This document shows, one piece after another, positions 1-64,000 of a DNA stretch of 64,000 nucleotides. Source of the stretch: Eubacteriales bacterium. Lineage in GTDB: Bacteria; Bacillota; Clostridia; Oscillospirales; CAG-272. Where the stretch lies: assembly GCA_045128515.1 (NCBI GenBank), contig JBGVRO010000010.1, forward strand, positions 4,489 to 68,488. The letters are read 5' to 3'. The notes beneath the pieces were generated by a model. That model was not told the DNA's origin. It did no database searches and worked only from the letters and a program-made list of their open reading frames with translations. Positions within the stretch are counted from its first letter, which is position 1. Each line of letters opens with the position of its first letter. Both the position numbers and the translations under genes were made by a program.

Positions 1-1
1 T

Positions 2-2947
2 GCAGCAGTAAGCGGTGATACTATCACTCTTGTTAAGGACATTGAGGCTTCCAAGTACATCGATATTAAGACCGCTAATAACGGCGAGATCGGACGTACA
101 CTTGTTCTTGACCTTAACGGTCATACAATTTCTCCCGCAGAGGGATATAACTATAACACAGGCTATCCTCTCGTATTCGTTGGTATTAACCAGACTCTTA
201 CTATTAAGGGCGAGGGTACTATCACCGCAGACAAGAAGGTAACCGTTGGTGTATACGGCACTCTTACTGTTGAAAGCGGTAATATTGTAAACAACGGCAC
301 AACCGATGATGATGCCGCACTTGGAATTTACTACTGGAACAACGACCTTCCCAGCTACGAGGGTACCGTAGGCGGTACTGCTTACGTTAAGGGCGGTAAG
401 TTCGTAGGTACAGTTTACTGTGACGATCCCGACGCAGACGGCAAGGCTACTCTTGAGATCTCGGGCGGTAGCTTCACTCACGACGTATCCGACTTCTGCG
501 TAGAAGGATTTGACTGTACAATGAATCCCGACGGCAGCTTCGGTGTAGCAGATCACGTTCATATCTATAATCCTGTTGTAACTGCTCCCACATGTACTGC
601 GGATGGTTATACAACACATACATGTGCTTGCGGTAATACTTACATCGATAGTAAGGTTGCAGCTCTCGGTCACGACATCGTTGTTGACAAGGCATTTGAT
701 GCAACATGTACCGAGATTGGTCTCACTCGAGGTGAGCACTGTACAAGATGCGACCACAAGGTTGCGCAGGTGGTAATTCCTGCTAAGGGTCATACCGCAG
801 GTGCGGCTGCTACCTGTACCACAGCACAGATCTGTACTGTATGTAAGGTAGAGCTTGTCAAGGCTCTCGGTCACTCTCACAACGCAGTTGTAACTGCTCC
901 CACCTGTACCGAGGAAGGTTACACCACATACACCTGTCACTGTGGTGATAGCTACACTGCAAACAAGGTTGCAGCGCTCGGTCACTCCTATGACGCGGTT
1001 GTAACTGCTCCTACCTTTGATGCAAAGGGTTACACAACTCACACCTGTGCAAACTGTGGCGACAGCTACGTTGACAGCTACGTTGACGCACTTGTTGCAG
1101 TAGCACAGATCGGTGAAGTTAAGTACGAGACCGTTACCGAGGCTATCAATGCTTCTGTTGACGGTGACGTGATCAAGCTTCTTGCAGGTACTGTTGCAGA
1201 GGAGATCAAGGTTTCCGATTACATTAACAGATTCGGTGGCAAGAGCATCACTATCGAGGGTGCTGAAAATTACGGCACAACTCTTACCGGCGGTCTCTAC
1301 ATCGGTTATGATGACACTGTATCATACAACGGCTCTGTAACCGTTAAGGGTATTGCATTTGAGGGCAAGGGTCTTGCTCTTGTTGACCTTGAATGCGCAA
1401 GTGTTCTTGACTGTAAGTTCACTAATGTTGAGGGTGCTGCTATTCGCGTAATTTCCGACGGTAACACTCGTCTTGCTACTATTACGGGTAACGTTGTTAA
1501 CGGCGCAGAGATTGGTATCAGAGTTCGTAATGCTCTCGAGCTTCTTATCGATAACAACGAGATCAGCAATACTCAGCATAACTCCATTACTGTAGAACAG
1601 GGTTCTGCATATATCGCAAATACACAGCCTCTTACCATCACTAATAACACCCTTGCAAACTGGGGTCTTAGCGGTGAGGGTAGAGCAATCAGAGTTTCTC
1701 TCGGTAAGGTTTCTCTTGTGAGAAGCGGCAGCGCTTCTGTTGGCAAGAACGTTACTATTGCTAACAACACTCTTATTAACGAGAACGCTCCCGAGGAATT
1801 CATTAAGGTAACAGACGTTGATGCATCTATGGACGTTACTGTTAATGCTAACATTATGGTTGGTAACGTTCCCACAGGAAATGAGTATATCCTTCTTGAG
1901 GGTAACGGTGCTTCTGACGTTGATATTTCTAACAACCCCAGCGTTGCTGAAAACGAGCCTCATATCTTTGAGGGCTACTGGTGGATCGGTAATACCAACA
2001 CCGGTGTTAAGGCAACAGGCACAGGCATTGAGAGTGTAGAGCTTAATGCAGACGGCGAGCTTATCATCAACTTTACCGATGGCACAAACGTTAACCTTGG
2101 CAGCCTTAAGGGTGAACAGGGCGAACCCGGTGCTTCCGGTACTCCCGGTGCTCCCGGTGCAGACGGCATAGGTATCAAAAACGTTGAGATCGATGCTGAA
2201 GGTAATCTTGTAATCACATACACCGACGGTAAGTCTGTATCTCTTGGCAACATCAAGGGTGACAAGGGTGATCAGGGCGAAACCGGCGCAACCGGCAACG
2301 GCATTGCAAAGGTTGAGCTTAACGCAGACGGTGAGCTTATCATTAAATTCACCGATGGCACCTCCGTAAACCTTGGTAACATCAAGGGCGCAAATGGTGA
2401 AGATGGTGAAGATGGCAAGCCCGGTGCAGACGGTAAGGACGGTATTGGCGTTGAAAAGATCGAGATCGTGAACAACAATCTTGTGATCACTTATACCGAC
2501 GGCACTTCTGTAAACCTTGGCAACATCAAGGGCGCAGACGGTGAAAATGGCAAGGATGGCAACGGCATTGCAAAGATCGAGCGCGACGAAAACGACAACC
2601 TTATCATCACCTACACCAATGGTGAAACCGTAAATCTCGGCAACATCAAGGGTGATAAGGGCGACAAGGGCGAGGCTGGAAACGGCATTGCAAAGGTTGA
2701 GCTTAACGAAAAGGGCGAGCTTGTAATCACCTACACCAACGGTGAGAGCGTAAACCTTGGTAACCTTAAGGGTGACAAGGGTGACAAGGGTGACAAGGGC
2801 GATCAGGGTGAACCCGGTAAGGACGGACAGGATGCTAATATGGAGATCATCGTTATTTGCATCGGAATCGCAGCCCTTTGTATCATGACCACTATGGTTG
2901 CACTTTTGACTCGTAGAGGTCGTGGCGCTTGGTGGATCCTTAGATAA
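2..2947 (+). CDS. Large cell-surface protein, 5'-truncated by the window edge. It contains Cys-rich repeats, a beta-helix region, six beta-module/collagen-like repeats and a C-terminal TM anchor.
   Basis: The frame is open from nt 2, upstream of the ORF-track Met at 521. Repeats VVTAPTCT..GYTT.TC.CGDSY occur four times. A beta-helix-like NxxI/V-rich region follows. GIAKVELNADGELII.FTDGT.VNLGNIKG modules alternate with G-X-Y runs. The C-terminus is hydrophobic (IIVICIGIAALCIMTTMVALL) followed by RRGRG. Confidence 0.8.
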   Translation, partial: AAVSGDTITLVKDIEASKYIDIKTANNGEIGRTLVLDLNGHTISPAEGYNYNTGYPLVFVGINQTLTIKGEGTITADKKVTVGVYGTLTVESGNIVNNGTTDDDAALGIYYWNNDLPSYEGTVGGTAYVKGGKFVGTVYCDDPDADGKATLEISGGSFTHDVSDFCVEGFDCTMNPDGSFGVADHVHIYNPVVTAPTCTADGYTTHTCACGNTYIDSKVAALGHDIVVDKAFDATCTEIGLTRGEHCTRCDHKVAQVVIPAKGHTAGAAATCTTAQICTVCKVELVKALGHSHNAVVTAPTCTEEGYTTYTCHCGDSYTANKVAALGHSYDAVVTAPTFDAKGYTTHTCANCGDSYVDSYVDALVAVAQIGEVKYETVTEAINASVDGDVIKLLAGTVAEEIKVSDYINRFGGKSITIEGAENYGTTLTGGLYIGYDDTVSYNGSVTVKGIAFEGKGLALVDLECASVLDCKFTNVEGAAIRVISDGNTRLATITGNVVNGAEIGIRVRNALELLIDNNEISNTQHNSITVEQGSAYIANTQPLTITNNTLANWGLSGEGRAIRVSLGKVSLVRSGSASVGKNVTIANNTLINENAPEEFIKVTDVDASMDVTVNANIMVGNVPTGNEYILLEGNGASDVDISNNPSVAENEPHIFEGYWWIGNTNTGVKATGTGIESVELNADGELIINFTDGTNVNLGSLKGEQGEPGASGTPGAPGADGIGIKNVEIDAEGNLVITYTDGKSVSLGNIKGDKGDQGETGATGNGIAKVELNADGELIIKFTDGTSVNLGNIKGANGEDGEDGKPGADGKDGIGVEKIEIVNNNLVITYTDGTSVNLGNIKGADGENGKDGNGIAKIERDENDNLIITYTNGETVNLGNIKGDKGDKGEAGNGIAKVELNEKGELVITYTNGESVNLGNLKGDKGDKGDKGDQGEPGKDGQDANMEIIVICIGIAALCIMTTMVALLTRRGRGAWWILR
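2024..2832 (+). repeat. Six tandem coding repeats. Each is a ~29-aa beta-module followed by 4-7 collagen-like G-X-Y triplets.
   Basis: Read from the translation: GEQGEPGASGTPGAPGADG, GDKGDQGETGATGN, GANGEDGEDGKPGADGKDG, GADGENGKDGN, GDKGDKGEAGN, GDKGDKGDKGDQGEPGKDGQD. Each is preceded by the I..VE.....L.I.(F/Y)T(D/N)G..V.LG.(I/L)KG module. Confidence 0.85.
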
Positions 2948-2988
2948 TCACACCGTTATATAATCTAATAAACGGCTGATAAAGCTTT

Positions 2989-3025
2989 GGCGGACTCGGG
3001 TAATTCCGAGTCCGCCTTTAATTTT
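2989..3025. terminator. Intrinsic terminator between convergent genes
   Basis: ggcggactcgg-gtaatt-ccgagtccgcc (11-bp stem) followed by tttaatttt. Confidence 0.6.
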
Positions 3026-3043
3026 CTACCATTATATTATATA

Positions 3044-4276
3044 TTATTTATAGGAATATATCTCGCTTAGTCTGTTGTACTTTGCAACTCGCTCGCCACG
3101 ACAGGGCGCGCCTGCCTTAATAAATTCTGCACCTACGGCAACGGCAATATCGCTGATAGCGGAATCGTTAGTCTCGCCAGAACGGTGCGAAACGATAACC
3201 CTGTATCCCGACTCCTGTGCAACCGAAATGACCTTAAGCGTCTCACTTAAGCTACCTATCTGATTGGGCTTAATAAGAATAGCGTTTGCGGCAGACAGAC
3301 GTATTCCTTCTCTTAGCCTTCTTTCGTTGGTTACAAAGAAATCGTCGCCTACCAGCATTATTTTGTCCCCGAGAGCCTCTGTCAGCTTGACCCAACCGTC
3401 ATAATCGTCCTCGCTGACTCCGTCCTCAATGGATATTATGGGGTATTTCTCGCACAGATCCTTGTATCGCTCTATCAGTATATCAGCCGTAACCGTCTCA
3501 CCGCGCTTTGGCATACGGTATTTTCCGTCTACAAACCACTCGCTTGACGCTACGTCAAGGGCAATTCCAACCTTGTCAAGACTGTATCCCGTGTCGGTTA
3601 TTGCCTGACATAAAAGCTTTATCGCCTCCTCGTCCGACTCAAGGTCGGGTGTAAATCCACCCTCGTCACCTACACCTGTCGATAATCCCTTATCCTTTAA
3701 CAGTCTGCCGAGAGTGTGGTATATCTCGCTTCCTGCCTGAATCGCCTTCTCAAGCGTCAGACCGTGTGGCACGACCATAAACTCCTGTATATCCACGTTG
3801 TTTGTGGCGTGAGCACCGCCGTTAAGCAGATTAAACATAGGTGTGGGGGCTTTGCCCTTTTCCTTTTTACCGAGGTATTGGTAAAGCTCATGTCCCAATT
3901 CCTTTGCCGCAGCCCTTGCAACGGCAAGTGATACCGCAAGAATAGAGTTCGCTCCCAAATTCGACTTGTTTACACTTTGGTCAAGGGCGATCATTTTTCT
4001 GTCTATAGCTTCCTGATCGTTTGCCATAGCTCCAAGCAGGGCAGGGCGAATAATATCGTTTATATTTTTTACTGCGCCGAGCACTCCCTTGCCACCGTAT
4101 CTTGACCTGTCACCGTCACGCAGCTCGTGTGCCTCGTGTATTCCCGTAGATGCGCCCGAGGGTACAGAGGCTGTACCGACCGCTCCCGATTCGAGAATAA
4201 CGCACGCCTCTACCGTAGGATTTGATCGTGAATCAAGAATTTCGCGAGCAGAAATGTTTTTTATTCTATTTGTCAT
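3044..4276 (-). CDS. eno: Enolase (phosphopyruvate hydratase), short and divergent form (410 aa)
   Basis: N-terminus I..I.AREILDSRSNPTVE, SVPSGASTG.HEA.ELRDGD, and SHRSGETNDS near the C-terminus. Confidence 0.92.
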   Translation of the reverse strand: MTNRIKNISAREILDSRSNPTVEACVILESGAVGTASVPSGASTGIHEAHELRDGDRSRYGGKGVLGAVKNINDIIRPALLGAMANDQEAIDRKMIALDQSVNKSNLGANSILAVSLAVARAAAKELGHELYQYLGKKEKGKAPTPMFNLLNGGAHATNNVDIQEFMVVPHGLTLEKAIQAGSEIYHTLGRLLKDKGLSTGVGDEGGFTPDLESDEEAIKLLCQAITDTGYSLDKVGIALDVASSEWFVDGKYRMPKRGETVTADILIERYKDLCEKYPIISIEDGVSEDDYDGWVKLTEALGDKIMLVGDDFFVTNERRLREGIRLSAANAILIKPNQIGSLSETLKVISVAQESGYRVIVSHRSGETNDSAISDIAVAVGAEFIKAGAPCRGERVAKYNRLSEIYSYK

Positions 4277-4471
4277 CCTTCGATTTGACCTCCTTTTTTA
4301 TATATTTTAAACTAAATTTAATGTAAAAATTCGTATAAATTGTCAATACAATTTAAACAAACTGTTAATTTGATACCAAAAAGGTTGAAAAAATGTGTCT
4401 TAAGTGATAAAATACCCCATAGCTGACGGAAGTTCGACATTTTTATTCTGTCACACTTAAGGAGAGAAAAC

Positions 4472-5320
4472 ATGAAATACTATATACTCTATAATCCTCT
4501 TGCCGGTCACGGCAGTCATGACGAAAAGTTGAAATCGCTTAAATCCCATCTTGACGGAGAGTGTGTTGAATATTACGTAACCGATATTGCTGACTATCAG
4601 CAGCTTCTTTCTACACTTGAGGTAGATGACAAGATAGTTATATCCGGCGGTGACGGAACAATTAACAAATTCATTAACGCAGTTGATTCCGACAAGATTA
4701 CCAATGACGTGCTTTATTATGCATCGGGTAACGGTAACGATTTTCTCCACGATCTTGAAAAGGAGCCGGGTTGCGCACCCTTTAAGATCAATCAGTATCT
4801 TAAAAATCTCCCCACCGTTACAGTAAAGGGAAAGACCTATCGCTTTATTAACGGTATCGGATACGGCATTGATGGATACTGCTGTGAGGTTGGCGATCAG
4901 CTTAAGGCTGAAAATAAGAAGGTCGACTATACTATGATCGCAATAAAGGGTCTGCTCTTTGGCTTTAAGCCTACCAATGCAACCGTTACGGTTGACGGTA
5001 AGGAATATAGCTTTAAGAAGGTTTGGATCGCTCCTACTATGAATGGCAGATTCTACGGTGGTGGAATGATGCCTACACCCGAGCAGAACAGACTTGGTGA
5101 CGGTAGCGTGTCCTTTATGTGCTTCCACGGCTCAAGCAAGCTTAAGACACTTATGATATTCCCATCACTCTTTAAGGGAGAGCATGTAAAGCATACCGAG
5201 TGCATTACGATAGCTAAGGGTCGCAACGTAACCGTAACCTTTGACCGTCCCTGTGCATTGCAGATCGACGGTGAGACCGTGCTTGATGTAACAAGCTATA
5301 CTGTAAATGCTTCTAAATAA
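4472..5320 (+). CDS. Diacylglycerol/lipid kinase family protein (DAGK catalytic domain, YegS/BmrU-like)
   Basis: NPLAGHG near the N-terminus and the GGDGTIN motif. RBS aaggagag lies upstream of the ATG. Confidence 0.8.
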   Translation: MKYYILYNPLAGHGSHDEKLKSLKSHLDGECVEYYVTDIADYQQLLSTLEVDDKIVISGGDGTINKFINAVDSDKITNDVLYYASGNGNDFLHDLEKEPGCAPFKINQYLKNLPTVTVKGKTYRFINGIGYGIDGYCCEVGDQLKAENKKVDYTMIAIKGLLFGFKPTNATVTVDGKEYSFKKVWIAPTMNGRFYGGGMMPTPEQNRLGDGSVSFMCFHGSSKLKTLMIFPSLFKGEHVKHTECITIAKGRNVTVTFDRPCALQIDGETVLDVTSYTVNASK

Positions 5321-5324
5321 TATA

Positions 5325-5356
5325 AAAATGGTGACTCCTCGGAGTCACCATTTTTA
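5325..5356. terminator. Bidirectional intrinsic terminator
   Basis: aaaaatggtgactcc-tc-ggagtcaccattttt, a perfect palindrome flanked by A and T runs, between convergent genes. Confidence 0.65.
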
Positions 5357-6616
5357 TATACAACGGATAACCTCGCAGTAGGTGTAAAGCGAACCAAGGC
5401 AGCATATGCTTGATTTCTTTACATCGGCTTCCTTTATGGCAAGATCTATTGCCTCGTTTACCGATTCGCAGCAGGTTGCCTTGATACCCTTGCTCTCGAA
5501 TATATTGGCATATTCCATAGCCAAGAGGGCTCGCGGATTGGAGGGAGTAATTGTGTATACTCTTGATGCAATCTCGGATATGCTATCGGAGATTTTCTGA
5601 TAATCCTTATCCTTTAGCACTCCGCTTATAACGATCACCCTTTTCTCGGGGAAATATTGCTTAATGCTTTTAACCGCCGCTTCAATACCCTGCGGGTTGT
5701 GTGCGCCGTCAAAAATAACGGTTGGCTCTTTTTTTATGATCTCAAATCTTGCGGGCCACTTTGCATTAGCAAGCCCGACTCTGACCGATTCTTCATTTAT
5801 TTTGATGCCGCCTTGTCGGAGTATATCAACGGCATCCAGCGCAACAGATGCGTTTCTCGGCTGATAGTCGCCGAGAAGCGAGAGCTTTATGTCGTGCCTG
5901 CCTTTATAATTGAATGTCGTTCCTTCAAGCGTCATATCCTCAACAGAGAGGGAGGAATAGTCTGTTTTGTAAAGAATACTTTGCTTTTGATTAGCTTCTT
6001 TGGCTATTATTTCTTCTGCGACCTTGCTTTCACCGCCGAAAAGAACGGGGCAATTCTGCTTTATTATACCGGCTTTTTCTCCTGCAATCTGCTCGATGGT
6101 ATCACCGAGAAAGGCTGTATGATCTACCGAAATTCCGGTAATAATTGACAGAAGGGGAGATTCGATTATGTTGGTTGCATCAAGTCTGCCGCCCATACCT
6201 ACCTCAAGCACAACGATATCACACTTTTCGCGACTGAAATACTCAAAGGCAATGGCGGTGATGAGCTCAAATTCCGTAGGACTGTCCCCCATTTTGTCAG
6301 CCTCTTGCTTGACCTCTGCGGTAAGAGTCGCAAGATATTCGTTTGGAATATTTTCGCCGTTTATTCTAACTCTTTCGTTAAATTCGCGTACGTAGGGCGA
6401 GGTGTAAAGTCCAACCTTGTACCCTTCAGCCATCAGTATGCTTGCTAGCATAGAACAAACAGAGCCCTTGCCGTTAGTACCCGTAACGTGAATGAACTTT
6501 AGCTTCTTCTGCGGATCTCCGATCCTGTGACAAAGCTCGCTTATACGCTCAAGTCCCGGTTTGCAGAAAAAATTTGATACGCTGTGAATATAATTTAAGG
6601 CTTCGTCGTAGGTCAT
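5354..6616 (-). CDS. folC: Folylpolyglutamate synthase / dihydrofolate synthase (Mur-ligase family)
   Basis: P-loop HVTGTNGKGS and overall Mur-ligase layout. It overlaps the folT stop by 4 nt (ATGA). Confidence 0.88.
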   Translation of the reverse strand: MTYDEALNYIHSVSNFFCKPGLERISELCHRIGDPQKKLKFIHVTGTNGKGSVCSMLASILMAEGYKVGLYTSPYVREFNERVRINGENIPNEYLATLTAEVKQEADKMGDSPTEFELITAIAFEYFSREKCDIVVLEVGMGGRLDATNIIESPLLSIITGISVDHTAFLGDTIEQIAGEKAGIIKQNCPVLFGGESKVAEEIIAKEANQKQSILYKTDYSSLSVEDMTLEGTTFNYKGRHDIKLSLLGDYQPRNASVALDAVDILRQGGIKINEESVRVGLANAKWPARFEIIKKEPTVIFDGAHNPQGIEAAVKSIKQYFPEKRVIVISGVLKDKDYQKISDSISEIASRVYTITPSNPRALLAMEYANIFESKGIKATCCESVNEAIDLAIKEADVKKSSICCLGSLYTYCEVIRCI

Positions 6617-7155
6617 ATATCCTTACCTCCGAATTCCTTTATCTGCATACTTATGCCTTTGTTTTTCATAAGAATATAAATGATCGTGCCGTCAATAATT
6701 CCAACGATAAGATAATTTAACATGCGCCATAGCATCAGAACGGTGTAGGGCATATGATAAAAGTCCGCAAGGCCGATGGTTTTTATAAGCACGGATCCCA
6801 TAAGGTGAGCAGAAAAAACAACAATAGCCGTTTTAAGCCAAGAGGGAAGGGGAGTTTTCTTCAGTAAAAGATTTATACCACCGGATACTACACCGATAAC
6901 TGCTGCGCCTACTGTTACCCACGGAATTGGCATCCAACCTACCATTACACAGCCAACAAGGTCGGCAACAATGCCAACGGCAGCGCCTGCAACAGGGCCG
7001 AATGCAATTCCTGCGAAAATAATTGGCATACTCTCAAGGCTGAATCGCATAAACTCGCCCACGTTAATACCAAGGTATTTTCCGCAAACGATGCTTATCG
7101 CCGCAAGCATGGCAAGTGCAGCTACAAATTTTAGATTTTTTAATTGATTTTTCAT
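6613..7155 (-). CDS. folT: ECF transporter S component, folate family
   Basis: A 180-aa protein with multiple TM helices, placed directly behind a THF riboswitch and translationally coupled to folC. Confidence 0.75.
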   Translation of the reverse strand: MKNQLKNLKFVAALAMLAAISIVCGKYLGINVGEFMRFSLESMPIIFAGIAFGPVAGAAVGIVADLVGCVMVGWMPIPWVTVGAAVIGVVSGGINLLLKKTPLPSWLKTAIVVFSAHLMGSVLIKTIGLADFYHMPYTVLMLWRMLNYLIVGIIDGTIIYILMKNKGISMQIKEFGGKDI

Positions 7156-7228
7156 AAAAAAACACCTCCTAAGTACAGATTTACATCTCAGTACCTTGAA
7201 GGCTTGGGCGCAAAATGGCGCAAATATC

Positions 7229-7340
7229 CTATTAGGTAACAGTGGGATGCGGATGACACACCGCTTCGGATAATATCCTCCTTCGTCCGAGTGACAACTC
7301 CCCGTTCACTCAGCACTAAACGCGCGCCGTCCTACTCTGT
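7229..7340 (-). promoter_or_regulatory. THF (tetrahydrofolate) riboswitch
   Basis: The minus-strand RNA reads ACAGAGUAGGACGGCGCGCGUUUAGUGCUGAGUGAACGGGGAGUUGUCACUCGGACGAAGG...CGGUGUGUCAUCCGCAUCCCACUGU. It carries the THF-class blocks AGAGUAG, GCGCGUU.AGUG, GUGAA.GGG, GUCAC, ACGAAG and CAUCCGC, and sits in front of folT. Confidence 0.8.
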
Positions 7341-7353
7341 CATGTATGATAGC

Positions 7354-7382
7354 ATTATATCACAATATTTATGCTTTTTCAA
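7354..7382 (-). promoter_or_regulatory. Sigma-A type promoter for the riboswitch-folT-folC operon
   Basis: On the minus strand: TTGAAA, 17 nt, TATAAT (with an upstream TG), ending ~14 nt before the riboswitch. Confidence 0.55.
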
Positions 7383-7472
7383 TAGCAAAATTGCAAAATT
7401 ATACAAATAATATTTATTGTTCAGTAGTAAAATAAAAAAAGTGACGAAATTGATAAATATTTAGCAAATCTA

Positions 7473-7501
7473 TTGCATATTGGAAAAAAATGTGATACAA
7501 T
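7473..7501 (+). promoter_or_regulatory. Sigma-A type promoter for gap
   Basis: TTGCAT, 17 nt, TACAAT, with an upstream tgtga extended -10. Confidence 0.5.
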
Positions 7502-7578
7502 GTATTTTGGTATGGAAGGCAACTTTCATATTAAGTATGTATTTTATTAAATTTTTTATATTTTGGAGGATTACACCA

Positions 7579-8601
7579 ATGGCAAATGTAAAGGTTGCAA
7601 TTAACGGATTTGGCCGTATCGGACGTCTTGCTTTCAGACAGATGTTCGGCGCTGAGGGTTACGAGATCGTAGCTATCAACGACCTCACCAAGGCTTCTAT
7701 GCTCGCTCATCTTCTTAAGTACGACACTGCTCAGGGTCGTTACGACGGTCACACCGTTGTTGCTGATGACGAGGCTAACACTATCACTGTTGACGGCAAG
7801 GTTCTTAAGATCTATGCTGAGAAGGACGCTGTAAACTGCCCTTGGGGCGAGCTTGGCGTAGACGTTGTACTTGAGTGCACCGGCTTCTACTGCTCTAAGG
7901 AAAAGTCCATGGCTCACATTACCGCTGGCGCTAAGAAGGTTGTTATCTCTGCTCCCGCAGGCAACGACCTCAAGACCATCGTTTTCGGTACTAACCACGA
8001 AAATCTTACTGCAGATGACCAGATCATCTCTGCTGCATCCTGCACCACCAACTGCCTTGCTCCTATGGCAAAGGCTCTTAACGACTACGCTCCCATTCAG
8101 AGCGGTATCATGACCACCGTTCACGCTTACACCGGCGACCAGATGATTCTTGACGGTCCTCACAGAAAGGGTGACCTTCGCCGTGCTCGTGCAGGCGCCC
8201 AGAACATCGTTCCCAACTCTACCGGCGCTGCAAAGGCTATCGGCCTTGTAATTCCCGAGCTCAACGGCAAGCTTATCGGCTCTGCTCAGAGAGTTCCCAC
8301 CTGCACCGGTTCTACTACTATCCTTGTAGCAGTAGTTAAGGGTCAGAACGTAACTAAGGACGGCATCAACGCTGCAATGAAGGCTGCTTCTACCGAGTCC
8401 TACGGCTACAACGAGGATCAGATCGTTTCCTCCGACGTAATCGGTATCACCTACGGTTCTCTCTTCGATGCTACCCAGACCATGGTTGCTAAGATCGACG
8501 AGGATACCTATCAGGTACAGGTAGTTTCTTGGTACGATAACGAGAACTCCTACACCAGCCAGATGGTAAGAACAATCAAGTATTTCGCAGAGCTTGCTTA
8601 A
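7579..8601 (+). CDS. gap: Glyceraldehyde-3-phosphate dehydrogenase, type I
   Basis: [16 protein letters not shown] and the active site SCTTNCLAP. The start was moved to the ATG at 7579, preceded by RBS ggagga; the ORF-track start at 7480 adds an implausible leader. Confidence 0.93.
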
Positions 8602-8627
8602 TCTGACGAATTTATTTTGACAACACC

Positions 8628-8655
8628 AAAGGACTCGCTAAGGCGGGTCCTTTTT
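8628..8655 (+). terminator. Intrinsic terminator of gap
   Basis: ggactcgc-taag-gcgggtcc followed by ttttt. Confidence 0.7.
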
Positions 8656-8724
8656 GTCGCAGAAATTACCACTCGCCGTAGATTTATTGTTGCGTAAGAT
8701 AAAGCATAAATAATTGCACAGAAC

Positions 8725-8756
8725 AAAAAGACTCGCAGAAATGCGAGTCTTTTTTA
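8725..8756. terminator. Orphan terminator-like hairpin with no gene assigned
   Basis: aaaaagactcgca-gaaa-tgcgagtctttttt, a perfect 9-bp stem with flanking A and T runs. Confidence 0.5.
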
Positions 8757-8874
8757 ACGCCAAGCAATTCTATCGCAGTATTTTTATACAGCTTCAAGAA
8801 TTCCTTGCGTTTCTGAACAATTCTTTAAGCTTTCTCTTACGCAAGGTAAAATTGGATTATAATCAGCACATACA

Positions 8875-8904
8875 AAGAGGACTCGCTTCGGCGAGTCCTC
8901 TTTT
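8875..8904. terminator. Bidirectional terminator, serving the DUF2130 gene on the minus strand
   Basis: aaagaggactcgc-ttcg-gcgagtcctctttt, a perfect 10-bp stem. Confidence 0.65.
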
Positions 8905-8909
8905 CAACT

Positions 8910-10178
8910 TTATTTTTTTAATTCCTCAAATCTTTTTTTCATTGTGGGATTGCCTTTTGTTAACTGCTTGATTGTCAAATTTTGTGCCTTGTTATTCGCA
9001 AGTCGTAGATTGTTTTCGGAGGAGACTAGTGCTGCCTTTGTTTTCAGCAGGTGTGTAATGGTTTTGTCTATCTCCTCGATTGCCTCTTCGAATTTTTCGC
9101 TCGCTATTCTATAATTTCGTGCGAACTTATCCTTAAAGTCGTTCATATCCTCCTCAAAGTGAGAAATGTCGATATTCTGGCTTCTGACAACCGCTAACTC
9201 CTGTCTGTACTGAAGAGAATTTAGGGCGGCATTTCTTAGAAGTGTGATAATGGGAATAAAGAACTGAGGACGAATAACGTACATTTTTGGATATTTGTAG
9301 GAAACGTCCACAATTCCACTGTTGTAAAGCTCGTTATCCGACTCAAGCATAGAAACGAGAACGGCATATTCGCAGCCCTTTTCATTTCTGTCCTTGTCAA
9401 GCTCCTTGAAGAAGTCCTCATTTTTCTTCTTTGTGGCAGTTGCGTCAGCCTCGTTCTTCATCTCGAACATTATTGAAATAAACTCTGTGCCGTCTTCACC
9501 AAAGTCTTTAAAGATAAAGTCACCCTTGCTACCCGTTCTTGCATCGTTGTCCTTTTCAAAATATGCGCTCTGGAAGCCGGTGGCTCTCAGTCTGTTAAAT
9601 TCAATCTGGCAGTGCTGCTCCAGGGTTTCACCAAGCAATTTAGTAGACATTTTGGTCTTAAGATCTCTATAATACTCGATCTGCTCGTCCTTATCCTTAA
9701 GCTTTCTGTTATAGTCCTCAATCAGAGTCTGCTCCTTAAGTATGTAGCCCTGCTTTTCCTTTTCGAGCATTGCTGAAAGCTCTACGATCATCATTTCCTT
9801 TTCGGAAACGGCATCCTTTACCGACAACTCCTTATCCTTATCGCGAAGGGCGAGTTGATGCTTAAGGCTCTCAATCTCCTCATCTTTTTTCCTGAGTTTT
9901 TCTCTGTAATCACTCTCGGATTTGATAACTGCAATGTCGATATCCTTATCTTTCGATTCCTTCATAGACTCGATATCACGCCTAAGTTCTCTGATTTCCT
10001 GATCCTTTTTAAGCATTTCCTTGATGTGCTTTTCGGTGATTCTGCTTGTTTCAAGCTCTACCTTGATTTGAGTTTCTATTTCAAACTCCTTGTTTTTCAC
10101 CTGCTTTAATATCTCTGCGTATCCGCTTTCAGATACTTGAAAAACCTCACCACAGTTTGGGCATTTAATTTCATTCAT
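8910..10178 (-). CDS. DUF2130-family protein: N-terminal zinc ribbon, long coiled coil and a C-terminal PD-(D/E)xK-like (RmuC-like) domain
   Basis: [13 protein letters not shown] (a CxxC ribbon half), a ~170-aa K/E-rich heptad region, then [11 protein letters not shown]...[10 protein letters not shown] (D...E.K pattern). Confidence 0.75.
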
Positions 10179-10179
10179 A

Positions 10180-11295
10180 TTAGTTATCCTCCTTAATTAA
10201 TTTTCCGTAATCTACGAATATTCTTGCTATATCTTTACCCATAAGGTAGAAAATTGCTTCATAGGCAGCCCATTTTTTTGCCTCGGTTTTCGATTCGCAT
10301 ACATATTCTCCTGAGGTCTCGTAAATCCTGTCAATTGTGCAGGAGCACGTCCATTGAGGATTGCCTGACTGAGATTTTTTGCCTTCAGAAAAACGGTATT
10401 CAGGTTTTGGAATAATTCCTTTTTGCCACAACTCTTGGAGCTGATTTATTGCACGCTCGGGATCAATATTGCCTATAGCGTTCTTTATTTTTTCTGCCAT
10501 ATTGTTTGTTTTTCCGATAAACGCCATAGCTCTCTTCGCCGCCATTCTTCGTGCACCGGGTAAAGTTTTGCCGTAGCCGTACGCAAGATAGCTTAACATC
10601 TCGTATCCCAAGTCAATACACACGCCGTAATCAAGCTTTTCAAAATCTGTTGGTATTGACTCCACCTGCATAATCTTGCCGTGAGAGTCAAACCATTGCT
10701 TAAGCTCCTTTTCGTAGTCAGGCTCTGAGGGTAATCCCTCCTCAAGCACCCTGTCAACGTCAAGTAATCGAAGAATGATTTCCTCGAGGATGTTCATATT
10801 CCAGTTGCTGTCAATGGCAACTGCGCCAATAATTGCCTCAAAAAGGTCCTCCTTGACCGAGGCCTCGTTTTGTACGCCCCCTTCAATGTCACTTTTTCCC
10901 ATAATTAAGTAATCGTGGAATCCACATTTTTCGGTGGCTGCGGCAAGGGAAGAACGCTGTACCAGCGCTATTTTCAGTTCGCTAAGCTCTGATTCGTCAA
11001 GTTCACTTCTGAATTGATTTCTTTCAACGTATTTTTGACAATTTTGATCTGCTACTTTGAGATATGCCTCGATGATTTCGGGACTGATTTCTTTGCGCTT
11101 GTAGTATCCTGAGATGTGTTTTACAATTATCATACCAAGCGCACTGTCGCCGATAAATTCAAGCACCTCGTTGTTTTCGCCACCGTTTTCAGCGGTGTAG
11201 GAGCGTCTTGTAAACGCCTGCTCAAGGAGAGTTTTGTTGTTGAATTCGTATCCGAGCGTTTTTTCTACCTCGGAAAAGTTAGTTGCTTTTGTCAT
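10180..11295 (-). CDS. Atypical ribonuclease III-domain protein with two dsRBD-like modules
   Basis: RNase III signature [13 protein letters not shown] and [13 protein letters not shown]. Two C-terminal dsRBD-like segments follow (..[22 protein letters not shown] and ..[18 protein letters not shown]). The start was set at the ATG at 11295 behind aaggaggtgc. The stop lies 1 nt from the DUF2130 start. Confidence 0.78.
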
Positions 11296-11664
11296 AAAAA
11301 AAGCACCTCCTTGTAAATTTAAATTTACAGAAAGGCGCAAAAATAGACCCATTAATGGCACTTCACCCAATACGGGCTTATCAGTGCATCAATCGGTCTG
11401 ACGAAAAAAAACTATTCAAGATAATTCCGTCGCATTTATTGATTTCCCCGATGCGCTGTCGGTGAGAGCAATAAATCCAATAGTATTATTTTGACCAGTT
11501 TTCAAGGTCACGCCTTATCTGCTATTTTATGGTAGCACATTTTTTCGCGTTTGTCAATAGGATTTTAAAAAATCTTCAAGAAAAAATTTCGACTCTAATT
11601 GATTATAAAACGCTAGAAAGACTCGCATTTCTGCTGGTCTTTTTTTATTGTATGGTTTATATTC

Positions 11665-11693
11665 TTGACATTATTTTCCTTATGTGATAATAT
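11665..11693 (+). promoter_or_regulatory. Sigma-A type promoter
   Basis: TTGACA, 17 nt, TAATAT, upstream of the TVP38-family gene. Confidence 0.5.
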
Positions 11694-11724
11694 TGAATTA
11701 GATCAATACAAAGGTGAATTTGTT

Positions 11725-12444
11725 ATGAATAAGAAAATGAACGTTAAGGAGCTGATCAAAAGCTCGATACCCATATTGCTGTTTATTCTACTTATGGTGA
11801 TTCTTACGGTCGCGTTTTTGCCATACATACAGACACTTGCAACCGATGAGGGTAGGGAGCAATTTAAAACGTGGATCGACGGGCTTGGCTTTGGCGGTTG
11901 GCTTGTCACCCTTGGAATACAGCTTTTGCAAATATTCGTTGCCTTTATTCCCGGTGAACCGGTTGAGATTATGCTCGGATTCGTATGGGGCAAGTGGCTT
12001 GGCACTTTGACCTGCCTGCTTGGAATTTTTATAGGCACGGCAAGTATATATTTATTCGCTCGCAAGCTTGGAATAAAGTTCGTAAGACGGGTGGTTGGCA
12101 GTGACGATTTGGCAAAATATAAGTTTTTGTCGGACAAAAACAAGGTTGAGCTGACGGTATTTATCCTGTTCTTCATTCCCGGAACGCCGAAGGACGCCTT
12201 GACATACATAGCTCCCTTTGCGCCCATCCATCCGGTTAAGTATCTGCTGATAGCCACCTTTGCCCGAATTCCGTCGGTAATTACCTCTACAATTTTAGGC
12301 GATAGCGTTGCCGAGGGTGACTATATTACCTGTGTAATCGTCTTTGTTATAACCGCGCTTATATCGGTTTTGGGCATAATTTTCGGCAATAAATATATTG
12401 AGAAACGTCAAGGGAAATCGCGGGAAAAGGCGGATAATGTCTAA
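11725..12444 (+). CDS. TVP38/TMEM64 (DedA/SNARE-associated) family membrane protein
   Basis: Multi-TM protein with the family-typical F.PGEP......G...G and FIPGTPKD motifs. The start was chosen at the ATG at 11725 behind aaaggtgaa. Confidence 0.72.
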   Translation: MNKKMNVKELIKSSIPILLFILLMVILTVAFLPYIQTLATDEGREQFKTWIDGLGFGGWLVTLGIQLLQIFVAFIPGEPVEIMLGFVWGKWLGTLTCLLGIFIGTASIYLFARKLGIKFVRRVVGSDDLAKYKFLSDKNKVELTVFILFFIPGTPKDALTYIAPFAPIHPVKYLLIATFARIPSVITSTILGDSVAEGDYITCVIVFVITALISVLGIIFGNKYIEKRQGKSREKADNV

Positions 12445-12531
12445 AATGTAAACAAATGCTTTGAAAATTGTGCAACTTATACTATTCTGTTTTTCAAAAT
12501 TGTGCAGGTATACAAATCGTATGTTAATCTA

Positions 12532-12560
12532 TTGACAAGTTTAACAAAATATGCTAAACT
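12532..12560 (+). promoter_or_regulatory. Sigma-A type promoter of the flotillin leader
   Basis: TTGACA, 17 nt, TAAACT, with a TGc extended -10. Confidence 0.6.
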
Positions 12561-12566
12561 ATATAT

Positions 12567-12700
12567 ACCGAAAGGGAGTAGAACGTTGCCGTTTGGCAAT
12601 GAGTGTACATCGTCAGAACGGCAGCTCGAGATGCCCGATGTGCGCGATCAAAAGGATTTTTCAAGACTTTCAGTGTGTTCGCCACGCTGGAAGTCTTTTT
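12567..12700 (+). promoter_or_regulatory. Structured 5' leader or small RNA ending in an intrinsic terminator. It may be yybP-ykoY (Mn2+)-like.
   Basis: GAAAG-GGAGUAG near the 5' end and CAAGA-CUUUC near the 3' end. An internal stem pairs GUUGCCGUU with AACGGCAGC. The 15-bp terminator AAGACUUUCAGUGUG...CACGCUGGAAGUCUU plus UUUUU ends 66 nt before the flotillin ATG. Confidence 0.45.
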
Positions 12701-12766
12701 GCATAAAATCCCTCTTTCTTTCGTAAAATATGTATTAATTAAATAAAAATACAAGGAGGATATACT

Positions 12767-14167
12767 ATGCATCCCGTAGTATCAGTATTATTGTTTGTTT
12801 TGGCAGCCGGTGTATTTCTTTTAGTAGCCGGCTATCTGAAGGCGCCCCCCGACACCGCCTATATTATTTCGGGTCTGGGTAAAAAGCGCATACTTATCGG
12901 TAAGGCCGGCTGGAGAATGCCTTTCTTCACCCGTCTTGATAAGCTTTCGCTTGGCGTTATGCAGGTTGACGTAAAGACCAGTGAGGCAGTTCCCACCAAC
13001 GAGTTCATTAACGTAACCGTTGACGGTGTTGCTAACATCAAGATCTCTTCCGATCCCGAGCTTCTTAAGCGCGCGGCTGAGGCGCTTCTCGGCAAGACCA
13101 GAGGCGAGATGGTTACCCTTGTAACTCAGGTTCTTGAGGGTAATATGCGTGAGATTGTAGGTTCTGTTGGTCTTAAGGAAATGGTTCAGGACCGTCAGGG
13201 TGTTGCTAAGAAGATTACCGAGAACGTTGTTCCCGATATGGAAAAGCTTGGTATCGAGGTTGTAAACTTCAATATCCAGAACTTCAAGGACGGCGCAGGA
13301 ACTATCGAGAACATGGGTATTGATAACGTTGAGCAGATCAGAAAGAATGCTCAGATCGCAAAGGCAAATGCACAGCGTGATATTGCTATCGCTACCTCTC
13401 AGGCTCAGCAGGAGGCTAATGCCGTTAAGGTTGAGGCAGAGAAGATGATTGCCGAGCAGGACGCAGCTCTTGCAGTTCAGCAGGCAGAGATGAAGGTGCG
13501 CGCAGATACAAAGCGTGCAGAGGCAGACGCAGCCTACTCCATTCAGCAGGAGGAACAGCGTAAGACCATCGAGATTGCAAGAACCAATGCCGACATCGCT
13601 CGCCGTGAGAAAGAGGCAGAGCTTAAGGAGAAGGAAATTGCAATTAAGGAGCGCGAGCTTGATGCGGAGATCAAGAAGCAGGCAGACGCGCTTAAGTATC
13701 AGTCCGAAAGACGCGCAGAGGCAGAGCTTATTAAGCGCCAGCGCGAGGCAGATGCACGTGCATACGAGGCTATCAAGGAGGCTGAGGCTAAGAAGGCTGA
13801 GGCAGATGCTATCCGTTATGCAATGGAGCAGGAGGCTGAGGGTATCCGCGCTAAGGGTGTAGCCGAGGCAGAGGCTATTGAGAAGAAGGCAGAGGCACAG
13901 AAGAAGATGGGTGAGGCATCCGTCCTTGAAATGTACCTTACCGCACTTCCCGAGGTTGTTAAGAATGCTGCAGCTCCTCTCGCACAGACCGACAAGATCG
14001 TTATGTACGGCGACGGCAATTCTACCAAGCTCGTAGGCGACGTTATGACTTCTACCAGCCAGATCATGGAGGGTATGAAGGAGTCCACCGGTATTGATCT
14101 CGGTGCTCTCCTTGCAGGCTTCGTAGGCGGTAAGGCTGCTTCCTCGGGCGATAGACCTGTGGAATAA
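12767..14167 (+). CDS. Flotillin-family (SPFH/band-7) membrane-scaffold protein
   Basis: N-terminal TM, an SPFH core, then a long A/E/K/R-rich coiled region (..AEADAAYSIQQEEQRKTIEIA..) typical of FloT/YuaG-like proteins. Confidence 0.87.
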   Translation: MHPVVSVLLFVLAAGVFLLVAGYLKAPPDTAYIISGLGKKRILIGKAGWRMPFFTRLDKLSLGVMQVDVKTSEAVPTNEFINVTVDGVANIKISSDPELLKRAAEALLGKTRGEMVTLVTQVLEGNMREIVGSVGLKEMVQDRQGVAKKITENVVPDMEKLGIEVVNFNIQNFKDGAGTIENMGIDNVEQIRKNAQIAKANAQRDIAIATSQAQQEANAVKVEAEKMIAEQDAALAVQQAEMKVRADTKRAEADAAYSIQQEEQRKTIEIARTNADIARREKEAELKEKEIAIKERELDAEIKKQADALKYQSERRAEAELIKRQREADARAYEAIKEAEAKKAEADAIRYAMEQEAEGIRAKGVAEAEAIEKKAEAQKKMGEASVLEMYLTALPEVVKNAAAPLAQTDKIVMYGDGNSTKLVGDVMTSTSQIMEGMKESTGIDLGALLAGFVGGKAASSGDRPVE

Positions 14168-14233
14168 AGCTTTATTCGGTATTTAATATCTAATAATTTA
14201 TCTGTTGATTTTTCGATTAAGGAGGCTAAACTT

Positions 14234-15046
14234 ATGATGCGATTTTTCAGATCTATACTTTCAATCTGTCTTGTTATCTGCTTGATTATCGGCTTCCTGT
14301 TCTTATGGTTTGCCACATATAATTGCAATCCATGTGGAAAAGAATGGTATAACAATACCGCTCGTCCGAGCATTGCCTATCCGTTCCGCGAGCAATACGA
14401 TGGATCTTATTCCATAACGATAGATCGTGACGGAAACGTTTTGGTGATAATTGACGGCGAGGAGATTAAGGGTAAGGTTTCTATCGAAAAGGAGAATAGA
14501 ATACTAAATTCTACAACGACTTTAACCTTTGAATTCGAAAATGGAAAAACAGCAGAGGGCTATTGCTATTGGGACAATGATGGACGATCTATGGGCATCA
14601 AATATGAGTCCCAATGGTATCATTTTAGTAATAAAAGCGGTATGACCAAAGCAGAGGCTGATGAGTATAGAGCAGGGCTTATTTCATTTATGCGCGGTAT
14701 CTATGATGGCGAGGACTTCCCGACCAAGGATGAAATTTTAGATAGCAGCATACTTAAGGAATATACACACTTCAGTCAGATAGATCCCGGTCACGGCGGT
14801 CCTATAAGATATTACGTTCTTGAGAAGGCAACCGTTGAGAGCATTGATCTTGATGGTCACACCGTTACCTTGAACATTAACGGAGAAACCGAACAGTGCA
14901 AATTCGATGATAATCACTTTTATGTTGCTTGTATAGGTGACGGTGATTTCAGTAAGTTGACTGTTGATGATTCTCTCGTTGGCGAATGCCTTGTAGTCAG
15001 AGAATATTCTACGATACGCGACATTTACTTTTTTGACAATGAGTGA
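14234..15046 (+). CDS. Hypothetical membrane-anchored protein
   Basis: RBS aaggagg 7 nt upstream and an N-terminal TM (ILSICLVICLIIGFLFLWF). I recognise no motif. Confidence 0.55.
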   Translation: MMRFFRSILSICLVICLIIGFLFLWFATYNCNPCGKEWYNNTARPSIAYPFREQYDGSYSITIDRDGNVLVIIDGEEIKGKVSIEKENRILNSTTTLTFEFENGKTAEGYCYWDNDGRSMGIKYESQWYHFSNKSGMTKAEADEYRAGLISFMRGIYDGEDFPTKDEILDSSILKEYTHFSQIDPGHGGPIRYYVLEKATVESIDLDGHTVTLNINGETEQCKFDDNHFYVACIGDGDFSKLTVDDSLVGECLVVREYSTIRDIYFFDNE

Positions 15047-15052
15047 TTAAAT

Positions 15053-15093
15053 AAAAAGCGAAGATTCCACAAAAAGGAATCTTCGCTTTTTTG
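15053..15093. terminator. Bidirectional intrinsic terminator
   Basis: aaaaagcgaagattcc-acaaaaa-ggaatcttcgctttttt. Confidence 0.7.
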
Positions 15094-15138
15094 TTTGTTT
15101 TGGGTGAATGAATTAGATCTTTTTGTGGCTTGAACTGA

Positions 15139-15702
15139 TTACTTTTTCTTTACAGGCAACCAGATCTCGCCGTGCTCCATTGAGAGGTATACCTCGAGAT
15201 TGCAGTTAGCCGAAAGCTCGTATTCCTTAGAGTTCGGCAGCCATTCGCTCCATATCCATGTGTTAACTGTTTGCAATGCCTCGGGGCATTCGCCACTCCA
15301 AGGGAAAACTGCCCATGTTGCCGCATCAATAGTTTTTGTAACACAGCCGTCGGGAATATCCTTCCAAGGAAGGTACATATCGGCAATAAGATATTCAAAA
15401 CTTTCGCCGTCACCGTCAAGGCATACGCCAAACATACCTTCAATAATTTTGCCTCTGCCGTTTTCAAAGTGCTCGTCCCAGAAATTGGGAATCTCGGTAT
15501 AGGCAGTCTCGCCTGCAAATCGTTTGCCAAAGCCAACGACGGTAAATGCCGCCTTTTCAACAATTCTGTAATCCATAGTCTTTTCCTTACTTGATGTTTT
15601 ATTGATTTTTATAGGTGCAAATGTGCGAATATCCATTCCTCCCATTCTGTAGGCAGAGGGGGACGCACCGTGGAATTTGGTAAATGCCCTTGATTCGCTC
15701 AT
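15139..15702 (-). CDS. GyrI-like (AraC effector-binding) domain protein that keeps only the last helix of an AraC HTH
   Basis: The start was set at the ATG at 15702 behind gaggaggag. The N-terminus (F)TKFHGASPSAYR matches the end of AraC-type HTH domains. It is followed by MDYRIVEKAAFTVVGF...IPNFWDEHF, a GyrI-like fold signature. Confidence 0.68.
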   Translation of the reverse strand: MSESRAFTKFHGASPSAYRMGGMDIRTFAPIKINKTSSKEKTMDYRIVEKAAFTVVGFGKRFAGETAYTEIPNFWDEHFENGRGKIIEGMFGVCLDGDGESFEYLIADMYLPWKDIPDGCVTKTIDAATWAVFPWSGECPEALQTVNTWIWSEWLPNSKEYELSANCNLEVYLSMEHGEIWLPVKKK

Positions 15703-15815
15703 ATCACTCCTCCTCTCTAAGGCTATCTTATTATAGCATAGAAAAGTGATGCCGTCCCGACTTTTTGTGCTTTTATTGTAGCACACTTTGTATTCAAAAT
15801 CAACAAAAAATGTGA

Positions 15816-15850
15816 AATAATAAAGAAAATCCACCCAAATAGGTGGATTT
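15816..15850 (-). terminator. Intrinsic terminator of the enoate-reductase/AcnX operon
   Basis: On the minus strand: aaatccacc-tatttg-ggtggattt followed by tctttatt. Confidence 0.5.
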
Positions 15851-15857
15851 TCTGGTA

Positions 15858-15976
15858 TATGAATTGTCCTTCGGACATGAATTGAACCGTTGGTTCATGA
15901 ATTGCCTACGGCATGAATTGTGCGTTGCACATTAATTGACGGCAAAGCCGTCATGAATTGCACCTAGGGTGCATTA
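15858..15976 (-). repeat. Hairpin array A: six perfect variable hairpins joined by the constant linker CA-TGAAT-TG
   Basis: Plus strand: tatgaattg|tccttcgga|catgaattg|aaccgttggtt|catgaattg|cctacgg|catgaattg|tgcgttgca|cattaattg|acggcaaagccgt|catgaattg|cacctagggtg|cattatt. The array abuts the stop codon at 15977. Confidence 0.9.
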
Positions 15977-16420
15977 TTATTCTACAACAACTGTGCCATC
16001 TTCCAGAACGGTGATGGTCATGCCGTTCTGAACGTACTCAAGGAACTCGTCACCAAGGTTGTCGATAACGGGCATCTTGATGCCGTCAAGCCAAACGGAC
16101 GCGAGAATAGAGCCTGCTGCAGCAAGGCTGTCGATAGACTTTGAGAAGAGCATACATGCGGGCTGACGCTCCATAGCGCATGCACAGTAGAGTACAAGAC
16201 CGCCTGTGGTAGAGCCGATTGTCTGGGGGAGACAGAGAGCAGAGCCTGCAAGAGGAAGCTTGTAGATCTCGGGGTTAGACTGGTCGGAGCACTTTACCTG
16301 CTTGTCACCGAACTGAAGACCCATCTGCATAGATGCAAGGGTGTTAAATCCGCCGTGAGTAACTACTGCGGTAGCCTTTGCGGTACCGGGAGTGATAATT
16401 CTACCTTTAAACTGACGCAT
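15977..16420 (-). CDS. Aconitase X swivel-domain subunit (DUF126)
   Basis: A 147-aa protein with GRIITPG.A.A...THGGFN and CLPQTIGSTTG motifs, immediately downstream of the DUF521 subunit. Confidence 0.78.
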   Translation of the reverse strand: MRQFKGRIITPGTAKATAVVTHGGFNTLASMQMGLQFGDKQVKCSDQSNPEIYKLPLAGSALCLPQTIGSTTGGLVLYCACAMERQPACMLFSKSIDSLAAAGSILASVWLDGIKMPVIDNLGDEFLEYVQNGMTITVLEDGTVVVE

Positions 16421-16422
16421 TA

Positions 16423-17697
16423 TTACTTACCTCCTTTTGTAATTGCAACGAGAATCTCGTCGTCGGAAAGATACTTTGCAGAGGTGTATGTACGAAGCTT
16501 GTTAGAGGATGTAATAACAGGCATAGTCTTGCAAAGAGGGTTATTCATATACATAAGAGGGCAGATGTAGGATGTGATAACACCGCACTTCTTAAGTCTC
16601 TCAGCATACTCGGTCTTGTTGAATACCTCAAGCACGCCGGGAGCTGCTGTAAATACGGTAGGAATAACAACCTTGGAGTTACCTGCTGCCTTAAGGCCTG
16701 CCTCAACCTTGTCTGTCCAGCTCTTAAGCTGCTCAAGGCTCATATGGGGACAACCCATGAAGCAAAGCTTGGGGGTAGCATCGGGATTCTTCCAGATAAC
16801 AGGGTAGGAGTCCTTTACTCTCTGAAGCTCTGCATCGTCGATAACGTAAACCTGCGCGCCCTCAGCAATAAGAGACTCGCCGTGAAGCTTTGCCTCGGGG
16901 GTGAGGTCGTGAATGTGGTAAAGACCAACTGCGCCGTTGGATGCAGTCGCAGCGCCAAAGTCCTTAAGATATGTGCAAGCAGCATCGTCAAGCTCGTTGC
17001 CAAGATACTGGTTAAGGCCGTAAACGTAGGGAACGTCCTCCATAACCTTCATACCGATAGCACTACCGAGAAGCTGTGCATCAGGCTTCTTTGTGGTCTC
17101 AACCTTGATGATCCAGGTAGCCTTTCTACCCTCATCGGTAAGAAGACCGAAGTTAGGAACGTAGCCTGCAATAGAACCCATGATATCCATAATACCCGAG
17201 TTTCTGTTACATCTTGCACCGAGAACAGAGTTCGCGTATACTACGGCAGAGGACTCGGACCAAGAGAGAATGTCACCCATCTTGGGCTTGTTACCAACCT
17301 CGTCCATGTAGCAGGTACAGGTGAAGGCATTCTTATCCATAAGACCAAGCTTGTCCAGCTGAACCTCATAGGTTGCCTGCTTGGTGTACATGAATTTGTC
17401 GAATACGAAATTCTGAAGGAAGTTTGCAGGAACGTTTTTGTCTACGGGACGGGGGTCCATGGAGAACTTCTGTCCGCTTGTAACGCCTGCGTCAATGAGT
17501 CTCTGCATAAGGTCATAAACAGGAGCCATAACCTTAAGACCAAAGCTTGTTACCAGGTGGTTATATTCGCTTGTTACAGCTACAAGACTGTCGGCGCCAA
17601 ATGTCTCGCCGTACATAACGAGGGTCTTCATAACCTTCGCCATGGTTTCGCCATGCTTGCCGTCAAGCATTTCCTGCTGGTGAGCAGTAAGTTGCAT
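16423..17697 (-). CDS. Aconitase X catalytic subunit (DUF521)
   Basis: A 424-aa protein beginning L...Q..MLDG..GE, with Cys-containing segments (CNRNSG, GCPHMS) typical of the AcnX large subunit. It is paired with the DUF126 subunit. Confidence 0.8.
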   Translation of the reverse strand: MQLTAHQQEMLDGKHGETMAKVMKTLVMYGETFGADSLVAVTSEYNHLVTSFGLKVMAPVYDLMQRLIDAGVTSGQKFSMDPRPVDKNVPANFLQNFVFDKFMYTKQATYEVQLDKLGLMDKNAFTCTCYMDEVGNKPKMGDILSWSESSAVVYANSVLGARCNRNSGIMDIMGSIAGYVPNFGLLTDEGRKATWIIKVETTKKPDAQLLGSAIGMKVMEDVPYVYGLNQYLGNELDDAACTYLKDFGAATASNGAVGLYHIHDLTPEAKLHGESLIAEGAQVYVIDDAELQRVKDSYPVIWKNPDATPKLCFMGCPHMSLEQLKSWTDKVEAGLKAAGNSKVVIPTVFTAAPGVLEVFNKTEYAERLKKCGVITSYICPLMYMNNPLCKTMPVITSSNKLRTYTSAKYLSDDEILVAITKGGK

Positions 17698-17737
17698 AAT
17701 ATTTCTCCTTTTTGTAAAGTGAAGTTGTCATATTGAC

Positions 17738-17851
17738 GTTTGCATAAGCAAACATTTCATCCGCCTTGGCGGATTTCATCCTGTATTACAGGATTTCATT
17801 CGGGCATTTGCCCGAATTTCATTGTATGAAGATCGTTTAGATCTTCATACA
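17738..17851 (-). repeat. Hairpin array C: five perfect hairpins joined by AT-TTC-AT linkers
   Basis: gtttgc-ataa-gcaaac | atccgcc-tt-ggcggat | atcctgt-att-acaggat | attcgggc-attt-gcccgaat | tgtatgaagatc-gttta-gatcttcataca. The last stem is built from the final four codons and the stop of the enoate-reductase gene. Confidence 0.88.
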
Positions 17852-19906
17852 AACGTCCCATGCGCCCCAGATAACCGTTCTGAGGTTGCCAACGTTCTGC
17901 GCGTCACCGATGATGTGAACGTGCTTAGACTTCTTTGCGATGGGTGCGGGGTTGTAACCAACAGAGAGAACTACGGAGTCGCAAGAAATTTCACTTGTAT
18001 TTCCGTTCTTGTCTGCGATAACAACAGCGCCGTCCTTGATCTCCTTAACGCCTGTTTCAAGATGTACAGCCACCTTGTTTGCGTTGAAGAAGTCACGAAG
18101 GTAGGAGGTGTTTGCAAGACAAATACCGGGAGTTGTGATAAGGTCGTCCTGCATTTCAACAACGACAGGCTCCTTGCCCTGAAGGTAGAGATCGTATGCG
18201 ATCTCACAGCCTGTAAGACCGCCGCCGATAACTACTACCTTGTTGCCAACGGTCTTGTTGCCGAGAAGGTAATCAACAGCCTCAACAGACTTTTCTACAC
18301 CGGGAATAGGAATTCTCTTTGCCTTAGCACCGGTAGCAATAATAATTTCATCAGCCTTGATAGCCGAAATATCCTTAATCTCGGTATTAAGCTTAACCTC
18401 GATAGGAAGCTTCTGTACCTCTCTGATATACCATGCGATAAGCTCGCGGTCCTTCTCCTTGAAGGAGGGAGCAGCAGCTGCTACGAATACACCGCCAAGC
18501 TTGTCGGTCTTTTCGTAAATGGTAACCTTGTGTCCGCGCTTTGTAAGGAGAATTGCTGCCTCCATACCGCCGATACCACCACCGATAACCGCAACGTTTT
18601 TAGCCTTCTTTGCAGGCTTCACGTAGTACTTCTTGGACTGCATGGTCTCGGGATTAAGCGCACAGCGTGCAAGACCCATAGTGTCGGTAAGGTCCTGGGT
18701 GTTGTAGTGACCCTTGGAGGAGGAGAAGTTGAAGCAGCCTGCATGACAGCAGATACAGGGACGGATGTCCTCGATTCTGTCCTCAATAAGCTTGGTAACC
18801 CACTCTCCGTCTGCAAGGAACTGTCTTGCAATACCAACACCGTCGATTCTGCCTTCAGCAACGGCCTTAGCACCAACGTCAGGCTCCATACGGCCTGCAC
18901 ATACTACGGGGATGTCAACGAACTTCTTGATGTGAGCAACGTCGTCAAGGTTACAGTTCTGGGGCATGTACATCGGGGGATGTGCCCAGTACCAGGAGTC
19001 ATATGTACCGTTGTCTGCGTTAAGCATATCATAGCCTGCGTCCTGAAGATACTTTGCAGCTCTCTCGGACTCTTCCATGTTACGACCAACCTCGATGTAC
19101 TTCTCACCGGGAACGGCACCCTCGCGGAAGCCCTTCATCTTGGACTCTACCGAGTAACGGAGAGAAACGGGGAAGTCCTCGCCACACTCAGCCTTGATTG
19201 CCTTAACAACCTCTGCTGCAAAGCGGTATCTGTTCTCAAAGCTGCCACCGTATTCGTCGGTACGCTTGTTGAAGAACTCGATTGCGAACTGGTCAAGAAG
19301 ATAACCCTCATGTACTGCGTGTACCTCAACACCGTCAACACCTGCGTCGCGGCAGAGCTTTGCGGTCTTTGCAAATGCCTCGATGATCTCGTGAATCTGG
19401 TGCTTGGTCATTTCGGGACAGATGATGTCGGGTGCCCAACGAGCAGGCTGCTCGGAGGGAGATGCAAGCTCGTGGCTTGTATCAAGAATGGGCTTAAGAA
19501 TTGCTCTTGTAAACTTGTTCTTATGGAGAGGGCCTATAAGCTCGGTGATCGCCCAGGAGCGTCCCATACCTGCGGTAAGCTGAATGAAGAGCTTTGCGCC
19601 TGTCTTGTGGATCTCGTCCATAAATTCCTTAAGTTCCTCGAACATCTTGGGATTCTGCCAGAGCCACTTGCCCCAGAAGGTATCTCTAAGGGGAGCGATA
19701 CCGGGGATGATAAGACCTACGTTATTGTTTGCTCTCTCAAGGAAAAGCTTTGCAGCCTCCTTGTCAAAGCCACAGCCGGTCAGCTCAAACCAACCAAACA
19801 GCGACGTACCGCCCATAGGACACATAACGATACGGTTTTTGATCTCTACGTTGCCTATTTTCCAAGGGGTAAACAGGGCTTCGTACTTAGGATCTATGTT
19901 TGCCAT
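17837..19906 (-). CDS. 2-enoate reductase / 2,4-dienoyl-CoA-reductase-like flavoprotein (OYE FMN domain, 4Fe-4S, FAD/NAD(P) domain)
   Basis: N-terminal OYE-like segment (I.NRIVM.PMG), the Cys cluster CICCHAGC and the dinucleotide fold VAVIGGGIGGMEAA. Confidence 0.85.
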   Translation of the reverse strand: MANIDPKYEALFTPWKIGNVEIKNRIVMCPMGGTSLFGWFELTGCGFDKEAAKLFLERANNNVGLIIPGIAPLRDTFWGKWLWQNPKMFEELKEFMDEIHKTGAKLFIQLTAGMGRSWAITELIGPLHKNKFTRAILKPILDTSHELASPSEQPARWAPDIICPEMTKHQIHEIIEAFAKTAKLCRDAGVDGVEVHAVHEGYLLDQFAIEFFNKRTDEYGGSFENRYRFAAEVVKAIKAECGEDFPVSLRYSVESKMKGFREGAVPGEKYIEVGRNMEESERAAKYLQDAGYDMLNADNGTYDSWYWAHPPMYMPQNCNLDDVAHIKKFVDIPVVCAGRMEPDVGAKAVAEGRIDGVGIARQFLADGEWVTKLIEDRIEDIRPCICCHAGCFNFSSSKGHYNTQDLTDTMGLARCALNPETMQSKKYYVKPAKKAKNVAVIGGGIGGMEAAILLTKRGHKVTIYEKTDKLGGVFVAAAAPSFKEKDRELIAWYIREVQKLPIEVKLNTEIKDISAIKADEIIIATGAKAKRIPIPGVEKSVEAVDYLLGNKTVGNKVVVIGGGLTGCEIAYDLYLQGKEPVVVEMQDDLITTPGICLANTSYLRDFFNANKVAVHLETGVKEIKDGAVVIADKNGNTSEISCDSVVLSVGYNPAPIAKKSKHVHIIGDAQNVGNLRTVIWGAWDVCMKI

Positions 19907-20118
19907 AGTAAAAATCCTTTCTTTTTATTTTATTTTACTCAATCGTAAACATTATACAGAAAAAAAGGCATATTGTCAACTATTTCACAATTATTTTTAT
20001 TTATTTTACACAAAATAATAAAATATTTGTAAAAAAGAATTTTTATCTCTTTTTTATATTGCAAAGCATTACAAAATGTGATATTATGTTAAGTAACTTG
20101 TATTTTGTAAAGGAGGCG

Positions 20119-21900
20119 ATGGGGTTGATTTTCGGCAAACACATTAACAGATACTACTTCAAATATGCCCATATGCTTTTACTTGGCATTCTGGCGCTTC
20201 TTTTGGTTGACTTTCTTCAGCTTAAGATTCCCGAATTTTACGGCATGGTCGTTAACGGCATTGCCTATGGAGAGGTTGAGGTAGACGGTGTTGTACACAC
20301 TTTTGATCTTGCCTTTCTTCTTGATAAGATCTGCGGTCCTATGCTCTATATTATAGTTGCAATGGCATTTTGCAGATTCCTCTGGCGTGTATGCTTCTTC
20401 GGTGCAGGCATAAGAGTTGAGACCGATATTCGCTCCAGAATGTTTAATCACTCAAAGCATCTCTCTCAGCAGTTCTACCACAAGAACAAGGTTGGTAATA
20501 TGATGTCATACTACATCAACGACCTTGAGACGATTCAGTCCTGCTTTGGCGACGGCGCGCTTATGTTCTTCGACGCGCTTTTGCTTGGTGGTATCGCTGT
20601 GTTCAAGATGTTCAGAATGAATCCTCTTCTCACAGTATTCACCCTGATTCCTATGGCGCTTCTTCTTACCATTGGAACCATCGTTGGTCAGTATATGACT
20701 AAAAAATGGGAGATAAGACAGGAGGCGTTCTCGGCACTTTCGGATTTCTCGCAGGAGAACTTTTCAGGTATCGCGGTAATTAAGGCGTTCGTTAAGGAGT
20801 TCCGCGAGCTTCTTGCATTCCGTAAGCTTAACAAGGATAATGAAAAGGCTAACGTTGAGTATACGAGAGCCTCGGTCCTTCTTCATATCTGCGTTACTCT
20901 GTTCGTTGAGTCGGTTATCTGCGTAATTCTTGGTTATGGCGGTTATCTTGTGTATAACGACGTATTTGATGCAGGTGATCTTGTAGAGTATATCGGTTAT
21001 TTCAACTCTATCGTTTGGCCGGTTATGGCTGTGTCGCAGCTTATTGAGATGGCATCCCGCGGCAAGGCTTCGCTTAAGCGTGTCGGCGAGTTGCTTGATA
21101 CACCCATTGACGTTAAGGATAGAGAGGGCGTTACTCCTATCGAATCTGTGAAGGGCGACATTGAATTCAAGAGCCTTACCTTCCGTTATCCCGATGCAGA
21201 TTACGATGCTCTGAGTGACGTATCGTTTAAGATCAACGCAGGTGAGAATGTAGGTATTATTGGTAAAACAGGCTCCGGAAAGACAACTATTGTTGACATA
21301 TTACTCAGAATTTACAACATTCCCGATGGAACCGTGTTCGTTGACGGAATAGACGTTAATGATATTTCTATTGAATCACTGCGTCGAGGATGCGCCTACG
21401 TTCCACAGGACAACTTCCTCTTCAGCGATACTATCGAAAATAACATCGCCTTTGGCGCAGAGGAATATGATATTGCAGAGGTTGAGCGCTTCGCCGAACT
21501 TTCTGACGTACACGGCAATATTTCGCAGTTCACCGACGGATATCAGACGGTCCTTGGCGAGAGGGGCGTTACCGTTTCGGGTGGACAAAAGCAGCGTATT
21601 TCTATTGCACGTGCTCTTATGAAGCAGGCATCTATACTTATTCTTGACGACTCGGTAAGTGCGGTCGATACCGAAACCGAGCGTACAATTATCTCTAACC
21701 TTCGTGAAACTCGCAAGGGTAAGACCACTATCCTTATCGCTCACCGTGTTTCCACCGTTGAAAAGATGGATAAAATCATCTTCGTTGAGGACGGCAGAAT
21801 TCTTGCCGTTGGTTCTCACGAGGAGCTGCTTGAAAAATCCCCCGAATACAGAACCACGGTTGAGCTTCAAAAGCTTGATGAAGAAAAGGAGGGCGAATAA
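20119..21900 (+). CDS. ABC exporter, fused permease/ATPase subunit A
   Basis: Six-TM domain, Walker A GKTGSGKTT, signature VSGGQKQR and Walker B ILILDDS. Confidence 0.88.
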   Translation: MGLIFGKHINRYYFKYAHMLLLGILALLLVDFLQLKIPEFYGMVVNGIAYGEVEVDGVVHTFDLAFLLDKICGPMLYIIVAMAFCRFLWRVCFFGAGIRVETDIRSRMFNHSKHLSQQFYHKNKVGNMMSYYINDLETIQSCFGDGALMFFDALLLGGIAVFKMFRMNPLLTVFTLIPMALLLTIGTIVGQYMTKKWEIRQEAFSALSDFSQENFSGIAVIKAFVKEFRELLAFRKLNKDNEKANVEYTRASVLLHICVTLFVESVICVILGYGGYLVYNDVFDAGDLVEYIGYFNSIVWPVMAVSQLIEMASRGKASLKRVGELLDTPIDVKDREGVTPIESVKGDIEFKSLTFRYPDADYDALSDVSFKINAGENVGIIGKTGSGKTTIVDILLRIYNIPDGTVFVDGIDVNDISIESLRRGCAYVPQDNFLFSDTIENNIAFGAEEYDIAEVERFAELSDVHGNISQFTDGYQTVLGERGVTVSGGQKQRISIARALMKQASILILDDSVSAVDTETERTIISNLRETRKGKTTILIAHRVSTVEKMDKIIFVEDGRILAVGSHEELLEKSPEYRTTVELQKLDEEKEGE

Positions 21901-23792
21901 TGAAACTCGGTGAAATTTATCCTCTCCTTGTCATAGGCGGTATTATAGGTCTGTTTTCTGTTGTTTTCATAGTTGCGTATGCTACTATGAAGAATAAAAA
22001 GGAGGCTATCGGCTTTGACCGACATATGAAGGACTCAGAGATAGTTGTCCGCCTTCTCAGATATGCCAAGCCCTATTTACCTCAGTTCCTTCTCGTAGGC
22101 TTTATTATGCTCATTTCCATTGCCTACGATATTATCGCACCTATTATTATGGGTGATATCATCAAAATGGTGCAGCAGGACTTTGAGATGAACAAGCTGC
22201 TTTCCTTCATCATTTTGTATGCATCTATTCTTATCGTTTCTCTTATCGCAACCTATCTTCAGTCACTGATCCTTCAGCGCATCGGTCAGAAGATACTCTC
22301 CTCCATTCGTGAGAACGTGTTCAGCCATATCGAGAGTCTCTCACACGGTCAGCTTAATGCGATCCCCGTAGGTAAGCTTGTTACCAGAGTTTGTAACGAT
22401 ACCGGTGCGATCTCTATGATGTTTACCAATCTTTTGGTTAACCTTATAAAGAATTGCTTTATTATCGTAGGTGTGTTCGTTGCAATGCTTTGCCTCAATT
22501 ACGCGCTTACTCTTATGGTGCTTTGCTTCGTTCCCTTTATTGTACTATTTACAGTAATATTCCGCAAATTCTCCCGTAAGGCATACCGTAGCGTTAAGGA
22601 TGCCACCACAGACATCAACACATTTCTTTCCGAGAATCTCTCGGGTATGAAGATTACCCAGGTGTTTAACCGCGAGGAACGTAAGGCGGCTGAATTTGAG
22701 GAGAAGAACCAGCGTCTCGGTAATGCAAAGCGTAAGCAGATCTTCGTGTTCGGTATATTCCGTCCCATGGTCTTTATGCTTTATATTTCCTCGGTATTGA
22801 CTCTGTTCTATCTCTGTTCTGTTGGCAAGATCAACAACGTTGAGATGCTTGGACAGTTTATAGATTCGGCGACTCTCGTTTCCTTCTATATGTTCATATC
22901 CAAGTTCTTTAACCCGATTCAGAACCTTGCTGAACAGTTCAACTGGATGCAGTCTGCTCTGGCCTCTGCAGAAAAGATATTTACCATTCTTGATATGAAG
23001 CCCGAGATCGTGGACGAGCCCGATGCTATCGAGCTTGATCATGTAGAGGGTAATATTGAGTTTAAGAACGTTTGGTTTGCGTATAACGAGGGCGAGTGGG
23101 TGCTCCGCGACGTATCCTTTAAGGTGAATGCTAACGATACAGTTGCCTTTGTCGGTTCGACAGGATCGGGCAAGACCACCATTCTTTCGCTTATCTGCCG
23201 TAATTACGATATTCAGAAGGGCGAGATCCTTATCGACGGTATTAACATCAAGAAGATCAAGATCTCATCTCTTCGCCGTCACTTCGGTCAGATGCTGCAG
23301 GACGTATTCCTCTTCTCAGGTACGATTCGTTCTAATATCGTTCTTCGTGATGATAGCATCAGCGACGAGGAGGTTCTTAAGACCTGTGATTACGTAAACG
23401 CAACTCACTTTATCTCCAAGCTTACGAAGGGGCTTGACGAGGAGGTTCGTGAGAGAGGTAATAACTTCTCCGCAGGACAGCGTCAGCTGCTTTCCTTCGC
23501 AAGAACCATCGTGCATAAGCCTGCGGTTATGATCCTTGACGAGGCAACCGCTAATATTGATACCGAAACCGAGCTTCTCATTCAGGATTCGCTTGAAAAA
23601 ATGATGAACATCGGTACAATGCTTATAGTTGCTCACCGTTTGTCTACCATTCAGCACGCGGATAAGATCATAGTTCTGTCCCACGGCGAGATAGTAGAGC
23701 AGGGCAACCACGACGAGCTGCTTAAGCTCCGCGGCAGATATTACGATCTGTATATGCTGCAGTTTAAGAAGGATCAGCTTAATAAAGTATGA
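21900..23792 (+). CDS. ABC exporter, fused permease/ATPase subunit B
   Basis: Walker A GSTGSGKTT, signature FSAGQRQL and Walker B VMILDEAT. The ATGA start/stop overlap with subunit A suggests a heterodimer. Confidence 0.9.
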   Translation: MKLGEIYPLLVIGGIIGLFSVVFIVAYATMKNKKEAIGFDRHMKDSEIVVRLLRYAKPYLPQFLLVGFIMLISIAYDIIAPIIMGDIIKMVQQDFEMNKLLSFIILYASILIVSLIATYLQSLILQRIGQKILSSIRENVFSHIESLSHGQLNAIPVGKLVTRVCNDTGAISMMFTNLLVNLIKNCFIIVGVFVAMLCLNYALTLMVLCFVPFIVLFTVIFRKFSRKAYRSVKDATTDINTFLSENLSGMKITQVFNREERKAAEFEEKNQRLGNAKRKQIFVFGIFRPMVFMLYISSVLTLFYLCSVGKINNVEMLGQFIDSATLVSFYMFISKFFNPIQNLAEQFNWMQSALASAEKIFTILDMKPEIVDEPDAIELDHVEGNIEFKNVWFAYNEGEWVLRDVSFKVNANDTVAFVGSTGSGKTTILSLICRNYDIQKGEILIDGINIKKIKISSLRRHFGQMLQDVFLFSGTIRSNIVLRDDSISDEEVLKTCDYVNATHFISKLTKGLDEEVRERGNNFSAGQRQLLSFARTIVHKPAVMILDEATANIDTETELLIQDSLEKMMNIGTMLIVAHRLSTIQHADKIIVLSHGEIVEQGNHDELLKLRGRYYDLYMLQFKKDQLNKV

Positions 23793-23799
23793 TTTATTT

Positions 23800-23832
23800 T
23801 TCCGCACCGAGAAATCGGTGCGGATTTTTTTG
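23800..23832 (+). terminator. Intrinsic terminator
   Basis: tccgcaccga-gaaa-tcggtgcgga followed by ttttttt. Confidence 0.78.
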
Positions 23833-23923
23833 CGTTTTCTATTTACTTTTAAATATTTATATGGTATAATACAAAATGGTGTAATTTGCGCCGATTTTTG
23901 TTGTGGATGGAGGTTTAGATGTA

Positions 23924-24631
23924 ATGAGAATAGATAAGCTTTTGTCCGAGCTTGGCATCGCCTCGCGTAAGGAGGCGGCTAAGGTTGCGAAATCGGGTGG
24001 AATCATCATAGACGGCATAGCCGTAAGAGATGTGTCAAAGCATATCGACCCCGAAAAATCCAAGGTGATCTATCTCGGTCGGGAGATAGTGTATCAAAAG
24101 TACACCTACGTTATGCTGAACAAGCCTACGGGATACGTCAGCGCAACAGATGACAAGAGTTTGCCCTACGTTACCGAGCTTTTGCCCGAGGAACTGAGAC
24201 GACGTGAGCTTTTCCCGGTGGGACGTCTTGACCGCGATACGGTTGGTCTTATGATACTTACCAACAACGGTGTTCTCGCTCATTCGCTTTTATCCCCCAA
24301 GCACCACGTAACAAAAGAGTATTATTTCACTGCTGCCGAGCCTGTAAGGGAAGGCGCAGAGGAGAATTTTAAGGATGGTGTGACCCTTGCCGATGGGTAT
24401 GAATGTAAGCCTGCTGAGCTATATCTCTCCGAGGATAGACGAGAGGGAAGAATTGTGCTTACCGAGGGTAAATATCACCAGATAAAGCGTATGATAGCAG
24501 CGCAGGATAACCGTGTTACAAGCCTTGAGCGAATTTCCTTTGGTGGAATTTTGCTTGATCGAACACTTGCTCGCGGTGAGTGGCGCTATCTTACTAAAGA
24601 AGAAATTATTATCCTTGAGATGCAAGGATAA
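23924..24631 (+). CDS. rsuA: Pseudouridine synthase, RsuA/RluB family, with an S4 domain
   Basis: S4 domain MRIDKLLSELGIASRKEA and the catalytic motif GRLDRDTVGL. The start was set at the ATG at 23924 behind ggaggt. Confidence 0.85.
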   Translation: MRIDKLLSELGIASRKEAAKVAKSGGIIIDGIAVRDVSKHIDPEKSKVIYLGREIVYQKYTYVMLNKPTGYVSATDDKSLPYVTELLPEELRRRELFPVGRLDRDTVGLMILTNNGVLAHSLLSPKHHVTKEYYFTAAEPVREGAEENFKDGVTLADGYECKPAELYLSEDRREGRIVLTEGKYHQIKRMIAAQDNRVTSLERISFGGILLDRTLARGEWRYLTKEEIIILEMQG

Positions 24632-24634
24632 TAA

Positions 24635-24823
24635 TGTTTCGCAAAGCGAAACAATTCATGCACGAAGTGCAATTCATGGCGATAGCCAATTCATGCCATA
24701 GGCAATTCATAAAAGAATGAATTGAAGCCACAGGCTTCATGAATTGAGATCTTTGATCTCATGAATTGATGCTACACATCATGAATTGAAACCATGTTTC
24801 ATGATTTGAAGGCACAGCCTTCA
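24635..24823 (+). repeat. Hairpin array B: ten perfect hairpins. The same linker as array A is present in both orientations, flipping at a central 8-bp palindrome.
   Basis: Four units use CAATTCATG linkers. A central caattcat-aaaaga-atgaattg follows, then five units use CATGAATTG linkers. The array fills the gap from 4 nt after the rsuA stop to the tex RBS. Confidence 0.9.
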
Positions 24824-24848
24824 TTAACAATATAAGGAGAAAAAACAA

Positions 24849-27038
24849 ATGGACATTTTAAAGACTCTTGCTGAGGAATTTAAAATCAAGGAAGAGCAGG
24901 TTAAGGAAACCGTTGCTCTTATCGACGAGGGAAACACCATTCCCTTCATTTCACGTTACCGTAAGGAGGTTACAGGCGGTCTTGATGACGCTACCCTTCG
25001 TGACCTTAACGATAGACTTAACTACCTTCGCAAGATGGAGGAAAGACGCGAGGAGATCTCTAATCTCATAGACGCACAGGGAAAGCTTACTCCCGAGATC
25101 ACCTTTGCCCTTAACAATGCAAAGACTCTTGTAGAGCTTGAGGATATTTATCTTCCTTACAGACCCAAGAGAAAGACCAGAGCATCTGTTGCGCGTGACA
25201 AGGGACTTGAGCCTCTTGCTAATTACATTATGGAGCAGAAGGACGTATACGATCCCGAGATCGCCGTATATGCTGAGCAGTTTATCGTTATTTCCGATGA
25301 AAAGGATAAGGCTGTTCCTACCGTAGAGGCGGCTCTGCAGGGCGCAAGCGATATTATCGCCGAGGATATTTCCAACAATGCCGAGATCAGAAAGATGCTC
25401 CGTGAGTTCACTATGAGAAACGGCAGCCTTTCCTCTAAGGGTACAACCGAGGAAACAAGCGTATATGAAAATTACTACGACTTCTCCGAGCCTATCAAAA
25501 AGCTTAAGGGACACCGCGTTCTTGCTATCAACCGTGGCGAGAAGGAAGAATTCCTTAAGGTTGCGGTTACCCTGCCCGAGGAGGACGGCATAGCGCAGAT
25601 CGTTGCTAAGGTCGTTACCAACAAGCAGTCTCCTGCACTTTCTTACCTTATGGCAACCATTCGCGATGCATACGACAGACTTCTGTTCCCTGCAATCGAG
25701 CGTGAGGTTCGTACTACACTCTTCGACGATGCTTGCGAGGGTGCGCTTAAGGTATTCTCCGAGAACCTTCGTAACCTTCTTCTTGCAGCTCCCATTAAGG
25801 GCAAGACCGTTCTTGGTTACGACCCCGGTTATGCTCACGGCTGTAAGCTTGCAGTAGTTGATAAGACAGGCAAGGTGCTTGACACCGCCGTTATTTACCC
25901 CGTAAAGCCCAGAGAGGATATTGAGAGATCCAAGGCCGTTGTACTTCGCCTTATTAAGAAGCATAACGTTGATATTATTTCTATCGGTAACGGTACCGCA
26001 TCCCGTGAGAGCGAGGCGTTTATTGCAGAGCACGTTATCCGTGACGCAAGCTGTCCCAAGACTGTAAAGTATACTATCGTTTCCGAGGCGGGCGCTTCGG
26101 TTTATTCTGCATCTAAGGTTGCAACCGAGGAATTCCCCGACTTTGACGTAATGCAGAGATCTGCTATTTCTATTGCAAGAAGAATTCAGGATCCCCTTGC
26201 AGAGCTTGTTAAGATCGAGCCTAAGGCTATCGGTGTTGGTCAGTATCAGCACGATATGAAGCAGGCAAGACTTACCGAGGCTCTCGGTGGCGTAGTTGAG
26301 GGCTGTGTAAACGGTGTTGGTGTTGACGTTAACACTGCATCCTACTCTCTCCTTTCTTACGTATCGGGTATCAATACCACCGTTGCAAAGAATATCGTTA
26401 AGTATAGAGAAGAGCATGGAGAGTTCAAGACCCGTGCGCAGATCCTTAAGGTTCCGAAGCTTGGTGACAAGGCGTTCACACAGTGCGCAGGCTTCCTTCG
26501 TATCCACGACGGTAAGCAGGTGTTTGACTCCACCGGCGTTCATCCCGAGTCCTATGCAATCGCAGAGGATCTTCTTAAGCGTTTCGGCTTCTCTACCGAG
26601 GACGTAAAAAATAATAATCTCGCTCTCCTTCGCTTCAAGGCAGAGCAGTACGGCATCGCCAAGCTTGCTCGCGAGCTTGGCTGTGGTGAGCCTACTCTTG
26701 AGGACATTATCTCCGAGCTTGAGAAGCCCGGAAGAGATATCCGTGACGATGCTCCCGCACCTATCCTTTCCACCGACGTTCTCGACATCAATGATCTTAA
26801 GCCTGATATGCAGCTTAAGGGTACGGTTAGAAACGTTGTTGATTTCGGTTGCTTCGTTGATATCGGAGTTCACCACGACGGCCTTCTTCACATCTCCGAG
26901 ATGAGCGATAAGTTTATTAAGCACCCCTCCGAGATGTTCAAGACAGGCGACGTAATCGAGGTTCGTATCAAGGACGTTGACGTTAAAAAGCATAGAATTT
27001 CTCTTACCCGTAAGGGAATGAATACCTCTAAGGGTTAA
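24849..27038 (+). CDS. tex: Tex-like transcription accessory protein (YqgF/HhH/S1 domains)
   Basis: N-terminus ..TIPFISRYRKE.TGGLD and a C-terminal S1 domain (G.V.NVVDFG.FVDIG...DGL.HIS). Confidence 0.93.
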   Translation: MDILKTLAEEFKIKEEQVKETVALIDEGNTIPFISRYRKEVTGGLDDATLRDLNDRLNYLRKMEERREEISNLIDAQGKLTPEITFALNNAKTLVELEDIYLPYRPKRKTRASVARDKGLEPLANYIMEQKDVYDPEIAVYAEQFIVISDEKDKAVPTVEAALQGASDIIAEDISNNAEIRKMLREFTMRNGSLSSKGTTEETSVYENYYDFSEPIKKLKGHRVLAINRGEKEEFLKVAVTLPEEDGIAQIVAKVVTNKQSPALSYLMATIRDAYDRLLFPAIEREVRTTLFDDACEGALKVFSENLRNLLLAAPIKGKTVLGYDPGYAHGCKLAVVDKTGKVLDTAVIYPVKPREDIERSKAVVLRLIKKHNVDIISIGNGTASRESEAFIAEHVIRDASCPKTVKYTIVSEAGASVYSASKVATEEFPDFDVMQRSAISIARRIQDPLAELVKIEPKAIGVGQYQHDMKQARLTEALGGVVEGCVNGVGVDVNTASYSLLSYVSGINTTVAKNIVKYREEHGEFKTRAQILKVPKLGDKAFTQCAGFLRIHDGKQVFDSTGVHPESYAIAEDLLKRFGFSTEDVKNNNLALLRFKAEQYGIAKLARELGCGEPTLEDIISELEKPGRDIRDDAPAPILSTDVLDINDLKPDMQLKGTVRNVVDFGCFVDIGVHHDGLLHISEMSDKFIKHPSEMFKTGDVIEVRIKDVDVKKHRISLTRKGMNTSKG

Positions 27039-27051
27039 TTTTCCTGTTGCA

Positions 27052-27086
27052 TAAAAAAGGACGAGTGAAAACTCGTCCTTTTTTTG
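27052..27086. terminator. Bidirectional intrinsic terminator
   Basis: aaaaaaggacgagt-gaaa-actcgtccttttttt. Confidence 0.78.
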
Positions 27087-27097
27087 TGAATTAATGA

Positions 27098-29278
27098 TTA
27101 TTTCCATATGGTAGGCTTCCCGAGTTGGCTATAGTACCAGTATCTTCCATCACCCTCGGGCTTGGATTCACTGTAATAATATCTTTTGAAGACGTACTCA
27201 AACTCGGTGTTAAGGCTATCGATGGTTATACTGTCCCAGCTTTCGGGAGTACCATTGTAAAAGATGCGTGTAAATTGCGCGCAATGCTGAAAGGCACCCT
27301 TGCCAATTTTGGATATTCCACTTCCAAGAATAATAGTATTTATTTTGTTGCATTCGTTAAACGCATTTTCTTCAATAGTAGTTACGCTGTCCGGAATAGA
27401 CAGATTGCAAAGCGAATAGCAAAAGGCAAAGGCATTTTTACCAATAGTCTCGACTCCCTCGGATATGATCACTGTATCAAGATAAGCACCGCAATATATA
27501 AATGCCCCTTCGGGAATGTGCTTAAGTCCTGAACCAACGGTTACCTTCTCCAAATAATAACAAGAAGCAAACGCCCACATGCCCATAGAGGTAACTGTGT
27601 CGGGAATGGTTAATTCTACAAATCCACCGTCCATAAAGGCAAATTCACCGATAGATACCACGCTTTCCGAAAGATTAAGCTTTTGAAGCTCAACACAACC
27701 GGCAAAGGCGTAGTCGCCTATATCTGTCGGACCGAGAATGTTTACACTTTGAAGCTGTTTGCAATCGCGGAAGGCAGCGTGGCCGATATTGGTCAAAGTG
27801 GTGGGAAGGGTAACGCTCTTTATAGAGTCCATTCCGTAGAAGGCATAGTCGAGAATAACCTTTACACCCTCGGGGATGATAAGCTCTCCGTTACTCTTGC
27901 CGCTGGGATAACAGATAAGGGAATAGAGATCCTTTGTATATATCACACCGTCGATAGATGTGAAATTAGGGTTATCGGTATGTGCGGTTATTTTTTCAAG
28001 TTGGTAGCAGTTATTAAATGCGCGATCACCTATGGTAGCAAAGCTTTTTCCAAGAGAAACACTCTTTAGATTGTCGTTGCTGTCAAAGCAATTTTCTCCT
28101 ATGCTGACAAGACTGTCTGGAAATACAACGGCGGAAATATTGCAATCTCTGAATGCGCCGTTTCCAATGGATACAAGGCCTTCGCAAAATTCTACTGTTC
28201 CAAGGTTAAAGCAATAATTAAAGGTATTATCCTTTATCTCGGCAATCGAGCTACCAAACTTAATTGCTTTTATGCGGTTACAGTGATAGAACGCGTTGCT
28301 GCCAACATAAGTAACGCTGTCGGGTATTGTCGAAATTGTTATACTCTCGCACTCATTGAAGGCATTATCGCCAATATACTCAATTTGTTCCGGAAGAGAT
28401 GAAATTTCGAGAATAAAGTTGCGGTAGAAGGCGTTGCTTCCGATGTAGGTTGCGTTTTCCATGTGCCACACGTATCTAAGATAGGGGCACTCGGAGAATG
28501 CGTTATTTCCAATATAGCTTATATTATCTGTAAGTGAGATAGAGTAAAGCTTACTGTTATTATTGAAAACACCGTCGGAGATATGAGTGACAGGTACGCC
28601 TTCGTACTCGGGCAAAATTCTTACTCGTCCGTTGCTTCCGGTATATTCGGTAACGATAGCGTAGCTTCCATCGGTGGATAATTCGTATATTACACCTTCG
28701 GTGTAAACCACCTTTGTTCCGCATACGGTACAGATTCCTGTCTCATCCTCTATATGCTCTATGCGATCGTTAGATTGTCCACAGTTTTTGCATAAGTTCC
28801 AATGAGCATTACCGTCGCATGTGTATTCCTCAGCATACGCGTGTTGTGCGAGGAATCTTTCATATTCAAGCTTGATTTCACCACAGTCGCTACAGGTCAT
28901 AGTCTTATATCCGAGCTCTGTGCATGTGGAGTACTTGTAGTCTGTTCTCTTGAAATTGTGACTCTTTACGTCGGTCACCATCTCCTTATGACCGCAATTA
29001 TGGCAGGTCTTGGAGTAGATCCAGTCGATACAGCTGTCGCCTTCTTCCTGACTCTCATATACAGTCTGGCCGTAGAGATGATTGGCGGTGGGGATGCTCT
29101 CGCTTTCCAATATTTTATTGCAGTGTATGCATTTCTTGGTCTGAAGACCCTCGATAGAACAGGTCGCTTCCTTTTCAATTCTCCATTCTCCGGGCTCACA
29201 GCTGTGGTTGTTACAGGAGCAGAGAAGGAGAATAAGGAATAAACAGGTCATTATGATAAAAAATAATTTATGTTTCAT
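27098..29278 (-). CDS. BspA-type leucine-rich-repeat lipoprotein with an N-terminal Cys-rich module
   Basis: The start is at MKHKLFF. The signal has a lipobox (LLLCSC). Cys pairs are present (CIHCNK, CHNCGH, CSDCGE). About 20 repeats of ..I(G/E).(N/Y)AF..C..L..I.IP.SV follow. Confidence 0.8.
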   Translation of the reverse strand: MKHKLFFIIMTCLFLILLLCSCNNHSCEPGEWRIEKEATCSIEGLQTKKCIHCNKILESESIPTANHLYGQTVYESQEEGDSCIDWIYSKTCHNCGHKEMVTDVKSHNFKRTDYKYSTCTELGYKTMTCSDCGEIKLEYERFLAQHAYAEEYTCDGNAHWNLCKNCGQSNDRIEHIEDETGICTVCGTKVVYTEGVIYELSTDGSYAIVTEYTGSNGRVRILPEYEGVPVTHISDGVFNNNSKLYSISLTDNISYIGNNAFSECPYLRYVWHMENATYIGSNAFYRNFILEISSLPEQIEYIGDNAFNECESITISTIPDSVTYVGSNAFYHCNRIKAIKFGSSIAEIKDNTFNYCFNLGTVEFCEGLVSIGNGAFRDCNISAVVFPDSLVSIGENCFDSNDNLKSVSLGKSFATIGDRAFNNCYQLEKITAHTDNPNFTSIDGVIYTKDLYSLICYPSGKSNGELIIPEGVKVILDYAFYGMDSIKSVTLPTTLTNIGHAAFRDCKQLQSVNILGPTDIGDYAFAGCVELQKLNLSESVVSIGEFAFMDGGFVELTIPDTVTSMGMWAFASCYYLEKVTVGSGLKHIPEGAFIYCGAYLDTVIISEGVETIGKNAFAFCYSLCNLSIPDSVTTIEENAFNECNKINTIILGSGISKIGKGAFQHCAQFTRIFYNGTPESWDSITIDSLNTEFEYVFKRYYYSESKPEGDGRYWYYSQLGKPTIWK

Positions 29279-29340
29279 ATCGAACCCCCTTATTGTTTTA
29301 ATTATACAGGTTCGAAGCAAAAAAGTCAACCGTGATAATA

Positions 29341-29373
29341 AAAAAAGAGGACTCCGTTGGAGTCCTCTTTTTT
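29341..29373 (-). terminator. Intrinsic terminator (symmetrical)
   Basis: aaaaaagaggactcc-gtt-ggagtcctctttttt. Confidence 0.7.
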
Positions 29374-29399
29374 GCGGTTTGTAAAACTGACTTTACAAA

Positions 29400-30926
29400 T
29401 TAGATAACTATGAAGCTACAGCTACCTGCAGGAATTTTGTATTCGCCTGCGGAAACTGTGTCACCGTCAAGGCAGGGAAGTGCATTGTTCTCACCGAGAG
29501 TGAGAGGTCTGCCGTTAAGGTACATAACCTTGTTTCTCATATTGCCGTTGCCGGAAAGAGTGTAAACGGTCGCATCCTTGGGAAGGTTAACGGTAGTTTC
29601 ATCGGTAAGAGAGTTGTTTACTACGAGATAGCAGTAACCATCCTTGCCGTCCTTACGGGAGTGAGCGTAAACGTGTGCGCCCTCGGTCTGGGGAGCTTCA
29701 GCGCGATAGCAGGTGTTGCCCATAAGACGCTGCCAGAGCAGAACTGCAAAGTAGTTGGGTCTTGGATCGAAGGAGCCGTGCTGAAGGAAGCCGTAGTCGG
29801 AGGAAGCAAGGGTGTTGTGGAAGATAACACCGTCGGTGAGAGTACAGAAGCTGCCAAGCTCGTTGAGAGTTCTGAGTACGTCAAGGTAGGTGGATGCCCA
29901 TGTGTCTCCGCCTCCGCCTGCGTCACCCGACTCGGTAACCCACATCTCGCCGCCGGGAACGTACTTATCACGTGCGGGAATGTTCATATAGCAGATGCCG
30001 GGAGCAACCTGAAGATATGCATCGGTGTGAGCTGCCTCTGCAGGCCAGTGACCGGTAGGCATCATGCCTGCAAGTCTCTCGGAAATTCCGTTGTAGTAGT
30101 GGTAGGAATATACGTCCATCTTTACCTGATGACCGCGCATAAGGTCGTGAACTGTACCCATGGTCATCATATTGCCGATGCCCGAGCCCATCTTTGCCAT
30201 AGGAGACTCCTCAATAGAGGTGTCGGTCATACCTGTGTTACAGGGACCTACGATAAGGCAGTTGGGATAGTTCTCTCTTACCCAAGCGTTTGCAATATCC
30301 TGGTCACGAACGTAATCCTCAAAGGTGTAGCCAACGGGTGCGCCGGAGATCTGAAGCATGTTAGGCTCGTTCATGAACTCGAATGCATCGATAGAGCCGC
30401 CAAGCTCCTCGGTAAGAGCAAAGAGCTTTTTGATCTGTGTAAGGTCAAGGGGTGCGCCGTCCTTATGGTCGCCTGCGCAGTTAGATGCGGAAACAAGAAG
30501 CTTGCCACCAACAGTCTTTACAAAATTAACGATATTTGCCCACTGCTCGCGGGTAAGCACGCTCTGGTATCCCTCGGGTGCCTTGCCACCGGTAGTGCCG
30601 TCGAAATCATAGTATGTCTTGGTTGCCCAAGTGCCGGATACTCTTACCCAAACAGGTCCAAGCTCCTTTGCAAGAGAGATAAGCTTTTCGTTGGTAGTAT
30701 CAATGGGGGGATAGTACTGCATAAGGCCTGCCATTGCGGTGTGATTCTGGAAACCGCCCTCAAGCTTTGGGAACTCCTCTGTACCTGCGATCTGTCCCTC
30801 GGTATATGCCTTCCAGAAGGTACCGCCGGTAACCTCTGTCATCTCTACGTTGTAGGACATAAGTCGGGGATTAATGCTGCGGATAGCCTGAAGCCCGTCA
30901 GCCTTAAATTCAAGATAATGTGCCAC
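29400..30926 (-). CDS. Clan GH-A glycoside hydrolase, GH79-like (beta-glucuronidase/heparanase family), cytoplasmic
   Basis: A (beta/alpha)8-type FEFMNEPN acid/base motif, a later WVTESG-type nucleophile segment (MWVTESGDAGGGG) and a C-terminal beta-sandwich. There is no signal peptide. The family assignment is from memory only. Confidence 0.55.
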   Translation of the reverse strand: MAHYLEFKADGLQAIRSINPRLMSYNVEMTEVTGGTFWKAYTEGQIAGTEEFPKLEGGFQNHTAMAGLMQYYPPIDTTNEKLISLAKELGPVWVRVSGTWATKTYYDFDGTTGGKAPEGYQSVLTREQWANIVNFVKTVGGKLLVSASNCAGDHKDGAPLDLTQIKKLFALTEELGGSIDAFEFMNEPNMLQISGAPVGYTFEDYVRDQDIANAWVRENYPNCLIVGPCNTGMTDTSIEESPMAKMGSGIGNMMTMGTVHDLMRGHQVKMDVYSYHYYNGISERLAGMMPTGHWPAEAAHTDAYLQVAPGICYMNIPARDKYVPGGEMWVTESGDAGGGGDTWASTYLDVLRTLNELGSFCTLTDGVIFHNTLASSDYGFLQHGSFDPRPNYFAVLLWQRLMGNTCYRAEAPQTEGAHVYAHSRKDGKDGYCYLVVNNSLTDETTVNLPKDATVYTLSGNGNMRNKVMYLNGRPLTLGENNALPCLDGDTVSAGEYKIPAGSCSFIVI

Positions 30927-31001
30927 GTGTATTTTCTCCTTTATTTTGTTTTTATTTTATCACAAATATTATAATACATTACCGTCTAAATGTCAACGAT
31001 A

Positions 31002-31036
31002 AAAAAGAAATCCGCCTCAAAAGAAGCGGATTTCAG
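31002..31036 (-). terminator. Intrinsic terminator
   Basis: On the minus strand: gaaatccgc-ttcttttgag-gcggatttc followed by tttttt. Confidence 0.55.
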
Positions 31037-31051
31037 AGAATATACTAATTA

Positions 31052-33511
31052 TTACTTGAAGTTAAGAGTGTTGAGAACCTTGGTTCCGTCCTCAAGAACT
31101 ACTGCAAGAACACAGCCTCTGTAGTTGTCCTTCTTGTCGTTCCAGTTACAGGGTGCAACCTCAATGGTGATCTCCTGACCTGCATATGCCTTAAGCCAGC
31201 TGTACTGAGCCGCGCCGGAGCAGTAGAGCTGAAGCTCAACGCCGTTATAGGTGATCTTAAGGTTGGTGTAGTATGCGGTTTCAACAACCTCAACAACGCA
31301 CTTAACAACGTAAACCTCGGTAGAGTGACTTTCTTCAACACTAAGCGCCTTGATGTCTGCGAGAGTCTTATCAGTGATAAACTTCTCGGTAGAATACTCG
31401 TGGTTGCCATAGTAGTTTGCAACGATCTCGCCGTTAACGATAGCATCCTGACCGTATGTGGTGTAGGTGTCATCCTTAATGAAGCGCTCTCTCATACCCT
31501 TCACAACGATCTCGTGTCCGATTGCAAGACCGTTAAATGCGTCCTCGCTAACAAGAACCGCGATCATAGAGCCGTCCTCGCCGAAGAGATAGAAGCCCAT
31601 ACGGTTTACAAGAGAGGGACCTACGATACCGCGAACTACAACGTCGGTATCCTTGGGAGTTGCGATAGCATCAGCAACGGTGATAGCCTCGATCTCTGCA
31701 TTTTCTTCGATTGTAACGTCAACAGACTGGCTGTATGTCTTTCCGTTGTAAGAGCCGGTTACGGTGACAGTAGCAGTACCTGCATTCTTACCGTGGAAGG
31801 TAACGGTGTTCTCGCTCTCGGTAAAGTAAACTACGTTCTCGTCAGAGGAGCTATAGCTAAGGGTTGCGCCCTCGAAGCCGAGAAGCTCGGAGGAAACAAC
31901 GGTCTGAAGTTCGATTGCGGGGTCGCCGGTGTAGCTGGAAATGAAGCCGGTAAGTCCGTGGTACTTAACTGCGTACTCAGCAGCGTTCTCGGTATTGAAG
32001 GTGTAACCCTCGTCGATAACCTCGATAGGAAGGAATCTCCATACGCAACCGGATGCAGAGGATTTTGCATTGATTGCAACAATGTAAACGGTGCAGAACT
32101 TGCCGTCAAACTCGTCAAGCCAGCTGAAGTCACCGCCGTTGCACTGAGTGTAGGTGTAAGATCCGGTAACGCCGTCAATATCGTCGAAGTAGTAGTTGAT
32201 AAAGCCTGTGCCGTCTACCCTCTTCACAAGTGCGGTTACCTTGAAGATCTTGTTGGTGATGTTCTCGGATACGGGAGTATCCATAATTTCCTTAACAGTG
32301 GTCTCTTCGATCCAGGACTTATCAAATGCGCTGTTGCCATTGTCGTTGGAAATAAGAAGTGCACTGTCAAGCTGGCACGCGCCCTTGTAACCGTATTTTT
32401 CAGCATTGCTCATTTCGGTTTCAAGAATCCAGGATGCCTTTTCGCCGGCAACTGTAATGGTGTTACCAACATTGACCTGACCCGCAACGTCACCGTCGTA
32501 TACGTAGATAGAGGATGTGCCGTCAACAAGAATTACACCGCTGGGCTTTTTGCCGGTTGCGTATGTGATCTGTGCAACAACGCCACTGATCTTGATCTTT
32601 GCGCCAAGCTCAGCCTCTCTTGCGTTTGCAATGGTCATATCAGCATACTCGGAGGGATCGATCTCAACCTCGTTGTGCTTGAACTCAACAACCCAAGCGC
32701 TCTTTACCTGGTTTGTTCCGTTATGATTATTAAGAGTACAGTAGAGAAGAACCTCGTCACCCTTCACAGGTCTCTCGGTCATATCTGCATAGCCAACAGT
32801 ACCGTCGCTGTTCTTGGTGTTGTATACGAGAAGCTCGCCGGTCTCGTCTGCAATGTACATTTCACCGTATGCAGGATTGCTTACTTTGGTGATAGTAGCG
32901 CGAATATAGTAGCGCTGAGCTGTCTCCTCGGTGTTAACCTTACAGATTTCAATAGCCTCTGCAATGGTGATAACCTTTATGGGAGCCTCAACAGCCTCGA
33001 ACTCAACGAGAGTTGCGGACTTGATGTACCATGCGCCATCAGTCTTTGCCAATACGCAATGAAGAAGAACCTTGTCAGCTTCGTCGGGCTTTTCGCTCAA
33101 CTTCTTGTAGGATTCGCCATCCTCGGAGTAAACTGCCTCAACTCTGATAGATCCGGTTGCATCCTCGATGATCATCTCACCGGTAGAGCTGCTAACAAGC
33201 TCCTTAACGGTTGCCTCTACGTAGCAGAGCTGGGAGAAGATAGTTCCGTCGGGATGCGTAGTGCCGAGTGCCTTATCCATATCAAGATCAGAAATAGAAG
33301 TCTTGATAATGCTGTCGCAGTCGTAGCACTTGCCGTCAATAACGTTTGCATGCTGACATGCGGGAGTCTCGTCACCACCATCGGGTGTGTTGCCCTGTTC
33401 GCCACCGAAAATGTCCTCAAGGAAGGGGAGCTGGTCACAAGAGACGATGCTCAAAGACATTACGACGAGAAGCAGGATAACTAACAAACGAGAAAGTAAG
33501 CTTTTGTTCAT
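31052..33511 (-). CDS. Large lipoprotein with repeated OB-fold-like modules and an Ig-like (Big_2-like) domain
   Basis: Lipobox LSIVSC. At least four modules of the type Y(V/I).AT(V/I)....GEM.I.D.TG...V; TATVTVTGSYNGKTYSQSVDVTI is Ig-like. Confidence 0.65.
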   Translation of the reverse strand: MNKSLLSRLLVILLLVVMSLSIVSCDQLPFLEDIFGGEQGNTPDGGDETPACQHANVIDGKCYDCDSIIKTSISDLDMDKALGTTHPDGTIFSQLCYVEATVKELVSSSTGEMIIEDATGSIRVEAVYSEDGESYKKLSEKPDEADKVLLHCVLAKTDGAWYIKSATLVEFEAVEAPIKVITIAEAIEICKVNTEETAQRYYIRATITKVSNPAYGEMYIADETGELLVYNTKNSDGTVGYADMTERPVKGDEVLLYCTLNNHNGTNQVKSAWVVEFKHNEVEIDPSEYADMTIANAREAELGAKIKISGVVAQITYATGKKPSGVILVDGTSSIYVYDGDVAGQVNVGNTITVAGEKASWILETEMSNAEKYGYKGACQLDSALLISNDNGNSAFDKSWIEETTVKEIMDTPVSENITNKIFKVTALVKRVDGTGFINYYFDDIDGVTGSYTYTQCNGGDFSWLDEFDGKFCTVYIVAINAKSSASGCVWRFLPIEVIDEGYTFNTENAAEYAVKYHGLTGFISSYTGDPAIELQTVVSSELLGFEGATLSYSSSDENVVYFTESENTVTFHGKNAGTATVTVTGSYNGKTYSQSVDVTIEENAEIEAITVADAIATPKDTDVVVRGIVGPSLVNRMGFYLFGEDGSMIAVLVSEDAFNGLAIGHEIVVKGMRERFIKDDTYTTYGQDAIVNGEIVANYYGNHEYSTEKFITDKTLADIKALSVEESHSTEVYVVKCVVEVVETAYYTNLKITYNGVELQLYCSGAAQYSWLKAYAGQEITIEVAPCNWNDKKDNYRGCVLAVVLEDGTKVLNTLNFK

Positions 33512-33640
33512 TGGTCTGTCCTCTTTTCTTTATTTAATTTTCGACTAAAAAATTTTCAGCCATTATAATTCTAACATCTCATTCGGCAAATGTCAACAAA
33601 AAATTACAACTAATAATTAATAAATTATCATCTATTTATC

Positions 33641-33669
33641 TTGATAAATATTGTGGAATATGCTATAAT
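33641..33669 (+). promoter_or_regulatory. Sigma-A type promoter of the sugar ABC operon
   Basis: TTGATA, 17 nt, TATAAT. Confidence 0.55.
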
Positions 33670-33724
33670 TAGTCAAAAGTTATAAATTTTGGGATTGGTT
33701 TTTAATCGAAAGGAATATAGGATT

Positions 33725-34615
33725 ATGGAAAAAAACAACTGGAGAGCCTGGCTATACCTGTTGCCGGCAATAATTTTCCTTGGGGTATTTATGGTATACC
33801 CCCTTGTTGACGTGCTTATATATTCCTTTGAGGAAGGGTTCAATTCTGCATCGCAGACCTTCTTTGGCATTGGTTTTTACAACTTTGAATACATTCTTCG
33901 TGATCCCTACTTTATGCAGGCGGTTAAGAATACCTTCATTCTCGTATTCATCACCGTTCCTCTTTCCACCGGTCTATCACTGCTTATTTCTATCGGATTA
34001 AGCTCTATAGATAAGCTGCGTGAGCTTTTCCAGACCATATATTTCCTGCCTTACGTTACAAATACCCTTGCAGTCGGCTTAGTATTCATGATACTCTTTA
34101 AGCCTACCGTGTACAATGACGGTCTTGTTAATGCCTTTCTTGCAATATTCGGTGTTTCACCCATTGATTTTATTGACGGACCCTATTGGGCAAAAATGCT
34201 TGTACTTTGTCTTTATACCATATGGGTCGTAATGCCATTCAAGGTGCTTATTTTTACAAGTGCAATCGCATCTGTTCCGAAGGCCTATTACGATGCGGCG
34301 CGTGTTGACGGAGCAACAGATAAGAGAATGCTCCTTAAGATTACGTTACCCATCATATCTCCCACTATTTTCTATCTGGTTATTACCGGCTTTATCGGTG
34401 CTTTTAAGGCATACAGCGATGCGGTGGCTCTCTTTGGTACAGACCTTAATGCATCGGGTATGAACACCATCGTTGGCTACGTGTACGATATGCTTTACGG
34501 TGACGGCGGAGGATATCCCTCCTTTGCAGCTGCGGCGGCGATCATTCTCTTTGCCATCGTGCTTACTATCACATGCATCAATCTTCTTGTAAGCAAGAAA
34601 AGAGTTCACTACTAA
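33725..34615 (+). CDS. Carbohydrate ABC transporter permease (MalF/UgpA type)
   Basis: Six TM helices and an EAA-like loop (YDAARVDGA....L.KITLP). The start was set at MEKNNWRAW. Confidence 0.87.
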   Translation: MEKNNWRAWLYLLPAIIFLGVFMVYPLVDVLIYSFEEGFNSASQTFFGIGFYNFEYILRDPYFMQAVKNTFILVFITVPLSTGLSLLISIGLSSIDKLRELFQTIYFLPYVTNTLAVGLVFMILFKPTVYNDGLVNAFLAIFGVSPIDFIDGPYWAKMLVLCLYTIWVVMPFKVLIFTSAIASVPKAYYDAARVDGATDKRMLLKITLPIISPTIFYLVITGFIGAFKAYSDAVALFGTDLNASGMNTIVGYVYDMLYGDGGGYPSFAAAAAIILFAIVLTITCINLLVSKKRVHY

Positions 34616-34632
34616 GAAAGGAGGCAGATCCT

Positions 34633-35508
34633 ATGAAATCCTCTATTGATTTTTCCGAAACACGGGAAAAACAGCAGCTTCGTAAGAAGATTACTAAGAT
34701 TATAACATACGTTTTGCTCGGTATATGGGCGCTGGTTGTTATTTTCCCATTTTATTGGATGATTTTAAGCTCTTTTAAGAGCTACGGTGAATATAACGGC
34801 GAAGCTGTTCCGCAGTTTATTGCCACAAATCCCACCTTTGAAAACTACGTAATAGCATTTACCTCCGTTCCTCTGCTTGATTATTTTATCAATACACTGA
34901 TCTTTACTGTTACAACCACAGCGCTTATGATGATAATCATTATCCCTGCGGCATTTGCCTTTGCAAGAATGAACTTCAAGGGAAAAAATATCCTTTTCGT
35001 TCTGTTTTTATCGCTTATGATGATACCGAACGAGCTTGTAATAATTACGAATTTCGTTACCATCACAAACCTTGATTTAAGGAACACCTTTACAGGTCTT
35101 ATCCTTCCTTCTGTCACATCGGTATTTTATATCTATCTTTTGAAGGAGAACTTTGCGCAGATCCCTGACGAGCTTTATCTTGCCGCAAAAATTGACGGTA
35201 CTTGCGATTTTAAATATATGATGAATGTCATGGTGCCTATTTGCAAGCCAACCCTCGTCACAATAACCATACTTAAGGTGATTGAGTGCTGGAACTCCTA
35301 CGTTTGGCCCAGACTTATAACCGACAAGGAAGCGTATTTCCTTCTTTCAAACGGTATTCAGAAAATACGCGAGAGTGGATTCGGCAGAGAGAACGTTCCT
35401 GCTATGATGGCTGCGGTTGTAGTTATCTCATTGCCTCTTATAATTCTGTTTATCGCGTTCCGTAAAAAAATTATGGAAGGCGTGGCTCAGGGAGGTACAA
35501 AGGGATGA
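34633..35508 (+). CDS. Carbohydrate ABC transporter permease (MalG/UgpE type)
   Basis: EAA loop LYLAAKIDG and an RBS aaggagg upstream of the ATG at 34633. Confidence 0.87.
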   Translation: MKSSIDFSETREKQQLRKKITKIITYVLLGIWALVVIFPFYWMILSSFKSYGEYNGEAVPQFIATNPTFENYVIAFTSVPLLDYFINTLIFTVTTTALMMIIIIPAAFAFARMNFKGKNILFVLFLSLMMIPNELVIITNFVTITNLDLRNTFTGLILPSVTSVFYIYLLKENFAQIPDELYLAAKIDGTCDFKYMMNVMVPICKPTLVTITILKVIECWNSYVWPRLITDKEAYFLLSNGIQKIRESGFGRENVPAMMAAVVVISLPLIILFIAFRKKIMEGVAQGGTKG

Positions 35509-37121
35509 AAATGTCAATTAAAGTTGTCATATCCGTGGTTTTGTTGCTATCGATTGCCTTTTCTCTTGCCTCTTGTCACGGAAAAATGACGGAGAAAAGT
35601 GAAAATACAGCCACCGATTATTCGGGTGCTATGACCGAATTCGTTCCACCTGAAAGCTTTGATACTACGAAGAATTATTCTATCACCTTCTGGGCAAAGA
35701 GCGATAGTAACAAGCTACAGACTGCGGTTTATACCAAGGCGGTGGAGGATTTTGAAAGACTCTATCCAAATATCGACGTCACTCTTGTGATTGAAACCGA
35801 TTATCAGAGAATATATCAAAACGTTATCACCAACATTCAGACGGGCACTACTCCCAACGTTTGTATAACCTATCCCGACCATATGGCGACCTACCTTACG
35901 GGTGACAGCCTTATCGTTCCCCTTGAGGGACTTATGAAGGATGACAAATACGGTCTTGGCGGTAGCGCGCTTCTATTTGACGGACCTGATTCGGGTGAGA
36001 TCAGCCCCGAGTTCCTTGGTGAATGCGTTATTAACGGTTATCAGTACGGTCTTCCCTTTATGAGAAGCACAGAGGCTTGTTACGTTAACAAGACCTACGT
36101 TGAGGCTCTTGGCTACGATCTTCCGGAAAAGCTTACATGGGAATTTATCTGGGAGGTCTCTATTGCCGCCGCCAATGAAAAAAATCCCGACGGTACTTAC
36201 AAGGCAAACGGTCAGAGGGTTCTTTTACCATTCATCTACAAATCCACCGACAATATGATGATACAGATGCTTCGTCAGGCGGGTGGAGAGTATTCTAACG
36301 ATCAGGGCGATATTCTTGCTTTTAATCCTACAGCCGAAGAGATACTTCTTGATATTGCAAAGGCTGCCGAGCAGAACGCCTTCTATACCTTCAAAAACGT
36401 TTCTTATCCCGGCAATTACTTTAATGCCGGTCGGTGCATATTCGCTATCGACTCTACTGCAGGCGCAACCTGGATGGGATCAAACTCGCCTCAGAGCGAT
36501 ATTCCCGAATCCAGCAAGGTTGATTTTGAAACCGTGGTTATGGAAATTCCCCAGTATGATACAGACAATCCTCAGATGATTTCTCAGGGCCCCTCGATAT
36601 GCATATTTAATAAGGCGGATAAGGGCGAGGTTCTTGCCTCTTGGCTGTTTACTCAGTATCTGCTTACCAACGAGGTTCAGATCACCTATTCGCAGAGCGA
36701 GGGTTATCTTCCCGTGACTCTTAAGGCACAGCAGAGCACGGAGTTCACCGACTATCTTTCTCGTGCAGGCGAAGATAACGATACCTATTACGACGTTAAG
36801 ATCGCGGCAACCAAGCTGCTTATGGATAACACCGATAACACCTTCATCACTCCTGTTTTCAACGGTTCTCTCTCCCTTCGTAATGCAGCGGGAGGTATGA
36901 TAGAGGATGTTGCAGATGCCGTGAGAGTAGGGAAGAGCATAACACCCTCTTACATCAACAGTCTTTATCGAAAAATGGCATCGCTTTGGAGACTTGACGT
37001 TCCGCTCGGATCATTCCCGATCTCGGCAACGATCCTGCTCGTCAGCCTTGCCGCGGTGTATATCGGTCTCGGAGCATACCTCTTGATTACTTATCTTAAA
37101 AGAAAAAAGCCAAAGGTCTAA
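35505..37121 (+). CDS. Extracellular solute-binding lipoprotein (sugar ABC) with an additional C-terminal TM helix
   Basis: Lipobox SLASC, an SBP family-1-like body and the C-terminus FPISATILLVSLAAVYIGLGAYLLITYLKRKKPKV. The start overlaps the permease stop (GATGA). Confidence 0.82.
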   Translation: MKMSIKVVISVVLLLSIAFSLASCHGKMTEKSENTATDYSGAMTEFVPPESFDTTKNYSITFWAKSDSNKLQTAVYTKAVEDFERLYPNIDVTLVIETDYQRIYQNVITNIQTGTTPNVCITYPDHMATYLTGDSLIVPLEGLMKDDKYGLGGSALLFDGPDSGEISPEFLGECVINGYQYGLPFMRSTEACYVNKTYVEALGYDLPEKLTWEFIWEVSIAAANEKNPDGTYKANGQRVLLPFIYKSTDNMMIQMLRQAGGEYSNDQGDILAFNPTAEEILLDIAKAAEQNAFYTFKNVSYPGNYFNAGRCIFAIDSTAGATWMGSNSPQSDIPESSKVDFETVVMEIPQYDTDNPQMISQGPSICIFNKADKGEVLASWLFTQYLLTNEVQITYSQSEGYLPVTLKAQQSTEFTDYLSRAGEDNDTYYDVKIAATKLLMDNTDNTFITPVFNGSLSLRNAAGGMIEDVADAVRVGKSITPSYINSLYRKMASLWRLDVPLGSFPISATILLVSLAAVYIGLGAYLLITYLKRKKPKV

Positions 37122-37140
37122 TAAAAAAAGTATTTTTGTC

Positions 37141-37168
37141 TTGACTTTATAAGGAAAATGTGTATAAT
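37141..37168 (+). promoter_or_regulatory. Sigma-A type promoter
   Basis: TTGACT, 16 nt, TATAAT, with an upstream TG. Confidence 0.45.
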
Positions 37169-37217
37169 ATTTCTTGTAGCATAAAATATTTTGCTTATTT
37201 AAAAAGGAGAAATTGTA

Positions 37218-37901
37218 ATGAAAAGAATTGTTTCTTTGTTGGTTTTGGTAGTTCTTCTTGTTTCGCTTGTTTCTTGCAACAAGTCTATGAGCTACAAAGA
37301 GTACTGCGACGCTGCTATGGACGCAGAGGTTACCGTTGATATGTATGTTCAGGATCATCAGTCCTGGTGGGACAACAAGATCACCGTTTACGCGGCTGAT
37401 AAGGATGGCGCTTATTTCCTTTACGAGATGGCTTGCTCCGAGGAGGATGCGGCAAAGCTTACTCCCGGTACTAAGATCAGAGTTACCGGTACTAAGGGTG
37501 CGTATGCAGGCGAGATTGAGATCATGAACGCTACCTTCGAGTTCATTGGTAAGGATACCTACGTTGCTCCTGCAAAGGACGTTACCTCTCTTGTTGGCAA
37601 GGACGCTCTTGCTGACGATATGAACAAGCTTGTATCTCTTAAGGGTATGACCGTTGTTGCTACAGAGGACGGTGCTGCGTTTGAGTATCAGGGCGGCATT
37701 CGCGGCAAGGACATTTACTTCACACTTTCCAACGGCACTGACACCATTAGCTGCTGCATTGAGTCCTACCTTACCGGCGCAGACTCCGACGTTTACAAGG
37801 CTGTTGAGGCGCTTAAGGTTGGTGATACTGTTGACGTAGAGGGCTTCCTTTATTGGTACAACGGTGCAAATCCTCACATCACTAAGGTAGAGGTTAAGTA
37901 A
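37218..37901 (+). CDS. Small lipoprotein with two OB-fold-like modules, related to the modules of the 819-aa lipoprotein
   Basis: Lipobox LVSC. The segments KIRVTGTKGAYAGEIEIMNATFEFI and VGDTVDVEGFLYWYNGANPHI resemble the 31052-33511 repeats. Confidence 0.62.
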   Translation: MKRIVSLLVLVVLLVSLVSCNKSMSYKEYCDAAMDAEVTVDMYVQDHQSWWDNKITVYAADKDGAYFLYEMACSEEDAAKLTPGTKIRVTGTKGAYAGEIEIMNATFEFIGKDTYVAPAKDVTSLVGKDALADDMNKLVSLKGMTVVATEDGAAFEYQGGIRGKDIYFTLSNGTDTISCCIESYLTGADSDVYKAVEALKVGDTVDVEGFLYWYNGANPHITKVEVK

Positions 37902-37914
37902 TTTTTTCTAAAAT

Positions 37915-37946
37915 AAAAAAAGAACCCGAATCGGGTTCTTTTTTTA
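37915..37946. terminator. Bidirectional intrinsic terminator
   Basis: aaaaaaagaacccg-aat-cgggttcttttttt. Confidence 0.78.
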
Positions 37947-37950
37947 TCGT

Positions 37951-38625
37951 TTAGTTTGTTTGTTCGGAATCTTCGTTTGTAGCTTCCGCACTCTGCTGTG
38001 GAGCAGAGGGCTTTTTACCCTTTCTGTTGAAGGTCTTTTCCGCTACTTCAATAATTTTAACCATTACGGGGCTGAGCACGATGCTCATTCCTATCTCGAA
38101 CAGGAAGTTACCGAATGCAAGAGCGGTGAATACCGCCATGCCGGACACGTTAAGCTGAAGCAGGTCGGCAATTTCGTTTGCGTAAGGCATAAAGAATATG
38201 ATACAACCAAGCAGGAAAATGCCAGTATTGACTATGGGACATACGATTGCAGATGTAATAACGGCTACAGTACGGTTGTGCTTTTCAAGCAGACGATTTA
38301 CGTAGCCTGCAACAAATCCGCAGCCTGCACCCTTTACCACCACCGTGATGATCGTACCTATAATGTTAAATATGAAGAAGAGATTTGCCCCACCTGTGAT
38401 CATGACCACAAGTCCGAATACAAGTCCAAGCCATGCTCCTATAACGGGTCCGCAAAGCACCGCGCCTATGACGATGGGTATAAGACCTATAGCGGTAGAG
38501 AAGGGACCAAAGAAGGTGGTGTATGTAGCCAAACATTGAAATACTATAACAAGAGAGGTCATAAGCGCTGACATAACCAGGGTCTTAGTTGACATTACTT
38601 GCTTTTTTGCGTTTCCGATATTCAT
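37951..38625 (-). CDS. ECF-transporter S-component-like membrane protein, substrate unknown
   Basis: About six TM helices, small size (224 aa) and Gly-rich helices like RibU/FolT-type S components. The start is at the ATG at 38625 behind gaggagt. The call rests only on overall resemblance. Confidence 0.5.
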   Translation of the reverse strand: MNIGNAKKQVMSTKTLVMSALMTSLVIVFQCLATYTTFFGPFSTAIGLIPIVIGAVLCGPVIGAWLGLVFGLVVMITGGANLFFIFNIIGTIITVVVKGAGCGFVAGYVNRLLEKHNRTVAVITSAIVCPIVNTGIFLLGCIIFFMPYANEIADLLQLNVSGMAVFTALAFGNFLFEIGMSIVLSPVMVKIIEVAEKTFNRKGKKPSAPQQSAEATNEDSEQTN

Positions 38626-38725
38626 AATATTACTCCTCTGCATTGCTAACCGCAGGTTATGCAAAGCATAAATTGTTCAAAAATGATCTGTTTTTTGAGC
38701 TTGGTATATTATAGCACAATAAAAT

Positions 38726-38762
38726 AAAAAAGTCAAATGTTTCTTTCACATTTGACTTTTTT
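38726..38762. terminator. Bidirectional intrinsic terminator
   Basis: aaaaaagtcaaatgt-ttctttc-acatttgactttttt. Confidence 0.72.
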
Positions 38763-38767
38763 GATAT

Positions 38768-39640
38768 TTAATTAAATTTTACCGATCCTGCCCACTTTAA
38801 AATGTCATCAGAATACTTTTTAGCGGACTTGGTTTCTACTATAAAATCTATCATCCAAAAACTGTTTCCGTTTTTATAAACATAGGCGTAATGTGTAAAG
38901 GACTCTCCACTTTCGTAAACGTAATATGTTAGATCGCCGTTAGTAATCACTGGGCTGTTTGTCATAAGTTTAGCATAATCTGCCTCGGTAAGGTGTGCAT
39001 TAGCACTATCTTCCATTCCTTCGTCTGTCGAAACAAATACAGCAACATTTTTTGAGCCGTAAACAGCATAATATCCAATATCGTGTTGTGTCTCAAATCC
39101 TTCGTTAAGCGTGATACTCATAGGTCCTGCAGTAAAGACCTTCTCACGCGACTCTAAGCCTGACATAACTCCCGCCATGCCAAAGTAACCTACCAAAACA
39201 CCTACGATTGCAGCGGCAATAATTACGAAAACGCCCTTACCGGTGCTCTTTTTTCTGTTGGCAGTCATATTAACGTCATTATCGTTGAAGCGAAAGGCGT
39301 TGCCTGCCATAGGATTGAATTTATTCTTTCCCGAGAGTGAGATATCCTCATCGCCTGCTTTAATGGGGTAACAGTCGTTGCAGAAATCCTTGCTTGCCTT
39401 GTCGGCAATAACGAAGATCATAGCAGCATCGTTACCGATCTCGAAGGTAGCCTCTTCACCGTTCTTGATCTCGCCAAGCTTACGGCAGCTTATCTTTTCA
39501 ACCTTCTTCTCGCCGGTCTCTGTGTCAACGGTGTGAAGGGGCATTTCCAGCTCGTTTGACTGAAAGTCGGAAATGTATACTTGCATTTTTGCGGCACAGC
39601 CAACGAAGCTTTTTTCTCTCTTTATACTAAGTTTTCTCAT
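38768..39640 (-). CDS. Hypothetical single-pass membrane protein, last gene of the TIR/PP2C operon
   Basis: RBS ggagg, a central TM (VFVIIAAAIVGVLVGYFGMAGV), a ~130-aa N-terminal domain and a ~135-aa C-terminal domain. Confidence 0.6.
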   Translation of the reverse strand: MRKLSIKREKSFVGCAAKMQVYISDFQSNELEMPLHTVDTETGEKKVEKISCRKLGEIKNGEEATFEIGNDAAMIFVIADKASKDFCNDCYPIKAGDEDISLSGKNKFNPMAGNAFRFNDNDVNMTANRKKSTGKGVFVIIAAAIVGVLVGYFGMAGVMSGLESREKVFTAGPMSITLNEGFETQHDIGYYAVYGSKNVAVFVSTDEGMEDSANAHLTEADYAKLMTNSPVITNGDLTYYVYESGESFTHYAYVYKNGNSFWMIDFIVETKSAKKYSDDILKWAGSVKFN

Positions 39641-39666
39641 TTTGAAGCCTCCAAATGTTGTTTTGT

Positions 39667-40473
39667 TTAGAACTGAAGCTTGATTAACGTTTTATCATCG
39701 GCATAGCTTGCGAAGGGCGGAGCATCGTATATTCCGGAGTCTGCGATTATTTCTTCGGGACTCTTGGTTATAAGATCAACAGCCTTTTCGTACTTAAGAT
39801 AATCGGCTATACCGTCGCTGGCGAGGAAGAGAAGATCACCCTCGCGAAGGTCTATTAAAGCGTACTGAACTCCGTCCATAACCACCTCGTCACCGTTAAA
39901 CACGGTGTATGACAGATGATTTTCGGGGTGGTTACAGTATAAGGCATACCGTTCGCTCTTGGTTGCCTTACAGAGATCGACAGCCTTGACGGTCAGCTCT
40001 CTGCCGAAAATGATCTTGGAGTTGTAACGTATCAGAAGACCGATACAGTCACCAACACAGAGATAATGCAGAGTTTTGCCGCGCAATATGGATATGATTC
40101 CAAGTGTAGAGGGGAAGAAGCTCCATTCCGCGGCGTTTTTTTTGCTACGGTATCTGCGTATCTCCTCATTCGCGATTTTTACAGCATTTTCAAGGATTTT
40201 TCTGGGATCAGGCTCGGACAGATGGTCACAAATATAGGTGTAGACCTCCTTGAGAAAAATATCTCCAACATCGCCTGCGGCACTCTCATAGGGAGCAGCC
40301 TCGTATTCATCGTGAGGTCTGGTCACTCCGTCTAAAACTATGAAAATACCGCGCTCCTTATCAACGAGAAGCCTGTCTTCGTTTGGCTTATCAAGCCCTC
40401 TGCCGTGGGGCTTGGTCGCATATTCTACGTAAAGGGCGTTTTTCATTAATAACATCGCTAAATCAATCTCCAA
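39667..40473 (-). CDS. PP2C-family (PPM) Ser/Thr phosphatase
   Basis: Motifs NEDRLLV, FIVLDGVT, VGDCIG, LFLASDGI and DDKTLI. The start is uncertain: the ATG at 40473 overlaps the upstream gene by 11 nt, and an alternative ATG lies at 40455. Confidence 0.75.
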   Translation of the reverse strand: MEIDLAMLLMKNALYVEYATKPHGRGLDKPNEDRLLVDKERGIFIVLDGVTRPHDEYEAAPYESAAGDVGDIFLKEVYTYICDHLSEPDPRKILENAVKIANEEIRRYRSKKNAAEWSFFPSTLGIISILRGKTLHYLCVGDCIGLLIRYNSKIIFGRELTVKAVDLCKATKSERYALYCNHPENHLSYTVFNGDEVVMDGVQYALIDLREGDLLFLASDGIADYLKYEKAVDLITKSPEEIIADSGIYDAPPFASYADDKTLIKLQF

Positions 40474-41962
40474 TGATTATTTCTGAGAACTTGTTTGTAA
40501 TCGAGTTAACAAGGGTGTCAATATGGGTAATATCCGAGTCACCCTTCTCGGGGAATTTGTGAGTGAATACCTCGCTGTCATCAAAGAAGTTGAGGAATGT
40601 CTTCATATTTTTTCCGGATAAGTAATAATTCTTCGGATCAACCGCGTGTCTTTCAACCAAAAGGTCTGATAGCATTTTTGAGGGAGGGATATTTCCTTCA
40701 AGGTTAACGAAGAAATGCTCCTTTTTATACTCCTCGGTGATCTTTATCTCCTCGCACACCGATTCGGTAGACATAACTCGCTTGCTTAAATAGAATACAA
40801 CGCCTTGGCAATCCTCGCTGCCGATACCCTTGGCGATCTGACCCTTCCAGTCTAATCCCTGAGTCAGTCTTTCGTCATATCTGAAGGGAACCTTGCGCTT
40901 GTAAAGCTCGATAAGATCACAGTATACCGACTTAAAGTCCTTTGAGGAATAGCAAACGAAGAAGAACTTATCTCCACGGCGTAAGTCGGGAAGGGGAGGG
41001 AGGATCGATGCCGAAACACAGTGATCCTGGTCGGATGCCTCTAAAATTGCCTTTTTACGTCTTTCAAGCTCCTCTAAGCTAGCGGGGAATCTGGGCGACG
41101 CCTTTCTGTCGATAACGTCATCCATATATTCCTTAAATTCCTCGTATTTTGCTCTCTCCTTTTCAAGATAGCGATTTCTGTTGTAATAAATATTGTAAAG
41201 ATATACGTCAGCCTGCTCGTCGATAAGCGCCGTAGCCTCGTCCCTTGCATCTATAAGCTGTTCTGTGTTCATTCCCTCACGTACTGCGGATAAGAAGGTC
41301 AACTGCGCTTTAAGGAAATAATATTTGGGATATGCGGGATTGAATGCTATTGCTCGGTCTATATATTGCTTTGCAAGTGCGATGTCATTGCCTTTGAGAG
41401 AGGGCTCTCTCTTTCTGAGCATAATGCATACAGTGGATGCGTACGAGATCAAAAGTCCTACGTTCTCGACCCCTCTGCTGCCAAGCACATTGATGGCAAG
41501 TTTGTCACAGGAAAGCGCTTTCTTAAAATTGTCAACTCGCTTAAAATATCGGGAATACACCTCGAAATGTAAAGCAAAGTTTCCAAAAATGTCATATTTT
41601 GCCGAAGTAAGGCTTAAAAGCCCTTCTTGGTTATCCTCTTTTTTGTAGATAAGTGAGAGGGCATAATAGGCTGCAAAGTAGATGTTTTCCTTGGCGTCAT
41701 AGTCAGCGTCAGCCTCTGCAAGTGAAAGTATTTCCTCAAGGCATAAAGAAAGCTCCTTAGGCGCGGTTTCAACAAAAACGTCCATCGCTAAGGTAAAATC
41801 GTATTTCTCAACGGTAAATTCATCGGTGATGATTCGAAGCACTTGGCAGATCGGATCAATTCGTCCATCTTCATCACTCCAATCGATGTTTAAGGAGGTA
41901 ATAGTTTTCCTTACGAATGCCTTTACGTCATCCTGCAATCTCTGATTGTTACTCATAGCCAC
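40463..41962 (-). CDS. TPR-like helical-repeat protein with a C-terminal TIR-like domain
   Basis: The N-terminal ~300 aa are helical repeats. Residues ~335-470 read FFFVCYSSKDFKSVYCDLIELYKRKVPFRYDERLTQGLDWKGQIAKGI..CQGVVFYLSKRVMSTESVCEEI. This matches the bacterial TIR pattern (F.SYS.KD....L...L......D.....G..W...I...I.....V..S......S.W...E). Confidence 0.62.
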   Translation of the reverse strand: MAMSNNQRLQDDVKAFVRKTITSLNIDWSDEDGRIDPICQVLRIITDEFTVEKYDFTLAMDVFVETAPKELSLCLEEILSLAEADADYDAKENIYFAAYYALSLIYKKEDNQEGLLSLTSAKYDIFGNFALHFEVYSRYFKRVDNFKKALSCDKLAINVLGSRGVENVGLLISYASTVCIMLRKREPSLKGNDIALAKQYIDRAIAFNPAYPKYYFLKAQLTFLSAVREGMNTEQLIDARDEATALIDEQADVYLYNIYYNRNRYLEKERAKYEEFKEYMDDVIDRKASPRFPASLEELERRKKAILEASDQDHCVSASILPPLPDLRRGDKFFFVCYSSKDFKSVYCDLIELYKRKVPFRYDERLTQGLDWKGQIAKGIGSEDCQGVVFYLSKRVMSTESVCEEIKITEEYKKEHFFVNLEGNIPPSKMLSDLLVERHAVDPKNYYLSGKNMKTFLNFFDDSEVFTHKFPEKGDSDITHIDTLVNSITNKFSEIIIGD

Positions 41963-41985
41963 CTCTCAAAGTCTTAATCACAGTA

Positions 41986-42014
41986 ATTATATCACTTATA
42001 TGTCGAATTGTCAA
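41986..42014 (-). promoter_or_regulatory. Consensus sigma-A promoter of the TIR/PP2C operon
   Basis: On the minus strand: TTGACA, 17 nt, TATAAT (both hexamers perfect), ending ~24 nt upstream of the ATG. Confidence 0.65.
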
Positions 42015-42026
42015 CTTTTTTGTTAA

Positions 42027-42064
42027 ATGAAAAACAGCAACCGAGAAAAAACTCGATTGCTGTC
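42027..42064 (-). terminator. Intrinsic terminator of the protease gene
   Basis: On the minus strand: acagcaatcgag-tttttt-ctcggttgctgt followed by ttttc. Confidence 0.6.
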
Positions 42065-42079
42065 AGCTTGTATTTTGCT

Positions 42080-43078
42080 TTAGTTGTAAACGTATGTATT
42101 CAAAAACTCCCATATTTTCTCTGCGGGAATAGCATAACTGATATCGTTGTCACCGGTCGAGCCCGCATAATTAACGCCCACAACGTCAAGGTTACTGTTG
42201 AGCAATGGACCGCCGCTTGATCCTCCCTTGATGTCGGCATTGTGTCTTATTACGTCAAAGGTTACGTTGCTTTCATTTTTAGGTGTATCGTCAAGAGTTA
42301 TGGCCTTGTATTCCTTTACTTTACCAAAGGTAATAGTATTAGTCTGTCCGTCGGGTGTGCCGAGGGAAATTACGTCATCCTGAAGATGGGGATTTGTTCT
42401 CAAAATTTCAAGAGGCTTTACCTCTGTGCTACCCGATTTGAAGTAAATGCAGGCTAAATCGTAGTCCGCAGACTTCGCTTCTTTATTTTTGCTCGGGTTG
42501 GTGTAAAGCTGTGCTGTGTACTGATTTCCCTTGTAATCGGTAACCCTGATCCTCATTTTGTCATATCCGGACGGCCCTTCCACTACGTGGCAATTTGTCA
42601 GTATGTAGTAATATCCGTCGTTTTCGCTGATGCAGAAGCCGGATCCGAGATACCAACCGGTCTTGTCGGTTTCTATCATTCCCCAAAGGACCTCATTGTA
42701 ATACTGGCACTCGATCTTAACGATGCTTTTCATAGCATTTTGAGAAATTTCATTGGTGATCTTCCCGGCATCAAGCTCAAACTTTGCATATAAGGTCAGA
42801 TCCGAGTGTACCTCCTCCGAAAAGTCGTATCTCTCGGTGCACGCATAGTTGGAGAACCAACCGAGAAAAACATAGTTTTTCTTTACAGGATCAGCGGGCA
42901 TTGAAACCCTGTCGCCGTCATTGACGTAAATCACGCTTGAGTTGTTAGCGTTGTATACGAAGGCTACCTCCCAGCTACCCTTGGGGCGGTCTGACGCACC
43001 GTCATTTTTGCCACAGGATATCATCAGGCAACAAACGAGGCAGCTAAGGATCAAAAGCAAAAGGAACTGTTTCTTCAT
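42080..43078 (-). CDS. Trypsin-like (S1) serine protease lipoprotein with a Listeria-Bacteroides repeat
   Basis: Lipobox LMISCG. The repeat is Y.FLGWF.........DF...V..DLTLYAKF. The catalytic triad contexts are TNCHVV (His), DLACIYF (Asp) and GGSSGGPL (Ser). Confidence 0.8.
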   Translation of the reverse strand: MKKQFLLLLILSCLVCCLMISCGKNDGASDRPKGSWEVAFVYNANNSSVIYVNDGDRVSMPADPVKKNYVFLGWFSNYACTERYDFSEEVHSDLTLYAKFELDAGKITNEISQNAMKSIVKIECQYYNEVLWGMIETDKTGWYLGSGFCISENDGYYYILTNCHVVEGPSGYDKMRIRVTDYKGNQYTAQLYTNPSKNKEAKSADYDLACIYFKSGSTEVKPLEILRTNPHLQDDVISLGTPDGQTNTITFGKVKEYKAITLDDTPKNESNVTFDVIRHNADIKGGSSGGPLLNSNLDVVGVNYAGSTGDNDISYAIPAEKIWEFLNTYVYN

Positions 43079-43372
43079 TCGTCTCTCCTTCCATGAGTGA
43101 AATAAGGCGATATATCTCGCAATGTTAGTTTATTGAATTATAACACAAAATTCGAAAAATATCAACAAAAAACTGTAGTTTATACAAAAAAGTAACACCA
43201 CGGACGAATGTTAACAAAAAATTAACATTTTGATTTTTTTAATTATAATATGTCAATTAAGGGGTAAAGTTATTTACTAAAAGCAACATTATTCCTTTTT
43301 TTGTGCTATCATATAAATCCACGTATATTTATATGCGCGTGAAAATATTACTTAAGAAATGGAGGTGAGTTC

Positions 43373-43981
43373 ATGTTCGGTAGCATAAAGGAAGTATGGG
43401 GCGGTGAGATGAAGAAGATCACAATGTCTATTATGATAATTTTTCTTTGCCTTACGTCTGTTGTCGGCGTTACTTGGGCGTTGTTTACACACAGCAACGA
43501 CGGCAAGATCGGTATAAATACAACCAGCGGCTATATTGACATGGATATCGTTGATACGAATGGGGACTCACTTGTTGATAAGGTTCTTGAATTTGAATCC
43601 GGTGTCGACAACAGAGAAACGATTTACTTTGAACCTGGCGCAACCTTCCATACCCAGGGCTTTAAGGTTGTGAACAACGGTAATATAAATGTTAATTACC
43701 GTGTTTACATCAGTAACGATGAGACTGAAAACATGGAGTCATTCAACAAGGCGTTCGAGCTTTGGATCTGCGAGGATCTGAGCAAGATAAACGAGGCGAA
43801 GAAGATAACCGAGTTTGAGGGAACTCTCGGTCCTGAGGAAAGCGGCAAGGTTTACTATCTTGTAATCAGGATGAAGGAAAGCGCAGGCAATGAATTCCAA
43901 AACAAGGTTTACAGCGGTATCGGAATAACCGTGTACGCAGTACAGGGTAACGTTAATATAAACAGCATTCCGCACGATTAA
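43373..43981 (+). CDS. TasA/camelysin-like small subunit with a SipW-class signal peptide
   Basis: ..IIFLCLTSVVGVTWALFTHSNDG...TSGYIDMDI, and the domain-closing motif AGNEFQNKVYSGIGITVYAVQ. RBS ggaggtga. Confidence 0.8.
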   Translation: MFGSIKEVWGGEMKKITMSIMIIFLCLTSVVGVTWALFTHSNDGKIGINTTSGYIDMDIVDTNGDSLVDKVLEFESGVDNRETIYFEPGATFHTQGFKVVNNGNINVNYRVYISNDETENMESFNKAFELWICEDLSKINEAKKITEFEGTLGPEESGKVYYLVIRMKESAGNEFQNKVYSGIGITVYAVQGNVNINSIPHD

Positions 43982-43990
43982 GGAGTTTGT

Positions 43991-45202
43991 ATGGAAATAA
44001 AAAACAATAAAGTACTTAACATCATACTCAAGGTTGTAACGGGCTTACTGATAGCATTCACCGTATTCATTATGATCTTCACCGTCGTATCGGTTACCAC
44101 CCTTGACAAAAATGACCGTAACCTTTTCGGTTTCAGATTCTACATAGTACAGACCGACTCAATGAGTCCCTCTGAAAACAATGCTCATCTCGACGTTCAT
44201 TTCAGCGCAGGTGACATCGTTGTTATCAAGAACGTTAAGAATCCTACTAAGCTTGAGGCAGGAGATATCATTGCTTTTATCTCGACTAACAAGGTAAGCT
44301 ACGGCGAGACCGTAACGCATATGATCCGTAAGCCTACGGTTGATAAGGATGGCAGAACCTGTTACGTTACTTACGGTACTAACACTAATACTGATGATGA
44401 AGCGTGCGTGTATCCCGAGTACGTAATCGGCGAGTACGCAGGCAAGCTTCCCGGTGTCGGACACTTCTTCGCATTCGTTAAGTCCACCCCCGGTTACATC
44501 TGCTGTATTTTGATTCCTTTCCTGCTTCTCATACTTTATAACGGCGCTGACGTAATCCGCCTGTTCAGAAAGTACAAGAAGGAGCAGACCGCTATACTCG
44601 ATGCCGAAAAGGCTGAGATCGCCGCAGAGAGAGCGCGTAATGAGGAAATGCTTCGCGAGCTTCTTGCTCTTAAGAATCAGCTCGCAGGTAATGCTCCTGC
44701 CGAGGCACAGCCCACAGCGACTGCCGAAGCACCTGTCACAGAGACAGCGCCTGTCGTAGAAGCGGCTCCCACGGTTGAGGAGAAGCCCATGACAGAGGAG
44801 GAGATCGCTGCTCAGAAGAAGGCTGAAGCTGCTCGCAAGCGTAAGGAAACCCTCGCTCGCAAGAAGGCAGAGGCAGAGGCGGCAAAGCTCGCTGAGGAGG
44901 AGGCTGCACGTAAGGCTGCCGAGGAAGAGGCACAGCGTCTTGCTGATGAGGCTGCCGCACAGAAGAAGGCTGAGGCTGCTCGTAAGCGCAAGGAAACTCT
45001 TGCTCGTAAGAAGGCAGAAGCTGAGGAAGAGGCGGCACGTGTTGCTGCTGAAGAAGAGGCACAGCGCCTTGCTGATGAAGCTGCCGCACAGAAGAAGGCT
45101 GAAGCTGCTCGCAAGCGTAAGGAAACCCTCGCTCGCAAGAAGGCAGAGGCAGAGGCGGCAAAGGCTGCTGAAAACAATCCCGACGACAAGTCGGACACTT
45201 AA
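43991..45202 (+). CDS. sipW: Archaeal/ER-type (S26B, SipW-like) signal peptidase I with a ~210-aa Ala/Glu/Lys-rich C-terminal tail
   Basis: N-terminal TM, the Ser box VQTDSMSP, GDIVVI and GDIIAF boxes, the His box VTHMI and a second TM (YICCILIPFLLLILY). Three tail repeats of AAQKKAEAARKRKETLARKKAEAE follow. Confidence 0.8.
   Translation: MEIKNNKVLNIILKVVTGLLIAFTVFIMIFTVVSVTTLDKNDRNLFGFRFYIVQTDSMSPSENNAHLDVHFSAGDIVVIKNVKNPTKLEAGDIIAFISTNKVSYGETVTHMIRKPTVDKDGRTCYVTYGTNTNTDDEACVYPEYVIGEYAGKLPGVGHFFAFVKSTPGYICCILIPFLLLILYNGADVIRLFRKYKKEQTAILDAEKAEIAAERARNEEMLRELLALKNQLAGNAPAEAQPTATAEAPVTETAPVVEAAPTVEEKPMTEEEIAAQKKAEAARKRKETLARKKAEAEAAKLAEEEAARKAAEEEAQRLADEAAAQKKAEAARKRKETLARKKAEAEEEAARVAAEEEAQRLADEAAAQKKAEAARKRKETLARKKAEAEAAKAAENNPDDKSDT
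44807..45165 (+). repeat. Three tandem coding repeats (periods 144 and 129 bp) in the SipW tail
   Basis: Copies begin at 44807, 44951 and 45080. The first and third are nearly identical at the DNA level (gaagaaggctgaagctgctcgcaagcgtaaggaaaccctcgctcgcaagaaggcagaggcagaggcggcaaag). Confidence 0.85.
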
Positions 45203-45278
45203 TTTTGTTCTATCCGCTTCGGCGTTTAGATATTGTTTAGTTATTGGTCTTTAAAAATATAAAAAGGAGGAAAAAATT

Positions 45279-47252
45279 ATGACCAATTTAAAGGCAACTA
45301 AGAAGGCGTTGGTAAGCAGCGTTCTCGCGCTTGTTATGTGCTTTACAATGCTTCTTGGTACAACATTTGCATGGTTCACCGATTCTGTAACCAGCGCAAA
45401 TAACGTAATTCAGACCGGTACCCTCGACGTAGGATTCCAGTGGGCTGAAGGTAATGAAGATCCTTCTACCGCTACTTGGAACGATGTTGAAGGTGCACTC
45501 TTCAACTATGCTAACTGGGAGCCCGGTTATGCAGTAGCAAAGCATCTCAAGATTTCCAACAATGGTTCTCTTGGCCTTAACTACAAGGTTCGTATCTTCG
45601 CAAACGGCGTTGTTAGCGACCTTGCTGAGGTAATCGACGTTTACGTTGTAGCAGGTGCTGTTGATGCAATGGATCGTAACACTCTTGCAGGTCTTGAGCC
45701 CGTTGGTACTCTTACTCAGGTTCTTCTTGCAAGCGGCGCAGACGATGCTGAGAACGAAGCTGACATGGGCTATGATGTTAGCGAGCTTATCAAGGGTTCT
45801 CTTGATGTTGACGCAGACGATCACGTTTACACTCTCGTTCTTAAGATGAATGAGAACGCAGGTAACGAGTATCAGGATATGGATCTCGGCTGTACCTTCT
45901 CCGTTCAGCTCCTTGCAACTCAGATGGCAGCAGAAGAGGATAGCTTCGACAATCAGTACGATGCAGTTGTTCCCAACGAGGAAATTCCTGCAGCACTTGT
46001 AAGACCTCTTGATAATCTCTCTGTTGTAGTTGGCGAGCACGTTGATTACGGCGATATGAGTGGTAATCTTACTCTTGACACAGGCTACAAGTTCCAGCCT
46101 ACCGCATCGCTTGAGGATAATGAGAAGTCTCTGTACAGACATTGGATAGCAGATTACGTTGTCTATGCTGATGCAGACGTTCCCGCAAATTCCATGGCAC
46201 TTGCAGGTTACTACAAGTTATTCTGCGAAGGATTTAACGACGGTAACTGGATAGCACTTAGAGCTGAGGAAGATATCGCGGCAGGAACAGAGATTCGTCT
46301 TGTAGAGGCAATGGGCGGAGGAGATATTTTTGTATCTTACAAGGATATTTGCCAGTGGGGTGCTGACGGATATGGATTCCAGTGTGGCGCAGTTGACCTG
46401 ACCGGCGAGAACATGGGTACTACCATCACTGTTGAGCTTCGTATTTACGAGACAACAGCTGATTGGACTGATTCCCGCGCTTCCAGCGAAGAGACCGGCA
46501 ACTACATCACAATCGGCAAGTTCGAGTACACCTTTGGTGTTAACACCGCAGAGAAGCTTGAGTATGCTCTCACCAACAGTGGCGAGTACAAGCTCACCTC
46601 TGACATCGAGCTTGATGCAGACGATACTATCACCGTTCCTGCAGATGTAACTACCGTTATTGACCTTAACGGCTATACTATTACTGCAGTTTCCGATGAT
46701 GCAGACGAGAACGATGACGGCAAGCTCACTTCCGCTGATAACGAGGTTGCAATCGACGTGAGAGGTAATCTCACTGTTAAGAACGGAACAATCACCATGG
46801 AGCATAAGTCTGACAACTTTGGTTGGAACGCATGCACCGAGGTGTTCTACGTTGCATTTAACGGAACTCTGAATGTTGACAATGCAGTTATTGCAAACCT
46901 TGGCGGATCCGACATGGCGTATGCGATTGACATTGTAAACGCAACTAACGCAACCGTAAACGTAACTAATTCCACTCTCAAGTCCACATATATCCCCGTT
47001 CGTGTATTCAACAATGGCACCGGTATGAACCACGTAACCATTAAGAATACCAAGCTTGACGGTGTAAGCCGTGCTTTCTGGGTACATATTTATTCCAATG
47101 CGGATAACAGCGGCAAGGGAATTAAGGATGCAACTCTGGATCTTGATATCTACGGAAACGGCAATACCTTTATTGCAAAAGATCCCGCAAGAATCATTGA
47201 GTTTGGATTTACGGACGAAATCAACTTCGACGCAAACGGCAACCAGATTTAA
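45279..47252 (+). CDS. TasA-like N-terminal domain fused to a beta-helix passenger (657 aa)
   Basis: Signal ..LVMCFTMLLGTTFAWFTDSVTSANNVIQTGTLDV and domain end AGNEYQDMDLGCTFSVQLLATQ. The C-terminal half is rich in beta-helix-like N.T(V/I).N repeats. Confidence 0.8.
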   Translation: MTNLKATKKALVSSVLALVMCFTMLLGTTFAWFTDSVTSANNVIQTGTLDVGFQWAEGNEDPSTATWNDVEGALFNYANWEPGYAVAKHLKISNNGSLGLNYKVRIFANGVVSDLAEVIDVYVVAGAVDAMDRNTLAGLEPVGTLTQVLLASGADDAENEADMGYDVSELIKGSLDVDADDHVYTLVLKMNENAGNEYQDMDLGCTFSVQLLATQMAAEEDSFDNQYDAVVPNEEIPAALVRPLDNLSVVVGEHVDYGDMSGNLTLDTGYKFQPTASLEDNEKSLYRHWIADYVVYADADVPANSMALAGYYKLFCEGFNDGNWIALRAEEDIAAGTEIRLVEAMGGGDIFVSYKDICQWGADGYGFQCGAVDLTGENMGTTITVELRIYETTADWTDSRASSEETGNYITIGKFEYTFGVNTAEKLEYALTNSGEYKLTSDIELDADDTITVPADVTTVIDLNGYTITAVSDDADENDDGKLTSADNEVAIDVRGNLTVKNGTITMEHKSDNFGWNACTEVFYVAFNGTLNVDNAVIANLGGSDMAYAIDIVNATNATVNVTNSTLKSTYIPVRVFNNGTGMNHVTIKNTKLDGVSRAFWVHIYSNADNSGKGIKDATLDLDIYGNGNTFIAKDPARIIEFGFTDEINFDANGNQI

Positions 47253-47275
47253 TTAGGATCTTGTCGTAATTTGTC

Positions 47276-47297
47276 CCCAAGCCCCTCGGGGCTTGGG
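47276..47297 (+). other. GC-rich stem-loop without a U-tract, just after the 657-aa gene
   Basis: cccaagcccc-tc-ggggcttggg (10-bp stem). Confidence 0.6.
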
Positions 47298-47365
47298 CGG
47301 CAACAAAAGGGCATGAAGATTCCCTATATATAATATTAATGTAGCTTCCTGCCTTTTTGTTGTCG
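47298..47365 (+). other. Long-range 16-bp stem enclosing a 36-nt AT-rich loop, immediately upstream of the giant gene
   Basis: cggcaacaaaagggca (47298-47313) pairs with tgcctttttgttgtcg (47350-47365), with 14 Watson-Crick and 2 G-U pairs. Confidence 0.55.
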
Positions 47366-47400
47366 CAAATATAAAAAACATTTGAAAGGATTCACCGACA

Positions 47401-50400
47401 ATGAACCCCACCCAAAAATCATTTCTGACAAGCATCGTTGCTTTGGTGCTCTGCCTTACCATGTTCCTCGGCACAACATTTGCATGGTTCACCGACATTG
47501 TGGTAAGCGGCGGCAACATTATCCAGTCCGGTAAGCTCGATGCCGAGATGTATTGGTCTGACGAGTACCTTGCCTCCACCGACAGCGGTTGGACACAGGT
47601 TAAGGACAACAAGCCAATATTCACCTACGATAACTGGGAGCCCGGCTATACTGAAATTAAGTATATTAAGGTAGCAAATGCCGGCAACCTTAACTTCAAG
47701 TGGAAGCTTTCCATTGAGGCAGAGGGCAAGGTAACAGACCTCTCCGACGTTATCGACGTTTATTACGTTAATCCCGTAAACGGTGAGCTTACTAAACAGG
47801 CTCTTGCAGCACGCACTCCTGACGGAAAACTCACTGACGTTCTTGCAAACAAGACCGCTACCGAGGGCGATCAGCTTACTCCCGGCGGATCTGTTGTTCT
47901 CGCAATCGCGTTCCAGATGGATAAGCTTGCAGGCAACGAGTATCAAGAAAAGTCCCTTTGTGATAAGGGCTTCTCGCTTAAGCTCCTTGCAACTCAGGCA
48001 ACAGGCGAAAACGACAGCTTTGACGATCAGTACGACAAGGAGTCCGAATGGCCCGAAATTCCTTCCGCAGGAAACAACGCATCTGCTGACGTTCCTACCG
48101 ATGCGAACGGTGTTGTTACAACCGAAACTACCATTACCGGCAACGGTATGAGCGCAACCGTTCCTGCAGGTACTCAGCTTACCCAGGGCACAAACAAGCT
48201 GACTCTCAGCGTTAACAACGTAGAGGACAGCAAGGCAAACGTAACTCTTGCTGAAGGCGAGGAGCTTCGTGCTCTTGACGTACATATCTCCGGCGTAGCC
48301 GAGGGTAACACCACTCCTATTGCCGTAACTCTTACCGAGGCATTGCCCAAGGGTCTTAATATCGGTAACTACACCCTCCACCACGTAGAGGATGGACAGA
48401 CCGTTCCGATGACTCTGCTTGCCGACGGCGCAACTCCCGTACACAACAACTTCACCTACGATCCCGTAACAGGTGACGTAACCCTCTATATGGCATCCTT
48501 CTCGGAGGTTGACCTTATTGCAGAGCCTGCAAAGTGGGAGGGTAAAAGAGATTACTCTTGGTACACAAATGCTGTTGCTCCTGTTGACGGTGAGGCTGTA
48601 ACCGAGTACGTAATCGCAAACGCAGACCAGCTTGCAGCCTTCAGCGCAATCGTTGGTGGAATGGACGGTCAGACTCGCGACTCTTTCGTAGGTAAGACCG
48701 TAAAGCTCGTTGCCGACATCAACCTTGGCGACAAGGAAAGCGAAAATAACCCCGAAGTTATCTTCTATCCCATCGGCTACTACAACTCCGAGGGAACTTA
48801 TGAAAGAACTAACACCGCCATTACCTCCGGACTTAGAATCTTCGAGGGTACATTTGACGGTAACGGTCACACCGTTTCTAACTTCTACCACAACACATGG
48901 GAGATGAAGGGTGACCACGACTGGTATTCACCTGAAGAACAGTATTACCGCGACGGTATGGGTCTGTTCGGTCGTGTTTACAAGGGTACTGTAAAGAACC
49001 TTACTGTAAAGAACTTCTCCTCTGACGGTGAGATCGCAACCACAGGCGTTATCGCTGCTTATGCAGACGGCGCAACATTTGAAAACATCGCAATCTTCAA
49101 CTGTAATCCTCGCGTTTACAACATCGGTAACGGTGGTATTGTAGGCTGCGTTGGTTGGTATGCAAAGGATGCTGGTTTAACAACTACCTTTAAGAATATT
49201 ACAGTTGATAATTCTAACAAGATCTCCGCACTTTGGGGCTCTTATGACGTAGCTTGCGGCGGTATCGTTGGTCAGTACTATCCTACCAGCGGTCAGACCT
49301 CTGCAGGTACTCCCAAGAACGCAGGTATCTCCTTCGAGAACTGCCACGTTTCCGCAGTTATGGACGTTTATAACGACGTTTGCGCAAACTATCAGTACTA
49401 TGCTTACCGTTACACCGGTATGCTTATCGGTTCCGTTCGTGAGAATGTAACTATTGACGGTCACTCCTACCCCAAGATGGACGGCATCACAGCAAAAGAT
49501 TGCACCGTTCACTTCGGCACATGGAATGATTACTACTATTGTGAGATTATCGATAATACCACAGCATCTTATACCCACGATTATCAGATGAGCCGTCTTA
49601 CCGAGATCAAGGCCATCGATGGCACAACCATCACCTATCTCGACGGCACAACAGGTACCGTTCCTGCATCCGGCAGAGCCAACTACGTTATCGTTGACTA
49701 CACCAAGGGACACGGCACCGAGAACGCAACCTGCTATCACTTTAAGGATGGAGCAGTTTGGACTCACGATATGGGCGGTGCTCATGACGGCACCGACGGC
49801 GGAAAGATAATTGACGAGAACGGTGACGGTAAACCCGACCTCAGAGAAGATAAGCAGCACATCTACCTCGAATTCAACAACCTCGTAACCGGCTACGGCT
49901 GGGGTGTAACATCTAGAGGATTCAATAACCTCAACGGTGTTACTAATCTTGATATTCAGCAGGGCGAACAGGAATCTTCCGTTGAAAAGTTTGAGGATGC
50001 AGGATATACTCCTAAGGATTACAGACCTGGTGAAACAATCACGATCGGAGATCTCTTTAATGTAAAGGGTAATGCTGTTATCAACGGCAAGTCTGTATAT
50101 GTTTCTGTTTCTCCTGTAACTGAGGACGATAAGGTAAGCGCTACCTTCCAGCTCGATCCTGATGATTGGACAAAGAGCACTATCACCTTCGCGGCTGACT
50201 CTACCGGTACCGCAAAGGTAACTATTACAGATTATATCTTCTGTACTCCTACTACAATCTACCTTAACGAGGAAGAAGCAAAAACAAAGTTTACTGCAAA
50301 TAGTGTTTCTGCACAGGAAGCATATACACAGATTACTCTTAGCACCATCTTTGGTGTTAAGAACGGTGCAACAATCGGTAATGTTACCGCGACTGTAACT

Positions 50401-53295
50401 GATCCTAACGGAAACAAGATTACAGTTACCGGAACAAGCTCCGATTGGACATCCAAGACAATAGATCTCATTAAGGAAGGTAAATGGACAGTTTCTATTG
50501 TTGACGACGATAAGTATTGCGCAGCAACTGAAGCAACCTTCACTGTAGATAAGGTTGATAAGTTTACTAAGAAGTTTGATAAGAACTTCCTCTATCGTGT
50601 AGGTAACGAAAATACTGTTGATATCGGTTACATCTTTGGTGAAATCGAAACAGTGGTTGGACTTTCCTCTGTAAATGTTTCTATTACCAATGTTGCAGGA
50701 AATGCAAGCGGAAACTTTACTGCTAACACTTCCGACTGGACAAAGGGAACAATTCAGTTCACCGGCACAGGTGTTGTTAAGGTGACTATTAGTGCTGATG
50801 GAGCAAATCCGATTGATATCAATCTTGAGGTTATTGATGCAACCAACCTTACAAGTGCAACCGGCACAACCACCGGTGGAAACTTTGTACTTGTTAAGGA
50901 CGTTAACACAGCCACTTATGTGAACTATTGGAACTGTACTATTTACGGTAACGGATTCACTTATTCGCTTAATGGTGCTCCCACTGATTATAATTCAAAG
51001 CAGGGACACGGTATTCTCATTACAAAGAATGCAACACTTGATAATCTTGTAATTGTTGGTGATGTATACAATTCTTATGGTGCTTACACAAATCAGAATT
51101 GTTACAATACGGCAGTTGACGTAGTTGGAGATACCACAATTCAGAATTGTTATATCGCTAACTGTGCAGCTCCTGTCAAGGCTCGTAGCAACGTTACAAT
51201 TAAGAACTCCACTTTGTATGGTGGAACAGTGGCGAACCTTCTTATAATGTCCGGTACTGCAACCCTTGAAAATGTAACCACCGCTAACTATGATGATGGC
51301 AGAGCGCTCGTTGGTATGGGTATAGTAATCCACTCCGATGCTACTGAAACTGCAAAGCTTGTTCTTAACGGAACCCTCACACAGTACAATTTCATTAGCG
51401 AGAGTAAAGTTCCTACAGATACATACGCAAAGAATCTTCATGACGCGATGTTTGGTAGTAATTGCAGTCAGTATCAGTTCGGCACATCACCTAATCGCTA
51501 TGTTAATACCGGTATTATCTCCTTAACATCTACATTCAACGGAGAGGATATTACCGATAACGCTAATACAGGTTATGTTGGTAAGTCTGTTTCTGCAAGT
51601 GGTTTCAATGGATATGTTTATACACAACTGAATACAAGCGGATCAGTAAATAACAATTATCCCGAGTATAAGCCTACCACTCAGGGAGCTGTTCCTCCTA
51701 GCTATTCTTTCGATTACACTAACAAGAACTATATAGCTAAGACAGAGGGCTCTAACGACTACTGTTACGAAGAGAATGGTAGAGTTAATATCTCCGTGGA
51801 TCAGGGCGATACTTTCAATTGGGATACATCTATTCTTACAATTGGCAAGGGTATAACAAGCTACACTGTTTCAATGAATGGCACCGACTACACAGGAAAG
51901 TCTATCGCATTCAACACAGCTGGTGATTACATTGTAACGTATATTTACACAGATGAGAATAACTACAAGCTTGATGAAAACGGTAATATAACTACATACA
52001 GTGTAACTCACACAAAGACAGTTAATATTACTGTTGCCGTAGTTGAAGCGACTACCAAGCATGCAGAGTTTACTTTTGGTAGCTCCAATACAGCTTCCAC
52101 AACCGTAACAGTCGGAAATAACACCTACGTTATGCCTAATGTGAGTGGCACGTCTAGTACTATTGGAAGCACTACGGTTAGTGGTCAGACTATATACTAT
52201 CCTATTGTAGAAATCATCATGTCTGACGGAAAGACTAGCCATACGAGCGGTTGGTACGCTTATTTCCCTGTATTTAGCGGCGCGGTGACTATTACCGATT
52301 ACGCTAATAACGGAACAGGCGATAAGATGACACCTTACGATGGTTCTACAACTACTATGCCTAGCGATCTTTCGATAGTTGGTGATCCTACACAGCTCTT
52401 TAAGTATCAGTCGTCTTCTGCGGCAGGCAGCACGCCTGTTGTTAAGAACAACAAACTCGTATATAGTTCCGCTAAAATTGAGGCAAAGCGTAGCGAATAT
52501 AACACTGTAATTCAGTATAGCTACACCGATAACGCTGGTGCAACTTACTACTATTATATTGGCTATCATGCACCTGCACAGTCGTACACAAGTTGCGTCA
52601 CCCCCGACACTCTTGTAACTCTTGCAGATGGTACTCAAGTACGTGTTGATTCTTTGACTGGTAATGAAATGTTGCTTGTGTGGAATCATCAGACTGGTGC
52701 TTTGGAGAGCGTTCCAGTAGCATACATTGTAGATCATGAAGGCGTTGTTTCTGAACAAGAAATTATCCGTCTGAATTTTGCTAACGGCAAAACGGTAAAA
52801 ATCATTGGGGAACACGTATTCTTTGATGCAACGCTCAACAAGTACGTTGCAATCACCTCCGAAAATGCAGAGTCATTTATCGGTCACAAGTTTGCCGCTC
52901 TTGATGCTAACAGCGAAACCTTGGAAATGGTTGATTTGATTTCTGTTGAAAGAGAAGTTAAGGAAACCACTGTTTATGAGGTAGTTTCCTACAAGCATTT
53001 GACATGCTTCACCGAGGGAATCCTTTCTACTTCTGCTTACCTTGATCCCTTGCTCAATACATTCGATATTGATGCGGATACAATGGCATACGATGCAGAG
53101 CTTGTACAGAAGGATATTGAAACCTACGGACTTTACACTTATGCAGATTTTGAAGACCTGATTTCTGAGGAAGCATTTGAACTTTACAATGCTGCATATC
53201 TTAAGATTGCAATTGGCAAGGGATATATCACTTGGGATGACATTCTCGAAATGATAGATATCTACTTTGATGTAGAAGTTCAGCCTATTCAGTAA
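47401..53295 (+). CDS. Giant (1964 aa) TasA-like-domain protein with GLUG/beta-helix and Ig-like passengers and a C-terminal Hint domain plus an ~87-aa tail
   Basis: Signal ..LVLCLTMFLGTTFAWFTDIVVSGGNIIQSGKLDA and domain end AGNEYQEKSLCDKGFSLKLLATQ. FEGTFDGNGHTVSN is a GLUG-type repeat. There are three ..DWTK.TI.F...G.AKVTI modules. The Hint domain starts at Cys1732. Confidence 0.82.
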   Translation: MNPTQKSFLTSIVALVLCLTMFLGTTFAWFTDIVVSGGNIIQSGKLDAEMYWSDEYLASTDSGWTQVKDNKPIFTYDNWEPGYTEIKYIKVANAGNLNFKWKLSIEAEGKVTDLSDVIDVYYVNPVNGELTKQALAARTPDGKLTDVLANKTATEGDQLTPGGSVVLAIAFQMDKLAGNEYQEKSLCDKGFSLKLLATQATGENDSFDDQYDKESEWPEIPSAGNNASADVPTDANGVVTTETTITGNGMSATVPAGTQLTQGTNKLTLSVNNVEDSKANVTLAEGEELRALDVHISGVAEGNTTPIAVTLTEALPKGLNIGNYTLHHVEDGQTVPMTLLADGATPVHNNFTYDPVTGDVTLYMASFSEVDLIAEPAKWEGKRDYSWYTNAVAPVDGEAVTEYVIANADQLAAFSAIVGGMDGQTRDSFVGKTVKLVADINLGDKESENNPEVIFYPIGYYNSEGTYERTNTAITSGLRIFEGTFDGNGHTVSNFYHNTWEMKGDHDWYSPEEQYYRDGMGLFGRVYKGTVKNLTVKNFSSDGEIATTGVIAAYADGATFENIAIFNCNPRVYNIGNGGIVGCVGWYAKDAGLTTTFKNITVDNSNKISALWGSYDVACGGIVGQYYPTSGQTSAGTPKNAGISFENCHVSAVMDVYNDVCANYQYYAYRYTGMLIGSVRENVTIDGHSYPKMDGITAKDCTVHFGTWNDYYYCEIIDNTTASYTHDYQMSRLTEIKAIDGTTITYLDGTTGTVPASGRANYVIVDYTKGHGTENATCYHFKDGAVWTHDMGGAHDGTDGGKIIDENGDGKPDLREDKQHIYLEFNNLVTGYGWGVTSRGFNNLNGVTNLDIQQGEQESSVEKFEDAGYTPKDYRPGETITIGDLFNVKGNAVINGKSVYVSVSPVTEDDKVSATFQLDPDDWTKSTITFAADSTGTAKVTITDYIFCTPTTIYLNEEEAKTKFTANSVSAQEAYTQITLSTIFGVKNGATIGNVTATVTDPNGNKITVTGTSSDWTSKTIDLIKEGKWTVSIVDDDKYCAATEATFTVDKVDKFTKKFDKNFLYRVGNENTVDIGYIFGEIETVVGLSSVNVSITNVAGNASGNFTANTSDWTKGTIQFTGTGVVKVTISADGANPIDINLEVIDATNLTSATGTTTGGNFVLVKDVNTATYVNYWNCTIYGNGFTYSLNGAPTDYNSKQGHGILITKNATLDNLVIVGDVYNSYGAYTNQNCYNTAVDVVGDTTIQNCYIANCAAPVKARSNVTIKNSTLYGGTVANLLIMSGTATLENVTTANYDDGRALVGMGIVIHSDATETAKLVLNGTLTQYNFISESKVPTDTYAKNLHDAMFGSNCSQYQFGTSPNRYVNTGIISLTSTFNGEDITDNANTGYVGKSVSASGFNGYVYTQLNTSGSVNNNYPEYKPTTQGAVPPSYSFDYTNKNYIAKTEGSNDYCYEENGRVNISVDQGDTFNWDTSILTIGKGITSYTVSMNGTDYTGKSIAFNTAGDYIVTYIYTDENNYKLDENGNITTYSVTHTKTVNITVAVVEATTKHAEFTFGSSNTASTTVTVGNNTYVMPNVSGTSSTIGSTTVSGQTIYYPIVEIIMSDGKTSHTSGWYAYFPVFSGAVTITDYANNGTGDKMTPYDGSTTTMPSDLSIVGDPTQLFKYQSSSAAGSTPVVKNNKLVYSSAKIEAKRSEYNTVIQYSYTDNAGATYYYYIGYHAPAQSYTSCVTPDTLVTLADGTQVRVDSLTGNEMLLVWNHQTGALESVPVAYIVDHEGVVSEQEIIRLNFANGKTVKIIGEHVFFDATLNKYVAITSENAESFIGHKFAALDANSETLEMVDLISVEREVKETTVYEVVSYKHLTCFTEGILSTSAYLDPLLNTFDIDADTMAYDAELVQKDIETYGLYTYADFEDLISEEAFELYNAAYLKIAIGKGYITWDDILEMIDIYFDVEVQPIQ
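52594..53033 (+). other. Hint (hedgehog/intein-like, BIL-type) domain inside the 1964-aa CDS
   Basis: Block A C-VTPDTLVTLADGTQVRVDSL, block B-like KIIGEHVFF and a block F/G-like segment TTVYEVVSYKHLTCFTEGILSTS. The terminal His-Asn and a +1 nucleophile context are absent. Confidence 0.7.
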
Positions 53296-53305
53296 TTAAA
53301 ATTAC

Positions 53306-53331
53306 CCCCCCCGACCTTCGGGTCGGGTGGG
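53306..53331 (+). other. GC-rich stem-loop without a U-tract, just after the giant gene
   Basis: cccccccgacc-ttcg-ggtcgggtggg (11-bp stem with one mismatch). Confidence 0.55.
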
Positions 53332-53395
53332 ATTACCCCCAAAAATAAACGGAATTGATGAAAAGACGAAATAAAACGAAAGGAGGTTATTCGTT

Positions 53396-53920
53396 GTGAG
53401 CTTTTTTGAAAAACTCAAAAAGCCTGAGGAGGCTGAGGATGAAGTCGTTACCGACAAGGCATTTATGCGTGGCATAATTACATCATTCTTTGCAATCGCT
53501 ATGTGTATTATTATGCTGGGCGCTTCTACTTACGCCTGGTTTACCACTTCTATTCAGAGCACTCAGACAATATCCTCTGCCGTTTATGTTTTAAGTATTA
53601 AGGTCGATGGTGGCGGTGAGATACTTAGTCCCACAACGTATAAAGGTAACGACGTCTACACCCTTGAGGGAGGTAAGACCTATACCGTAACCGTAACCGC
53701 CGTCGAGGAGGGTACTACCGGTAACACAGGCTACATAAAGCTTGAGATCGGTGACCAAAGCTTTGTTTCAGATCAGATTGACCGTGGAAAAACGATCACC
53801 TTCACCCTTACGTTTACCGAGGAAACCGAGGTAACGATTGTTGAGGGCTGGGGAACGTCCAGCGCCGAGGTCAGAACGATCCATAACAATGGCAAATACG
53901 ATAACAATAACCTAAAGTAA
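53396..53920 (+). CDS. TasA-like small subunit (174 aa) with a SipW-class signal peptide
   Basis: GTG start 8 nt after aggagg; ..FFAIAMCIIMLGASTYAWFTTSIQSTQTISS. Confidence 0.72.
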   Translation: MSFFEKLKKPEEAEDEVVTDKAFMRGIITSFFAIAMCIIMLGASTYAWFTTSIQSTQTISSAVYVLSIKVDGGGEILSPTTYKGNDVYTLEGGKTYTVTVTAVEEGTTGNTGYIKLEIGDQSFVSDQIDRGKTITFTLTFTEETEVTIVEGWGTSSAEVRTIHNNGKYDNNNLK

Positions 53921-53985
53921 CTTACAAATAATTCGAGAGGAGGTTTTTAGTCATAAACGTATTATTTAAAAGAGTATTACTCGTT

Positions 53986-54447
53986 GTGCTCAGTATATTG
54001 ATCCTTGTCGGTGTTGGACTGATGATATGGATGCTTTTGGCAGATCATGGTGGCGAGGCGATCAAGGTACGCGTTGACGTTGACATTGCGGTCGAAGCAG
54101 GTATCAATGACGTAGTAATCGTTCCCGGATATAAAAATGAATATCACCTGAAGGTGACGGCAGATAAGCCGGATGAGTATGATTTGACCTTCTCCTTCGT
54201 AGAACAGGGCAACACAGCAAACGCCCTGAAGGATAACCTCTACATCCTCATCGAGCATGACGGTGTAGTGTACTGCGATGCAAAGCTCTCCGAGCTTTAT
54301 GAGGGCGGTCCGACAATGACCCTTCAGCTTAAGCGACTTGTGGCGCAGGACGTTAAGGTTATCTATTATATCCCCGAAGAAGTTGGCAATGAAATTAAGG
54401 GCGACGAAATTGATTTCGGATTGTTTATCACTGCCCGAGAAAAGTGA
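53986..54447 (+). CDS. Divergent TasA-like small protein with an N-terminal TM and no AxFTD motif; start uncertain
   Basis: The frame is open from 53932. A GTG at 53986 would begin inside the TM helix. The C-terminal motif EVGNEIKGDEIDFGLFITA parallels the AGNEYQ...ATQ ends of its neighbours. Confidence 0.55.
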   Translation: MLSILILVGVGLMIWMLLADHGGEAIKVRVDVDIAVEAGINDVVIVPGYKNEYHLKVTADKPDEYDLTFSFVEQGNTANALKDNLYILIEHDGVVYCDAKLSELYEGGPTMTLQLKRLVAQDVKVIYYIPEEVGNEIKGDEIDFGLFITAREK

Positions 54448-54454
54448 GAAATTT

Positions 54455-55249
54455 ATGGACAAAAATTTACTTAAAAAGATCGGGGATATTGCAGCTAACG
54501 TTGTAATGTACATTTTCCTTGCCGTGTGCATTCTGTCAGTTATTATGACCGTGTTCGGCAAGAGAGATGCGGACGGCACCGTCGAGATCTTCGGACATCA
54601 GATGCGAATCGTAGTTTCCGACTCAATGGCAAAGTCCGAGTTTACCGACGTTTCGGATTACAAAATTAAGCATATTCCCATTAACACTATGGTGTTTATC
54701 AAGCTTGTGCCTGATGATCCCGTCCTGGCGGATCAGTGGTATGACGATATTGAGATCGGTGACGTTCTCACCTTCCGTTACGTATACACAAATCAGGTTA
54801 CGATAACCCACCGTGTTGTTGATATTAAAGAAAAGGATACCGGCGGCTACCTCATTTATCTTGAGGGAGATAACAAAAATTCGGACTCCGAGCTGCTTAA
54901 GCAGACGATCGATACCTCGATCCCCAACAGCACCAATTACGTAATTGGTAAGGTCGTTGCAACGAATTTCCTGTTCGGTTTATTCCTTAGCATTATTAGA
55001 AAGCCTATTGGCGCAATTTGTATTATCATTCTTCCTTGTTTCATCATTATTCTGATCGAGGTGCTTAAGATCGTGCGTGTGCTTAACGCCGACAAAAAGC
55101 AGCAGAATCAGGACGAAATGGCGAAAAAGGAAAGCGAGCTTGAGGAGCTTCGTCGTCAGCTTGCAGCTCTGCAGAACGCACAGCCTGCTGAAAATTCTGA
55201 TGAGCCGACACCTGCAAGTGAATCTAACGAAGATAATAAGGAGGTATAA
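54455..55249 (+). CDS. sipW: Second SipW-like (S26B) signal peptidase I
   Basis: N-terminal TM, Ser box VVSDSMAKS, GDVLTF, His box ITHRVVDI, GDNKNSD, a second TM and an acidic/coiled tail. The start is at the ATG at 54455 (MDKNLLKK). Confidence 0.8.
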   Translation: MDKNLLKKIGDIAANVVMYIFLAVCILSVIMTVFGKRDADGTVEIFGHQMRIVVSDSMAKSEFTDVSDYKIKHIPINTMVFIKLVPDDPVLADQWYDDIEIGDVLTFRYVYTNQVTITHRVVDIKEKDTGGYLIYLEGDNKNSDSELLKQTIDTSIPNSTNYVIGKVVATNFLFGLFLSIIRKPIGAICIIILPCFIIILIEVLKIVRVLNADKKQQNQDEMAKKESELEELRRQLAALQNAQPAENSDEPTPASESNEDNKEV

Positions 55250-55822
55250 ATGTACACTTTTATTATCATATTCTTGATTATAGCCACTATTTTCGCTATC
55301 GGAACGCTTATTTACGTTGTTGCCGATACTATCCTCGATCTCTTCAGAAAGAAGCCTGAGGAAGAAGAAAAGGTGGTTGAACAGCCCCCTGTTGTTGTGG
55401 TTGTTCCTGAACCCGAGCCTGAACCTGAGCCTGAGCCTGAGCCCGAACCCGAGCCCGAGCCTATACCCGTACCCGTAGTTATTCCTGTTCTTGAGGTAGA
55501 GCAGATCGACGCGGTTGAGGCAGATGCTATGATTCCTGACGAGGTTGCAATGGGATCTGTCCGCTACGAAAGCGGTGCAGGACACGGTAAGAAGGGTGAA
55601 ATTAACATCGGTGTTATTGACCAGCACTTTGAAGATGGCGAGGTCATCACCATTCAGGCACTTAAAAATAAAAATCTTATCAGCAGAAAGGATTGCCGCA
55701 TAAAGGTACTTGCCCACGGCATCCTTAGAAAGAGCTTCACCGTTAAGGCTGAAGCATTCTCGGTCGAGGCAATTAAGATGATCGAGCTTATGGGCGGTAC
55801 AGTAATAATTTTAGTTGATTGA
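55250..55822 (+). CDS. Membrane-anchored protein: N-terminal TM, (EP)n linker and a domain homologous to the C-terminal half of ribosomal protein uL15
   Basis: TM FIIIFLIIATIFAIGTLIYVVA followed by RKK, then (PE)x10. The segment KKGEINIGVIDQHFEDGEVITIQALKNKNLISRKDCRIKVLAHGILRKSFTVKAEAFSVEAIKMIELMGGTVIIL follows. It aligns with B. subtilis RplO ..[73 protein letters not shown]. Confidence 0.75.
   Translation: MYTFIIIFLIIATIFAIGTLIYVVADTILDLFRKKPEEEEKVVEQPPVVVVVPEPEPEPEPEPEPEPEPEPIPVPVVIPVLEVEQIDAVEADAMIPDEVAMGSVRYESGAGHGKKGEINIGVIDQHFEDGEVITIQALKNKNLISRKDCRIKVLAHGILRKSFTVKAEAFSVEAIKMIELMGGTVIILVD
55406..55476 (+). repeat. Hexanucleotide (GAR-CCY) coding microsatellite encoding (EP)n
   Basis: cctgaacccgagcctgaacctgagcctgagcctgagcccgaacccgagcccgagcct... 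Confidence 0.85.
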
Positions 55823-55878
55823 TATTATTGCAATAATGCAATATTTCAATATTCAACTGTTTGAAAGGAGGACAAACA

Positions 55879-56544
55879 GTGAGCCACATTAAAACAAAAA
55901 GAGCATTGCTGGTTTCCAGCGCAATAATCCTTTTGTGTATGACGATCATCGTTGGCGCTACGTACTCTCTGTTTACAGACCGCTTCTCGGTGGGCAACCA
56001 TCTTGTAGCAGGCGAGCTTGAGATTTCGCTGCAGAGAACACGCCTTGCATATATGTCTCTTGACGATGCAGGCTATCTTAGCGAAACCGTAAATAACACA
56101 GTGTATGATTTCACCGACAGAACGTCAAACAACATCTTCGGATTAGACGCAGGCAATATCAGAATTGCTCCCGGTAGTTACTTCGAGGCTGACCTTCGTG
56201 TTATCAACGATAATGCCGAGAATGCCAATTACTACTCAAACGTAGCGTTTACATACGATGTTACGTTCGTTCTTTTGGAAGGTAACCCCTACCTCGCTAA
56301 TCAGATGCAGGTAACCGTTATCGACCACTTGGGCAACGAAAAATCCATGCGACTTGACGAAGCCGTTAATGGACACGTTTTTGAGGCAGGCACTCTTGAA
56401 GCAGGCGAGATCGGTCAGAACTTTACCGTACGAGTTGAGTTCCTTGACGACGTAAACTACCCCGACGAGTTTGACAACGACCTGGCAAAGGGCGGAGAGC
56501 TTATCTTCGACCTTGTTGTATCCGCTGTTCAGGCGACCAAGTAA
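55879..56544 (+). CDS. TasA-like small subunit (221 aa) with a SipW-class signal peptide
   Basis: GTG start 6 nt after aaggagga; ..IILLCMTIIVGATYSLFTDRFSVGNHLVAGELEI. Domain end DNDLAKGGELIFDLVVSAVQ. Confidence 0.75.
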   Translation: MSHIKTKRALLVSSAIILLCMTIIVGATYSLFTDRFSVGNHLVAGELEISLQRTRLAYMSLDDAGYLSETVNNTVYDFTDRTSNNIFGLDAGNIRIAPGSYFEADLRVINDNAENANYYSNVAFTYDVTFVLLEGNPYLANQMQVTVIDHLGNEKSMRLDEAVNGHVFEAGTLEAGEIGQNFTVRVEFLDDVNYPDEFDNDLAKGGELIFDLVVSAVQATK

Positions 56545-56665
56545 TTGTCGATTTGTCATAGCACATCCCAATTAACAACAGGCCGTGATTTTGGACTTTG
56601 GTCACGGTTTGCAACCTAAAATTCCATGTTCGAACATATAAACTTTAGAAAGGTAGAAAAAGACA

Positions 56666-58648
56666 ATGAAAAAGAAAGTTTTAATGTCCTCGATCGTGAC
56701 AATCGTTCTTTGTCTCACATTGATCGCAGGATCCACATTCGCACTTTTCACTGACAAGAATGAGATCAACATTGCAGTTACATCCGGTAAGGTTGATATG
56801 ACAGCGAAGCTCGATGGCCTTACAGCTTACTCTGTAAGACCTGCTACAGTAGCTGAACAGGTTGCTGCAGAGAGAGGCGAGCTCACTCTTATTGAGGATG
56901 AGTTCAACGGCCTCTATGTATATGAGGAAAAGACTAATGGCGTGTTCGCTAACGGCGGAACCGCTACTCTTAATGACAAAGGAAACACTTTGGAATTGAA
57001 TCTCGTTACCCCCGGTGACAAGGTTGCTTTTGATATCGTTGGTACCAACGAGAGCGACGTTACCACCCAGTATCGTTATATCATCGAGTGCGTTGGCGGT
57101 CAGACTCTTATGAGTGGCCTTCTCGTTACTATCAATGGTGTTACTTATGATTACCTCGGCTCCTATACATCTCCTTGGATGACTCTTGAGCCTACCGATA
57201 AGGTTATCGACAATGTTCCTGTTGTTATCGAACTTCCTGTTAAGGCAGGTAACGATTACCAGATGCAGAAGACTGCGATCAAGGTTACTGTTGAGGCAGT
57301 TCAGGGCAATGCTGATGTTGCTGACAACAGTGTTCCTCTGGTTGAATACCTTAACGGTGTTACCGTTGAAATGGGCGACAAGCCCGTTTCCAAGGTTGGT
57401 GTTGTTAATACCAGCAATCTTGACCTTAATAACGGCACCATCGAGGTTGACTATGTTGGCTTCCAGAACTATGGCGAAGCTACTCTCACCAATGTTGAAA
57501 TTAAGGGCGGTACCTCCGGTACAGTTGCTTACGGATACGCACTTAACGCATACGCAGGTTCCAATACCGTTTTGAACAACGTTATCGTTGACTCCAACAA
57601 CGGCGGTGTCTCGGTTTCTGATGGCGGTCAGTTGACCTTCAATAGCGGTTCCGTAGAGGTTGACTCTAAGAGCACTTCCGGTCGTTATCTCTTCTACGTT
57701 GTAGGTGAGGATACTGTTGCTACAATCAATGGTGGTAACTTCGACTTTAACAAGACTCAGAACCAGAAGAGAGCTTACGCTTACGTAGGTGAGGGCGCAA
57801 CCCTTATCATCAACGGCGGTACATTCGGTACTGCATCCAGCAGAAGCGGTTATACCGCAGGTCTCCTTGGTGAGGGTGATATCATCATCACCGGTGGTAC
57901 CTTCGGCTTCAATCCTACCACTTGGGTAGCAAACGGTTGTAAGGTTGAAAAGATTGGTAAGAACTGGGTAGTTTCTTCTGACAATGCAACCTTGAATGAA
58001 GCAATTCAGAACGGCGATAAGGAGATTACTCTTGGTGCAGGTAGCTTCACTATGCCTGCTACTACCGGTGACGTAACCATTACCGGTAATGAGAATACCG
58101 TAATCACTATCAACAAGCCCACCGCTAACAATGTTACCATTAAGGGCGTTACCGTTGTTGGTTCCGGCAACTACACCGGTATTCAGCACAGCGACAAGGT
58201 TGTTTACGAGAACTGCGTAATTAAGGGCGTTCAGTTCCTCTATGCAAACGAGGTTGAATTTATTAACTGTGTAATTGATTTGACCGCAAAGGCAGATTAC
58301 ATCTGGACATACGGTGCTAAGAATGTTACCTTCGATGGCTGTACATTCAACACCGCAGGTAAGGCTCTTCTTATCTACTCTGAAGATAAGGGCCTTGAGA
58401 CAGTTGTAACTGTTAAGAACTGCACATTCAATGCTACCGCAAGCGCTCTTGCAAGCGGAGCAACTGCTGCAGCTATTGAGATCGACAGTAGTCTTTCTAC
58501 TAACGGTCACTACACTTTGATTACTGAGAACAATACCGTTGACTCCGACTTCTCCGGCGAATGGAGAATCAAGAAGTCCGGTACTGACAATACCACTGTT
58601 AATGGCGTTATTTATAACGCAATTACCATCGACGGTGTACAGCAGTAA
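56666..58648 (+). CDS. TasA-like N-terminal domain fused to a beta-helix passenger (660 aa)
   Basis: MKKKVLMSSIVTIVLCLTLIAGSTFALFTDKNEINIAVTSGKVDM and domain end AGNDYQMQKTAIKVTVEAVQ. Beta-helix-like repeats follow. Confidence 0.8.
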   Translation: MKKKVLMSSIVTIVLCLTLIAGSTFALFTDKNEINIAVTSGKVDMTAKLDGLTAYSVRPATVAEQVAAERGELTLIEDEFNGLYVYEEKTNGVFANGGTATLNDKGNTLELNLVTPGDKVAFDIVGTNESDVTTQYRYIIECVGGQTLMSGLLVTINGVTYDYLGSYTSPWMTLEPTDKVIDNVPVVIELPVKAGNDYQMQKTAIKVTVEAVQGNADVADNSVPLVEYLNGVTVEMGDKPVSKVGVVNTSNLDLNNGTIEVDYVGFQNYGEATLTNVEIKGGTSGTVAYGYALNAYAGSNTVLNNVIVDSNNGGVSVSDGGQLTFNSGSVEVDSKSTSGRYLFYVVGEDTVATINGGNFDFNKTQNQKRAYAYVGEGATLIINGGTFGTASSRSGYTAGLLGEGDIIITGGTFGFNPTTWVANGCKVEKIGKNWVVSSDNATLNEAIQNGDKEITLGAGSFTMPATTGDVTITGNENTVITINKPTANNVTIKGVTVVGSGNYTGIQHSDKVVYENCVIKGVQFLYANEVEFINCVIDLTAKADYIWTYGAKNVTFDGCTFNTAGKALLIYSEDKGLETVVTVKNCTFNATASALASGATAAAIEIDSSLSTNGHYTLITENNTVDSDFSGEWRIKKSGTDNTTVNGVIYNAITIDGVQQ

Positions 58649-58717
58649 TTTTTAGCGACTAATTCTAAACAATTCTCGACACTGCCTACACTCTTGTAGG
58701 CAGTGCGGAAAAACATT

Positions 58718-58750
58718 AAAAAACACTCCCACCTCCGGGAGTGTTTTTTG
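58718..58750 (+). terminator. Intrinsic terminator of the plus-strand TasA/SipW operon
   Basis: aaaaaacactccc-acctcc-gggagtgtttttt. Confidence 0.7.
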
Positions 58751-58811
58751 TTGTATAACGAAAACCACGCGAAGCCAAGGCGGTGTAAAATAGACTATGC
58801 CCGAAACTGAA

Positions 58812-58840
58812 ATACCCCCCGTAAAAACGGGGGGTATAGT
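58812..58840 (-). terminator. Terminator-like hairpin downstream of the 1121-aa gene
   Basis: atacccccc-gtaaaaac-ggggggtat. On the minus strand it is followed by ttcagtttc. Confidence 0.5.
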
Positions 58841-58841
58841 T

Positions 58842-64000: not shown

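Follow-up and report, generated by a model that had tools for sequence, protein, structure and literature searches.

A six-hairpin array at the end of an AcnX operon is an orphan member of a dispersed, strain-variable hairpin-linker family related to Gut-1 and coupled elsewhere to PF05635 genes

Three hairpin arrays of the window

The window, i.e., the whole 64-kb stretch of DNA that was analysed, contains three runs of short hairpins joined by a constant linker, designated as arrays A, B, and C (Table 1), which were the only runs of this kind recovered in the 64 kb by a hairpin-cluster scan, with k-mer clustering in agreement. Array A lies between the stop codon of the AcnX small-subunit gene and the terminator of the operon, as the original prediction had placed it, array B is located downstream of the gene of a 689-aa OYE/pyridine-nucleotide oxidoreductase, and array C separates rsuA from tex and ends with CATTAA right before the tex ribosome-binding site (RBS; tex 24849). 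The gene identities proposed from the sequence around the arrays were confirmed, while two positional details were adjusted: array A does adjoin the stop codon but begins 3 nt past it (15977-15979) and not at it, and the terminator given as about 15816-15850 is present with the exact span 15824-15853 on the minus strand. Since this terminator-like hairpin is kept in array-less strains, it belongs to the context and is not an array component.

Table 1. Coordinates of the arrays and of the neighbouring features in the window
Feature	Position	Strand	Description
Terminator-like hairpin of AcnX operon	15824..15853	-	13 pairs and T-rich tail TTATTATTT
Array A	15858..15976	-	Six hairpins, constant 9-nt linker (sequence, hairpin-cluster scan, folding)
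Array A hairpins including TG/CA	15865-15877, 15883-15897, 15903-15913, 15919-15931, 15937-15953, 15959-15973	+ coordinates	
Array A linkers	Starts 15858, 15876, 15896, 15912, 15930, 15952		9 nt each
AcnX small subunit (PF01989)	15977..16420	-	Stop 15977-15979, 3 nt from first hairpin of array A
AcnX large subunit	16423-17697	-	Comes after array B
Array B	17738..17851	-	Five hairpins, four ATGAAAT linkers on minus strand (ATTTCAT on plus strand)
Array B linkers	17754, 17773, 17793, 17816	+ coordinates	
Palindrome over last rsuA codons	24605..24635	+	13 bp, perfect; EEIIILEMQG*
Array C	24635..24823	+	Two-armed, "convergent"; four CAATTCATG then five CATGAATTG-type linkers
Array C first-arm hairpins	24635-24653, 24659-24671, 24677-24688, 24694-24704	+	CAATTCATG linkers
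Array C centre	24703-24724	+	Inverted repeat made of two linkers
Array C second-arm hairpins	24723-24739, 24745-24761, 24767-24781, 24787-24801, 24807-24823	+	CATGAATTG-type linkers

On the plus strand array A reads TATGAATTG-tccttcgga-CATGAATTG-aaccgttggtt-CATGAATTG-cctacgg-CATGAATTG-tgcgttgca-CATTAATTG-acggcaaagccgt-CATGAATTG-cacctagggtg-CAT, and on the minus strand, which is the mRNA sense (AATTCAT strand), it reads TAATG-(H1 cacc CTA ggtg)-CAATTCATG-(H2 acggc TTT gccgt)-CAATTAATG-(H3 tgc AAC gca)-CAATTCATG-(H4 cc GTA gg)-CAATTCATG-(H5 aacc AAC ggtt)-CAATTCATG-(H6 tcc GAA gga)-CAATTCATA. The variable units of 7-13 nt together with the flanking TG..CA form perfect stems of 4-7 bp with 3-nt loops. 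Two CATGAATTG copies are degenerate, and one of them, CATTAATTG, is a substitution of the window strain, the sister strains L005 and L007 having CATGAATTG at that spot. The partial linker TAATG includes a second in-frame TAA (15974-15976).

The window contains 10 exact copies of CATGAATTG, all within arrays A and C; 0.92 copies were expected, and none of 100 shuffles reached 10. The chance probability of the 21 variable stem pairs of array A is approximately 4^-21, and its mRNA-sense RNA is folded into six local hairpins followed by the terminator (-60.3 kcal/mol, z = -6.8). Sequence, shuffles, folding, and scans thus agree with the predicted six perfect hairpins with unrelated stems and a constant linker, and the scans likewise upheld the recurrence of this architecture in arrays B and C with 21 hairpins in total, no two of which have a stem in common.

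In array B the last hairpin (17823-17851) takes one of its arms from the final 12 nt of the upstream coding sequence, with the stop codon 17837-17839 in the loop. Folding of array C (-81 kcal/mol, z = -7.5) predicts a long-range linker-linker "ladder" that joins both arms. Next to it, the rsuA-end palindrome is imperfect (10/13) in L142 and L143, where array C is present and the gene has the ancestral ending EEIDILEKQG; in the window strain three substitutions turn this quasi-palindrome into a perfect 13-bp one at the cost of D-to-I and K-to-M changes in the conserved C-terminus, the neighbouring array differing by one base.

Relation to Gut-1, distribution and anatomy of the family

The segment 17749-17824 of array B on the minus strand matches the Rfam family Gut-1 (RF01706) with 56 bits, the gathering threshold being 50 bits; array A reaches 23.7 bits (E 0.46, plus strand), which is below this threshold, and array C gave no match to the Gut-1 covariance model at E <= 10. 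The Gut-1 consensus consists of three variable-stem hairpins among four UGAAAU linkers, which is the architecture of the arrays described here, and array A with its six perfect hairpins shows the run of at least three consecutive hairpins with variable complementary stems that characterizes Gut-1. Its linker AUGAAUU is one base from AUGAAAU, the Gut-1 linker being RUGAAAU or GUGAUAU; moreover, the seed alignment mixes GUGAAAU and GUGAUAU linkers and includes two-armed cases, for example four copies of GUGAUAU followed by four copies of AUAUCAC. Arrays A and C are an ATGAATT-linker sister variant, related to Gut-1 yet outside the Rfam model. The suggestion of a new class of repetitive element has to be given up accordingly, array B passing the Gut-1 threshold and array A being a linker variant. 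In Weinberg et al. study Gut-1 was found in 43 human-gut metagenome sequences and was rated as certainly RNA and not cis-regulatory, with no host or function given (Weinberg et al. 2010, PMC2864571). No later literature on Gut-1 was found, and the literature searched yielded no description of its repeat-element behaviour, strand polarity, linkage to PF05635, or covariation of linker and protein.

Scanning of one genome per species with the pattern TGAATTG-N7-15-CATGAATTG-N7-15-CATGAAT detected the ATGAATT variant in at least 120 stretches against about one expected by our own estimate, so the motif, whose search elsewhere had been proposed with the original prediction, recurs widely. The matches listed come almost all from gut and rumen Clostridia MAGs (Oscillospiraceae, Acutalibacteraceae, Christensenellales, and "Eubacteriales"), and three odd ones among them are ordinary tandem repeats; judged by this distribution, the window itself comes from a gut Clostridia lineage. 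Approximately 11 true arrays were found on IMG/VR viral contigs, on which a looser Gut-1 pattern was too unspecific for use.

The comparison of orthologous loci between strains, proposed at the same time, indicates that whole arrays and single units are gained, lost, and replaced. Strains with a 100% identical AcnX small subunit differ at both site A and site B. At site A the window, L005, and L007 have the six-hairpin array, and the other alleles are about 60 nt of unrelated sequence, next to nothing, or (AATTCGA)n. Site B is occupied either by the ATGAAAT array or by another one, whose linkers are GTGATAT and whose stems are unrelated; the GTGATAT array counts 5 units in L003 and L008 and only 3 units in L005, a clean two-unit indel between linkers. 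Site C carries the array in the window and in L140-L143, lacks it in L130-L139, and has instead (AATGCAG)x4 in L144-L147 and a DUF559 gene with another repeat family in L148-L150. In addition, near-identical arrays adjoin unrelated genes. Together with the at least 120 stretches, this strain-level gain and loss supports the part of the prediction that spoke of a repetitive extragenic element.

The anatomy of the family was described on 167 arrays and 522 inter-linker segments. Of the 522 segments 362 are distinct, and 468 of 533 begin with G and end with C; perfect palindromes make up 244 of 352 distinct segments, a single mismatch is present in another 67, and G.T pairs are rare (26 of approximately 1,435 pairs). 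Every segment length from 9 to 15 nt is common, without any 3-periodicity, by which a protein-coding repeat is rejected. Four linkers are present in 117 of 164 arrays. Stems that are unrelated within one array, as predicted, are nevertheless drawn from a recurrent repertoire across the family, for example GGCGAAGCC, which was met 15 times, and GCGAAGC, and different species share entire array types in which the stems are conserved and the loops vary. Recent tandem duplication as the mode of array growth is rejected, since hairpins are no more alike within arrays than between them (close pairs 2.3% and 2.0%, respectively).

The loops of the AATTCAT strand (GAA 58, GCA 50, AAA 23, GTA 21, GTCA 20, GTAA 17, and GCAA 17) are nearly always closed by a C-G pair, and the complementary loops are essentially missing from that strand. 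G..A loops exceed T..C loops 51 to 1 where the genes run with the array and 55 to 2 where they run against it; this polarity, being equal in both directions of the flanking genes, is the element's own and is not imposed by host transcription. The arrays abut stop codons in either orientation: the AATTCAT strand has the 5' end TAATG, whose TAA is often the stop codon, and in the opposite orientation the TGA of the first linker often plays this part. An orientation fixed relative to transcription is rejected by the gene contexts counted against the AATTCAT strand (--36, ++31, +-24, and -+24). Two-armed arrays account for about one third of the arms, with 25 "divergent" and 5 "convergent" pairs. 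Terminators flank one-armed arrays in 8-13% of cases against a 5% background, which is no convincing enrichment. In summary, the conserved part is the linker, structure is the only constraint on the hairpins, and the polarity belongs to the element itself.

Coupling of two-armed arrays to PF05635 genes

In a Pfam scan of 140 ORFs adjoining arrays the PF05635 family (23S_rRNA_IVP, "four helix bundle protein") was found 10 times and every other family at most 3 times, and no transposase or HUH nuclease was enriched or found among these neighbours; genes between inverted arrays in L055 and L019 appear, by their translations, to be ordinary metabolic ones. Phmmer identified 12 PF05635 genes in 990 kb of fetched loci, all 12 with an array upstream, which is of the ATGAATT type in 11 and of the ATGATAT type in L054. 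In most such loci the AATTCAT arm and the RBS run straight into the PF05635 ORF, and in L129 and L120 a consensus promoter TTGACA-17-TATAAT is followed by a long hairpin and then by the whole array. Because these loci had been chosen through their arrays, the search was restarted from the PF05635 protein, which controls the selection bias for one direction only, from the PF05635 gene to the array.

An identical 117-aa protein (P0195) was found in at least six contexts, among them behind purH, EF-Tu, an ABC permease, or a Cu-amine-oxidase-N1-domain protein and beside MatE, and the protein P0217 in a further one. In all 10 inspected copies the gene is preceded by the same two-armed array, about 215 nt long, and followed by a conserved tail of some 45 nt, so that array, PF05635 gene, and tail constitute a mobile cassette of about 650 bp. 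In L071 the P0195-type array and an identical downstream flank are present with no gene between them, and in L098 the array adjoins a flank that is related; these two appear to be sites that lack the PF05635 gene.

The second subfamily (L054 type) was represented by 80 loci fetched independently from metagenomes. Its two-armed array consists of (T)ATATCATC x3 followed by TGATGATAT(A) x3 and is located after a tRNA gene and terminator and ahead of a good promoter. Overall, an array was present within 340 nt upstream of 84 of the 90 PF05635 genes that had at least 260 nt of upstream sequence. The linker follows the lineage, being ATGAATT in 27 of 29 subfamily 1 and (T)GATGATAT(A) in 52 of 56 subfamily 2 cases, and five further copies have four linker types, namely ATGTAAT, ATGGAAT, ATGATAT (two copies), and GTGAAAT. 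The arms of these divergent copies are ATGGMAT/ATTCCAT in L383, ATGTAAT/ATTACAT in L384, GTGAAAT/ATTTCAC in L386, and ATGATAT/TATATCA in L387 and L388. Among the 90 genes no cross combination of linker type and PF05635 lineage was found, and the arms are always mutually complementary. Matches to Gut-1 itself lie directly upstream of PF05635 genes in L386 (72.9 and 69.4 bits) and L387 (60.5 bits). According to these data the complete two-armed arrays are physically coupled to PF05635 genes, and their linkers are lineage-specific.

RNAalifold analysis of 10 distinct subfamily 1 composites revealed compensatory changes in 7 of 42 pairs, which supports the hairpins; in the PF05635 leader the linker "ladder" was not clearly predicted, and only an invariant 10-bp helix was obtained there. 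The closest solved homologue of the protein is the uncharacterised PDB 2RLD (E = 1e-26), an entry with five chains, and the family is reported to resemble the accessory protein Avd of diversity-generating retroelements, DGRs (PMC10053308; PDB 4DWL as cited there). A single search returned more than 7,900 close hits, and no literature linking PF05635 to hairpin repeats was found. Many PF05635 copies sit on contigs shorter than 1.5 kb.

In the window itself phmmer found no PF05635 gene anywhere in the 64 kb, so array A is without a partner in cis. Array A is thus an orphan one-armed member of the dispersed, strain-variable hairpin-linker family, belonging to its ATGAATT branch, sister to Gut-1 in a superfamily that comprises this motif as well.

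Possible function and comparison with known systems

From the sequence patterns it can be considered, tentatively and with somewhat less than even confidence, that the linkers, displayed single-stranded by the hairpins, form a multivalent platform to which a cognate four-helix-bundle oligomer would bind. Among the roles suggested with the original prediction, which also named an exonuclease barrier and an RNA processing element, a possible protein-binding array is indirectly favoured by the PF05635 linkage. The hairpins would then be interchangeable structural spacers, which fold locally and expose the 5-7-nt linkers at regular intervals, typically four per arm, and the oligomeric PF05635 protein would bind the repeated linkers on the folded single strand. 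For transcribed arrays, including the one in the AcnX 3' UTR, the strand bound would be RNA, and for arrays upstream of the promoter it may be DNA; an array ahead of the protein's own gene could provide autoregulation, and orphan arrays at stop codons, array A among them, may offer the protein additional sites or may be selfish copies that are tolerated, and would also strongly structure the mRNA end. Several facts speak against the binding platform. The covariation of linker and protein is explicable by co-inheritance of a linked unit with concerted evolution or by the need for both arms to remain complementary, array A has no PF05635 partner within the 64-kb window, and the hairpins of orphan arrays are unrelated to those of gene-linked ones. 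Besides, the subfamily 1 array lies in the leader downstream of the promoter and the subfamily 2 array upstream of it, which fits poorly with a single nucleic acid species (RNA or DNA), and four linkers per arm have no obvious match to a pentamer.

In a broader and rather doubtful interpretation the arrays and the stand-alone PF05635 proteins would make up a hitherto unrecognised two-component repeat system of gut Firmicutes, in which the proteins read, lineage by lineage, their own 7-nt linker exposed as a single strand between hairpin pickets of free sequence, the mobile cassette inserts behind highly expressed genes such as those of tRNA and EF-Tu, and orphan arrays such as array A constitute a genome-wide set of sites controlled or propagated by the protein. 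If true, this would represent a REP-RAYT-like partnership built on a non-enzymatic oligomer and would provide a ligand and a role both for Gut-1 and for the "23S rRNA intervening-sequence protein" family.

The same facts were considered against explanations that require no such partner. A REP/BIME-like RNA element without a dedicated protein, which is transcribed together with the operon, whose GC-rich mini-hairpins block 3'-to-5' exonucleases and insulate cistrons, whose AU-rich linkers serve as entry sites for an endonuclease (e.g., RNase Y), and whose linkage to PF05635 is incidental, the cassette just carrying such a leader, appears unlikely. It agrees with the very stable folds (z = -6.8 and -7.5), with the formation of hairpins in transcripts of either orientation, with the position of arrays at stops in either orientation, between stop and terminator or between co-directional genes, and with the strain-level presence and absence by which the arrays prove dispensable; yet it accounts neither for the conservation of a 7-9-nt linker across bacterial families and its change with the PF05635 lineage, nor for a loop polarity kept regardless of transcription direction, nor for the preference for four linkers, and the subfamily 2 arrays sit between a terminator and a promoter. 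Polarity of this kind, independent of the flanking gene direction, would be expected of a selfish single-stranded DNA repeat similar to REPIN/RAYT or IS200/IS605, in which one DNA strand forms the hairpins, an enzyme acting in trans recognises or cleaves the linker, and the arrays spread and turn over as DNA with only secondary effects on mRNA. The loops belong to c(GNA)g triloops and GNNA loops including GNYA, an exceptionally stable type of DNA mini-hairpin, e.g., d(GCGAAGC); G.T wobbles are scarce (26 of approximately 1,435 pairs), alleles are present, absent, or replaced between strains with identical neighbouring proteins, near-identical arrays stand beside unrelated genes, and the rsuA-end quasi-palindrome was perfected by three arm substitutions. 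Nevertheless, transposases and HUH nucleases are not enriched among the 140 neighbouring genes, neither a target-site duplication nor a clean empty site was found at the compared strain loci, the within-array similarity of hairpins, no higher than that between arrays, leaves no trace of copy-paste or recent tandem duplication, and the orientation of the arrays shows no bias with respect to gene direction, taken as a proxy for replication direction. The single-stranded DNA repeat, rather improbable in itself, keeps real weight as a rival owing to the loop repertoire, the scarce wobbles, the subfamily 2 arrays outside the predicted transcript, and the rsuA palindrome.

An independent trans-acting small-RNA gene, as which Rfam types Gut-1, is highly improbable here. 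The rating of Gut-1 as certainly RNA and not cis-regulatory (Weinberg et al. 2010) and the consensus promoter directly before the two-armed array in L129 and L120 argue for it, but in these very cases the array runs straight into an RBS and the PF05635 ORF, array A is situated inside the 3' UTR of an operon without its own promoter, terminators are not enriched beside one-armed arrays, and the copy number varies among strains.

The array finding itself is real and far beyond chance, and it is partly explained by a known, functionally blank motif family; the loop polarity, the typical size of four linkers, and the PF05635-linked gene are new. Rfam has listed Gut-1 since 2010 as an "sRNA" known only from metagenomes, without host, context, or function, and PF05635 proteins are very numerous in gut bacteria and uncharacterised outside the Avd of DGRs, so the linkage between them together with the lineage-specific linker turns two orphans into a single testable hypothesis of protein-array recognition and recasts Gut-1 as a dispersed, strain-variable extragenic repeat. 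As the arrays mark hypervariable intergenic sites, they can serve in strain typing; assembly breaks may be partly due to them, to judge by the many PF05635 copies on such short contigs, and they offer a natural modular design of hairpin spacers presenting short single-stranded motifs.

Among known systems, CRISPR arrays have repeats of 23-55 nt, non-palindromic spacers longer than 20 nt, and cas genes, and the original prediction was right to set array A apart from them, its repeat being 9 nt and its "spacers" self-complementary and 7-13 nt long, with no cas family among the 140 neighbours. Tandem or decaying intrinsic terminators are rejected as well, since terminator features are missing from the array hairpins: five of the six hairpins of array A are followed by TGAATTG or TTAATTG with no T run, and the terminator scan flagged hairpin 15959-15973 only on the plus (antisense) strand. 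The integron attC site, a single imperfect 57-141-nt hairpin that has R''/L''-L'/R' boxes and needs an integrase, is rejected on its defining features, array A being made of many 11-17-nt hairpins with a repeated linker; common to both are a folded-strand structure conserved over sequence and sites between unrelated small genes (cf. L101).

The REP/BIME and REPIN-RAYT elements of Proteobacteria are characterized by a conserved stem sequence and an associated Y1/HUH transposase. The arrays are similarly extragenic, hairpin-forming, usually transcribed, located near the 3' ends of genes, and arranged as single or inverted clusters (inverted doublets), and they share with REPIN-RAYT the many orphans, a gene for the cognate protein bordered by a repeat type of its own, and several families per genome. 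However, they have no common stem of the kind found in the approximately 35-nt imperfect palindrome of REP/BIME, the linker being conserved instead and the stems free, which bears out the predicted distinction from classical REP/BIME; no cognate Y1 transposase flanked by the repeat was seen among the 140 neighbours, PF05635 being enriched instead, and the linked gene encodes a small non-enzymatic four-helix bundle.

Avd acts on structured nucleic acid. The linked PF05635 family resembles this oligomeric four-helix-bundle accessory protein of DGRs (PMC10053308), but the surroundings of the arrays showed neither a reverse transcriptase nor a template or variable repeat, and the PF05635 genes described here stand alone, as cassettes that follow tRNA, EF-Tu, purH, and other genes. 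In leaders of the TRAP/HutP type repeated short single-stranded motifs are bound by a ring-shaped oligomer, and the spacers are unstructured and 2-3 nt long. The presence of several short motif copies at roughly regular spacing in a leader is common to the arrays, and the binding proposed above would be a mechanism of this kind. Such leaders have no hairpin pickets between the motifs, and the analogy is functional only.

The closest relative is Gut-1, which has in common with the arrays the short consecutive hairpins with co-varying stems, the conserved A/U-rich linker, the four linkers with three internal hairpins, and the gut origin. Array A differs from it in the linker CAUGAAUUG, in having six hairpins, and in its score of 23.7 bits against the gathering 50, and, while Gut-1 was described as a metagenome-only sRNA, the arrays presented here are a repeat element with polarity and with linkage to PF05635.

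Sequence variation at the array sites

The final rsuA codons, beside array C (between rsuA and tex), form a perfect palindrome in the window strain, while its counterpart is only 10/13 paired in strains that have the ancestral ending EEIDILEKQG and carry the same array. All three substitutions in the arms between these strains lead toward complementarity, and the change looks like either correction of a quasi-palindrome by a template or a hairpin under strong selection.

At the sites orthologous to arrays C and A (the latter at the AcnX 3' end), array-less alleles carry (AATGCAG)x4, TGTATTTCAAA(A)G x2, and (AATTCGA)n, tandem repeats that resemble linkers without hairpins and include a tiny palindrome (TGCA, TTCGAA) inside every unit. 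They could be either proto-arrays or collapsed arrays. The tandem repeats located in the window by Tandem Repeats Finder have no relation to the hairpin arrays.

Features of the window and of the comparison loci (L-numbers; coordinates within each locus)
Feature	Position	Strand	Detail
Perfect 13-bp palindrome, final rsuA codons	window 24605-24635		window strain; EEIIILEMQG*
Counterpart palindrome	L142/L143 ~1380-1412		10/13 pairs
Short tandem 7-13-mers, array-less alleles	L144-L147 ~1412-1455; L130-L139 ~1909-1960; L008 ~3445-3490
DUF559 (PF04480) gene	L148-L150, 1409-2066		126 aa; inserted in rsuA-tex spacer
GyrI-like/Cass2 ("integron-associated effector binding") protein gene	window 15139-15645	-	downstream of array A's terminator
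Subfamily-2 cassettes after tRNA	L307, L314, L321, L334, L384, L387		region upstream of PF05635 gene
Four unrelated small genes, mosaic intergenic modules between	L101 600-4080
THF (tetrahydrofolate) riboswitch, RF01831	window 7238-7341	-	75.8 bits
Tandem repeats (Tandem Repeats Finder)	window 2510-2811, 44891-45155, 55406-55475		periods 120, 129, 6-24 nt

Genomic placement of the PF05635 cassettes

Cassettes of the Avd-like four-helix-bundle gene (PF05635) and its upstream two-armed array are placed, in subfamily 2 (L054-type protein), directly after various tRNA genes (CCA encoded) and tRNA terminators, and in subfamily 1 (mostly ATGAATT linker) after EF-Tu, purH, and further genes, a pattern suggesting that highly expressed loci are favoured.

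Gene insertions and mosaic modules

The inserted DUF559 gene is bordered by CCTCCCC..GGGGAGG hairpins and also by three 47-nt repeats (gacccttccgtcaggct..gcctgccacctcccctaaaagtggaggc), members of a family which adjoins arrays in L023, L033, L076, and L101 as well. Downstream of array A, what follows the GyrI-like/Cass2 gene varies by strain: an ORF of 281 or 231 aa, or else flotillin as the immediate next gene. One of the small L101 genes encodes DUF3885 and three are without a Pfam match; the modules between them combine ACTTCAC-, ATGAAAT-, and AATTCAT-linker arrays with a TGGTATAAT promoter, in a cassette-array-like arrangement.

What the first reader, a model, noticed from the sequence alone, without database searches (positions are those of the whole stretch)
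17738..17851. Hairpin array C: an intercistronic variant (AT-TTC-AT linker) whose first stem is built from the last codons of the upstream gene
Seen in sequence:
- Five perfect hairpins with 6-12-bp stems fill the whole space between the enoate-reductase stop (17837-17839) and the AcnX RBS.
- They are separated by ATTTCAT (minus-strand RNA AUGAAAU), which shares the ATGAA core with the CATGAATTG linker of arrays A and B.
- The largest stem (tgtatgaagatc / gatcttcataca, 12 bp) uses the codons for C-M-K-I plus the stop as one arm. A ribosome that is terminating must therefore melt it.
- Arrays A and C flank the two acnX genes within the same operon.

Inference: the placement suggests a role in translational uncoupling or differential stability of operon segments, rather than simple termination, because no U-tract follows any of the hairpins.
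Basis: partly seen in the sequence, partly recalled or inferred. Interest (0 to 1): 0.62.

Follow-up and report, generated by a model that had tools for sequence, protein, structure and literature searches.

The report
Strain-variable hairpin repeat array (Gut-1)
The five hairpins between the reductase and acnX genes are one copy of a very common repeat in gut and rumen Clostridia (listed in Rfam as the orphan "Gut-1 RNA"), made of ever-different perfect hairpins on a fixed 7-9-base linker, and near-identical strains carry it, lack it or carry a different one, so it is not a regulator built for this operon.

Summary
On the minus (mRNA) strand, 17852-17738 holds five perfect hairpins separated by four AUGAAAU linkers. 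It folds far better than shuffles on either strand (z = -8.8 and -8.4).

It is a known motif. Rfam's Gut-1 model (RF01706) matches 17749-17824(-) at 56 bits against a threshold of 50. Gut-1 was described in 2010 from human-gut metagenomes, with no function assigned.

New here:
- **Superfamily.** Gut-1 is one "dialect" of a larger family: variable perfect palindromes on a constant linker, consensus N-Y-G-A-W-R-T. Arrays A and B (CATGAATTG) belong to it. It is widespread in gut and rumen Clostridia MAGs.
- **Hot spot.** Among strains whose AcnX is at least 93% identical, the same spacer is empty (four versions) or holds arrays of three or four different dialects.
- **First hairpin.** In three allele classes it matches that strain's own last codons, with five compensated positions.
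- **Constraint.** Resident copies keep stems and linkers, while loops and flanks drift.

Best reading: a REP/BIME-like, DNA-level dynamic repeat that rides on the operon mRNA as a generic stem-loop/processing module. The function remains untested.

The parts
17837..19906 (-). Upstream cistron: an OYE-type FMN oxidoreductase fused to a pyridine-nucleotide-disulphide oxidoreductase domain (enoate/2,4-dienoyl-CoA reductase-like, called ER here), 689 aa. Stop codon TAA at 17839-17837.
   Evidence: Pfam Oxidored_FMN 4e-55 and Pyr_redox_2 1e-39. The C-terminus ..W(D/K)V(C/A)MKI* is the same in strains without the array.
17822..17852 (-). Hairpin 1: 13-bp perfect stem. The 5' arm (17852-17840) is the last codons, the loop UAAAC contains the stop codon, and the 3' arm (17834-17822) is an added inverted copy of those codons.
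   Evidence: repeat I1. The arm covaries with the codons in three allele classes: double-sided changes at 5 positions. Stop-spanning hairpins are strongly enriched next to arrays.
17754..17822 (-). Core of the array: four AUGAAAU linkers (17822-17816, 17799-17793, 17779-17773, 17760-17754) alternating with hairpins 2-4 (17817-17798, 17794-17778, 17774-17759).
   Evidence: Rfam Gut-1 (RF01706) matches 17749-17824(-) at 56 bits (threshold 50), E = 2e-8, over the full model.
17738..17753 (-). Hairpin 5 (GUUUGC-UUAU-GCAAAC), the distal unit. It is shared with the otherwise different array of L272-277 and is followed by GU, as at the end of the GTGATAT-type arrays.
17698..17737 (-). Native spacer with the RBS AAGGAG (17710-17705), upstream of the acnX ATG (17697-17695). 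It is present in both filled and empty alleles.
16423..17697 (-). AcnX large subunit (aconitase X / DUF521), 424 aa.
   Evidence: Pfam AcnX 2.6e-91.
15977..16420 (-). AcnX small (swivel) subunit, 147 aa.
   Evidence: Pfam AcnX_swivel_put 2.7e-8.
15860..15975 (-). Array A: six TG...CA hairpins on CAAUUCAUG linkers (as read in the mRNA). It starts TAA-TAAUG directly after the acnX-small stop codon.
   Evidence: It is conserved in 6 strains. In other strains it is shorter, carries another linker, or is replaced by a 7-mer microsatellite.
15824..15853 (-). Intrinsic terminator of the operon (13-bp stem plus a U-run).
19951..19979 (-). Operon promoter: TTGACA-17-TATAAT, 12 of 12 matches.
24605..24825 (+). 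Array B: a stop-spanning 13-bp hairpin (24605-24635), then four units on CAATTCATG (B1), then five units on CATGAATTG (B2, inverted). It lies between the rsuA-like gene and tex.
   Evidence: The RsuA C-terminus ..ILE.QG* is native.

Best explanation
Array C is one resident copy of a very abundant modular repeat of gut and rumen Clostridia. Each unit is a short perfect palindrome whose sequence is different every time, and the units are strung on a constant 7-9-nt linker. Linker "dialects" include ATGAAAT, GTGAAAT, GTGATAT, ATGATGT, TCGATAT and CATGAATTG, with consensus N-Y-G-A-W-R-T. Rfam's Gut-1 RNA is the (G/A)UGAAAU dialect.

**Shown:**
- The arrays are gained, lost, resized and swapped at the DNA level at hot spots just 3' of stop codons.
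- The ER-acnX spacer is one such hot spot, so the array is dispensable for the operon.
- The array lies on an RNA contig that spans the end of ER and acnX.
- Either strand folds into five independent stem-loops.
- In resident copies, stems and linkers are conserved while loops and flanks change.

**Inferred:**
- On the mRNA it acts as a generic gene-end module, in the manner of REP/BIME. The hairpins block 3'-to-5' exonucleases and insulate the two cistrons. The single-stranded linker is the site read by an unknown factor. An endoribonuclease cutting at G|A(A/U) next to a hairpin, of the RNase Y type, is the most concrete candidate.
- The first hairpin, made by an inverted copy of the last codons, is opened by every terminating ribosome.
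- The factor that builds new units is unknown.
For: **Identity**
- Rfam Gut-1 hit at 56 bits against a threshold of 50, over the full model.
- The L004 allele (53 bits) and the viral contig L074 (78 bits) also hit Gut-1.

**Superfamily**
The true arrays lie almost only in Clostridia MAGs from guts and rumens.
- Other dialects occur in the same loci with the same linker/loop polarity.
- The bridging linker CATTTCATG occupies the array A site in L272.

**DNA-level dynamics at this exact site**
- Four empty alleles.
- Two ATGAAAT-type arrays that differ in their inner units.
- GTGATAT-type arrays with 3 or 5 units. L242 equals L002 plus two internal units.
- A 250-nt ATGATGT/ACATCAT doublet (L268).
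- All of these occur with AcnX at least 93% identical, and some with identical AcnX protein.

**Constraint in resident copies**
- Variable columns: linkers 1 of 53, stems 9 of 232, flanks 36 of 283.
- Compensated changes: CCGTC/GACGG to CCGTT/AACGG, and CCGCC/GGCGG to CCGC/GCGG.
- Strain variants in the RNA runs fall in loops.

**Link to gene ends**
- 34 arrays abut a stop codon. 25 of them have the YGAWRT strand in the mRNA.
- Stop-spanning hairpins occur in 4 of 38 genes flagged as abutting an array, against 11 of 754 others. By my reading of the list, at least 7 of those 11 also sit beside an array.
- Five compensated positions link the last codons and the first hairpin's 3' arm.

**Co-transcription**
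- RNA contig spanning 16556-18058.
- One perfect promoter and one strong terminator for the whole operon.
Against: - No RNA-end data, so processing or stabilisation is not shown.
- Orientation relative to the neighbouring gene is a preference (25 to 9), not a rule. Arrays A and C are opposite within one operon.
- Wobble pairs are almost absent: 17 wobble-type mismatches in about 1150 pairs, and 170 of 220 units are perfect. This is unusual for an element constrained only as RNA.
- The stable G-N-A and G-N-N-A loops lie on the strand that is usually NOT the mRNA.
- Some arrays sit between divergent genes (12 of 80 arrays with a called gene on both sides).
- Empty alleles show that no strong requirement exists.
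- Roughly equal RNA contig depth along the operon.
Confidence: 0.45

Rival explanations
1. Purely selfish or mutational DNA repeat. The palindromes and linkers are produced and kept perfect by a DNA-level process, such as fold-back or template-switch synthesis, or an enzyme specific for single-stranded-DNA hairpins. They have no host function, and any effect on the mRNA is incidental.
For: - Presence/absence and wholesale replacement among near-identical strains.
- Units are born perfect and almost never show wobble pairs.
- The element has its own polarity (linker plus G-N-A loops), whatever the direction of the gene.
- d(C-GNA-G) and d(C-GNNA-G) are the classic hyper-stable DNA mini-hairpin loops (from my own knowledge). 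There is no purine preference at tetraloop position 3: 34 R against 36 Y, summed from the loop counts.
- The inverted copy of the flanking codons looks templated.
- Convergent doublets recall REPINs.
Against: - Resident orthologous copies conserve linkers (1 of 53) and stems (9 of 232) well below the flanks (36 of 283), while loops diverge. Junk copies should decay, unless self-templated correction keeps the stems. Even that would not explain the linkers.
- Polarity follows the abutting gene (25 to 9) better than it follows GC skew (29 to 18).
- No transposase, RAYT, integrase or RT is encoded in the window.
Confidence: 0.25
2. One reading: a cis-regulatory device of this operon that uncouples translation of ER and acnX, or gives the two mRNA segments different stabilities.
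For: - Intercistronic position, with the stop codon inside the first hairpin.
- No terminator on the sense strand.
- Arrays on both sides of acnX.
- Stems are conserved.
Against: - The spacer is empty or differently filled in strains with the same genes.
- The same arrays lie beside unrelated genes in many species.
- The acnX RBS and its 27-nt leader lie outside the array and are the same in empty alleles.
- RNA contig depth is about equal across the operon (weak evidence).
Confidence: 0.12
3. Single-stranded-DNA recombination sites, in the manner of integron attC sites or HUH-enzyme targets. The folded units next to a fixed core would let gene cassettes such as acnXAB be exchanged.
For: - Variable palindromes with a short conserved core at the 3' end of genes, often overlapping the stop codon, are the hallmark of attC sites (from my own knowledge).
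- Arrays flank the acnX pair.
- The acnX pair has a different upstream neighbour (GH31) in L261-264.
- The loop types are those that are stable as DNA.
Against: - Units are 11-31 nt, far below the 55-141 nt of attC sites.
- There are no R/L boxes or extrahelical bases.
- Many units occur in tandem without genes between them.
- No integrase or HUH gene was seen.
- The L261-264 context has no arrays at all.
Confidence: 0.08
4. An independently transcribed trans-acting small RNA, which is the type Rfam gives for Gut-1.
For: - Rfam types the family as "Gene; sRNA".
- Weinberg et al. judged it probably not cis-regulatory.
Against: - It lies inside an operon, 2 nt after a stop codon and 27 nt before an RBS.
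- It has no promoter or terminator of its own.
- Unit number and sequence vary freely.
- The hairpins in different copies are not homologous, so the family's covariation largely reflects alignment of unrelated hairpins (my inference).
Confidence: 0.03
5. A transcription terminator or attenuator between ER and acnX.
For: G+C-rich hairpins directly after a gene.
Against: - No U-tract on the mRNA strand. The only terminator-like call in the array is on the antisense strand (17798-17817, plus strand).
- An RNA contig runs through the array.
Confidence: 0.03

Closest known systems
Gut-1 RNA motif (Rfam RF01706; Weinberg et al. 2010, Genome Biol 11:R31, PMC2864571)
   Same: - Three or more consecutive short hairpins separated by (G/A)UGAAAU or GUGAUAU.
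- Found in gut metagenomes.
- Some seed loci show convergent arrays.
- Array C scores above the curated threshold over the full model.
   Different: - Rfam calls it an sRNA gene. The paper reports it only from human-gut sequences and says nothing on function.
- Here it is intercistronic, from a ruminant-gut Clostridia MAG, and has 5 units rather than 3.
- It is one dialect of a much larger family. Most of that family falls below the model's threshold: array A scores 23.7 bits and array B gives no hit.
REP / BIME / REPIN elements (e.g. Di Nocera et al. 2013, PMC3733652; Bertels & Rainey 2011, PMC3116915)
   Same: - High-copy extragenic palindromes, mostly downstream of ORFs and between unidirectional or convergent genes.
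- Clustered, and often in inverted doublets.
- Transcribed with the neighbouring genes.
- Proposed roles in mRNA stabilisation.
- Vary between strains.
   Different: - REPs are 20-40-bp palindromes of conserved sequence carrying a GTAG or CGTC tag, and GTAG REPs are linked to RAYT transposases.
- Here the palindrome is the variable part and the spacer the constant part. Units are in direct, not alternating, orientation. No such tag and no RAYT were seen.
Integron attC sites / cassette arrays
   Same: - Palindromes of variable sequence with a short conserved core.
- They sit at, and often overlap, the 3' end of ORFs.
- They are thought to act as folded single strands.
   Different: - attC sites are 55-141 nt, imperfect, and have R/L boxes and extrahelical bases.
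- There is one attC per gene, and an IntI integrase is needed.
- None of these features is present here.
CRISPR arrays
   Same: A constant repeat alternating with variable inserts. Unit number is polymorphic between strains. The distal unit is shared by several alleles.
   Different: - The repeat is 7-9 nt rather than 23-47 nt.
- The inserts are 9-31-nt perfect palindromes, not foreign protospacers.
- There is no leader and no cas genes.
- The arrays lie in operon spacers.
MIRU-type intercistronic VNTRs of mycobacteria
   Same: Tandem units inside operon spacers, abutting stop and start codons, with copy number polymorphic between strains.
   Different: MIRUs are 40-100-bp direct repeats of conserved sequence containing small ORFs. 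They are not hairpins of variable sequence.

Membership tests
Rfam RF01706 Gut-1 RNA | Covariance-model score at or above the curated gathering score (50 bits) | tested here: met
   56.0 bits, E = 2e-8 for the whole window. Model positions 1-77 of 77, at 17749-17824(-).
Rfam RF01706 Gut-1 RNA | Consecutive hairpins separated by the single-stranded motif (G/A)UGAAAU | tested here: met
   Four AUGAAAU linkers and five hairpins.
Rfam RF01706 Gut-1 RNA | Independent small-RNA gene (the type assigned to the family) | tested here: not met
   The array lies inside an operon, between a stop codon and an RBS. It has no promoter or terminator of its own, and an RNA contig spans both genes.
REP / BIME | Palindromic unit of 20-40 bp whose sequence is conserved within a genome | tested here: not met
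   Units of 11-31 nt, 220 different sequences among 310 units, and no unit shared between arrays A, B and C.
REP / BIME | Unpaired GTAG or CGTC tag at one end (PMC3733652) | tested here: not met
   The constant part is N-Y-G-A-W-R-T (ATGAAAT, GTGATAT, CATGAATTG and others). There is no GTAG or CGTC tag.
REP / BIME | Extragenic, high copy number, mostly downstream of ORFs, clustered, often in inverted pairs | tested here: met
   - 4 arrays in this 64-kb window.
- 113 arrays analysed, all intergenic, and 34 abut a stop codon.
- Doublets are common.
REP / BIME | Cognate RAYT (Y1 HUH transposase) in the genome | not testable with these tools
   None among 42 of the 44 predicted window proteins scanned against Pfam. 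The rest of the genome is not available.
Intrinsic terminator | G+C-rich hairpin followed by a U-tract on the transcribed strand | tested here: not met
   No such site on the minus strand within 17738-17852. The operon terminator is at 15853-15824.
Integron attC | Imperfect palindrome of 55-141 nt with R''-L''/L'-R' boxes and a GTTRRRY core, with an IntI integrase nearby | tested here: not met
   Unit sizes are 11-31 nt, the stems are perfect, there is no GTTRRRY core, and no integrase is encoded in the window.
CRISPR | Repeats of 23-47 nt, non-palindromic spacers of 26-72 nt, cas genes | tested here: not met
   Linkers are 7-9 nt, the inserts are palindromes, and there are no cas domains.

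The most novel reading that the evidence does not exclude
The arrays are the product of an undescribed DNA-level system. This system adds newly made perfect palindromes, each followed by a fixed linker, at the 3' ends of genes. The first unit is sometimes templated on the gene's own last codons. The architecture is the inverse of a CRISPR array: a short constant spacer with variable, self-complementary inserts. Under this reading the orphan "Gut-1 RNA" is a misread dialect, and its covariation comes from aligning hairpins that are not homologous.
Probability: 0.27. Interest if true: 0.85.

Novelty: new member of a known kind. Interest (0 to 1): 0.6.

Why it matters
- **An orphan motif gets a home.** Gut-1 has stood in Rfam since 2010 with no organism and no function. 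Here it is placed in gut and rumen Clostridia, in an operon spacer, and shown to be one dialect of a large family of hairpin/linker arrays that take up much of the intergenic DNA of these genomes (about one array per 16 kb in this window).
- **A caution for RNA discovery.** Where unrelated hairpins are aligned on a constant linker, every pair looks compensated.
- **Strain markers.** The arrays differ between strains whose flanking proteins are identical, so they could serve as fine-scale strain markers in gut and rumen metagenomes. They are also natural experiments for testing how intercistronic structure affects operon expression.
- **A possible new mutational process.** Inverted copies of the last codons recur at array borders. 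Together with the near-absence of wobble pairs, this points to a way of making palindromes at gene ends that has not been described.

Tried and rejected
- **Literature.** Six full-text searches were run. Nothing on Gut-1 turned up beyond the 2010 paper, and nothing on hairpin arrays with variable stems and constant linkers.
  - GTGAWAT x3 in viral contigs gave 2 true arrays (L049, L074) among the viral loci screened.
  - ATGAAAT x3 in metagenomes gave 3 true arrays among 120 loci (L288, L381, L389).
  - No census was therefore possible.
- **False hits in the genome scan.** The non-Clostridia hits of the CATGAATTG scan (Planctomycetota, Collimonas, Prevotella, Ferruginibacter, a gammaproteobacterium) are plain tandem repeats and were discarded.
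- **RNA runs.** Only assembler contigs were available, not reads, so transcript ends and strand could not be read.
- **Replication direction as the determinant of polarity.** Only 29 of 47 single arrays agree with the local GC skew, which is weaker than the agreement with the abutting gene. The idea is not supported but not excluded.
- **G.U against A.C asymmetry as a test of the functional strand.** The counts were 12 against 5, too few to decide.
- **MAFFT alignment of the first hairpin.** It put the alleles out of register, so the pair table was made by hand in a script.
- **Readings considered and dropped:**
  - DNA uptake sequences, and IHF, CodY, cre or parS boxes: no match to their consensus. 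This comparison was made from memory, not tested.
  - Back-up stop codons in the linker: the TCGATAT and GCGATAT dialects contain no stop codon.
  - A T-box-like codon display in the loops: no supporting structure.
- **Possible sixth array.** A cluster of 7 short hairpins at 54850-54965 lies inside a predicted gene and has no common linker, so it was treated as chance.
- **Caveat.** Gene calls in the fetched loci come from my own simple ORF and codon-bias caller. It reproduces the Pfam-supported genes of the window but was not otherwise validated.
Full report
**1. The observation**

Read on the minus (mRNA) strand, the sequence runs as follows:

...GUU UGU AUG AAG AUC UAA AC GAUCUUCAUACA AUGAAAU UCGGGCAAAUGCCCGA AUGAAAU CCUGUAAUACAGG AUGAAAU CCGCCAAGGCGG AUGAAAU GUUUGCUUAUGCAAAC GUCAAUAUGACAACUUCACUUUACAAAAAGGAGAAAUAUUAUG

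- The repeat finder reports five perfect inverted repeats with stems of 13, 9, 8, 7 and 6 bp. My own hairpin scan singles out the same cluster.
- ATTTCAT occurs four times within 69 nt. The word itself is not over-represented in the window: 18 copies against 14.8 expected.
- As RNA, the stretch folds at -61 kcal/mol (z = -8.8). The opposite strand folds almost as well (z = -8.35), because every pair is Watson-Crick.

- The stop codon (17839-17837) is in the loop of the big hairpin, not in an arm.
- A 27-nt unstructured native spacer separates the last hairpin from the RBS (17710-17705).
- The truly unpaired linker is GAA if the A-U closing pairs are counted.

**2. Gene context**

- The upstream gene is an OYE-type FMN oxidoreductase fused to a Pyr_redox_2 domain (called ER here). 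The downstream genes are the AcnX large and small subunits.
- A perfect TTGACA-17-TATAAT promoter lies upstream of ER (19979-19951). The only strong terminator of the region lies after array A (15853-15824).
- No terminator-like site lies on the mRNA strand inside array C.
- The window comes from an uncultured Clostridia bacterium of the ruminant gut.
- Metatranscriptome contigs cover the operon. One of them (run X27, 1503 nt, depth 111) runs from acnX through array C into ER. Depths along the operon are similar, at 111-151. These are assembler contigs, so they show presence, not transcript ends.

**3. It is a known motif**

- Rfam's Gut-1 model (RF01706) matches 17749-17824(-) over its full length at 56 bits against a gathering score of 50. 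Its consensus is three hairpins separated by GUGAAAU.
- Gut-1 comes from Weinberg et al. 2010 (PMC2864571). [quoted passage not shown]
- Their alignment already shows GUGAUAU variants and convergent GUGAUAU...AUAUCAC arrays between convergent genes.
- I found no later work on it.

**4. It is one dialect of a larger family**

- Arrays A and B of the window have the same build but use CATGAATTG, which occurs 10 times against 0.92 expected. Only array A gives a weak sub-threshold Gut-1 hit, at 23.7 bits.
The true arrays are almost all in gut or rumen Clostridia MAGs: Oscillospiraceae, Acutalibacteraceae, Christensenellales, Eubacteriales. The few hits in other phyla are plain tandem repeats.
- The same loci carry arrays with the linkers GTGATAT, TCGATAT, GCGATAT, GTGAAGT, CGTGAAATA and others.
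- In other strains the array A site carries CATTTCATG, one base away from both CAATTCATG and the ATTTCAT of array C.
- The architecture is common to all of them: defined ends (AATGAATTG ... CATT), frequent inverted doublets, and one polarity rule. On the strand where the linker reads N-Y-G-A-W-R-T, the loops are T-N-C. On the other strand they are G-N-A or G-N-N-A. The counts are GAA 67 against TTC 2, GCA 42 against 1, GTAA 17 against 0, and GTCA 13 against 0.

**5. The ER-acnX spacer is a hot spot**

I fetched contigs that encode the same or nearly the same AcnX protein and compared the spacers. The alleles are:
- **Empty.** Four versions of 40-49 nt (L245, L248-250, L251-260, L278-283).
- **The window's ATGAAAT array.** Found in L001, and with diverged loops in L243 and L269-271.
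- **A second ATGAAAT/GTGAAAT array.** It has other inner hairpins but the same last unit (L272-277).
- **GTGATAT arrays.** These have 3 units (L002), 5 units (L242, which equals L002 plus two internal units) or 5 other units (L004, L244, L246, L247, L265-267).
- **A 250-nt doublet.** It uses ATGATGT/ACATCAT (L268).

L002 and L004 encode an AcnX protein identical to the window's. All filled alleles keep the native 3' part of the spacer and the RBS. The site after acnX-small behaves the same way: in different strains it holds array A, shorter relatives, a CATTTCATG array, other hairpin inserts, or a 7-mer microsatellite AATTCGA that looks like the linker without hairpins. Several alleles coexist in single rumen samples (a joint at 17670/17837 in X25, and a loose end at 17720 in X26).

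**6. The first hairpin**

- In three allele classes, the 3' arm that follows the stop codon matches that strain's own last codons: TGT ATG AAG ATC, GCA ATG AAA ATC and GCG ATG AAA ATT. Both sides have changed at five positions. The empty alleles show that these codons are native.
- Across all fetched loci, perfect hairpins of at least 9 bp that span a stop codon occur in 4 of 38 genes flagged as abutting an array, against 11 of 754 others. By my reading of the listed loci, at least 7 of those 11 also lie next to an array.
- At array B, both arms are native codons (..ILE.QG* is conserved in homologues). They were improved by two amino-acid changes.
- This is either a templated inverted copy made when an array is laid down, or strong selection for a stem that encloses the stop codon. 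I cannot tell which.

**7. Constraint**

- Within the three allele classes, variable alignment columns number 1 of 53 in linkers, 9 of 232 in stems and 36 of 283 in flanks. Loops change most in the oldest class.
- Compensated changes are seen: CCGTC/GACGG to CCGTT/AACGG, and CCGCC/GGCGG to CCGC/GCGG.
- Among 220 distinct CATGAATTG-type units, 170 are perfect. Only 17 wobble-type mismatches occur in about 1150 pairs, 12 G.T and 5 A.C.
- Resident copies are therefore not decaying freely. Yet they do not look like ordinary RNA helices, which tolerate G.U pairs.

**8. Position and orientation**

- All 113 arrays analysed are intergenic.
- 34 abut a stop codon. The stop is often the TGA of the first linker, or a TAA just before it. 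In 25 of these 34, the mRNA carries the YGAWRU strand. Array C and all filled alleles at its site follow this majority. Arrays A and B1 do not.
- Agreement with local GC skew, a proxy for replication direction, is weaker at 29 of 47.
- Twelve of the 80 arrays with a called gene on both sides lie between divergent genes.

**9. What it most likely is and does**

*Shown:*
- It is a Gut-1-class array.
- It is a dispensable insertion polymorphism at a gene-end hot spot.
- It lies on an RNA contig that spans the end of ER and acnX.
- It is predicted to fold, with stems and linkers conserved.

*Inferred:*
- It works like a REP/BIME cluster on the mRNA. The stem-loops shield the upstream cistron from 3' exonucleases and separate the cistrons. 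The single-stranded linker is read by an unknown factor. A G|A(A/U) cut next to a hairpin is what RNase Y-type enzymes prefer (from my own knowledge, not tested here).
- Every ribosome finishing ER must open the first stem.

*Against a purely RNA reading:*
- Orientation is mixed.
- Wobble pairs are lacking.
- The stable G-N-A loops lie on the strand that is usually not transcribed.

For these reasons a purely DNA-level, selfish or mutational origin is a serious rival. I put 0.45 on the generic RNA-module reading with DNA-level dynamics, and 0.25 on a purely DNA-level repeat with no host function. The sRNA reading and the terminator reading get 0.03 each.

**10. Comparison with known systems**

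- **Gut-1:** membership is met on score and architecture, but the "sRNA gene" label does not fit here.
- **REP/BIME:** similar in location, clustering, doublets and strain variation. It fails the defining features of a conserved palindrome and a GTAG/CGTC tag (PMC3733652). No RAYT is encoded in the window.
- **attC, CRISPR and MIRU:** each shares one trait and fails the defining ones.

**11. Verdict**

The finding is real, and it is a new member of a known but uncharacterised motif. Its interest lies less in this operon than in what the locus reveals about the whole family.

Noticed in passing
window 7238-7341 (-): THF (tetrahydrofolate) riboswitch, 75.8 bits. It lies directly upstream of an ECF-transporter S-component gene (6613-7155, minus strand), probably a folate-family transporter.
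   Followed up: partly
window 15860-15975 and 24605-24825: Arrays A and B use the CATGAATTG dialect. Every hairpin starts with TG and ends with CA. Both A and B1 begin TAA-TAATG right after a stop codon. B is a divergent doublet. Neither array reaches the Rfam Gut-1 threshold, so this dialect is not covered by any Rfam family.
   Followed up: yes
L242, L243, L245, L261-264, L270 (spacer after acnX-small; window equivalent 15860-15976): Strains without array A carry 2-5 copies of a 7-mer microsatellite, AATTCGA/AATTCAA. It resembles the linker CAATTCA without any hairpins.
   Followed up: partly
window 24605-24635 (+): A 13-bp perfect hairpin made entirely of the last codons and the stop codon of the rsuA-like pseudouridine synthase gene. 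The protein tail is IIILEMQG* where most relatives have ID/EILEKQG*, so two residues seem to have changed in favour of the stem.
   Followed up: partly
window 10180-11295 (-): An RNase III-like protein of 371 aa with an RNase III domain, a long insertion and a C-terminal dsRNA-binding motif. It is a possible processor of long stems, but no link to the arrays was tested.
   Followed up: no
window 24849-27038 (+): A Tex (S1-domain, YqgF-like) gene starts 24 nt after array B2, which therefore lies in its leader or in a read-through transcript from rsuA.
   Followed up: no
window 47401-53295 (+), 2-2947 (+), 31052-33511 (-), 29400-30926 (-): Very large ORFs (1964 aa, a partial one of 981 aa, 819 aa and 508 aa). 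The three that were scanned have no Pfam hit at 1e-5. The 1964-aa ORF was not scanned. A BspA-type leucine-rich-repeat protein lies at 27098-29251 (-).
   Followed up: no
L074 9790-9866 (viral contig IMGVR_UViG_3300029489_000289) and L049: A strong Gut-1 hit (77.7 bits) lies beside three tRNA genes on a contig classed as viral. A GTGATAT array lies on a second viral contig. Arrays may therefore also occur in phages, or in host fragments binned as phage.
   Followed up: partly
L261-L264: In a lineage whose AcnX is 93% identical, the acnX pair follows a GH31 glycoside hydrolase gene instead of the reductase. The spacer is 21 nt and there are no arrays. The acnX pair has therefore changed neighbours.
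   Followed up: no
L137 and L159 (same MAG, two contigs): Two near-identical arrays with similar flanks on both sides differ only in their loops (GTA against GAA, GTAA against GAA). This suggests that a larger duplicated segment carries the array and that loops turn over fast.
   Followed up: no

Follow-up and report, generated by a model that had tools for sequence, protein, structure and literature searches.

Between an rsuA-like pseudouridine synthase gene and a tex gene, both on the plus strand of the window (the whole 64-kb stretch of DNA analysed here), lies array B, a chain of small hairpins built from two back-to-back modules. The features at this junction are:

23903 to 24631, plus strand: rsuA-like pseudouridine synthase gene (Pfam S4 and PseudoU_synth_2; TAA stop at 24629-24631)
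24632 to 24711, minus strand: left module of array B, its letters read directly and fitting the family consensus
24712 to 24715, no strand: centre of array B, 4 nt (aaag) between the 5' ends of both modules
24716 to 24826, plus strand: right module of array B, with AATGAATTG, three copies of CATGAATTG, CATGATTTG, five hairpins and a terminal CATTA
24849 to 27038, plus strand: tex gene (Pfam Tex domains; ATG at 24849)

Array B sets in 3 nt after the rsuA TAA, at the junction TAA/TAATG, with its first hairpin from 24635, and it ends at 24823, 11 nt short of the tex RBS (AAGGAG, 24834-24839), which is retained just 3' of it. An earlier reading of this DNA from its letters, the sequence-only reading, had rightly placed the start after the rsuA stop; its claim that the array runs exactly to the tex RBS does not hold. 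On the plus strand, the left module consists of TAATG and four hairpins joined by three copies of CAATTCATG (24652, 24670 and 24687) and one of CAATTCATA (24703), which on the minus strand reads TATGAATTG-hp-CATGAATTG-hp-CATGAATTG-hp-CATGAATTG-hp-CATTA, hp being a hairpin. In the right half, AATGAATTG stands at 24716, CATGAATTG at 24738, 24760 and 24780, and CATGATTTG at 24800. Both halves end outward in a hairpin and CATTA, so that the ends of the insert are TAATG...CATTA. The aaag centre and its flanking linkers make up the palindrome caattcat-aaaaga-atgaattg. The ten stems are all perfect and all different, 4-8 bp long including constant TG/CA closing pairs, and the TG...CA that closes every hairpin comes from the linker. 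The sequence-only reading had described just this, ten perfect and all-different hairpins whose linker flips orientation at a central palindrome. Folded as RNA, array B stands well apart from shuffled sequences (z = -5.6 for the plus strand and -6.3 for the minus strand), and its F and R linkers can pair with each other to give segments of dsRNA; a gene with an RNase III domain is present in the window. The earlier statement that no terminator separates the two genes also agrees with our search, in which no plus-strand terminator-like site was found between rsuA and tex, and this places array B within the operon transcript. Neither strand has a promoter-like site within or just outside the array, the three matches obtained sitting in the coding flanks.

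A generic detector of constant-linker hairpin chains found only three in the 64 kb, array B and the following two:

15858 to 15976, plus strand: array A, sibling of array B, a single module with six linkers, TATGAATTG ... CATTA
17738 to 17852, minus strand: third array, with the linker AUGAAAU, which is the Rfam Gut-1 RNA RF01706 (Rfam match 17749-17824, 56 bits)

Array A abuts the TAA stop of a minus-strand AcnX-swivel gene through the same TAA/TAATG junction as array B, and a bidirectional terminator-like hairpin (15824-15851) lies beside it. Over the whole window, 9-mers of the CAATTCATG type with up to one mismatch are not enriched (19 matches versus 18.3 expected), and arrays A and B hold 15 of these 19.

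The linker belongs to a widely dispersed family. A pattern search for at least three linkers, with one genome per species, returned arrays in at least 120 genome stretches, and among the matches listed almost all are Clostridia MAGs from rumen or gut, with Oscillospiraceae, Acutalibacteraceae and Christensenellales as host groups. In the listed loci the arrays are intergenic, and they adjoin the 3' ends of genes somewhat more often. Exactly four linkers make up 136 of the 192 runs among the matches listed, in which the first linker is (A/G/T)ATGAATTG, with a non-C at position 1, in 141 of 192 runs and the internal linkers are CATGAATTG (490 cases). The module thus runs from (A/G/T)ATGAATTG through three copies of CATGAATTG and four hairpins to a terminal CATTA, the last hairpin being followed by either CATTA or CATTG (CATTR). 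Having a distinct first linker and a distinct end, it is polar, with five linker-like segments and four hairpins. It occurs alone, face to face (RRRR-centre-FFFF) or back to back (FFFF-RRRR); the face-to-face pair, of about 165 nt or about 250 nt, is the commonest composite, and the layout of array B recurs at three other loci (L033, L077 and L116), as does its CATGATTTG linker variant at four (L015, L024, L028 and L044). The 9-mer linker, the four-unit size of the module and its defined ends are conserved over at least 100 species. Other linker families are found in the same genome sets, with TCGATAT, GTGAAGT, GTGAAATA, TATATCAT, GTTATGA and GCTAAAT as linkers.

What lies between the linkers is conserved in shape and not in sequence. 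Among the matches listed, the stem extends without mismatch for 2 bp or more past TG/CA in 513 of 588 spacers, versus 47 of 588 when shuffled; there are 125 different stem sequences among these 588 spacers, and only the 9-nt linker is constant. The loops are of 3 or 4 nt, and it is only on the strand reading CAATTCATG that they are of the types G-N-A, G-N-N-A or CTTG (GAA, GCA, GTA, GCAA, GTAA, GTCA, CTTG), regardless of which strand of the locus carries the module. Between co-directional genes, arrays listed stand 22 times in the CAATTCATG sense and 24 times in the opposite one, so the strict bias that would have spoken against the sequence-only reading is absent and the linker is indeed used in both orientations relative to transcription. 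Its broader notion of strand independence has to be divided: orientation is random, but the modules have defined 5' and 3' ends and loop types confined to one strand. The counts of G-U and A-C mismatches in stems (13 versus 7, not significant) do not pick out a folded strand. An exact TATAAT upstream of the arrays is a trait of the gagtttgcaaagcaaactc subfamily only (7 of 26, versus 4 on the control side), and in one composite subfamily a TGnTATAAT box lies just upstream.

Closely related strains differ in what they carry at these sites. Tex has many relatives with 95-100% identity, and where Tex is 96-97% identical the rsuA-tex spacer is 15-20 nt long and holds no array, the tex RBS coming right behind the rsuA stop. 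In relatives with 95% Tex identity, a module with the GTGATAT linker sits at the same junction (ggaTAA/TAATG) with a similar first hairpin, and a relative with 98% identity keeps a 53-nt remnant with two GTATTTCA motifs (an ATTTCA remnant). The AcnX-swivel protein beside array A has an identical sequence in many metagenomes, and four alleles of the site occur among strains in which this flanking protein is 100% identical. One is the CAATTCATG array with a few point changes; the second is filled by an unrelated, hairpin-rich stretch of 55 nt, the third is near-empty, and the fourth has TCGAAAT-like heptamers, four in tandem, that lack hairpins. Two alleles are known for the site of the third array, which is occupied by Gut-1 or else by a GTGATAT array with five hairpins or with three. 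Unit number also varies between strains, with hairpin-less tandem linkers at the same site (L224, L221), and one hairpin arm is copied from a flanking CDS. A comparison of empty and filled rsuA-tex sites revealed no clear target duplication, TAA at most, and a mobility enzyme for the modules was not found. The sequence-only reading would have taken absence from close relatives, with no footprint, as a sign of random local duplication. The array is absent from close relatives; but the same family is present in at least 120 other stretches and other linkers occupy the same site, which argues for a mobile element of fast turnover and against random duplication. These observations indicate that array modules are mobile, with gain, loss and replacement proceeding about as fast as strains diverge.

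At two loci of the family, an ORF of 118-131 aa is enclosed by an R module on one side and an F module on the other. It belongs to PF05635 (23S_rRNA_IVP), or TIGR02436, "four helix bundle protein". Among the matches listed, homologues of it are present in 15 of 120 loci selected for their arrays, most array copies being gene-less, and at least 12 homologues lie within 100 nt of an array that stands on their 5' side with the CAATTCATG strand as the sense strand of the gene. Two more remote homologues also have arrays on their flanks, there with ATATCGA and TATATCATCA as the linkers. The association is reciprocal. With protein similarity as the sole criterion, 82 loci were chosen from metagenomes and viral contigs, and a constant-linker hairpin chain lies within 300 nt of 55 of the 82 PF05635 genes. 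Sequence of these loci more distant from the gene, 178 kb in all, holds only 12 such chains. At least three copies of one linker motif are found near 93 of 96 PF05635 genes. Of 20 loci of the Gut-1 type, 17 have an above-threshold match to the Rfam Gut-1 model immediately 5' of the gene. Full-length arrays are inverted pairs directly upstream of or around a PF05635 gene, with a polarity relative to it that is fixed in all linker families, and a frequent order is tRNA gene, long terminator-like hairpin, R module, centre, F module and PF05635 gene. The centre of the composites always holds a copy of the 3' arm of hairpin 1 that can pair with the end of linker 1 and the 5' arm of hairpin 1. This long-range P1 helix covaries (CC/GG, CCC/GGG, CAAC/GTTG, CAAT/ATTG, CGC/GCG; 0 of 2000 permutations reach the value), and together with the asymmetry of the loops it suggests a folded single strand.

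Linker and protein vary together. PF05635 proteins are 0.68 identical within a linker family and 0.55 between families, a difference that 0 of 2000 permutations reach, and the nearest-neighbour protein shares the linker family in 72 of 84 cases. Such co-variation is expected for any two tightly linked sequences and does not by itself prove recognition. The sequence-only reading had asked for a dedicated recognition protein and had suggested a RAYT or Y1 transposase. The idea of a dedicated protein is supported, through a candidate associated with the arrays; the candidate it named is not, since no transposase recurs and the linked gene is an Avd-like PF05635 gene. Clustering of neighbour ORFs (148 of 235 distinct ones) revealed no transposase, RAYT/Y1 or reverse transcriptase recurring beside arrays or linked genes; a rumA-like methyltransferase is the only recurrent protein neighbour of the linked genes, and tRNA genes also recur. 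PADLOC has no match for the linked protein, for which we rejected a role as a defence-system component, and the PHROG match is a weak one, to "Avd protein of DGR". A phage origin was likewise rejected, at least three linkers being present on only 12 viral contigs and the gene on only 2. The contigs that carry array-linked PF05635 genes are in many cases about 1 kb long.

The first description of PF05635 concerned ORFs within the intervening sequences of 23S rRNA, segments removed by RNase III. It is a very large family (at least 8000 candidates scored, nearly all significant) with structures solved since 2006-2007 and, to our knowledge, no known function outside DGRs. The profile of the linked protein matches PDB 2RLD (BT_0352, five chains) at E 6e-38, and also 2GSC (five chains). 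Its AF2 model (pLDDT 92) is placed by Foldseek close to 2RLD (TM 0.84-0.92) and to the DGR accessory protein Avd (4DWL, TM 0.79-0.87). Avd, a pentamer, uses all five protomers to bind an RNA stem-loop, flipped-out bases entering crevices between protomers (bioRxiv 10.1101/2023.10.23.563531).

Short-repeat arrays bracket PF05635 genes in at least five bacterial phyla, and most of the heptamer arrays are free of hairpins. The BT_0352-type gene of Bacteroides has four to five copies of (C)AATTGAC (the CAATTGA heptamer) upstream and four inverse copies downstream, with no hairpins, and on metagenome contigs it sits within operons, between araD and araA or between an aminotransferase and a DAHP synthase gene. 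Of 12 plasmid PF05635 loci, from Cyanobacteriota, Bacteroidota, Spirochaetota, Bacillota and Chloroflexota, 11 are bracketed by their own inverted tandem heptamers, and the twelfth (L249) has no flanking repeats; these genes too sit within operons, often restriction or defence operons. The heptamers of Nostoc plasmids, CAATTCG and AATTCAA, resemble the linker of array B, the STRR1-type (CCCCAAT)n brackets a PF05635 gene in Planktothrix, and the Bernardetia heptamer is TTAGTGA, in 15 copies; arrays of 14-15 units occur in Bernardetia and Euhalothece. Array B can be read in the same terms, as (CAATTCA)n whose successive units are separated by small hairpins.

The explanation that we prefer, and to which we give an even chance, is that array B is composed of two back-to-back copies of a discrete module that would serve as a cis element of pentameric, Avd-like PF05635 proteins, here as an orphan. 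The CAATTCA-type, Gut-1, GTGATAT, TCGATAT, GCTAAAT and similar arrays would together form a superfamily with family-specific linkers. Under this explanation, array B would have entered an rsuA-tex spacer of 15-20 nt, by whatever mode the modules move, and would now be transcribed inside the rsuA-tex operon, where it may affect the expression of both genes. The four to five constant linkers would be the recognised units, kept single-stranded between hairpins. A hairpin brings its two ends side by side irrespective of the length or sequence of its stem, so that the hairpins would serve as sequence-free spacers, setting a fixed spacing of the linkers for the five equivalent sites of the protein ring. 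Linker recognition combined with spacer hairpins would explain why the linkers are constant while the stems are perfect and yet arbitrary. The strand and type of nucleic acid that the protein would bind may be the folded single strand suggested above, as RNA or as ssDNA. Gene-less arrays such as array B would be satellites of the gene-linked composites. Array B has the anatomy of the PF05635-linked class, with four linkers and CATTA in the left module, five linkers and CATTA in the right one and opposite polarity; what it lacks is a PF05635 gene within about 300 nt. The same holds for the whole 64-kb window, in which tblastn and a motif scan detected no PF05635 ORF, a point against our explanation that makes array B an orphan copy. 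Nor is the five-site idea a strict one, given the heptamer arrays of 14-15 units and the five to six linkers of arrays in the window. Processing of array B RNA by RNase III is a reasonable idea by analogy, from the pairing of F and R linkers, the presence in the window of a gene with an RNase III domain, and the origin of PF05635 as an ORF of rRNA intervening sequences that RNase III cuts out.

The association could also run the other way, with a small gene cassette homing into pre-existing arrays. In its full form, the arrays would be slippage-prone repeats beside stop codons and terminators, targets into which PF05635 cassettes insert, and array B would be neutral structured junk. The variation in unit number, the hairpin-less tandem linkers at the same site (L224, L221) and the hairpin arm copied from a coding sequence all fit slippage, and the lack of a mobility enzyme and the presence of the cassettes within unrelated operons are in line with it. 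We nevertheless regard it as unlikely: the 9-mer linker, the module of four and the defined ends are conserved over at least 100 species, the linker family tracks the similarity of PF05635 proteins, and random insertion would not yield the fixed inverted polarity around the gene found in all families. A shade less likely is a cis-acting RNA selected in place, either as an exonuclease shield for the rsuA 3' end or as an RNase III site uncoupling rsuA from tex, with no dedicated protein. The very stable fold (z -5.6), the absence of a terminator, the potential of F and R linkers for dsRNA alongside the RNase III-domain gene, and the history of PF05635 in sequences excised by RNase III would all suit such a role. 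Yet close relatives manage with an empty spacer of 15-20 nt, others have an array with a different linker at the same site, and the orientation of arrays is random with respect to transcription, which a sense-specific RNA signal would not allow.

We consider it improbable that array B is a REP/BIME-like element, in which an unlinked enzyme, a Y1 transposase (RAYT) or one of the IS200/IS605 type, recognises and spreads ssDNA hairpins and the PF05635 link is incidental. The dispersal of the arrays, their intergenic and orientation-independent placement in inverted pairs and their insertion polymorphism are as this idea predicts, and on one strand the G-N-A loops, with their C-G closing pair, correspond to the hyperstable DNA mini-hairpins of the d(GCGAAGC) type. 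Against it, the stems are not conserved and have no GTAG head, the unit is of 16-23 nt versus a conserved palindrome of 20-40 nt, no Y1 or other transposase recurs among the 235 neighbours of linked genes, and the association found is instead a strong, reciprocal and multi-phylum one with PF05635. Very improbable, finally, is an independent small RNA gene of the Gut-1 type. Rfam does class Gut-1 as sRNA, and one composite subfamily has the TGnTATAAT box, but in array B and its immediate surroundings there is no promoter-like site on either strand and no plus-strand terminator, and the array sits within an operon, 3 nt behind a stop codon.

Taking PF05635 as partner of the arrays, we further propose, tentatively and at somewhat below an even chance, that PF05635 pentamers and arrays of four to five repeats constitute a widespread two-part system, with clade-specific repeats, a cassette that settles in operons and gene-less satellites. 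Judging from the loci compared here, the repeats would be plain heptamers in Bacteroidota, Cyanobacteriota, Spirochaetota and Chloroflexota, and interrupted by hairpins in gut Clostridia. If this holds, three objects would gain a partner and a function open to testing: the Gut-1 RNA motif, an orphan in Rfam since 2010, the cyanobacterial STRR/heptamer repeats and the PF05635 family itself. For decades, cyanobacterial tandem heptamers have served as unexplained markers in strain typing. The reciprocal, multi-phylum association of protein and repeat, with family-specific repeats, unites these three objects in one hypothesis that gel shifts can test. The broader partnership of PF05635 with repeats would, if confirmed, be new: no published link of PF05635 with Gut-1, STRR or heptamer repeats was found in a search of literature with few subscription-journal papers, so that a prior description is possible, and the literature on the two 9-mers consisted only of primers and miRNA sequences. 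At a more practical level, arrays that are hypervariable between strains with identical flanking proteins are potential strain markers for gut metagenomes, and this same hypervariability is a likely cause of contig breaks. At the locus itself, array B widens the distance between rsuA and tex, otherwise 15-20 nt, by about 190 nt of highly stable structure.

Among known systems, a CRISPR array was rejected, as the repeats are of 9 nt, the spacers are palindromic and of 7-14 nt, and both repeat orientations occur in one array. CRISPR arrays have direct repeats of 23-50 nt, unique non-palindromic spacers of 26-72 nt and cas genes. A MITE has terminal inverted repeats, a target-site duplication and an autonomous relative that encodes a transposase; measured against this, array B has the ends TAATG...CATTA and a duplication of at most TAA, and no transposase relative was found. 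We also rejected a 23S rRNA intervening sequence: these lie in helix 25 or 45 and are excised by RNase III, whereas array B sits between two protein genes, with no rRNA match near it. The likeness is that the PF05635 ORFs of intervening sequences are bracketed by inverted sequences as well, and the difference that the element of array B is not inside an rRNA. With Avd, the linked PF05635 protein shares the fold and the five-chain crystals, and Avd binds structured RNA through its five protomers; on the other hand, there is no reverse transcriptase, template repeat or variable repeat near the arrays, and identity to Avd is about 10%.

REP, BIME and REPIN elements are also short extragenic palindromes in mosaics and inverted pairs, often after stop codons and with a dedicated linked gene. 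The BIME mosaics to which the sequence-only reading had compared the array are an apt analogy for dispersed, intergenic, modular elements in head-to-head and tail-to-tail pairs. However, the stem of a REP has a conserved sequence with a GTAG head, whereas the class of array B conserves the linker only, and the partner of REP is a Y1 transposase while that of the arrays is a non-enzymatic four-helix bundle. The array family has no conserved palindrome of 20-40 nt, no GTAG and no flanked RAYT gene, so that REP/BIME/RAYT is a functional analogy only. The STRR and TAACTGA repeats of cyanobacteria are short, intergenic, tandem 7-mers of unexplained function and suspected horizontal spread (PMC4679880). 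They differ from array B in taxa and sequences, and most heptamer arrays are free of hairpins. In Nostoc, Elhai et al. reportedly described in 2008 small hairpin-like mobile inserts between heptamers, a nesting like that of the hairpins intercalated between the CAATTCA units of array B, and by analogy these are the closest counterpart to heptamers with intercalated hairpins.

The nearest likeness is with Gut-1, a candidate sRNA (also its class in Rfam) from human-gut metagenomes for which no function, protein partner, inverted composite or polymorphism was given (Weinberg et al. 2010, PMC2864571). Array B has no Rfam match at E up to 10, nor have the canonical composites, and in a cmscan of 24500-24950 at the same E, Gut-1, whose gathering threshold is 50 bits, was absent. 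The ten hairpins of array B on a constant linker follow the Gut-1 architecture of three or more variable-stem hairpins, but the linker, CAUGAAUUG, differs at two or more positions from the purine-rich (G/A)UGAAAU, being of the type UGAAUU/CAUGAAUUG where that of Gut-1 is UGAAAU. Both have hairpins of variable stem on a short constant linker, three of them in the Gut-1 consensus (CAaUGAAAU-hp-GUGAAAU-hp-GUGAAAu-hp-UGAAAU), both have gut Clostridia as hosts, with a copy of each in the same window, and both show allelic turnover and a link to PF05635. Gut-1 is the closest described object to array B, of the same design on another linker and with a model that array B does not match.

Besides arrays A and B, the window carries a third hairpin array, which matches the Rfam Gut-1 RNA. 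This array and its first hairpin are placed as follows:

Window 17738-17852, minus strand: hairpin array with linker AUGAAAU, matching Gut-1 RNA (RF01706, 56 bits)
Window 17825-17852 (about 1570-1600 in comparison locus L217): hairpin 1 of this array, ttgtatgaagatc-TAAg-gatcttcatacaa

Where the window has this array, other strains of the species carry one of five or three hairpins with the linker GTGATAT. Hairpin 1 takes its 5' arm from the oxidoreductase gene that lies upstream, namely from its final codons and stop codon. The 3' arm repeats this coding sequence in inverted form and is missing in the alternative allele. At the site of array A, the sibling of the array under study, comparison locus L224 (3445-3500), from another strain, carries four linker-like heptamers in tandem (TCGAAAT, TCAAAAT, TCGAAAT, TCGAAAT) without intervening hairpins.

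Modules of different families can be concatenated, since in L048 (737-869; 3-93) a module with CAATTCATG, the linker of arrays A and B, directly adjoins an array of another family, with linker GTGAAGT. MAGs that bear the labels Collimonas, Synergistes, Prevotella, Ferruginibacter, planctomycete, cyanobacterium and Chitinophagaceae also contain a few CAATTCATG arrays (L021, L022, L023, L047, L059, L073, L079), which could reflect either binning contamination or genuine transfer.

A shared gene order was found in 13 loci (including L089, L020, L084, L107, L069, L078, L120 and L134), in which a rumA/rlmD-like 23S rRNA methyltransferase gene is followed by a long hairpin, a CAATTCATG composite and a four-helix-bundle gene. 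Genes of the four-helix-bundle family PF05635 also lie within operons, in the same direction as their neighbours and with inverted tandem heptamers on both sides (L226-L237; L238-L248). These operons include araD/araA, aminotransferase/DAHP synthase, hsdS/hsdR, DrmD/PglX, DUF1156/Swt1-HEPN and RND adaptor/permease. Upstream of one such gene, on plasmid p1 of Planktothrix agardhii (L243), the heptamer is (AATCCCC)n, equal to (CCCCAAT)n, which is the cyanobacterial STRR1 unit, a repeat employed in strain fingerprinting of cyanobacteria.

The window holds further features, among them three tandem repeats that apparently lie within coding sequence:

2126-2811: 9-nt units (AAGGGTGAC) inside a 120-nt repeat
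44891-45155: 129-nt unit, 2.1 copies
55406-55475: CCTGAG-type hexamers, 9.5 copies
7238-7341, minus strand: THF riboswitch (RF01831, 75.8 bits)
10180-11370, minus strand: RNase III-domain protein that also carries a dsRNA-binding motif

With 396 aa, this last protein greatly exceeds the roughly 230 aa that are typical of bacterial RNase III.

Follow-up and report, generated by a model that had tools for sequence, protein, structure and literature searches.

A bacterial gene pair coupling a TPR-TIR protein to a PP2C phosphatase looks like an undescribed self-killing or stress switch

What might a TIR domain be doing in an operon with a PP2C phosphatase, and which genes of that operon belong together? 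TIR domains play a central part in the immunity of bacteria, plants, and animals, and how their NAD+-cleaving activity is restrained is a live question. In the window (the whole 64,000-nucleotide stretch of DNA analyzed here), three co-oriented minus-strand ORFs encode a TPR-like solenoid protein with a TIR domain, a PP2C phosphatase, and an uncharacterized membrane protein (genes 1, 2, and 3; Table 1). An earlier analysis made from the letters alone, here called the sequence-only reading, had treated them as one candidate unit behind a perfect TTGACA-17-TATAAT promoter, bounded by terminators on both sides and separate from the neighboring protease gene. These signals are present as described. 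The promoter also carries a TG extension and lies ~20–25 nt from the start of gene 1, a hairpin closes the operon, and the protease gene is set apart by a terminator of its own. The spacing of the genes held only in part. The start of gene 1 is most likely the ATG at 41956, because the resulting 497 aa agree with the length of its homologs and a GAGAGG Shine-Dalgarno sequence accompanies this start. Similarly, gene 2 most likely starts at its ATG, as the 262 aa product matches more than 90 homologs in length. With these starts, the proposed 11-nt overlap of genes 1 and 2 becomes a 7-nt gap, whereas the 26-nt gap in front of gene 3, which contains a GGAGG Shine-Dalgarno sequence, stands. The GC content of the module formed by genes 1 and 2 (44.2%, against 44.8% for the window) reveals no compositional anomaly.

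Table 1 Features of the locus, in positions of the window
Feature	Position	Strand	Remark
Trypsin-like lipoprotein (protease) gene, upstream neighbor	42080-43078		
Terminator of the trypsin-like lipoprotein gene	42033..42064	-	Insulates the module from the protease gene
Sigma-70-type promoter, TTGACA-17-TATAAT with TG extension	41986..42014	-	12/12 match
Gene 1, TPR-like solenoid and TIR protein	40463..41962	-	ORF from GTG, 499 aa
Gene 1, N-terminal all-helical TPR-like domain, residues 1-320	41003..41962	-	
Gene 1, TIR domain, residues 330-495, betaA to alphaE	40478..40975	-	
Codon GAG for E405, invariant Glu at the TIR catalytic position	40748..40750	-	
Gene 2, PP2C/PPM phosphatase, 262 aa from ATG at 40455	39667..40455	-	ORF from TTG at 40473 (39667-40473), 268 aa
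Gene 3, single-pass membrane protein of an uncharacterized family, 290 aa	38768..39640	-	
Bidirectional intrinsic terminator (hairpin), operon end	38726..38762	.	Overlaps the promoter of an ECF-S transporter gene

Comparison with other genomes defines the unit as the pair of genes 1 and 2. In 20 of 20 non-redundant loci, the gene 1 homolog is immediately followed by a homolog of gene 2, at ~24–60% identity; the two are separate genes in 10 of these loci and fused into one ORF of 623–861 aa in the other 10. The pair is also found in two further loci (L050 and L052), and no other neighbor family recurs beside it. Among the best 150 representatives, 29 split and 32 fused forms were counted, and the PP2C type of gene 2 never occurs there without the TPR-like domain. 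Because the adjacency is strict and the two genes are fused in other lineages, they are functionally linked, and TPR-TIR plus PP2C is a self-contained two-protein module.

The TPR-like repeats and the C-terminal TIR domain attributed to gene 1 both appear in its AF2 model (pLDDT 91.4), the solenoid over residues 7–317 and a flavodoxin-like beta-alpha TIR fold over residues 330–495. In Foldseek, the latter region matches plant TIRs (7rts, 4c6t_D, 5ku7, and 7dfv) over ~170 columns with TMt values of 0.62–0.66. A profile search against solved structures returned the ThsB cADPR synthase 9uv0 as the best match (E = 2e-4), with the ThsB-like 3hyn next and the plant TIR 7xoz also found. Gene 1 itself scores below the gathering threshold of Pfam TIR_2 (PF13676; 19.3 bits, cut-off 28); its fused homologs exceed this threshold (38.7–40.3 bits), and several split homologs have a precomputed PF13676 match. 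Helix C, with the motif S..x..S.WC..EL, carries the expected catalytic Glu. This residue, E405, is invariant in 39 split sequences and in a set of 19 split and fused sequences, and aligns with the conserved Glu of 9uv0 and 7xoz. F335, Y338, D342, Y347, D349, D363, and W372 are invariant as well. Judged by sequence and predicted structure, the TIR domain is complete and of the NAD-cleaving type. The sequence-only reading had made its case depend on a C-terminal domain that models as TIR and on a catalytic Glu, and both were found. The TPR-like domain, with a family motif NPxYPKYYFLKA around N208–Y214, is the fastest-evolving part of gene 1; its mean pairwise identity is 0.28–0.35, against 0.48 and 0.40–0.44 for the catalytic domains. 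No Ser or Thr is conserved across the split and fused forms of gene 1 except at TIR core motif positions (393, 399, and 428), so a dedicated phosphosite is not evident.

The identification of gene 2 as a PP2C phosphatase was also confirmed. The protein passes the Pfam PP2C_2 threshold (26.3 bits, cut-off 24), and its metal-binding motifs E32-D33, D48-G49, G141-D142, D220-G221, and D259-D260, whose metal-coordinating acidic residues were assigned to PPM motifs I, II, VIII, and XI, are the same in all 19 split and fused sequences. Classical PPM enzymes have DGHGG or DGMGGH at motif II; the motif is atypical here, DG[VI][TS]R, with R52 in 18 of the 19 sequences. R52, N181, Y189, and N193-G194 are specific to the family. 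The fold was assessed on a fused homolog (L031, with 35% identity over the PP2C part), the model of which (pLDDT 90.6, pTM 0.77) has the PPM beta-sandwich in its C-terminal domain. Foldseek relates this domain to PstP (1txo/2cm1), PppA (6jkv), tPphA (2j82), and Stp1, with TMt values of 0.73–0.81 and E = 2e-9. By its motifs and this modeled fold, gene 2 is a genuine PP2C/PPM phosphatase that is predicted to be catalytically intact. Neither Pfam nor PADLOC detects a signal-binding or effector-sensor domain in it, leaving a bare PP2C fold. It is not an ortholog of Stp1/PrpC, as its score of 30 against the NCBIfam Stp1 equivalog is far below the cut-off of 230.

Relatives of gene 1 suggest which parts of the module are constant and which are exchanged. 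The TPR-like domain is homologous to the N-domain of proteins that have 3–4 TM helices and no TIR (P0349, P0377, P0405, P0426, P0427, and P0387), and a profile built from these TPR-3TM forms alone matches gene 1 at E = 7.5e-41. Other relatives are TPR-PP2C fusions lacking the TIR (P0413, P0421, and P0429), and in one variant, a SMEK nuclease precedes TPR-TIR and the PP2C gene still follows downstream (54% identity). SMEK is known as an effector nuclease of short-pAgo systems (PMC10810196). The TPR-like domain and the PP2C could thus form a putative constant core for sensing and regulation, and the TIR would be an exchangeable, toxic, NAD+-consuming effector that relatives replace with a membrane tail, drop, or combine with SMEK. 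A similar modularity is seen among CBASS, Pycsar, and related abortive-infection systems, where a single sensor core is combined with TIR, TM, or nuclease effectors in turn; however, the module described here has no cyclase or other nucleotide-signal generator, and its putative constant partner is the PP2C.

The module is very rare, patchily distributed, and accessory. Full-length matches were found in 1 of 300 of the order sample, in 0 of 400 of the family sample (0 of 7 of the same genus), and in 0 of 400 of the phylum sample. The hosts are uncultured gut and rumen Firmicutes from several Clostridia families and Anaeroplasma/Mollicutes. The distribution is patchy and of the horizontally transferred kind expected of anti-phage systems. 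A search of phage, plasmid, and IMG/VR collections gave no match to the module. The sequence-only reading had looked to defense islands and to PADLOC for corroboration of a defense role, and neither provided it. Among 114 neighbors in 17 loci, there is no defense-island enrichment, most neighbors being housekeeping or metabolic genes that differ in every lineage, alongside scattered single PADLOC matches and two extra TIR_2 genes. PADLOC models assign no family to gene 1 or gene 3, and their PP2C model reaches gene 2 only at E = 0.042. No kinase recurs beside the pair, and the only Pkinase match in the genome is a PrkC-like kinase on another contig, beside a canonical PrpC. A giant DUF4062 protein is encoded near the module in one locus.

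Taken as a whole, the pair looks like an undescribed switch for self-killing, anti-phage defense, or stress. We infer that phosphorylation may gate the TIR. Our preferred reading, to which we give roughly an even chance (0.5), is that of a TPR-TIR protein restrained by its PP2C partner, in which the TIR would be an NAD+-cleaving effector working by an abortive-infection or stress-suicide logic. In the resting cell, the PP2C would be fused to the TPR-TIR protein or docked on it and would hold the module off by removing phosphate from that protein, from itself, or from a bound host factor. A trigger, such as capture of an invader protein by the solenoid, a burst of kinase activity, or inhibition of the phosphatase, might override this brake; the TIR domains would then self-associate and cleave NAD+, leading to arrest or death of the cell. 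If this is true, bacteria would place a TIR enzyme under phospho-control, and this would be a novel way of sensing in abortive infection. We propose more tentatively that the module represents a new class of immune or suicide switches, in which the TPR-like domain and the PP2C form a phospho-state sensor core that releases exchangeable killing modules: the TIR NADase at this locus, and a pore-like 3-TM tail or SMEK nuclease in relatives. Such a core might read an imbalance of kinases and phosphatases caused by infection, for example when a phage brings in a kinase or an inhibitor of phosphatases, or when the PASTA kinase of the host becomes active, and the TIR would then be the first in bacteria to be gated by a phosphatase. 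The module spans only 2.3 kb, and both predicted active sites are mapped.

Several features count against the preferred reading, namely the missing defense islands, PADLOC recognition, mobile-element location, co-encoded kinase, and obvious phosphosite.

Known systems offer partial parallels to a phosphatase-restrained TIR. SARM1/TIR-1 consists of an autoinhibitory ARM-repeat solenoid, a SAM domain, and a TIR NADase, and SARM1 is also modulated by phosphorylation; the helical repeats in front of the gene 1 TIR may likewise hold it inactive. However, the module is bacterial, lacks the SAM domain, and adds a dedicated PP2C, and no sequence relationship is detectable apart from the TIR fold. TerY-P combines a vWA protein, a PP2C, and a Ser/Thr kinase. 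KKP is a kinase-kinase-phosphatase module of prophages (PMC11341870). Both place a PP2C-type phosphatase as a brake inside a conflict module, as proposed here, but they encode their own kinase or kinases and no TIR. Closest in TIR subtype are uncharacterized gut Firmicutes proteins that join TIR to protein-binding repeats (TIR-LRR_5, TIR-MORN, and TIR-Sel1/TPR), which share the helix-A motif D[FY]KxVYxD[LI] and match the gene 1 profile at E ~1e-29 to 1e-48. In these proteins, however, the TIR stands at the N-terminus ahead of C-terminal repeats and there is no PP2C, whereas the solenoid of the module is N-terminal and its PP2C obligatory. The sequence-only reading knew of no described system pairing TIR with a PP2C and a membrane protein. 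Our literature search, which took in a systematic survey of TIR systems in bacteria from 2025, likewise found no obligate partnership of a TIR protein and a PP2C.

It is possible, if rather doubtful, that the direction of control is the reverse and that the pair is a stress-signaling phosphatase with no immune role. The PP2C would then be the output, the TPR-like domain and the TIR its regulatory inputs, with NAD+, for example, as a metabolic signal that the TIR reads or consumes, and the PP2C acting on an unlinked host phosphoprotein, for example a PrkC-like kinase target. NAD+ chemistry would in that case be linked to Ser/Thr phospho-signaling. In RsbU, RsbP, and SpoIIE, sensory domains at the N-terminus control a PP2C at the C-terminus, and the fused forms of the module have the same order, a sensory region and then the TIR before a C-terminal PP2C. 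The TPR-PP2C fusions without TIR or TM effector, the housekeeping surroundings free of defense islands and mobile-element genes, and the PrkC/PrpC pair of the genome, which could supply phosphorylated substrates, are all consistent with such a role. The flap region of the PP2C is also strongly conserved (N181, Y189, and N193-G194), and thus one fixed substrate is suggested. However, the rarity of the module would be unusual for a housekeeping pathway, and unlike RsbU, RsbP, and SpoIIE, the extremely patchy module carries a catalytic-type TIR, with its Glu invariant, and has no STAS, anti-sigma, or other substrate gene recurring nearby. Relatives also exchange the TIR for TM helices or add a SMEK nuclease, both of them typical toxic effectors. 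The TIR-less TPR-PP2C fusions fit a PP2C as output equally well.

A Thoeris-like system, in which the gene 1 TIR would be a ThsB-type synthase of a cADPR-type signal, made once the solenoid has sensed infection, and the PP2C, or gene 3 at this locus, the signal-activated effector, appears unlikely. Thoeris comprises a ThsB TIR signal synthase and ThsA or another effector (types I–XI), and the module resembles it in its compact two-gene operon, in the Glu at the catalytic position, and in the ranking of ThsB structures among the profile matches. Hydrolases and TM proteins are among the 29 putative types of Thoeris effector in the 2025 survey, which nowhere mentions a phosphatase or PP2C (10.64898/2025.12.03.692087). 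In addition, Thoeris effectors carry a signal-sensing domain (SLOG, Macro, or others), whereas no signal-binding domain is recognizable in gene 2, and the TIR protein of the module has a 320-aa TPR-like solenoid. The fusion of TIR and PP2C in half of the loci is easier to square with direct physical coupling than with a diffusible signal. Gene 3 is not conserved alongside the pair, and the module lies outside defense islands, unrecognized by PADLOC. We regard as highly improbable that the PP2C dephosphorylates a small-molecule product or substrate of the TIR, such as NADP-derived 2′-phospho-ADPR, in two-step nucleotide processing: the fusion of two catalytic domains in some loci and the atypical motif II would suit this, but the nearest structural matches are protein Ser/Thr phosphatases of bacteria, every characterized PPM enzyme is, to our knowledge, a protein phosphatase, and TPR-PP2C fusions exist without TIR.

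Finally, gene 3 is a local neighbor rather than a conserved part of the module. As the sequence-only reading described, it encodes a single-pass membrane protein (one hydrophobic helix, ~residues 137–160) with no relatives found in Pfam or PDB. The shared promoter and terminator and the tight spacing indicate that it is probably co-transcribed with the pair at this locus, and it follows the pair in the closest relatives (L020–L023). However, the conserved gene order in these relatives extends to the flanking ECF-S, OB-fold, and ABC-transporter genes, so the presence of gene 3 is plain vertical synteny. The gene is already truncated in L020 and L023, is absent from L024 on, gives way to an unrelated gene in L001, and at gene 1 identities of ~45% or less is either missing or replaced. 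Of the three-gene unit proposed earlier, the linkage of genes 1 and 2 is thus upheld and the membership of gene 3 is not; one defense or signaling system made of all three proteins is barely tenable. The gene 3 family has its own distribution, with more than 285 proteins, standing alone in 3 of 3 sampled distant contexts.

A homolog of gene 2, the PP2C/PPM phosphatase, lies immediately downstream of a homolog of gene 1, the protein with a TPR-like solenoid and a TIR domain, in all 20 non-redundant loci compared, down to ~24% identity. The two are separate ORFs in ten of these loci (proteins of ~497 and ~262 aa) and are fused in the same order into one ORF of 623-861 aa in the other ten, a textbook case of Rosetta-stone fusion. 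The same adjacency holds in two further loci, L050 and L052, and an all-against-all comparison of neighbors revealed no other recurrent neighbor gene. The ~80 full-length homologs of gene 1 all come from uncultured Clostridia-type MAGs or metagenomes. An exhaustive HMMER search of 1.84 billion cluster representatives gave 128 matches at E <= 1e-30, and the best 150 representatives were sorted with local HMMs. Among these 150, 29 were split TPR-TIR proteins, 32 were fused TPR-TIR-PP2C proteins, three were TPR-PP2C proteins without a TIR, six had the TPR-like domain without a TIR (five with the domain alone and P0387 with two copies), and 78 carried this TIR subtype only, mostly at the N-terminus and mostly followed by LRR_5 (19), MORN (18), or Sel1/TPR repeats. 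The gene 2-type PP2C never occurred without the TPR-like domain in this set. The analysis shows the pair to be an obligate module of two predicted enzymes, both active sites intact, that includes a large domain of helical repeats.

The three minus-strand ORFs lie where the sequence-only reading had placed them, and the perfect promoter and flanking terminators that it had described were recovered as well (see table). The junctions and the lengths of homologs put the probable start of gene 1 at the ATG at 41956 (497 aa, Shine-Dalgarno GAGAGG) and that of gene 2 at the ATG at 40455 (262 aa). Because of these revised starts, the two genes are most likely separated by a 7-nt gap and do not overlap by 11 nt as first read. 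Gene 3, coding for a single-pass membrane protein, has its own GGAGG. The GC content of the module (44.2%) does not differ from that of the window (44.8%).

Positions of the features discussed; entries without a prefix refer to the window
Feature	Position	Strand	Detail
Gene 1 ORF	40463-41962	minus	499 aa
Gene 2 ORF	39667-40473	minus	268 aa
Gene 3 ORF	38768-39640	minus	290 aa
Promoter TTGACA-17-TATAAT, TG extension	42014-41986	minus	12/12 match
Terminator of the upstream trypsin-like lipoprotein gene	42064-42033	minus	
Bidirectional hairpin at operon end	38726-38762	both	
Trypsin-like lipoprotein	42080-43078	minus	
Camelysin/TasA-like (Peptidase_M73) cluster	43373-58648	plus	
Membrane protein with tandem repeat	43991-45202		403 aa
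Long ORFs open on both strands	24849-27107, 29400-30974, 31052-33511, 47401-48918, 56666-58648	both	437-819 aa
Related locus L039 (Anaeroplasma MAG)	L039:4733-8268		
Related locus L052	L052:5122-9724		
TIR locus (one of L044-L049), own genome	C9:23826-24947		
TIR locus (one of L044-L049), own genome	C9:32336-34957		
TIR locus (one of L044-L049), own genome	C9:173-2272		
TIR locus (one of L044-L049), own genome	C28:16132-17049		
TIR locus (one of L044-L049), own genome	C26:35715-38114		
TIR locus (one of L044-L049), own genome	C26:38157-40577		

The TIR assignment of gene 1, proposed from a residue pattern, was borne out by structure prediction and profile comparison. The Pfam TIR_2 match is sub-threshold (19.3 bits vs a cut-off of 28, residues 334-422), and a whole-protein phmmer search against the PDB returned nothing useful. 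An AlphaFold2 model built from an alignment of 39 homologs (pLDDT 91.4, pTM 0.77) predicts helices over residues 7-317 followed by a beta-alpha domain to ~495. In Foldseek searches with this model, the N-terminal part resembled the TPR superhelices of SPY and OGT (E = 3e-5), and the C-terminal part resembled the TIR domains of the plant NLRs RUN1 (7rts), RPS4 (4c6t_D), RPV1 (5ku7), and RPP1 (7dfv), with ~170 aligned columns and TMt of 0.62-0.66. Residues 426-497 belong to the TIR domain, as its alphaD-betaE-alphaE half. A profile of the TIR region matched 9uv0, a ThsB "cyclic ADP-ribose synthase" (E = 2e-4), the ThsB-like 3hyn, and the plant TIR 7xoz; the glutamate expected at the catalytic position is the invariant E405 (codon 40748-40750), aligned in each match to the conserved Glu of S..x..S.WC..EL. 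PADLOC models, whose use the sequence-only reading had suggested, gave no match on gene 1.

The identification of gene 2 as a PP2C phosphatase with all its motifs also stands. It scores above the Pfam PP2C_2 threshold (26.3 vs 24), far from the Stp1/PrpC equivalog, and its metal-binding motifs (P30-x-E32-D33, D48-G49, G141-D142, D220-G221, and D259-D260) are invariant in 19 split and fused sequences. The family-specific residue R52 is conserved, motif II reading DG[VI][TS]R, as is a block N181...Y189...N193-G194 in the region of the PPM flap. In a model of the 805-aa fused homolog from L031 (pLDDT 90.6, pTM 0.77), the C-terminal domain matched PPM phosphatases of bacteria (PstP, PppA, tPphA, and Stp1) in structure comparison (TMt 0.73-0.81, E = 2e-9).

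Gene 3, which had been counted as the third member of the unit, does not belong to it. It accompanies the pair only in L020-L023. Synteny in these loci extends to the ECF-S, OB-fold, and ABC-transporter genes, so the position of gene 3 reflects vertical synteny, and it is truncated in two of the loci. From L024 (45% gene 1 identity) onwards it is absent, and in L001 its place is taken by an unrelated gene, to which it shows no similarity. Its family has more than 285 members and stood alone in the three distant contexts sampled. No relative was found in Pfam or the PDB, even with a profile. These single-pass membrane proteins of ~288 aa occur in varied contexts in Clostridia and have an N-terminal cytoplasmic domain (MRxLxIKREKSF...CRKxG...GNAFRF) and an extracellular C-domain, both strongly conserved. 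The trypsin-like lipoprotein gene had rightly been left out: its promoter and terminator are its own, and it does not recur among neighbors. It codes for a secreted protein with a Listeria-Bacteroides repeat (Flg_new) domain. Its PADLOC matches to LmuA and RT-protease concern the generic trypsin domain only, and it could be a false positive in defense annotation pipelines.

The camelysin/TasA-like cluster includes a 1964-aa giant protein without Pfam matches and looks like a TasA/SipW-type surface-fiber locus; its 403-aa membrane protein ends in a tandem Ala/Lys/Glu-rich repeat (AAQKKAEAARKRKETLARKKAEAE...). In five stretches of the window, long ORFs are open on both strands at once, and most have no Pfam match on the strand tested.

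Variants of the family bear on how the module might work. Six proteins (P0349, P0377, P0405, P0426, P0427, and P0387) carry the TPR-like domain without a TIR and end in three to four predicted membrane helices; a profile built from these TPR-3TM proteins alone matched the gene 1 N-domain at E = 7.5e-41, and the two N-domains are therefore homologous. In three others (P0413, P0421, and P0429), the TPR-like domain is fused directly to a gene 2-type PP2C, leaving no room for a TIR. Three gene 1-family members have an added N-terminal SMEK domain, which serves short-pAgo systems as a nuclease effector (PMC10810196), and one of them is followed by a PP2C gene (54% identity). Mean pairwise identity is 0.48 for the TIR, 0.40-0.44 for the PP2C, and 0.28-0.35 for the solenoid; by these values, the catalytic domains are more conserved than the solenoid. 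We infer, with a probability of about 0.5, that the TPR and PP2C domains would form a constant sensing and regulatory core and that the TIR would be an exchangeable toxic effector, predicted to cleave NAD+ when the phosphatase no longer holds it in check. Several observations weaken this reading. The pair has no kinase gene beside it, the genome's one PrkC/PrpC pair lying elsewhere; the S/T-conserved columns of gene 1 fall only at canonical TIR motif positions, with no dedicated conserved phosphosite found outside them; and a defense-island signal is lacking. The TIR-less TPR-PP2C fusions fit equally well with the PP2C being the output of the module, a reading that we consider rather unlikely overall. 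That the pair works through a diffusible signal, as in Thoeris, is improbable, as the two proteins are often fused and gene 2 has no ligand-binding domain.

Of 300 other genomes in a sample of the order, one had a full-length match; there was none in samples of 400 genomes from the family, 7 of them in the genus, and 400 from the phylum. Scanning 185,579 species genomes for the pattern yielded 18 loci. The hosts are Oscillospiraceae, Ruminococcus, Lachnospiraceae, Christensenellaceae, and Faecousia, together with MAGs of Anaeroplasma/Mollicutes from the guts of humans and ruminants. The module is surrounded by housekeeping genes, different ones in each lineage (tRNA synthetases, shikimate pathway, P-type ATPases, glycosidases, and transporters). 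PADLOC gave only scattered single matches over 114 of these neighbors, and phage, plasmid, and IMG/VR collections had no match to the module. It is thus accessory and horizontally spread, and the occurrence in defense islands that the sequence-only reading had proposed to look for was not found. No empty site was found in a related genome: the one compared, from the same genus, also lacked gene 3 and the OB-fold neighbor.

In L039, the fused gene is convergent to rlmN, a PASTA-only protein (290 aa), rsgA, and rpe; the stretch from rlmN to rsgA has no called PP2C or kinase domain. The rlmN-rsgA-rpe cluster of Bacillus subtilis normally contains prpC and prkC. The only defense-like neighborhood seen was L052, where a 753-aa unknown protein, a 94-aa RyR-domain protein, and a 1364-aa DUF4062 protein lie beside the pair; DUF4062 has been renamed the NIR NADase immune domain (2026 preprint).

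A full-text literature search found no description of a TIR paired with a PP2C in bacterial or defense contexts, in agreement with the earlier statement that no such system was known. In Kaur et al. 2020, PP2C comes up only in connection with kinase-vWA systems. The systematic survey of TIR systems by Yirmiya et al. (bioRxiv 10.64898/2025.12.03.692087), with its 29 putative Thoeris types, makes no mention of a phosphatase. The proposed module is partly supported, as a TIR-PP2C pair of putative function and not as a trio. Six further TIR_2-domain proteins are encoded in the 2.0-Mb genome to which the window belongs, an unusually large repertoire for its size: three TIR-TPR proteins of ~800-870 aa (two in tandem), one TIR fused to an N-terminal region like D-Ala-D-Ala dipeptidase, one with an LRR-like C-terminal region, and one 373-aa TIR protein.
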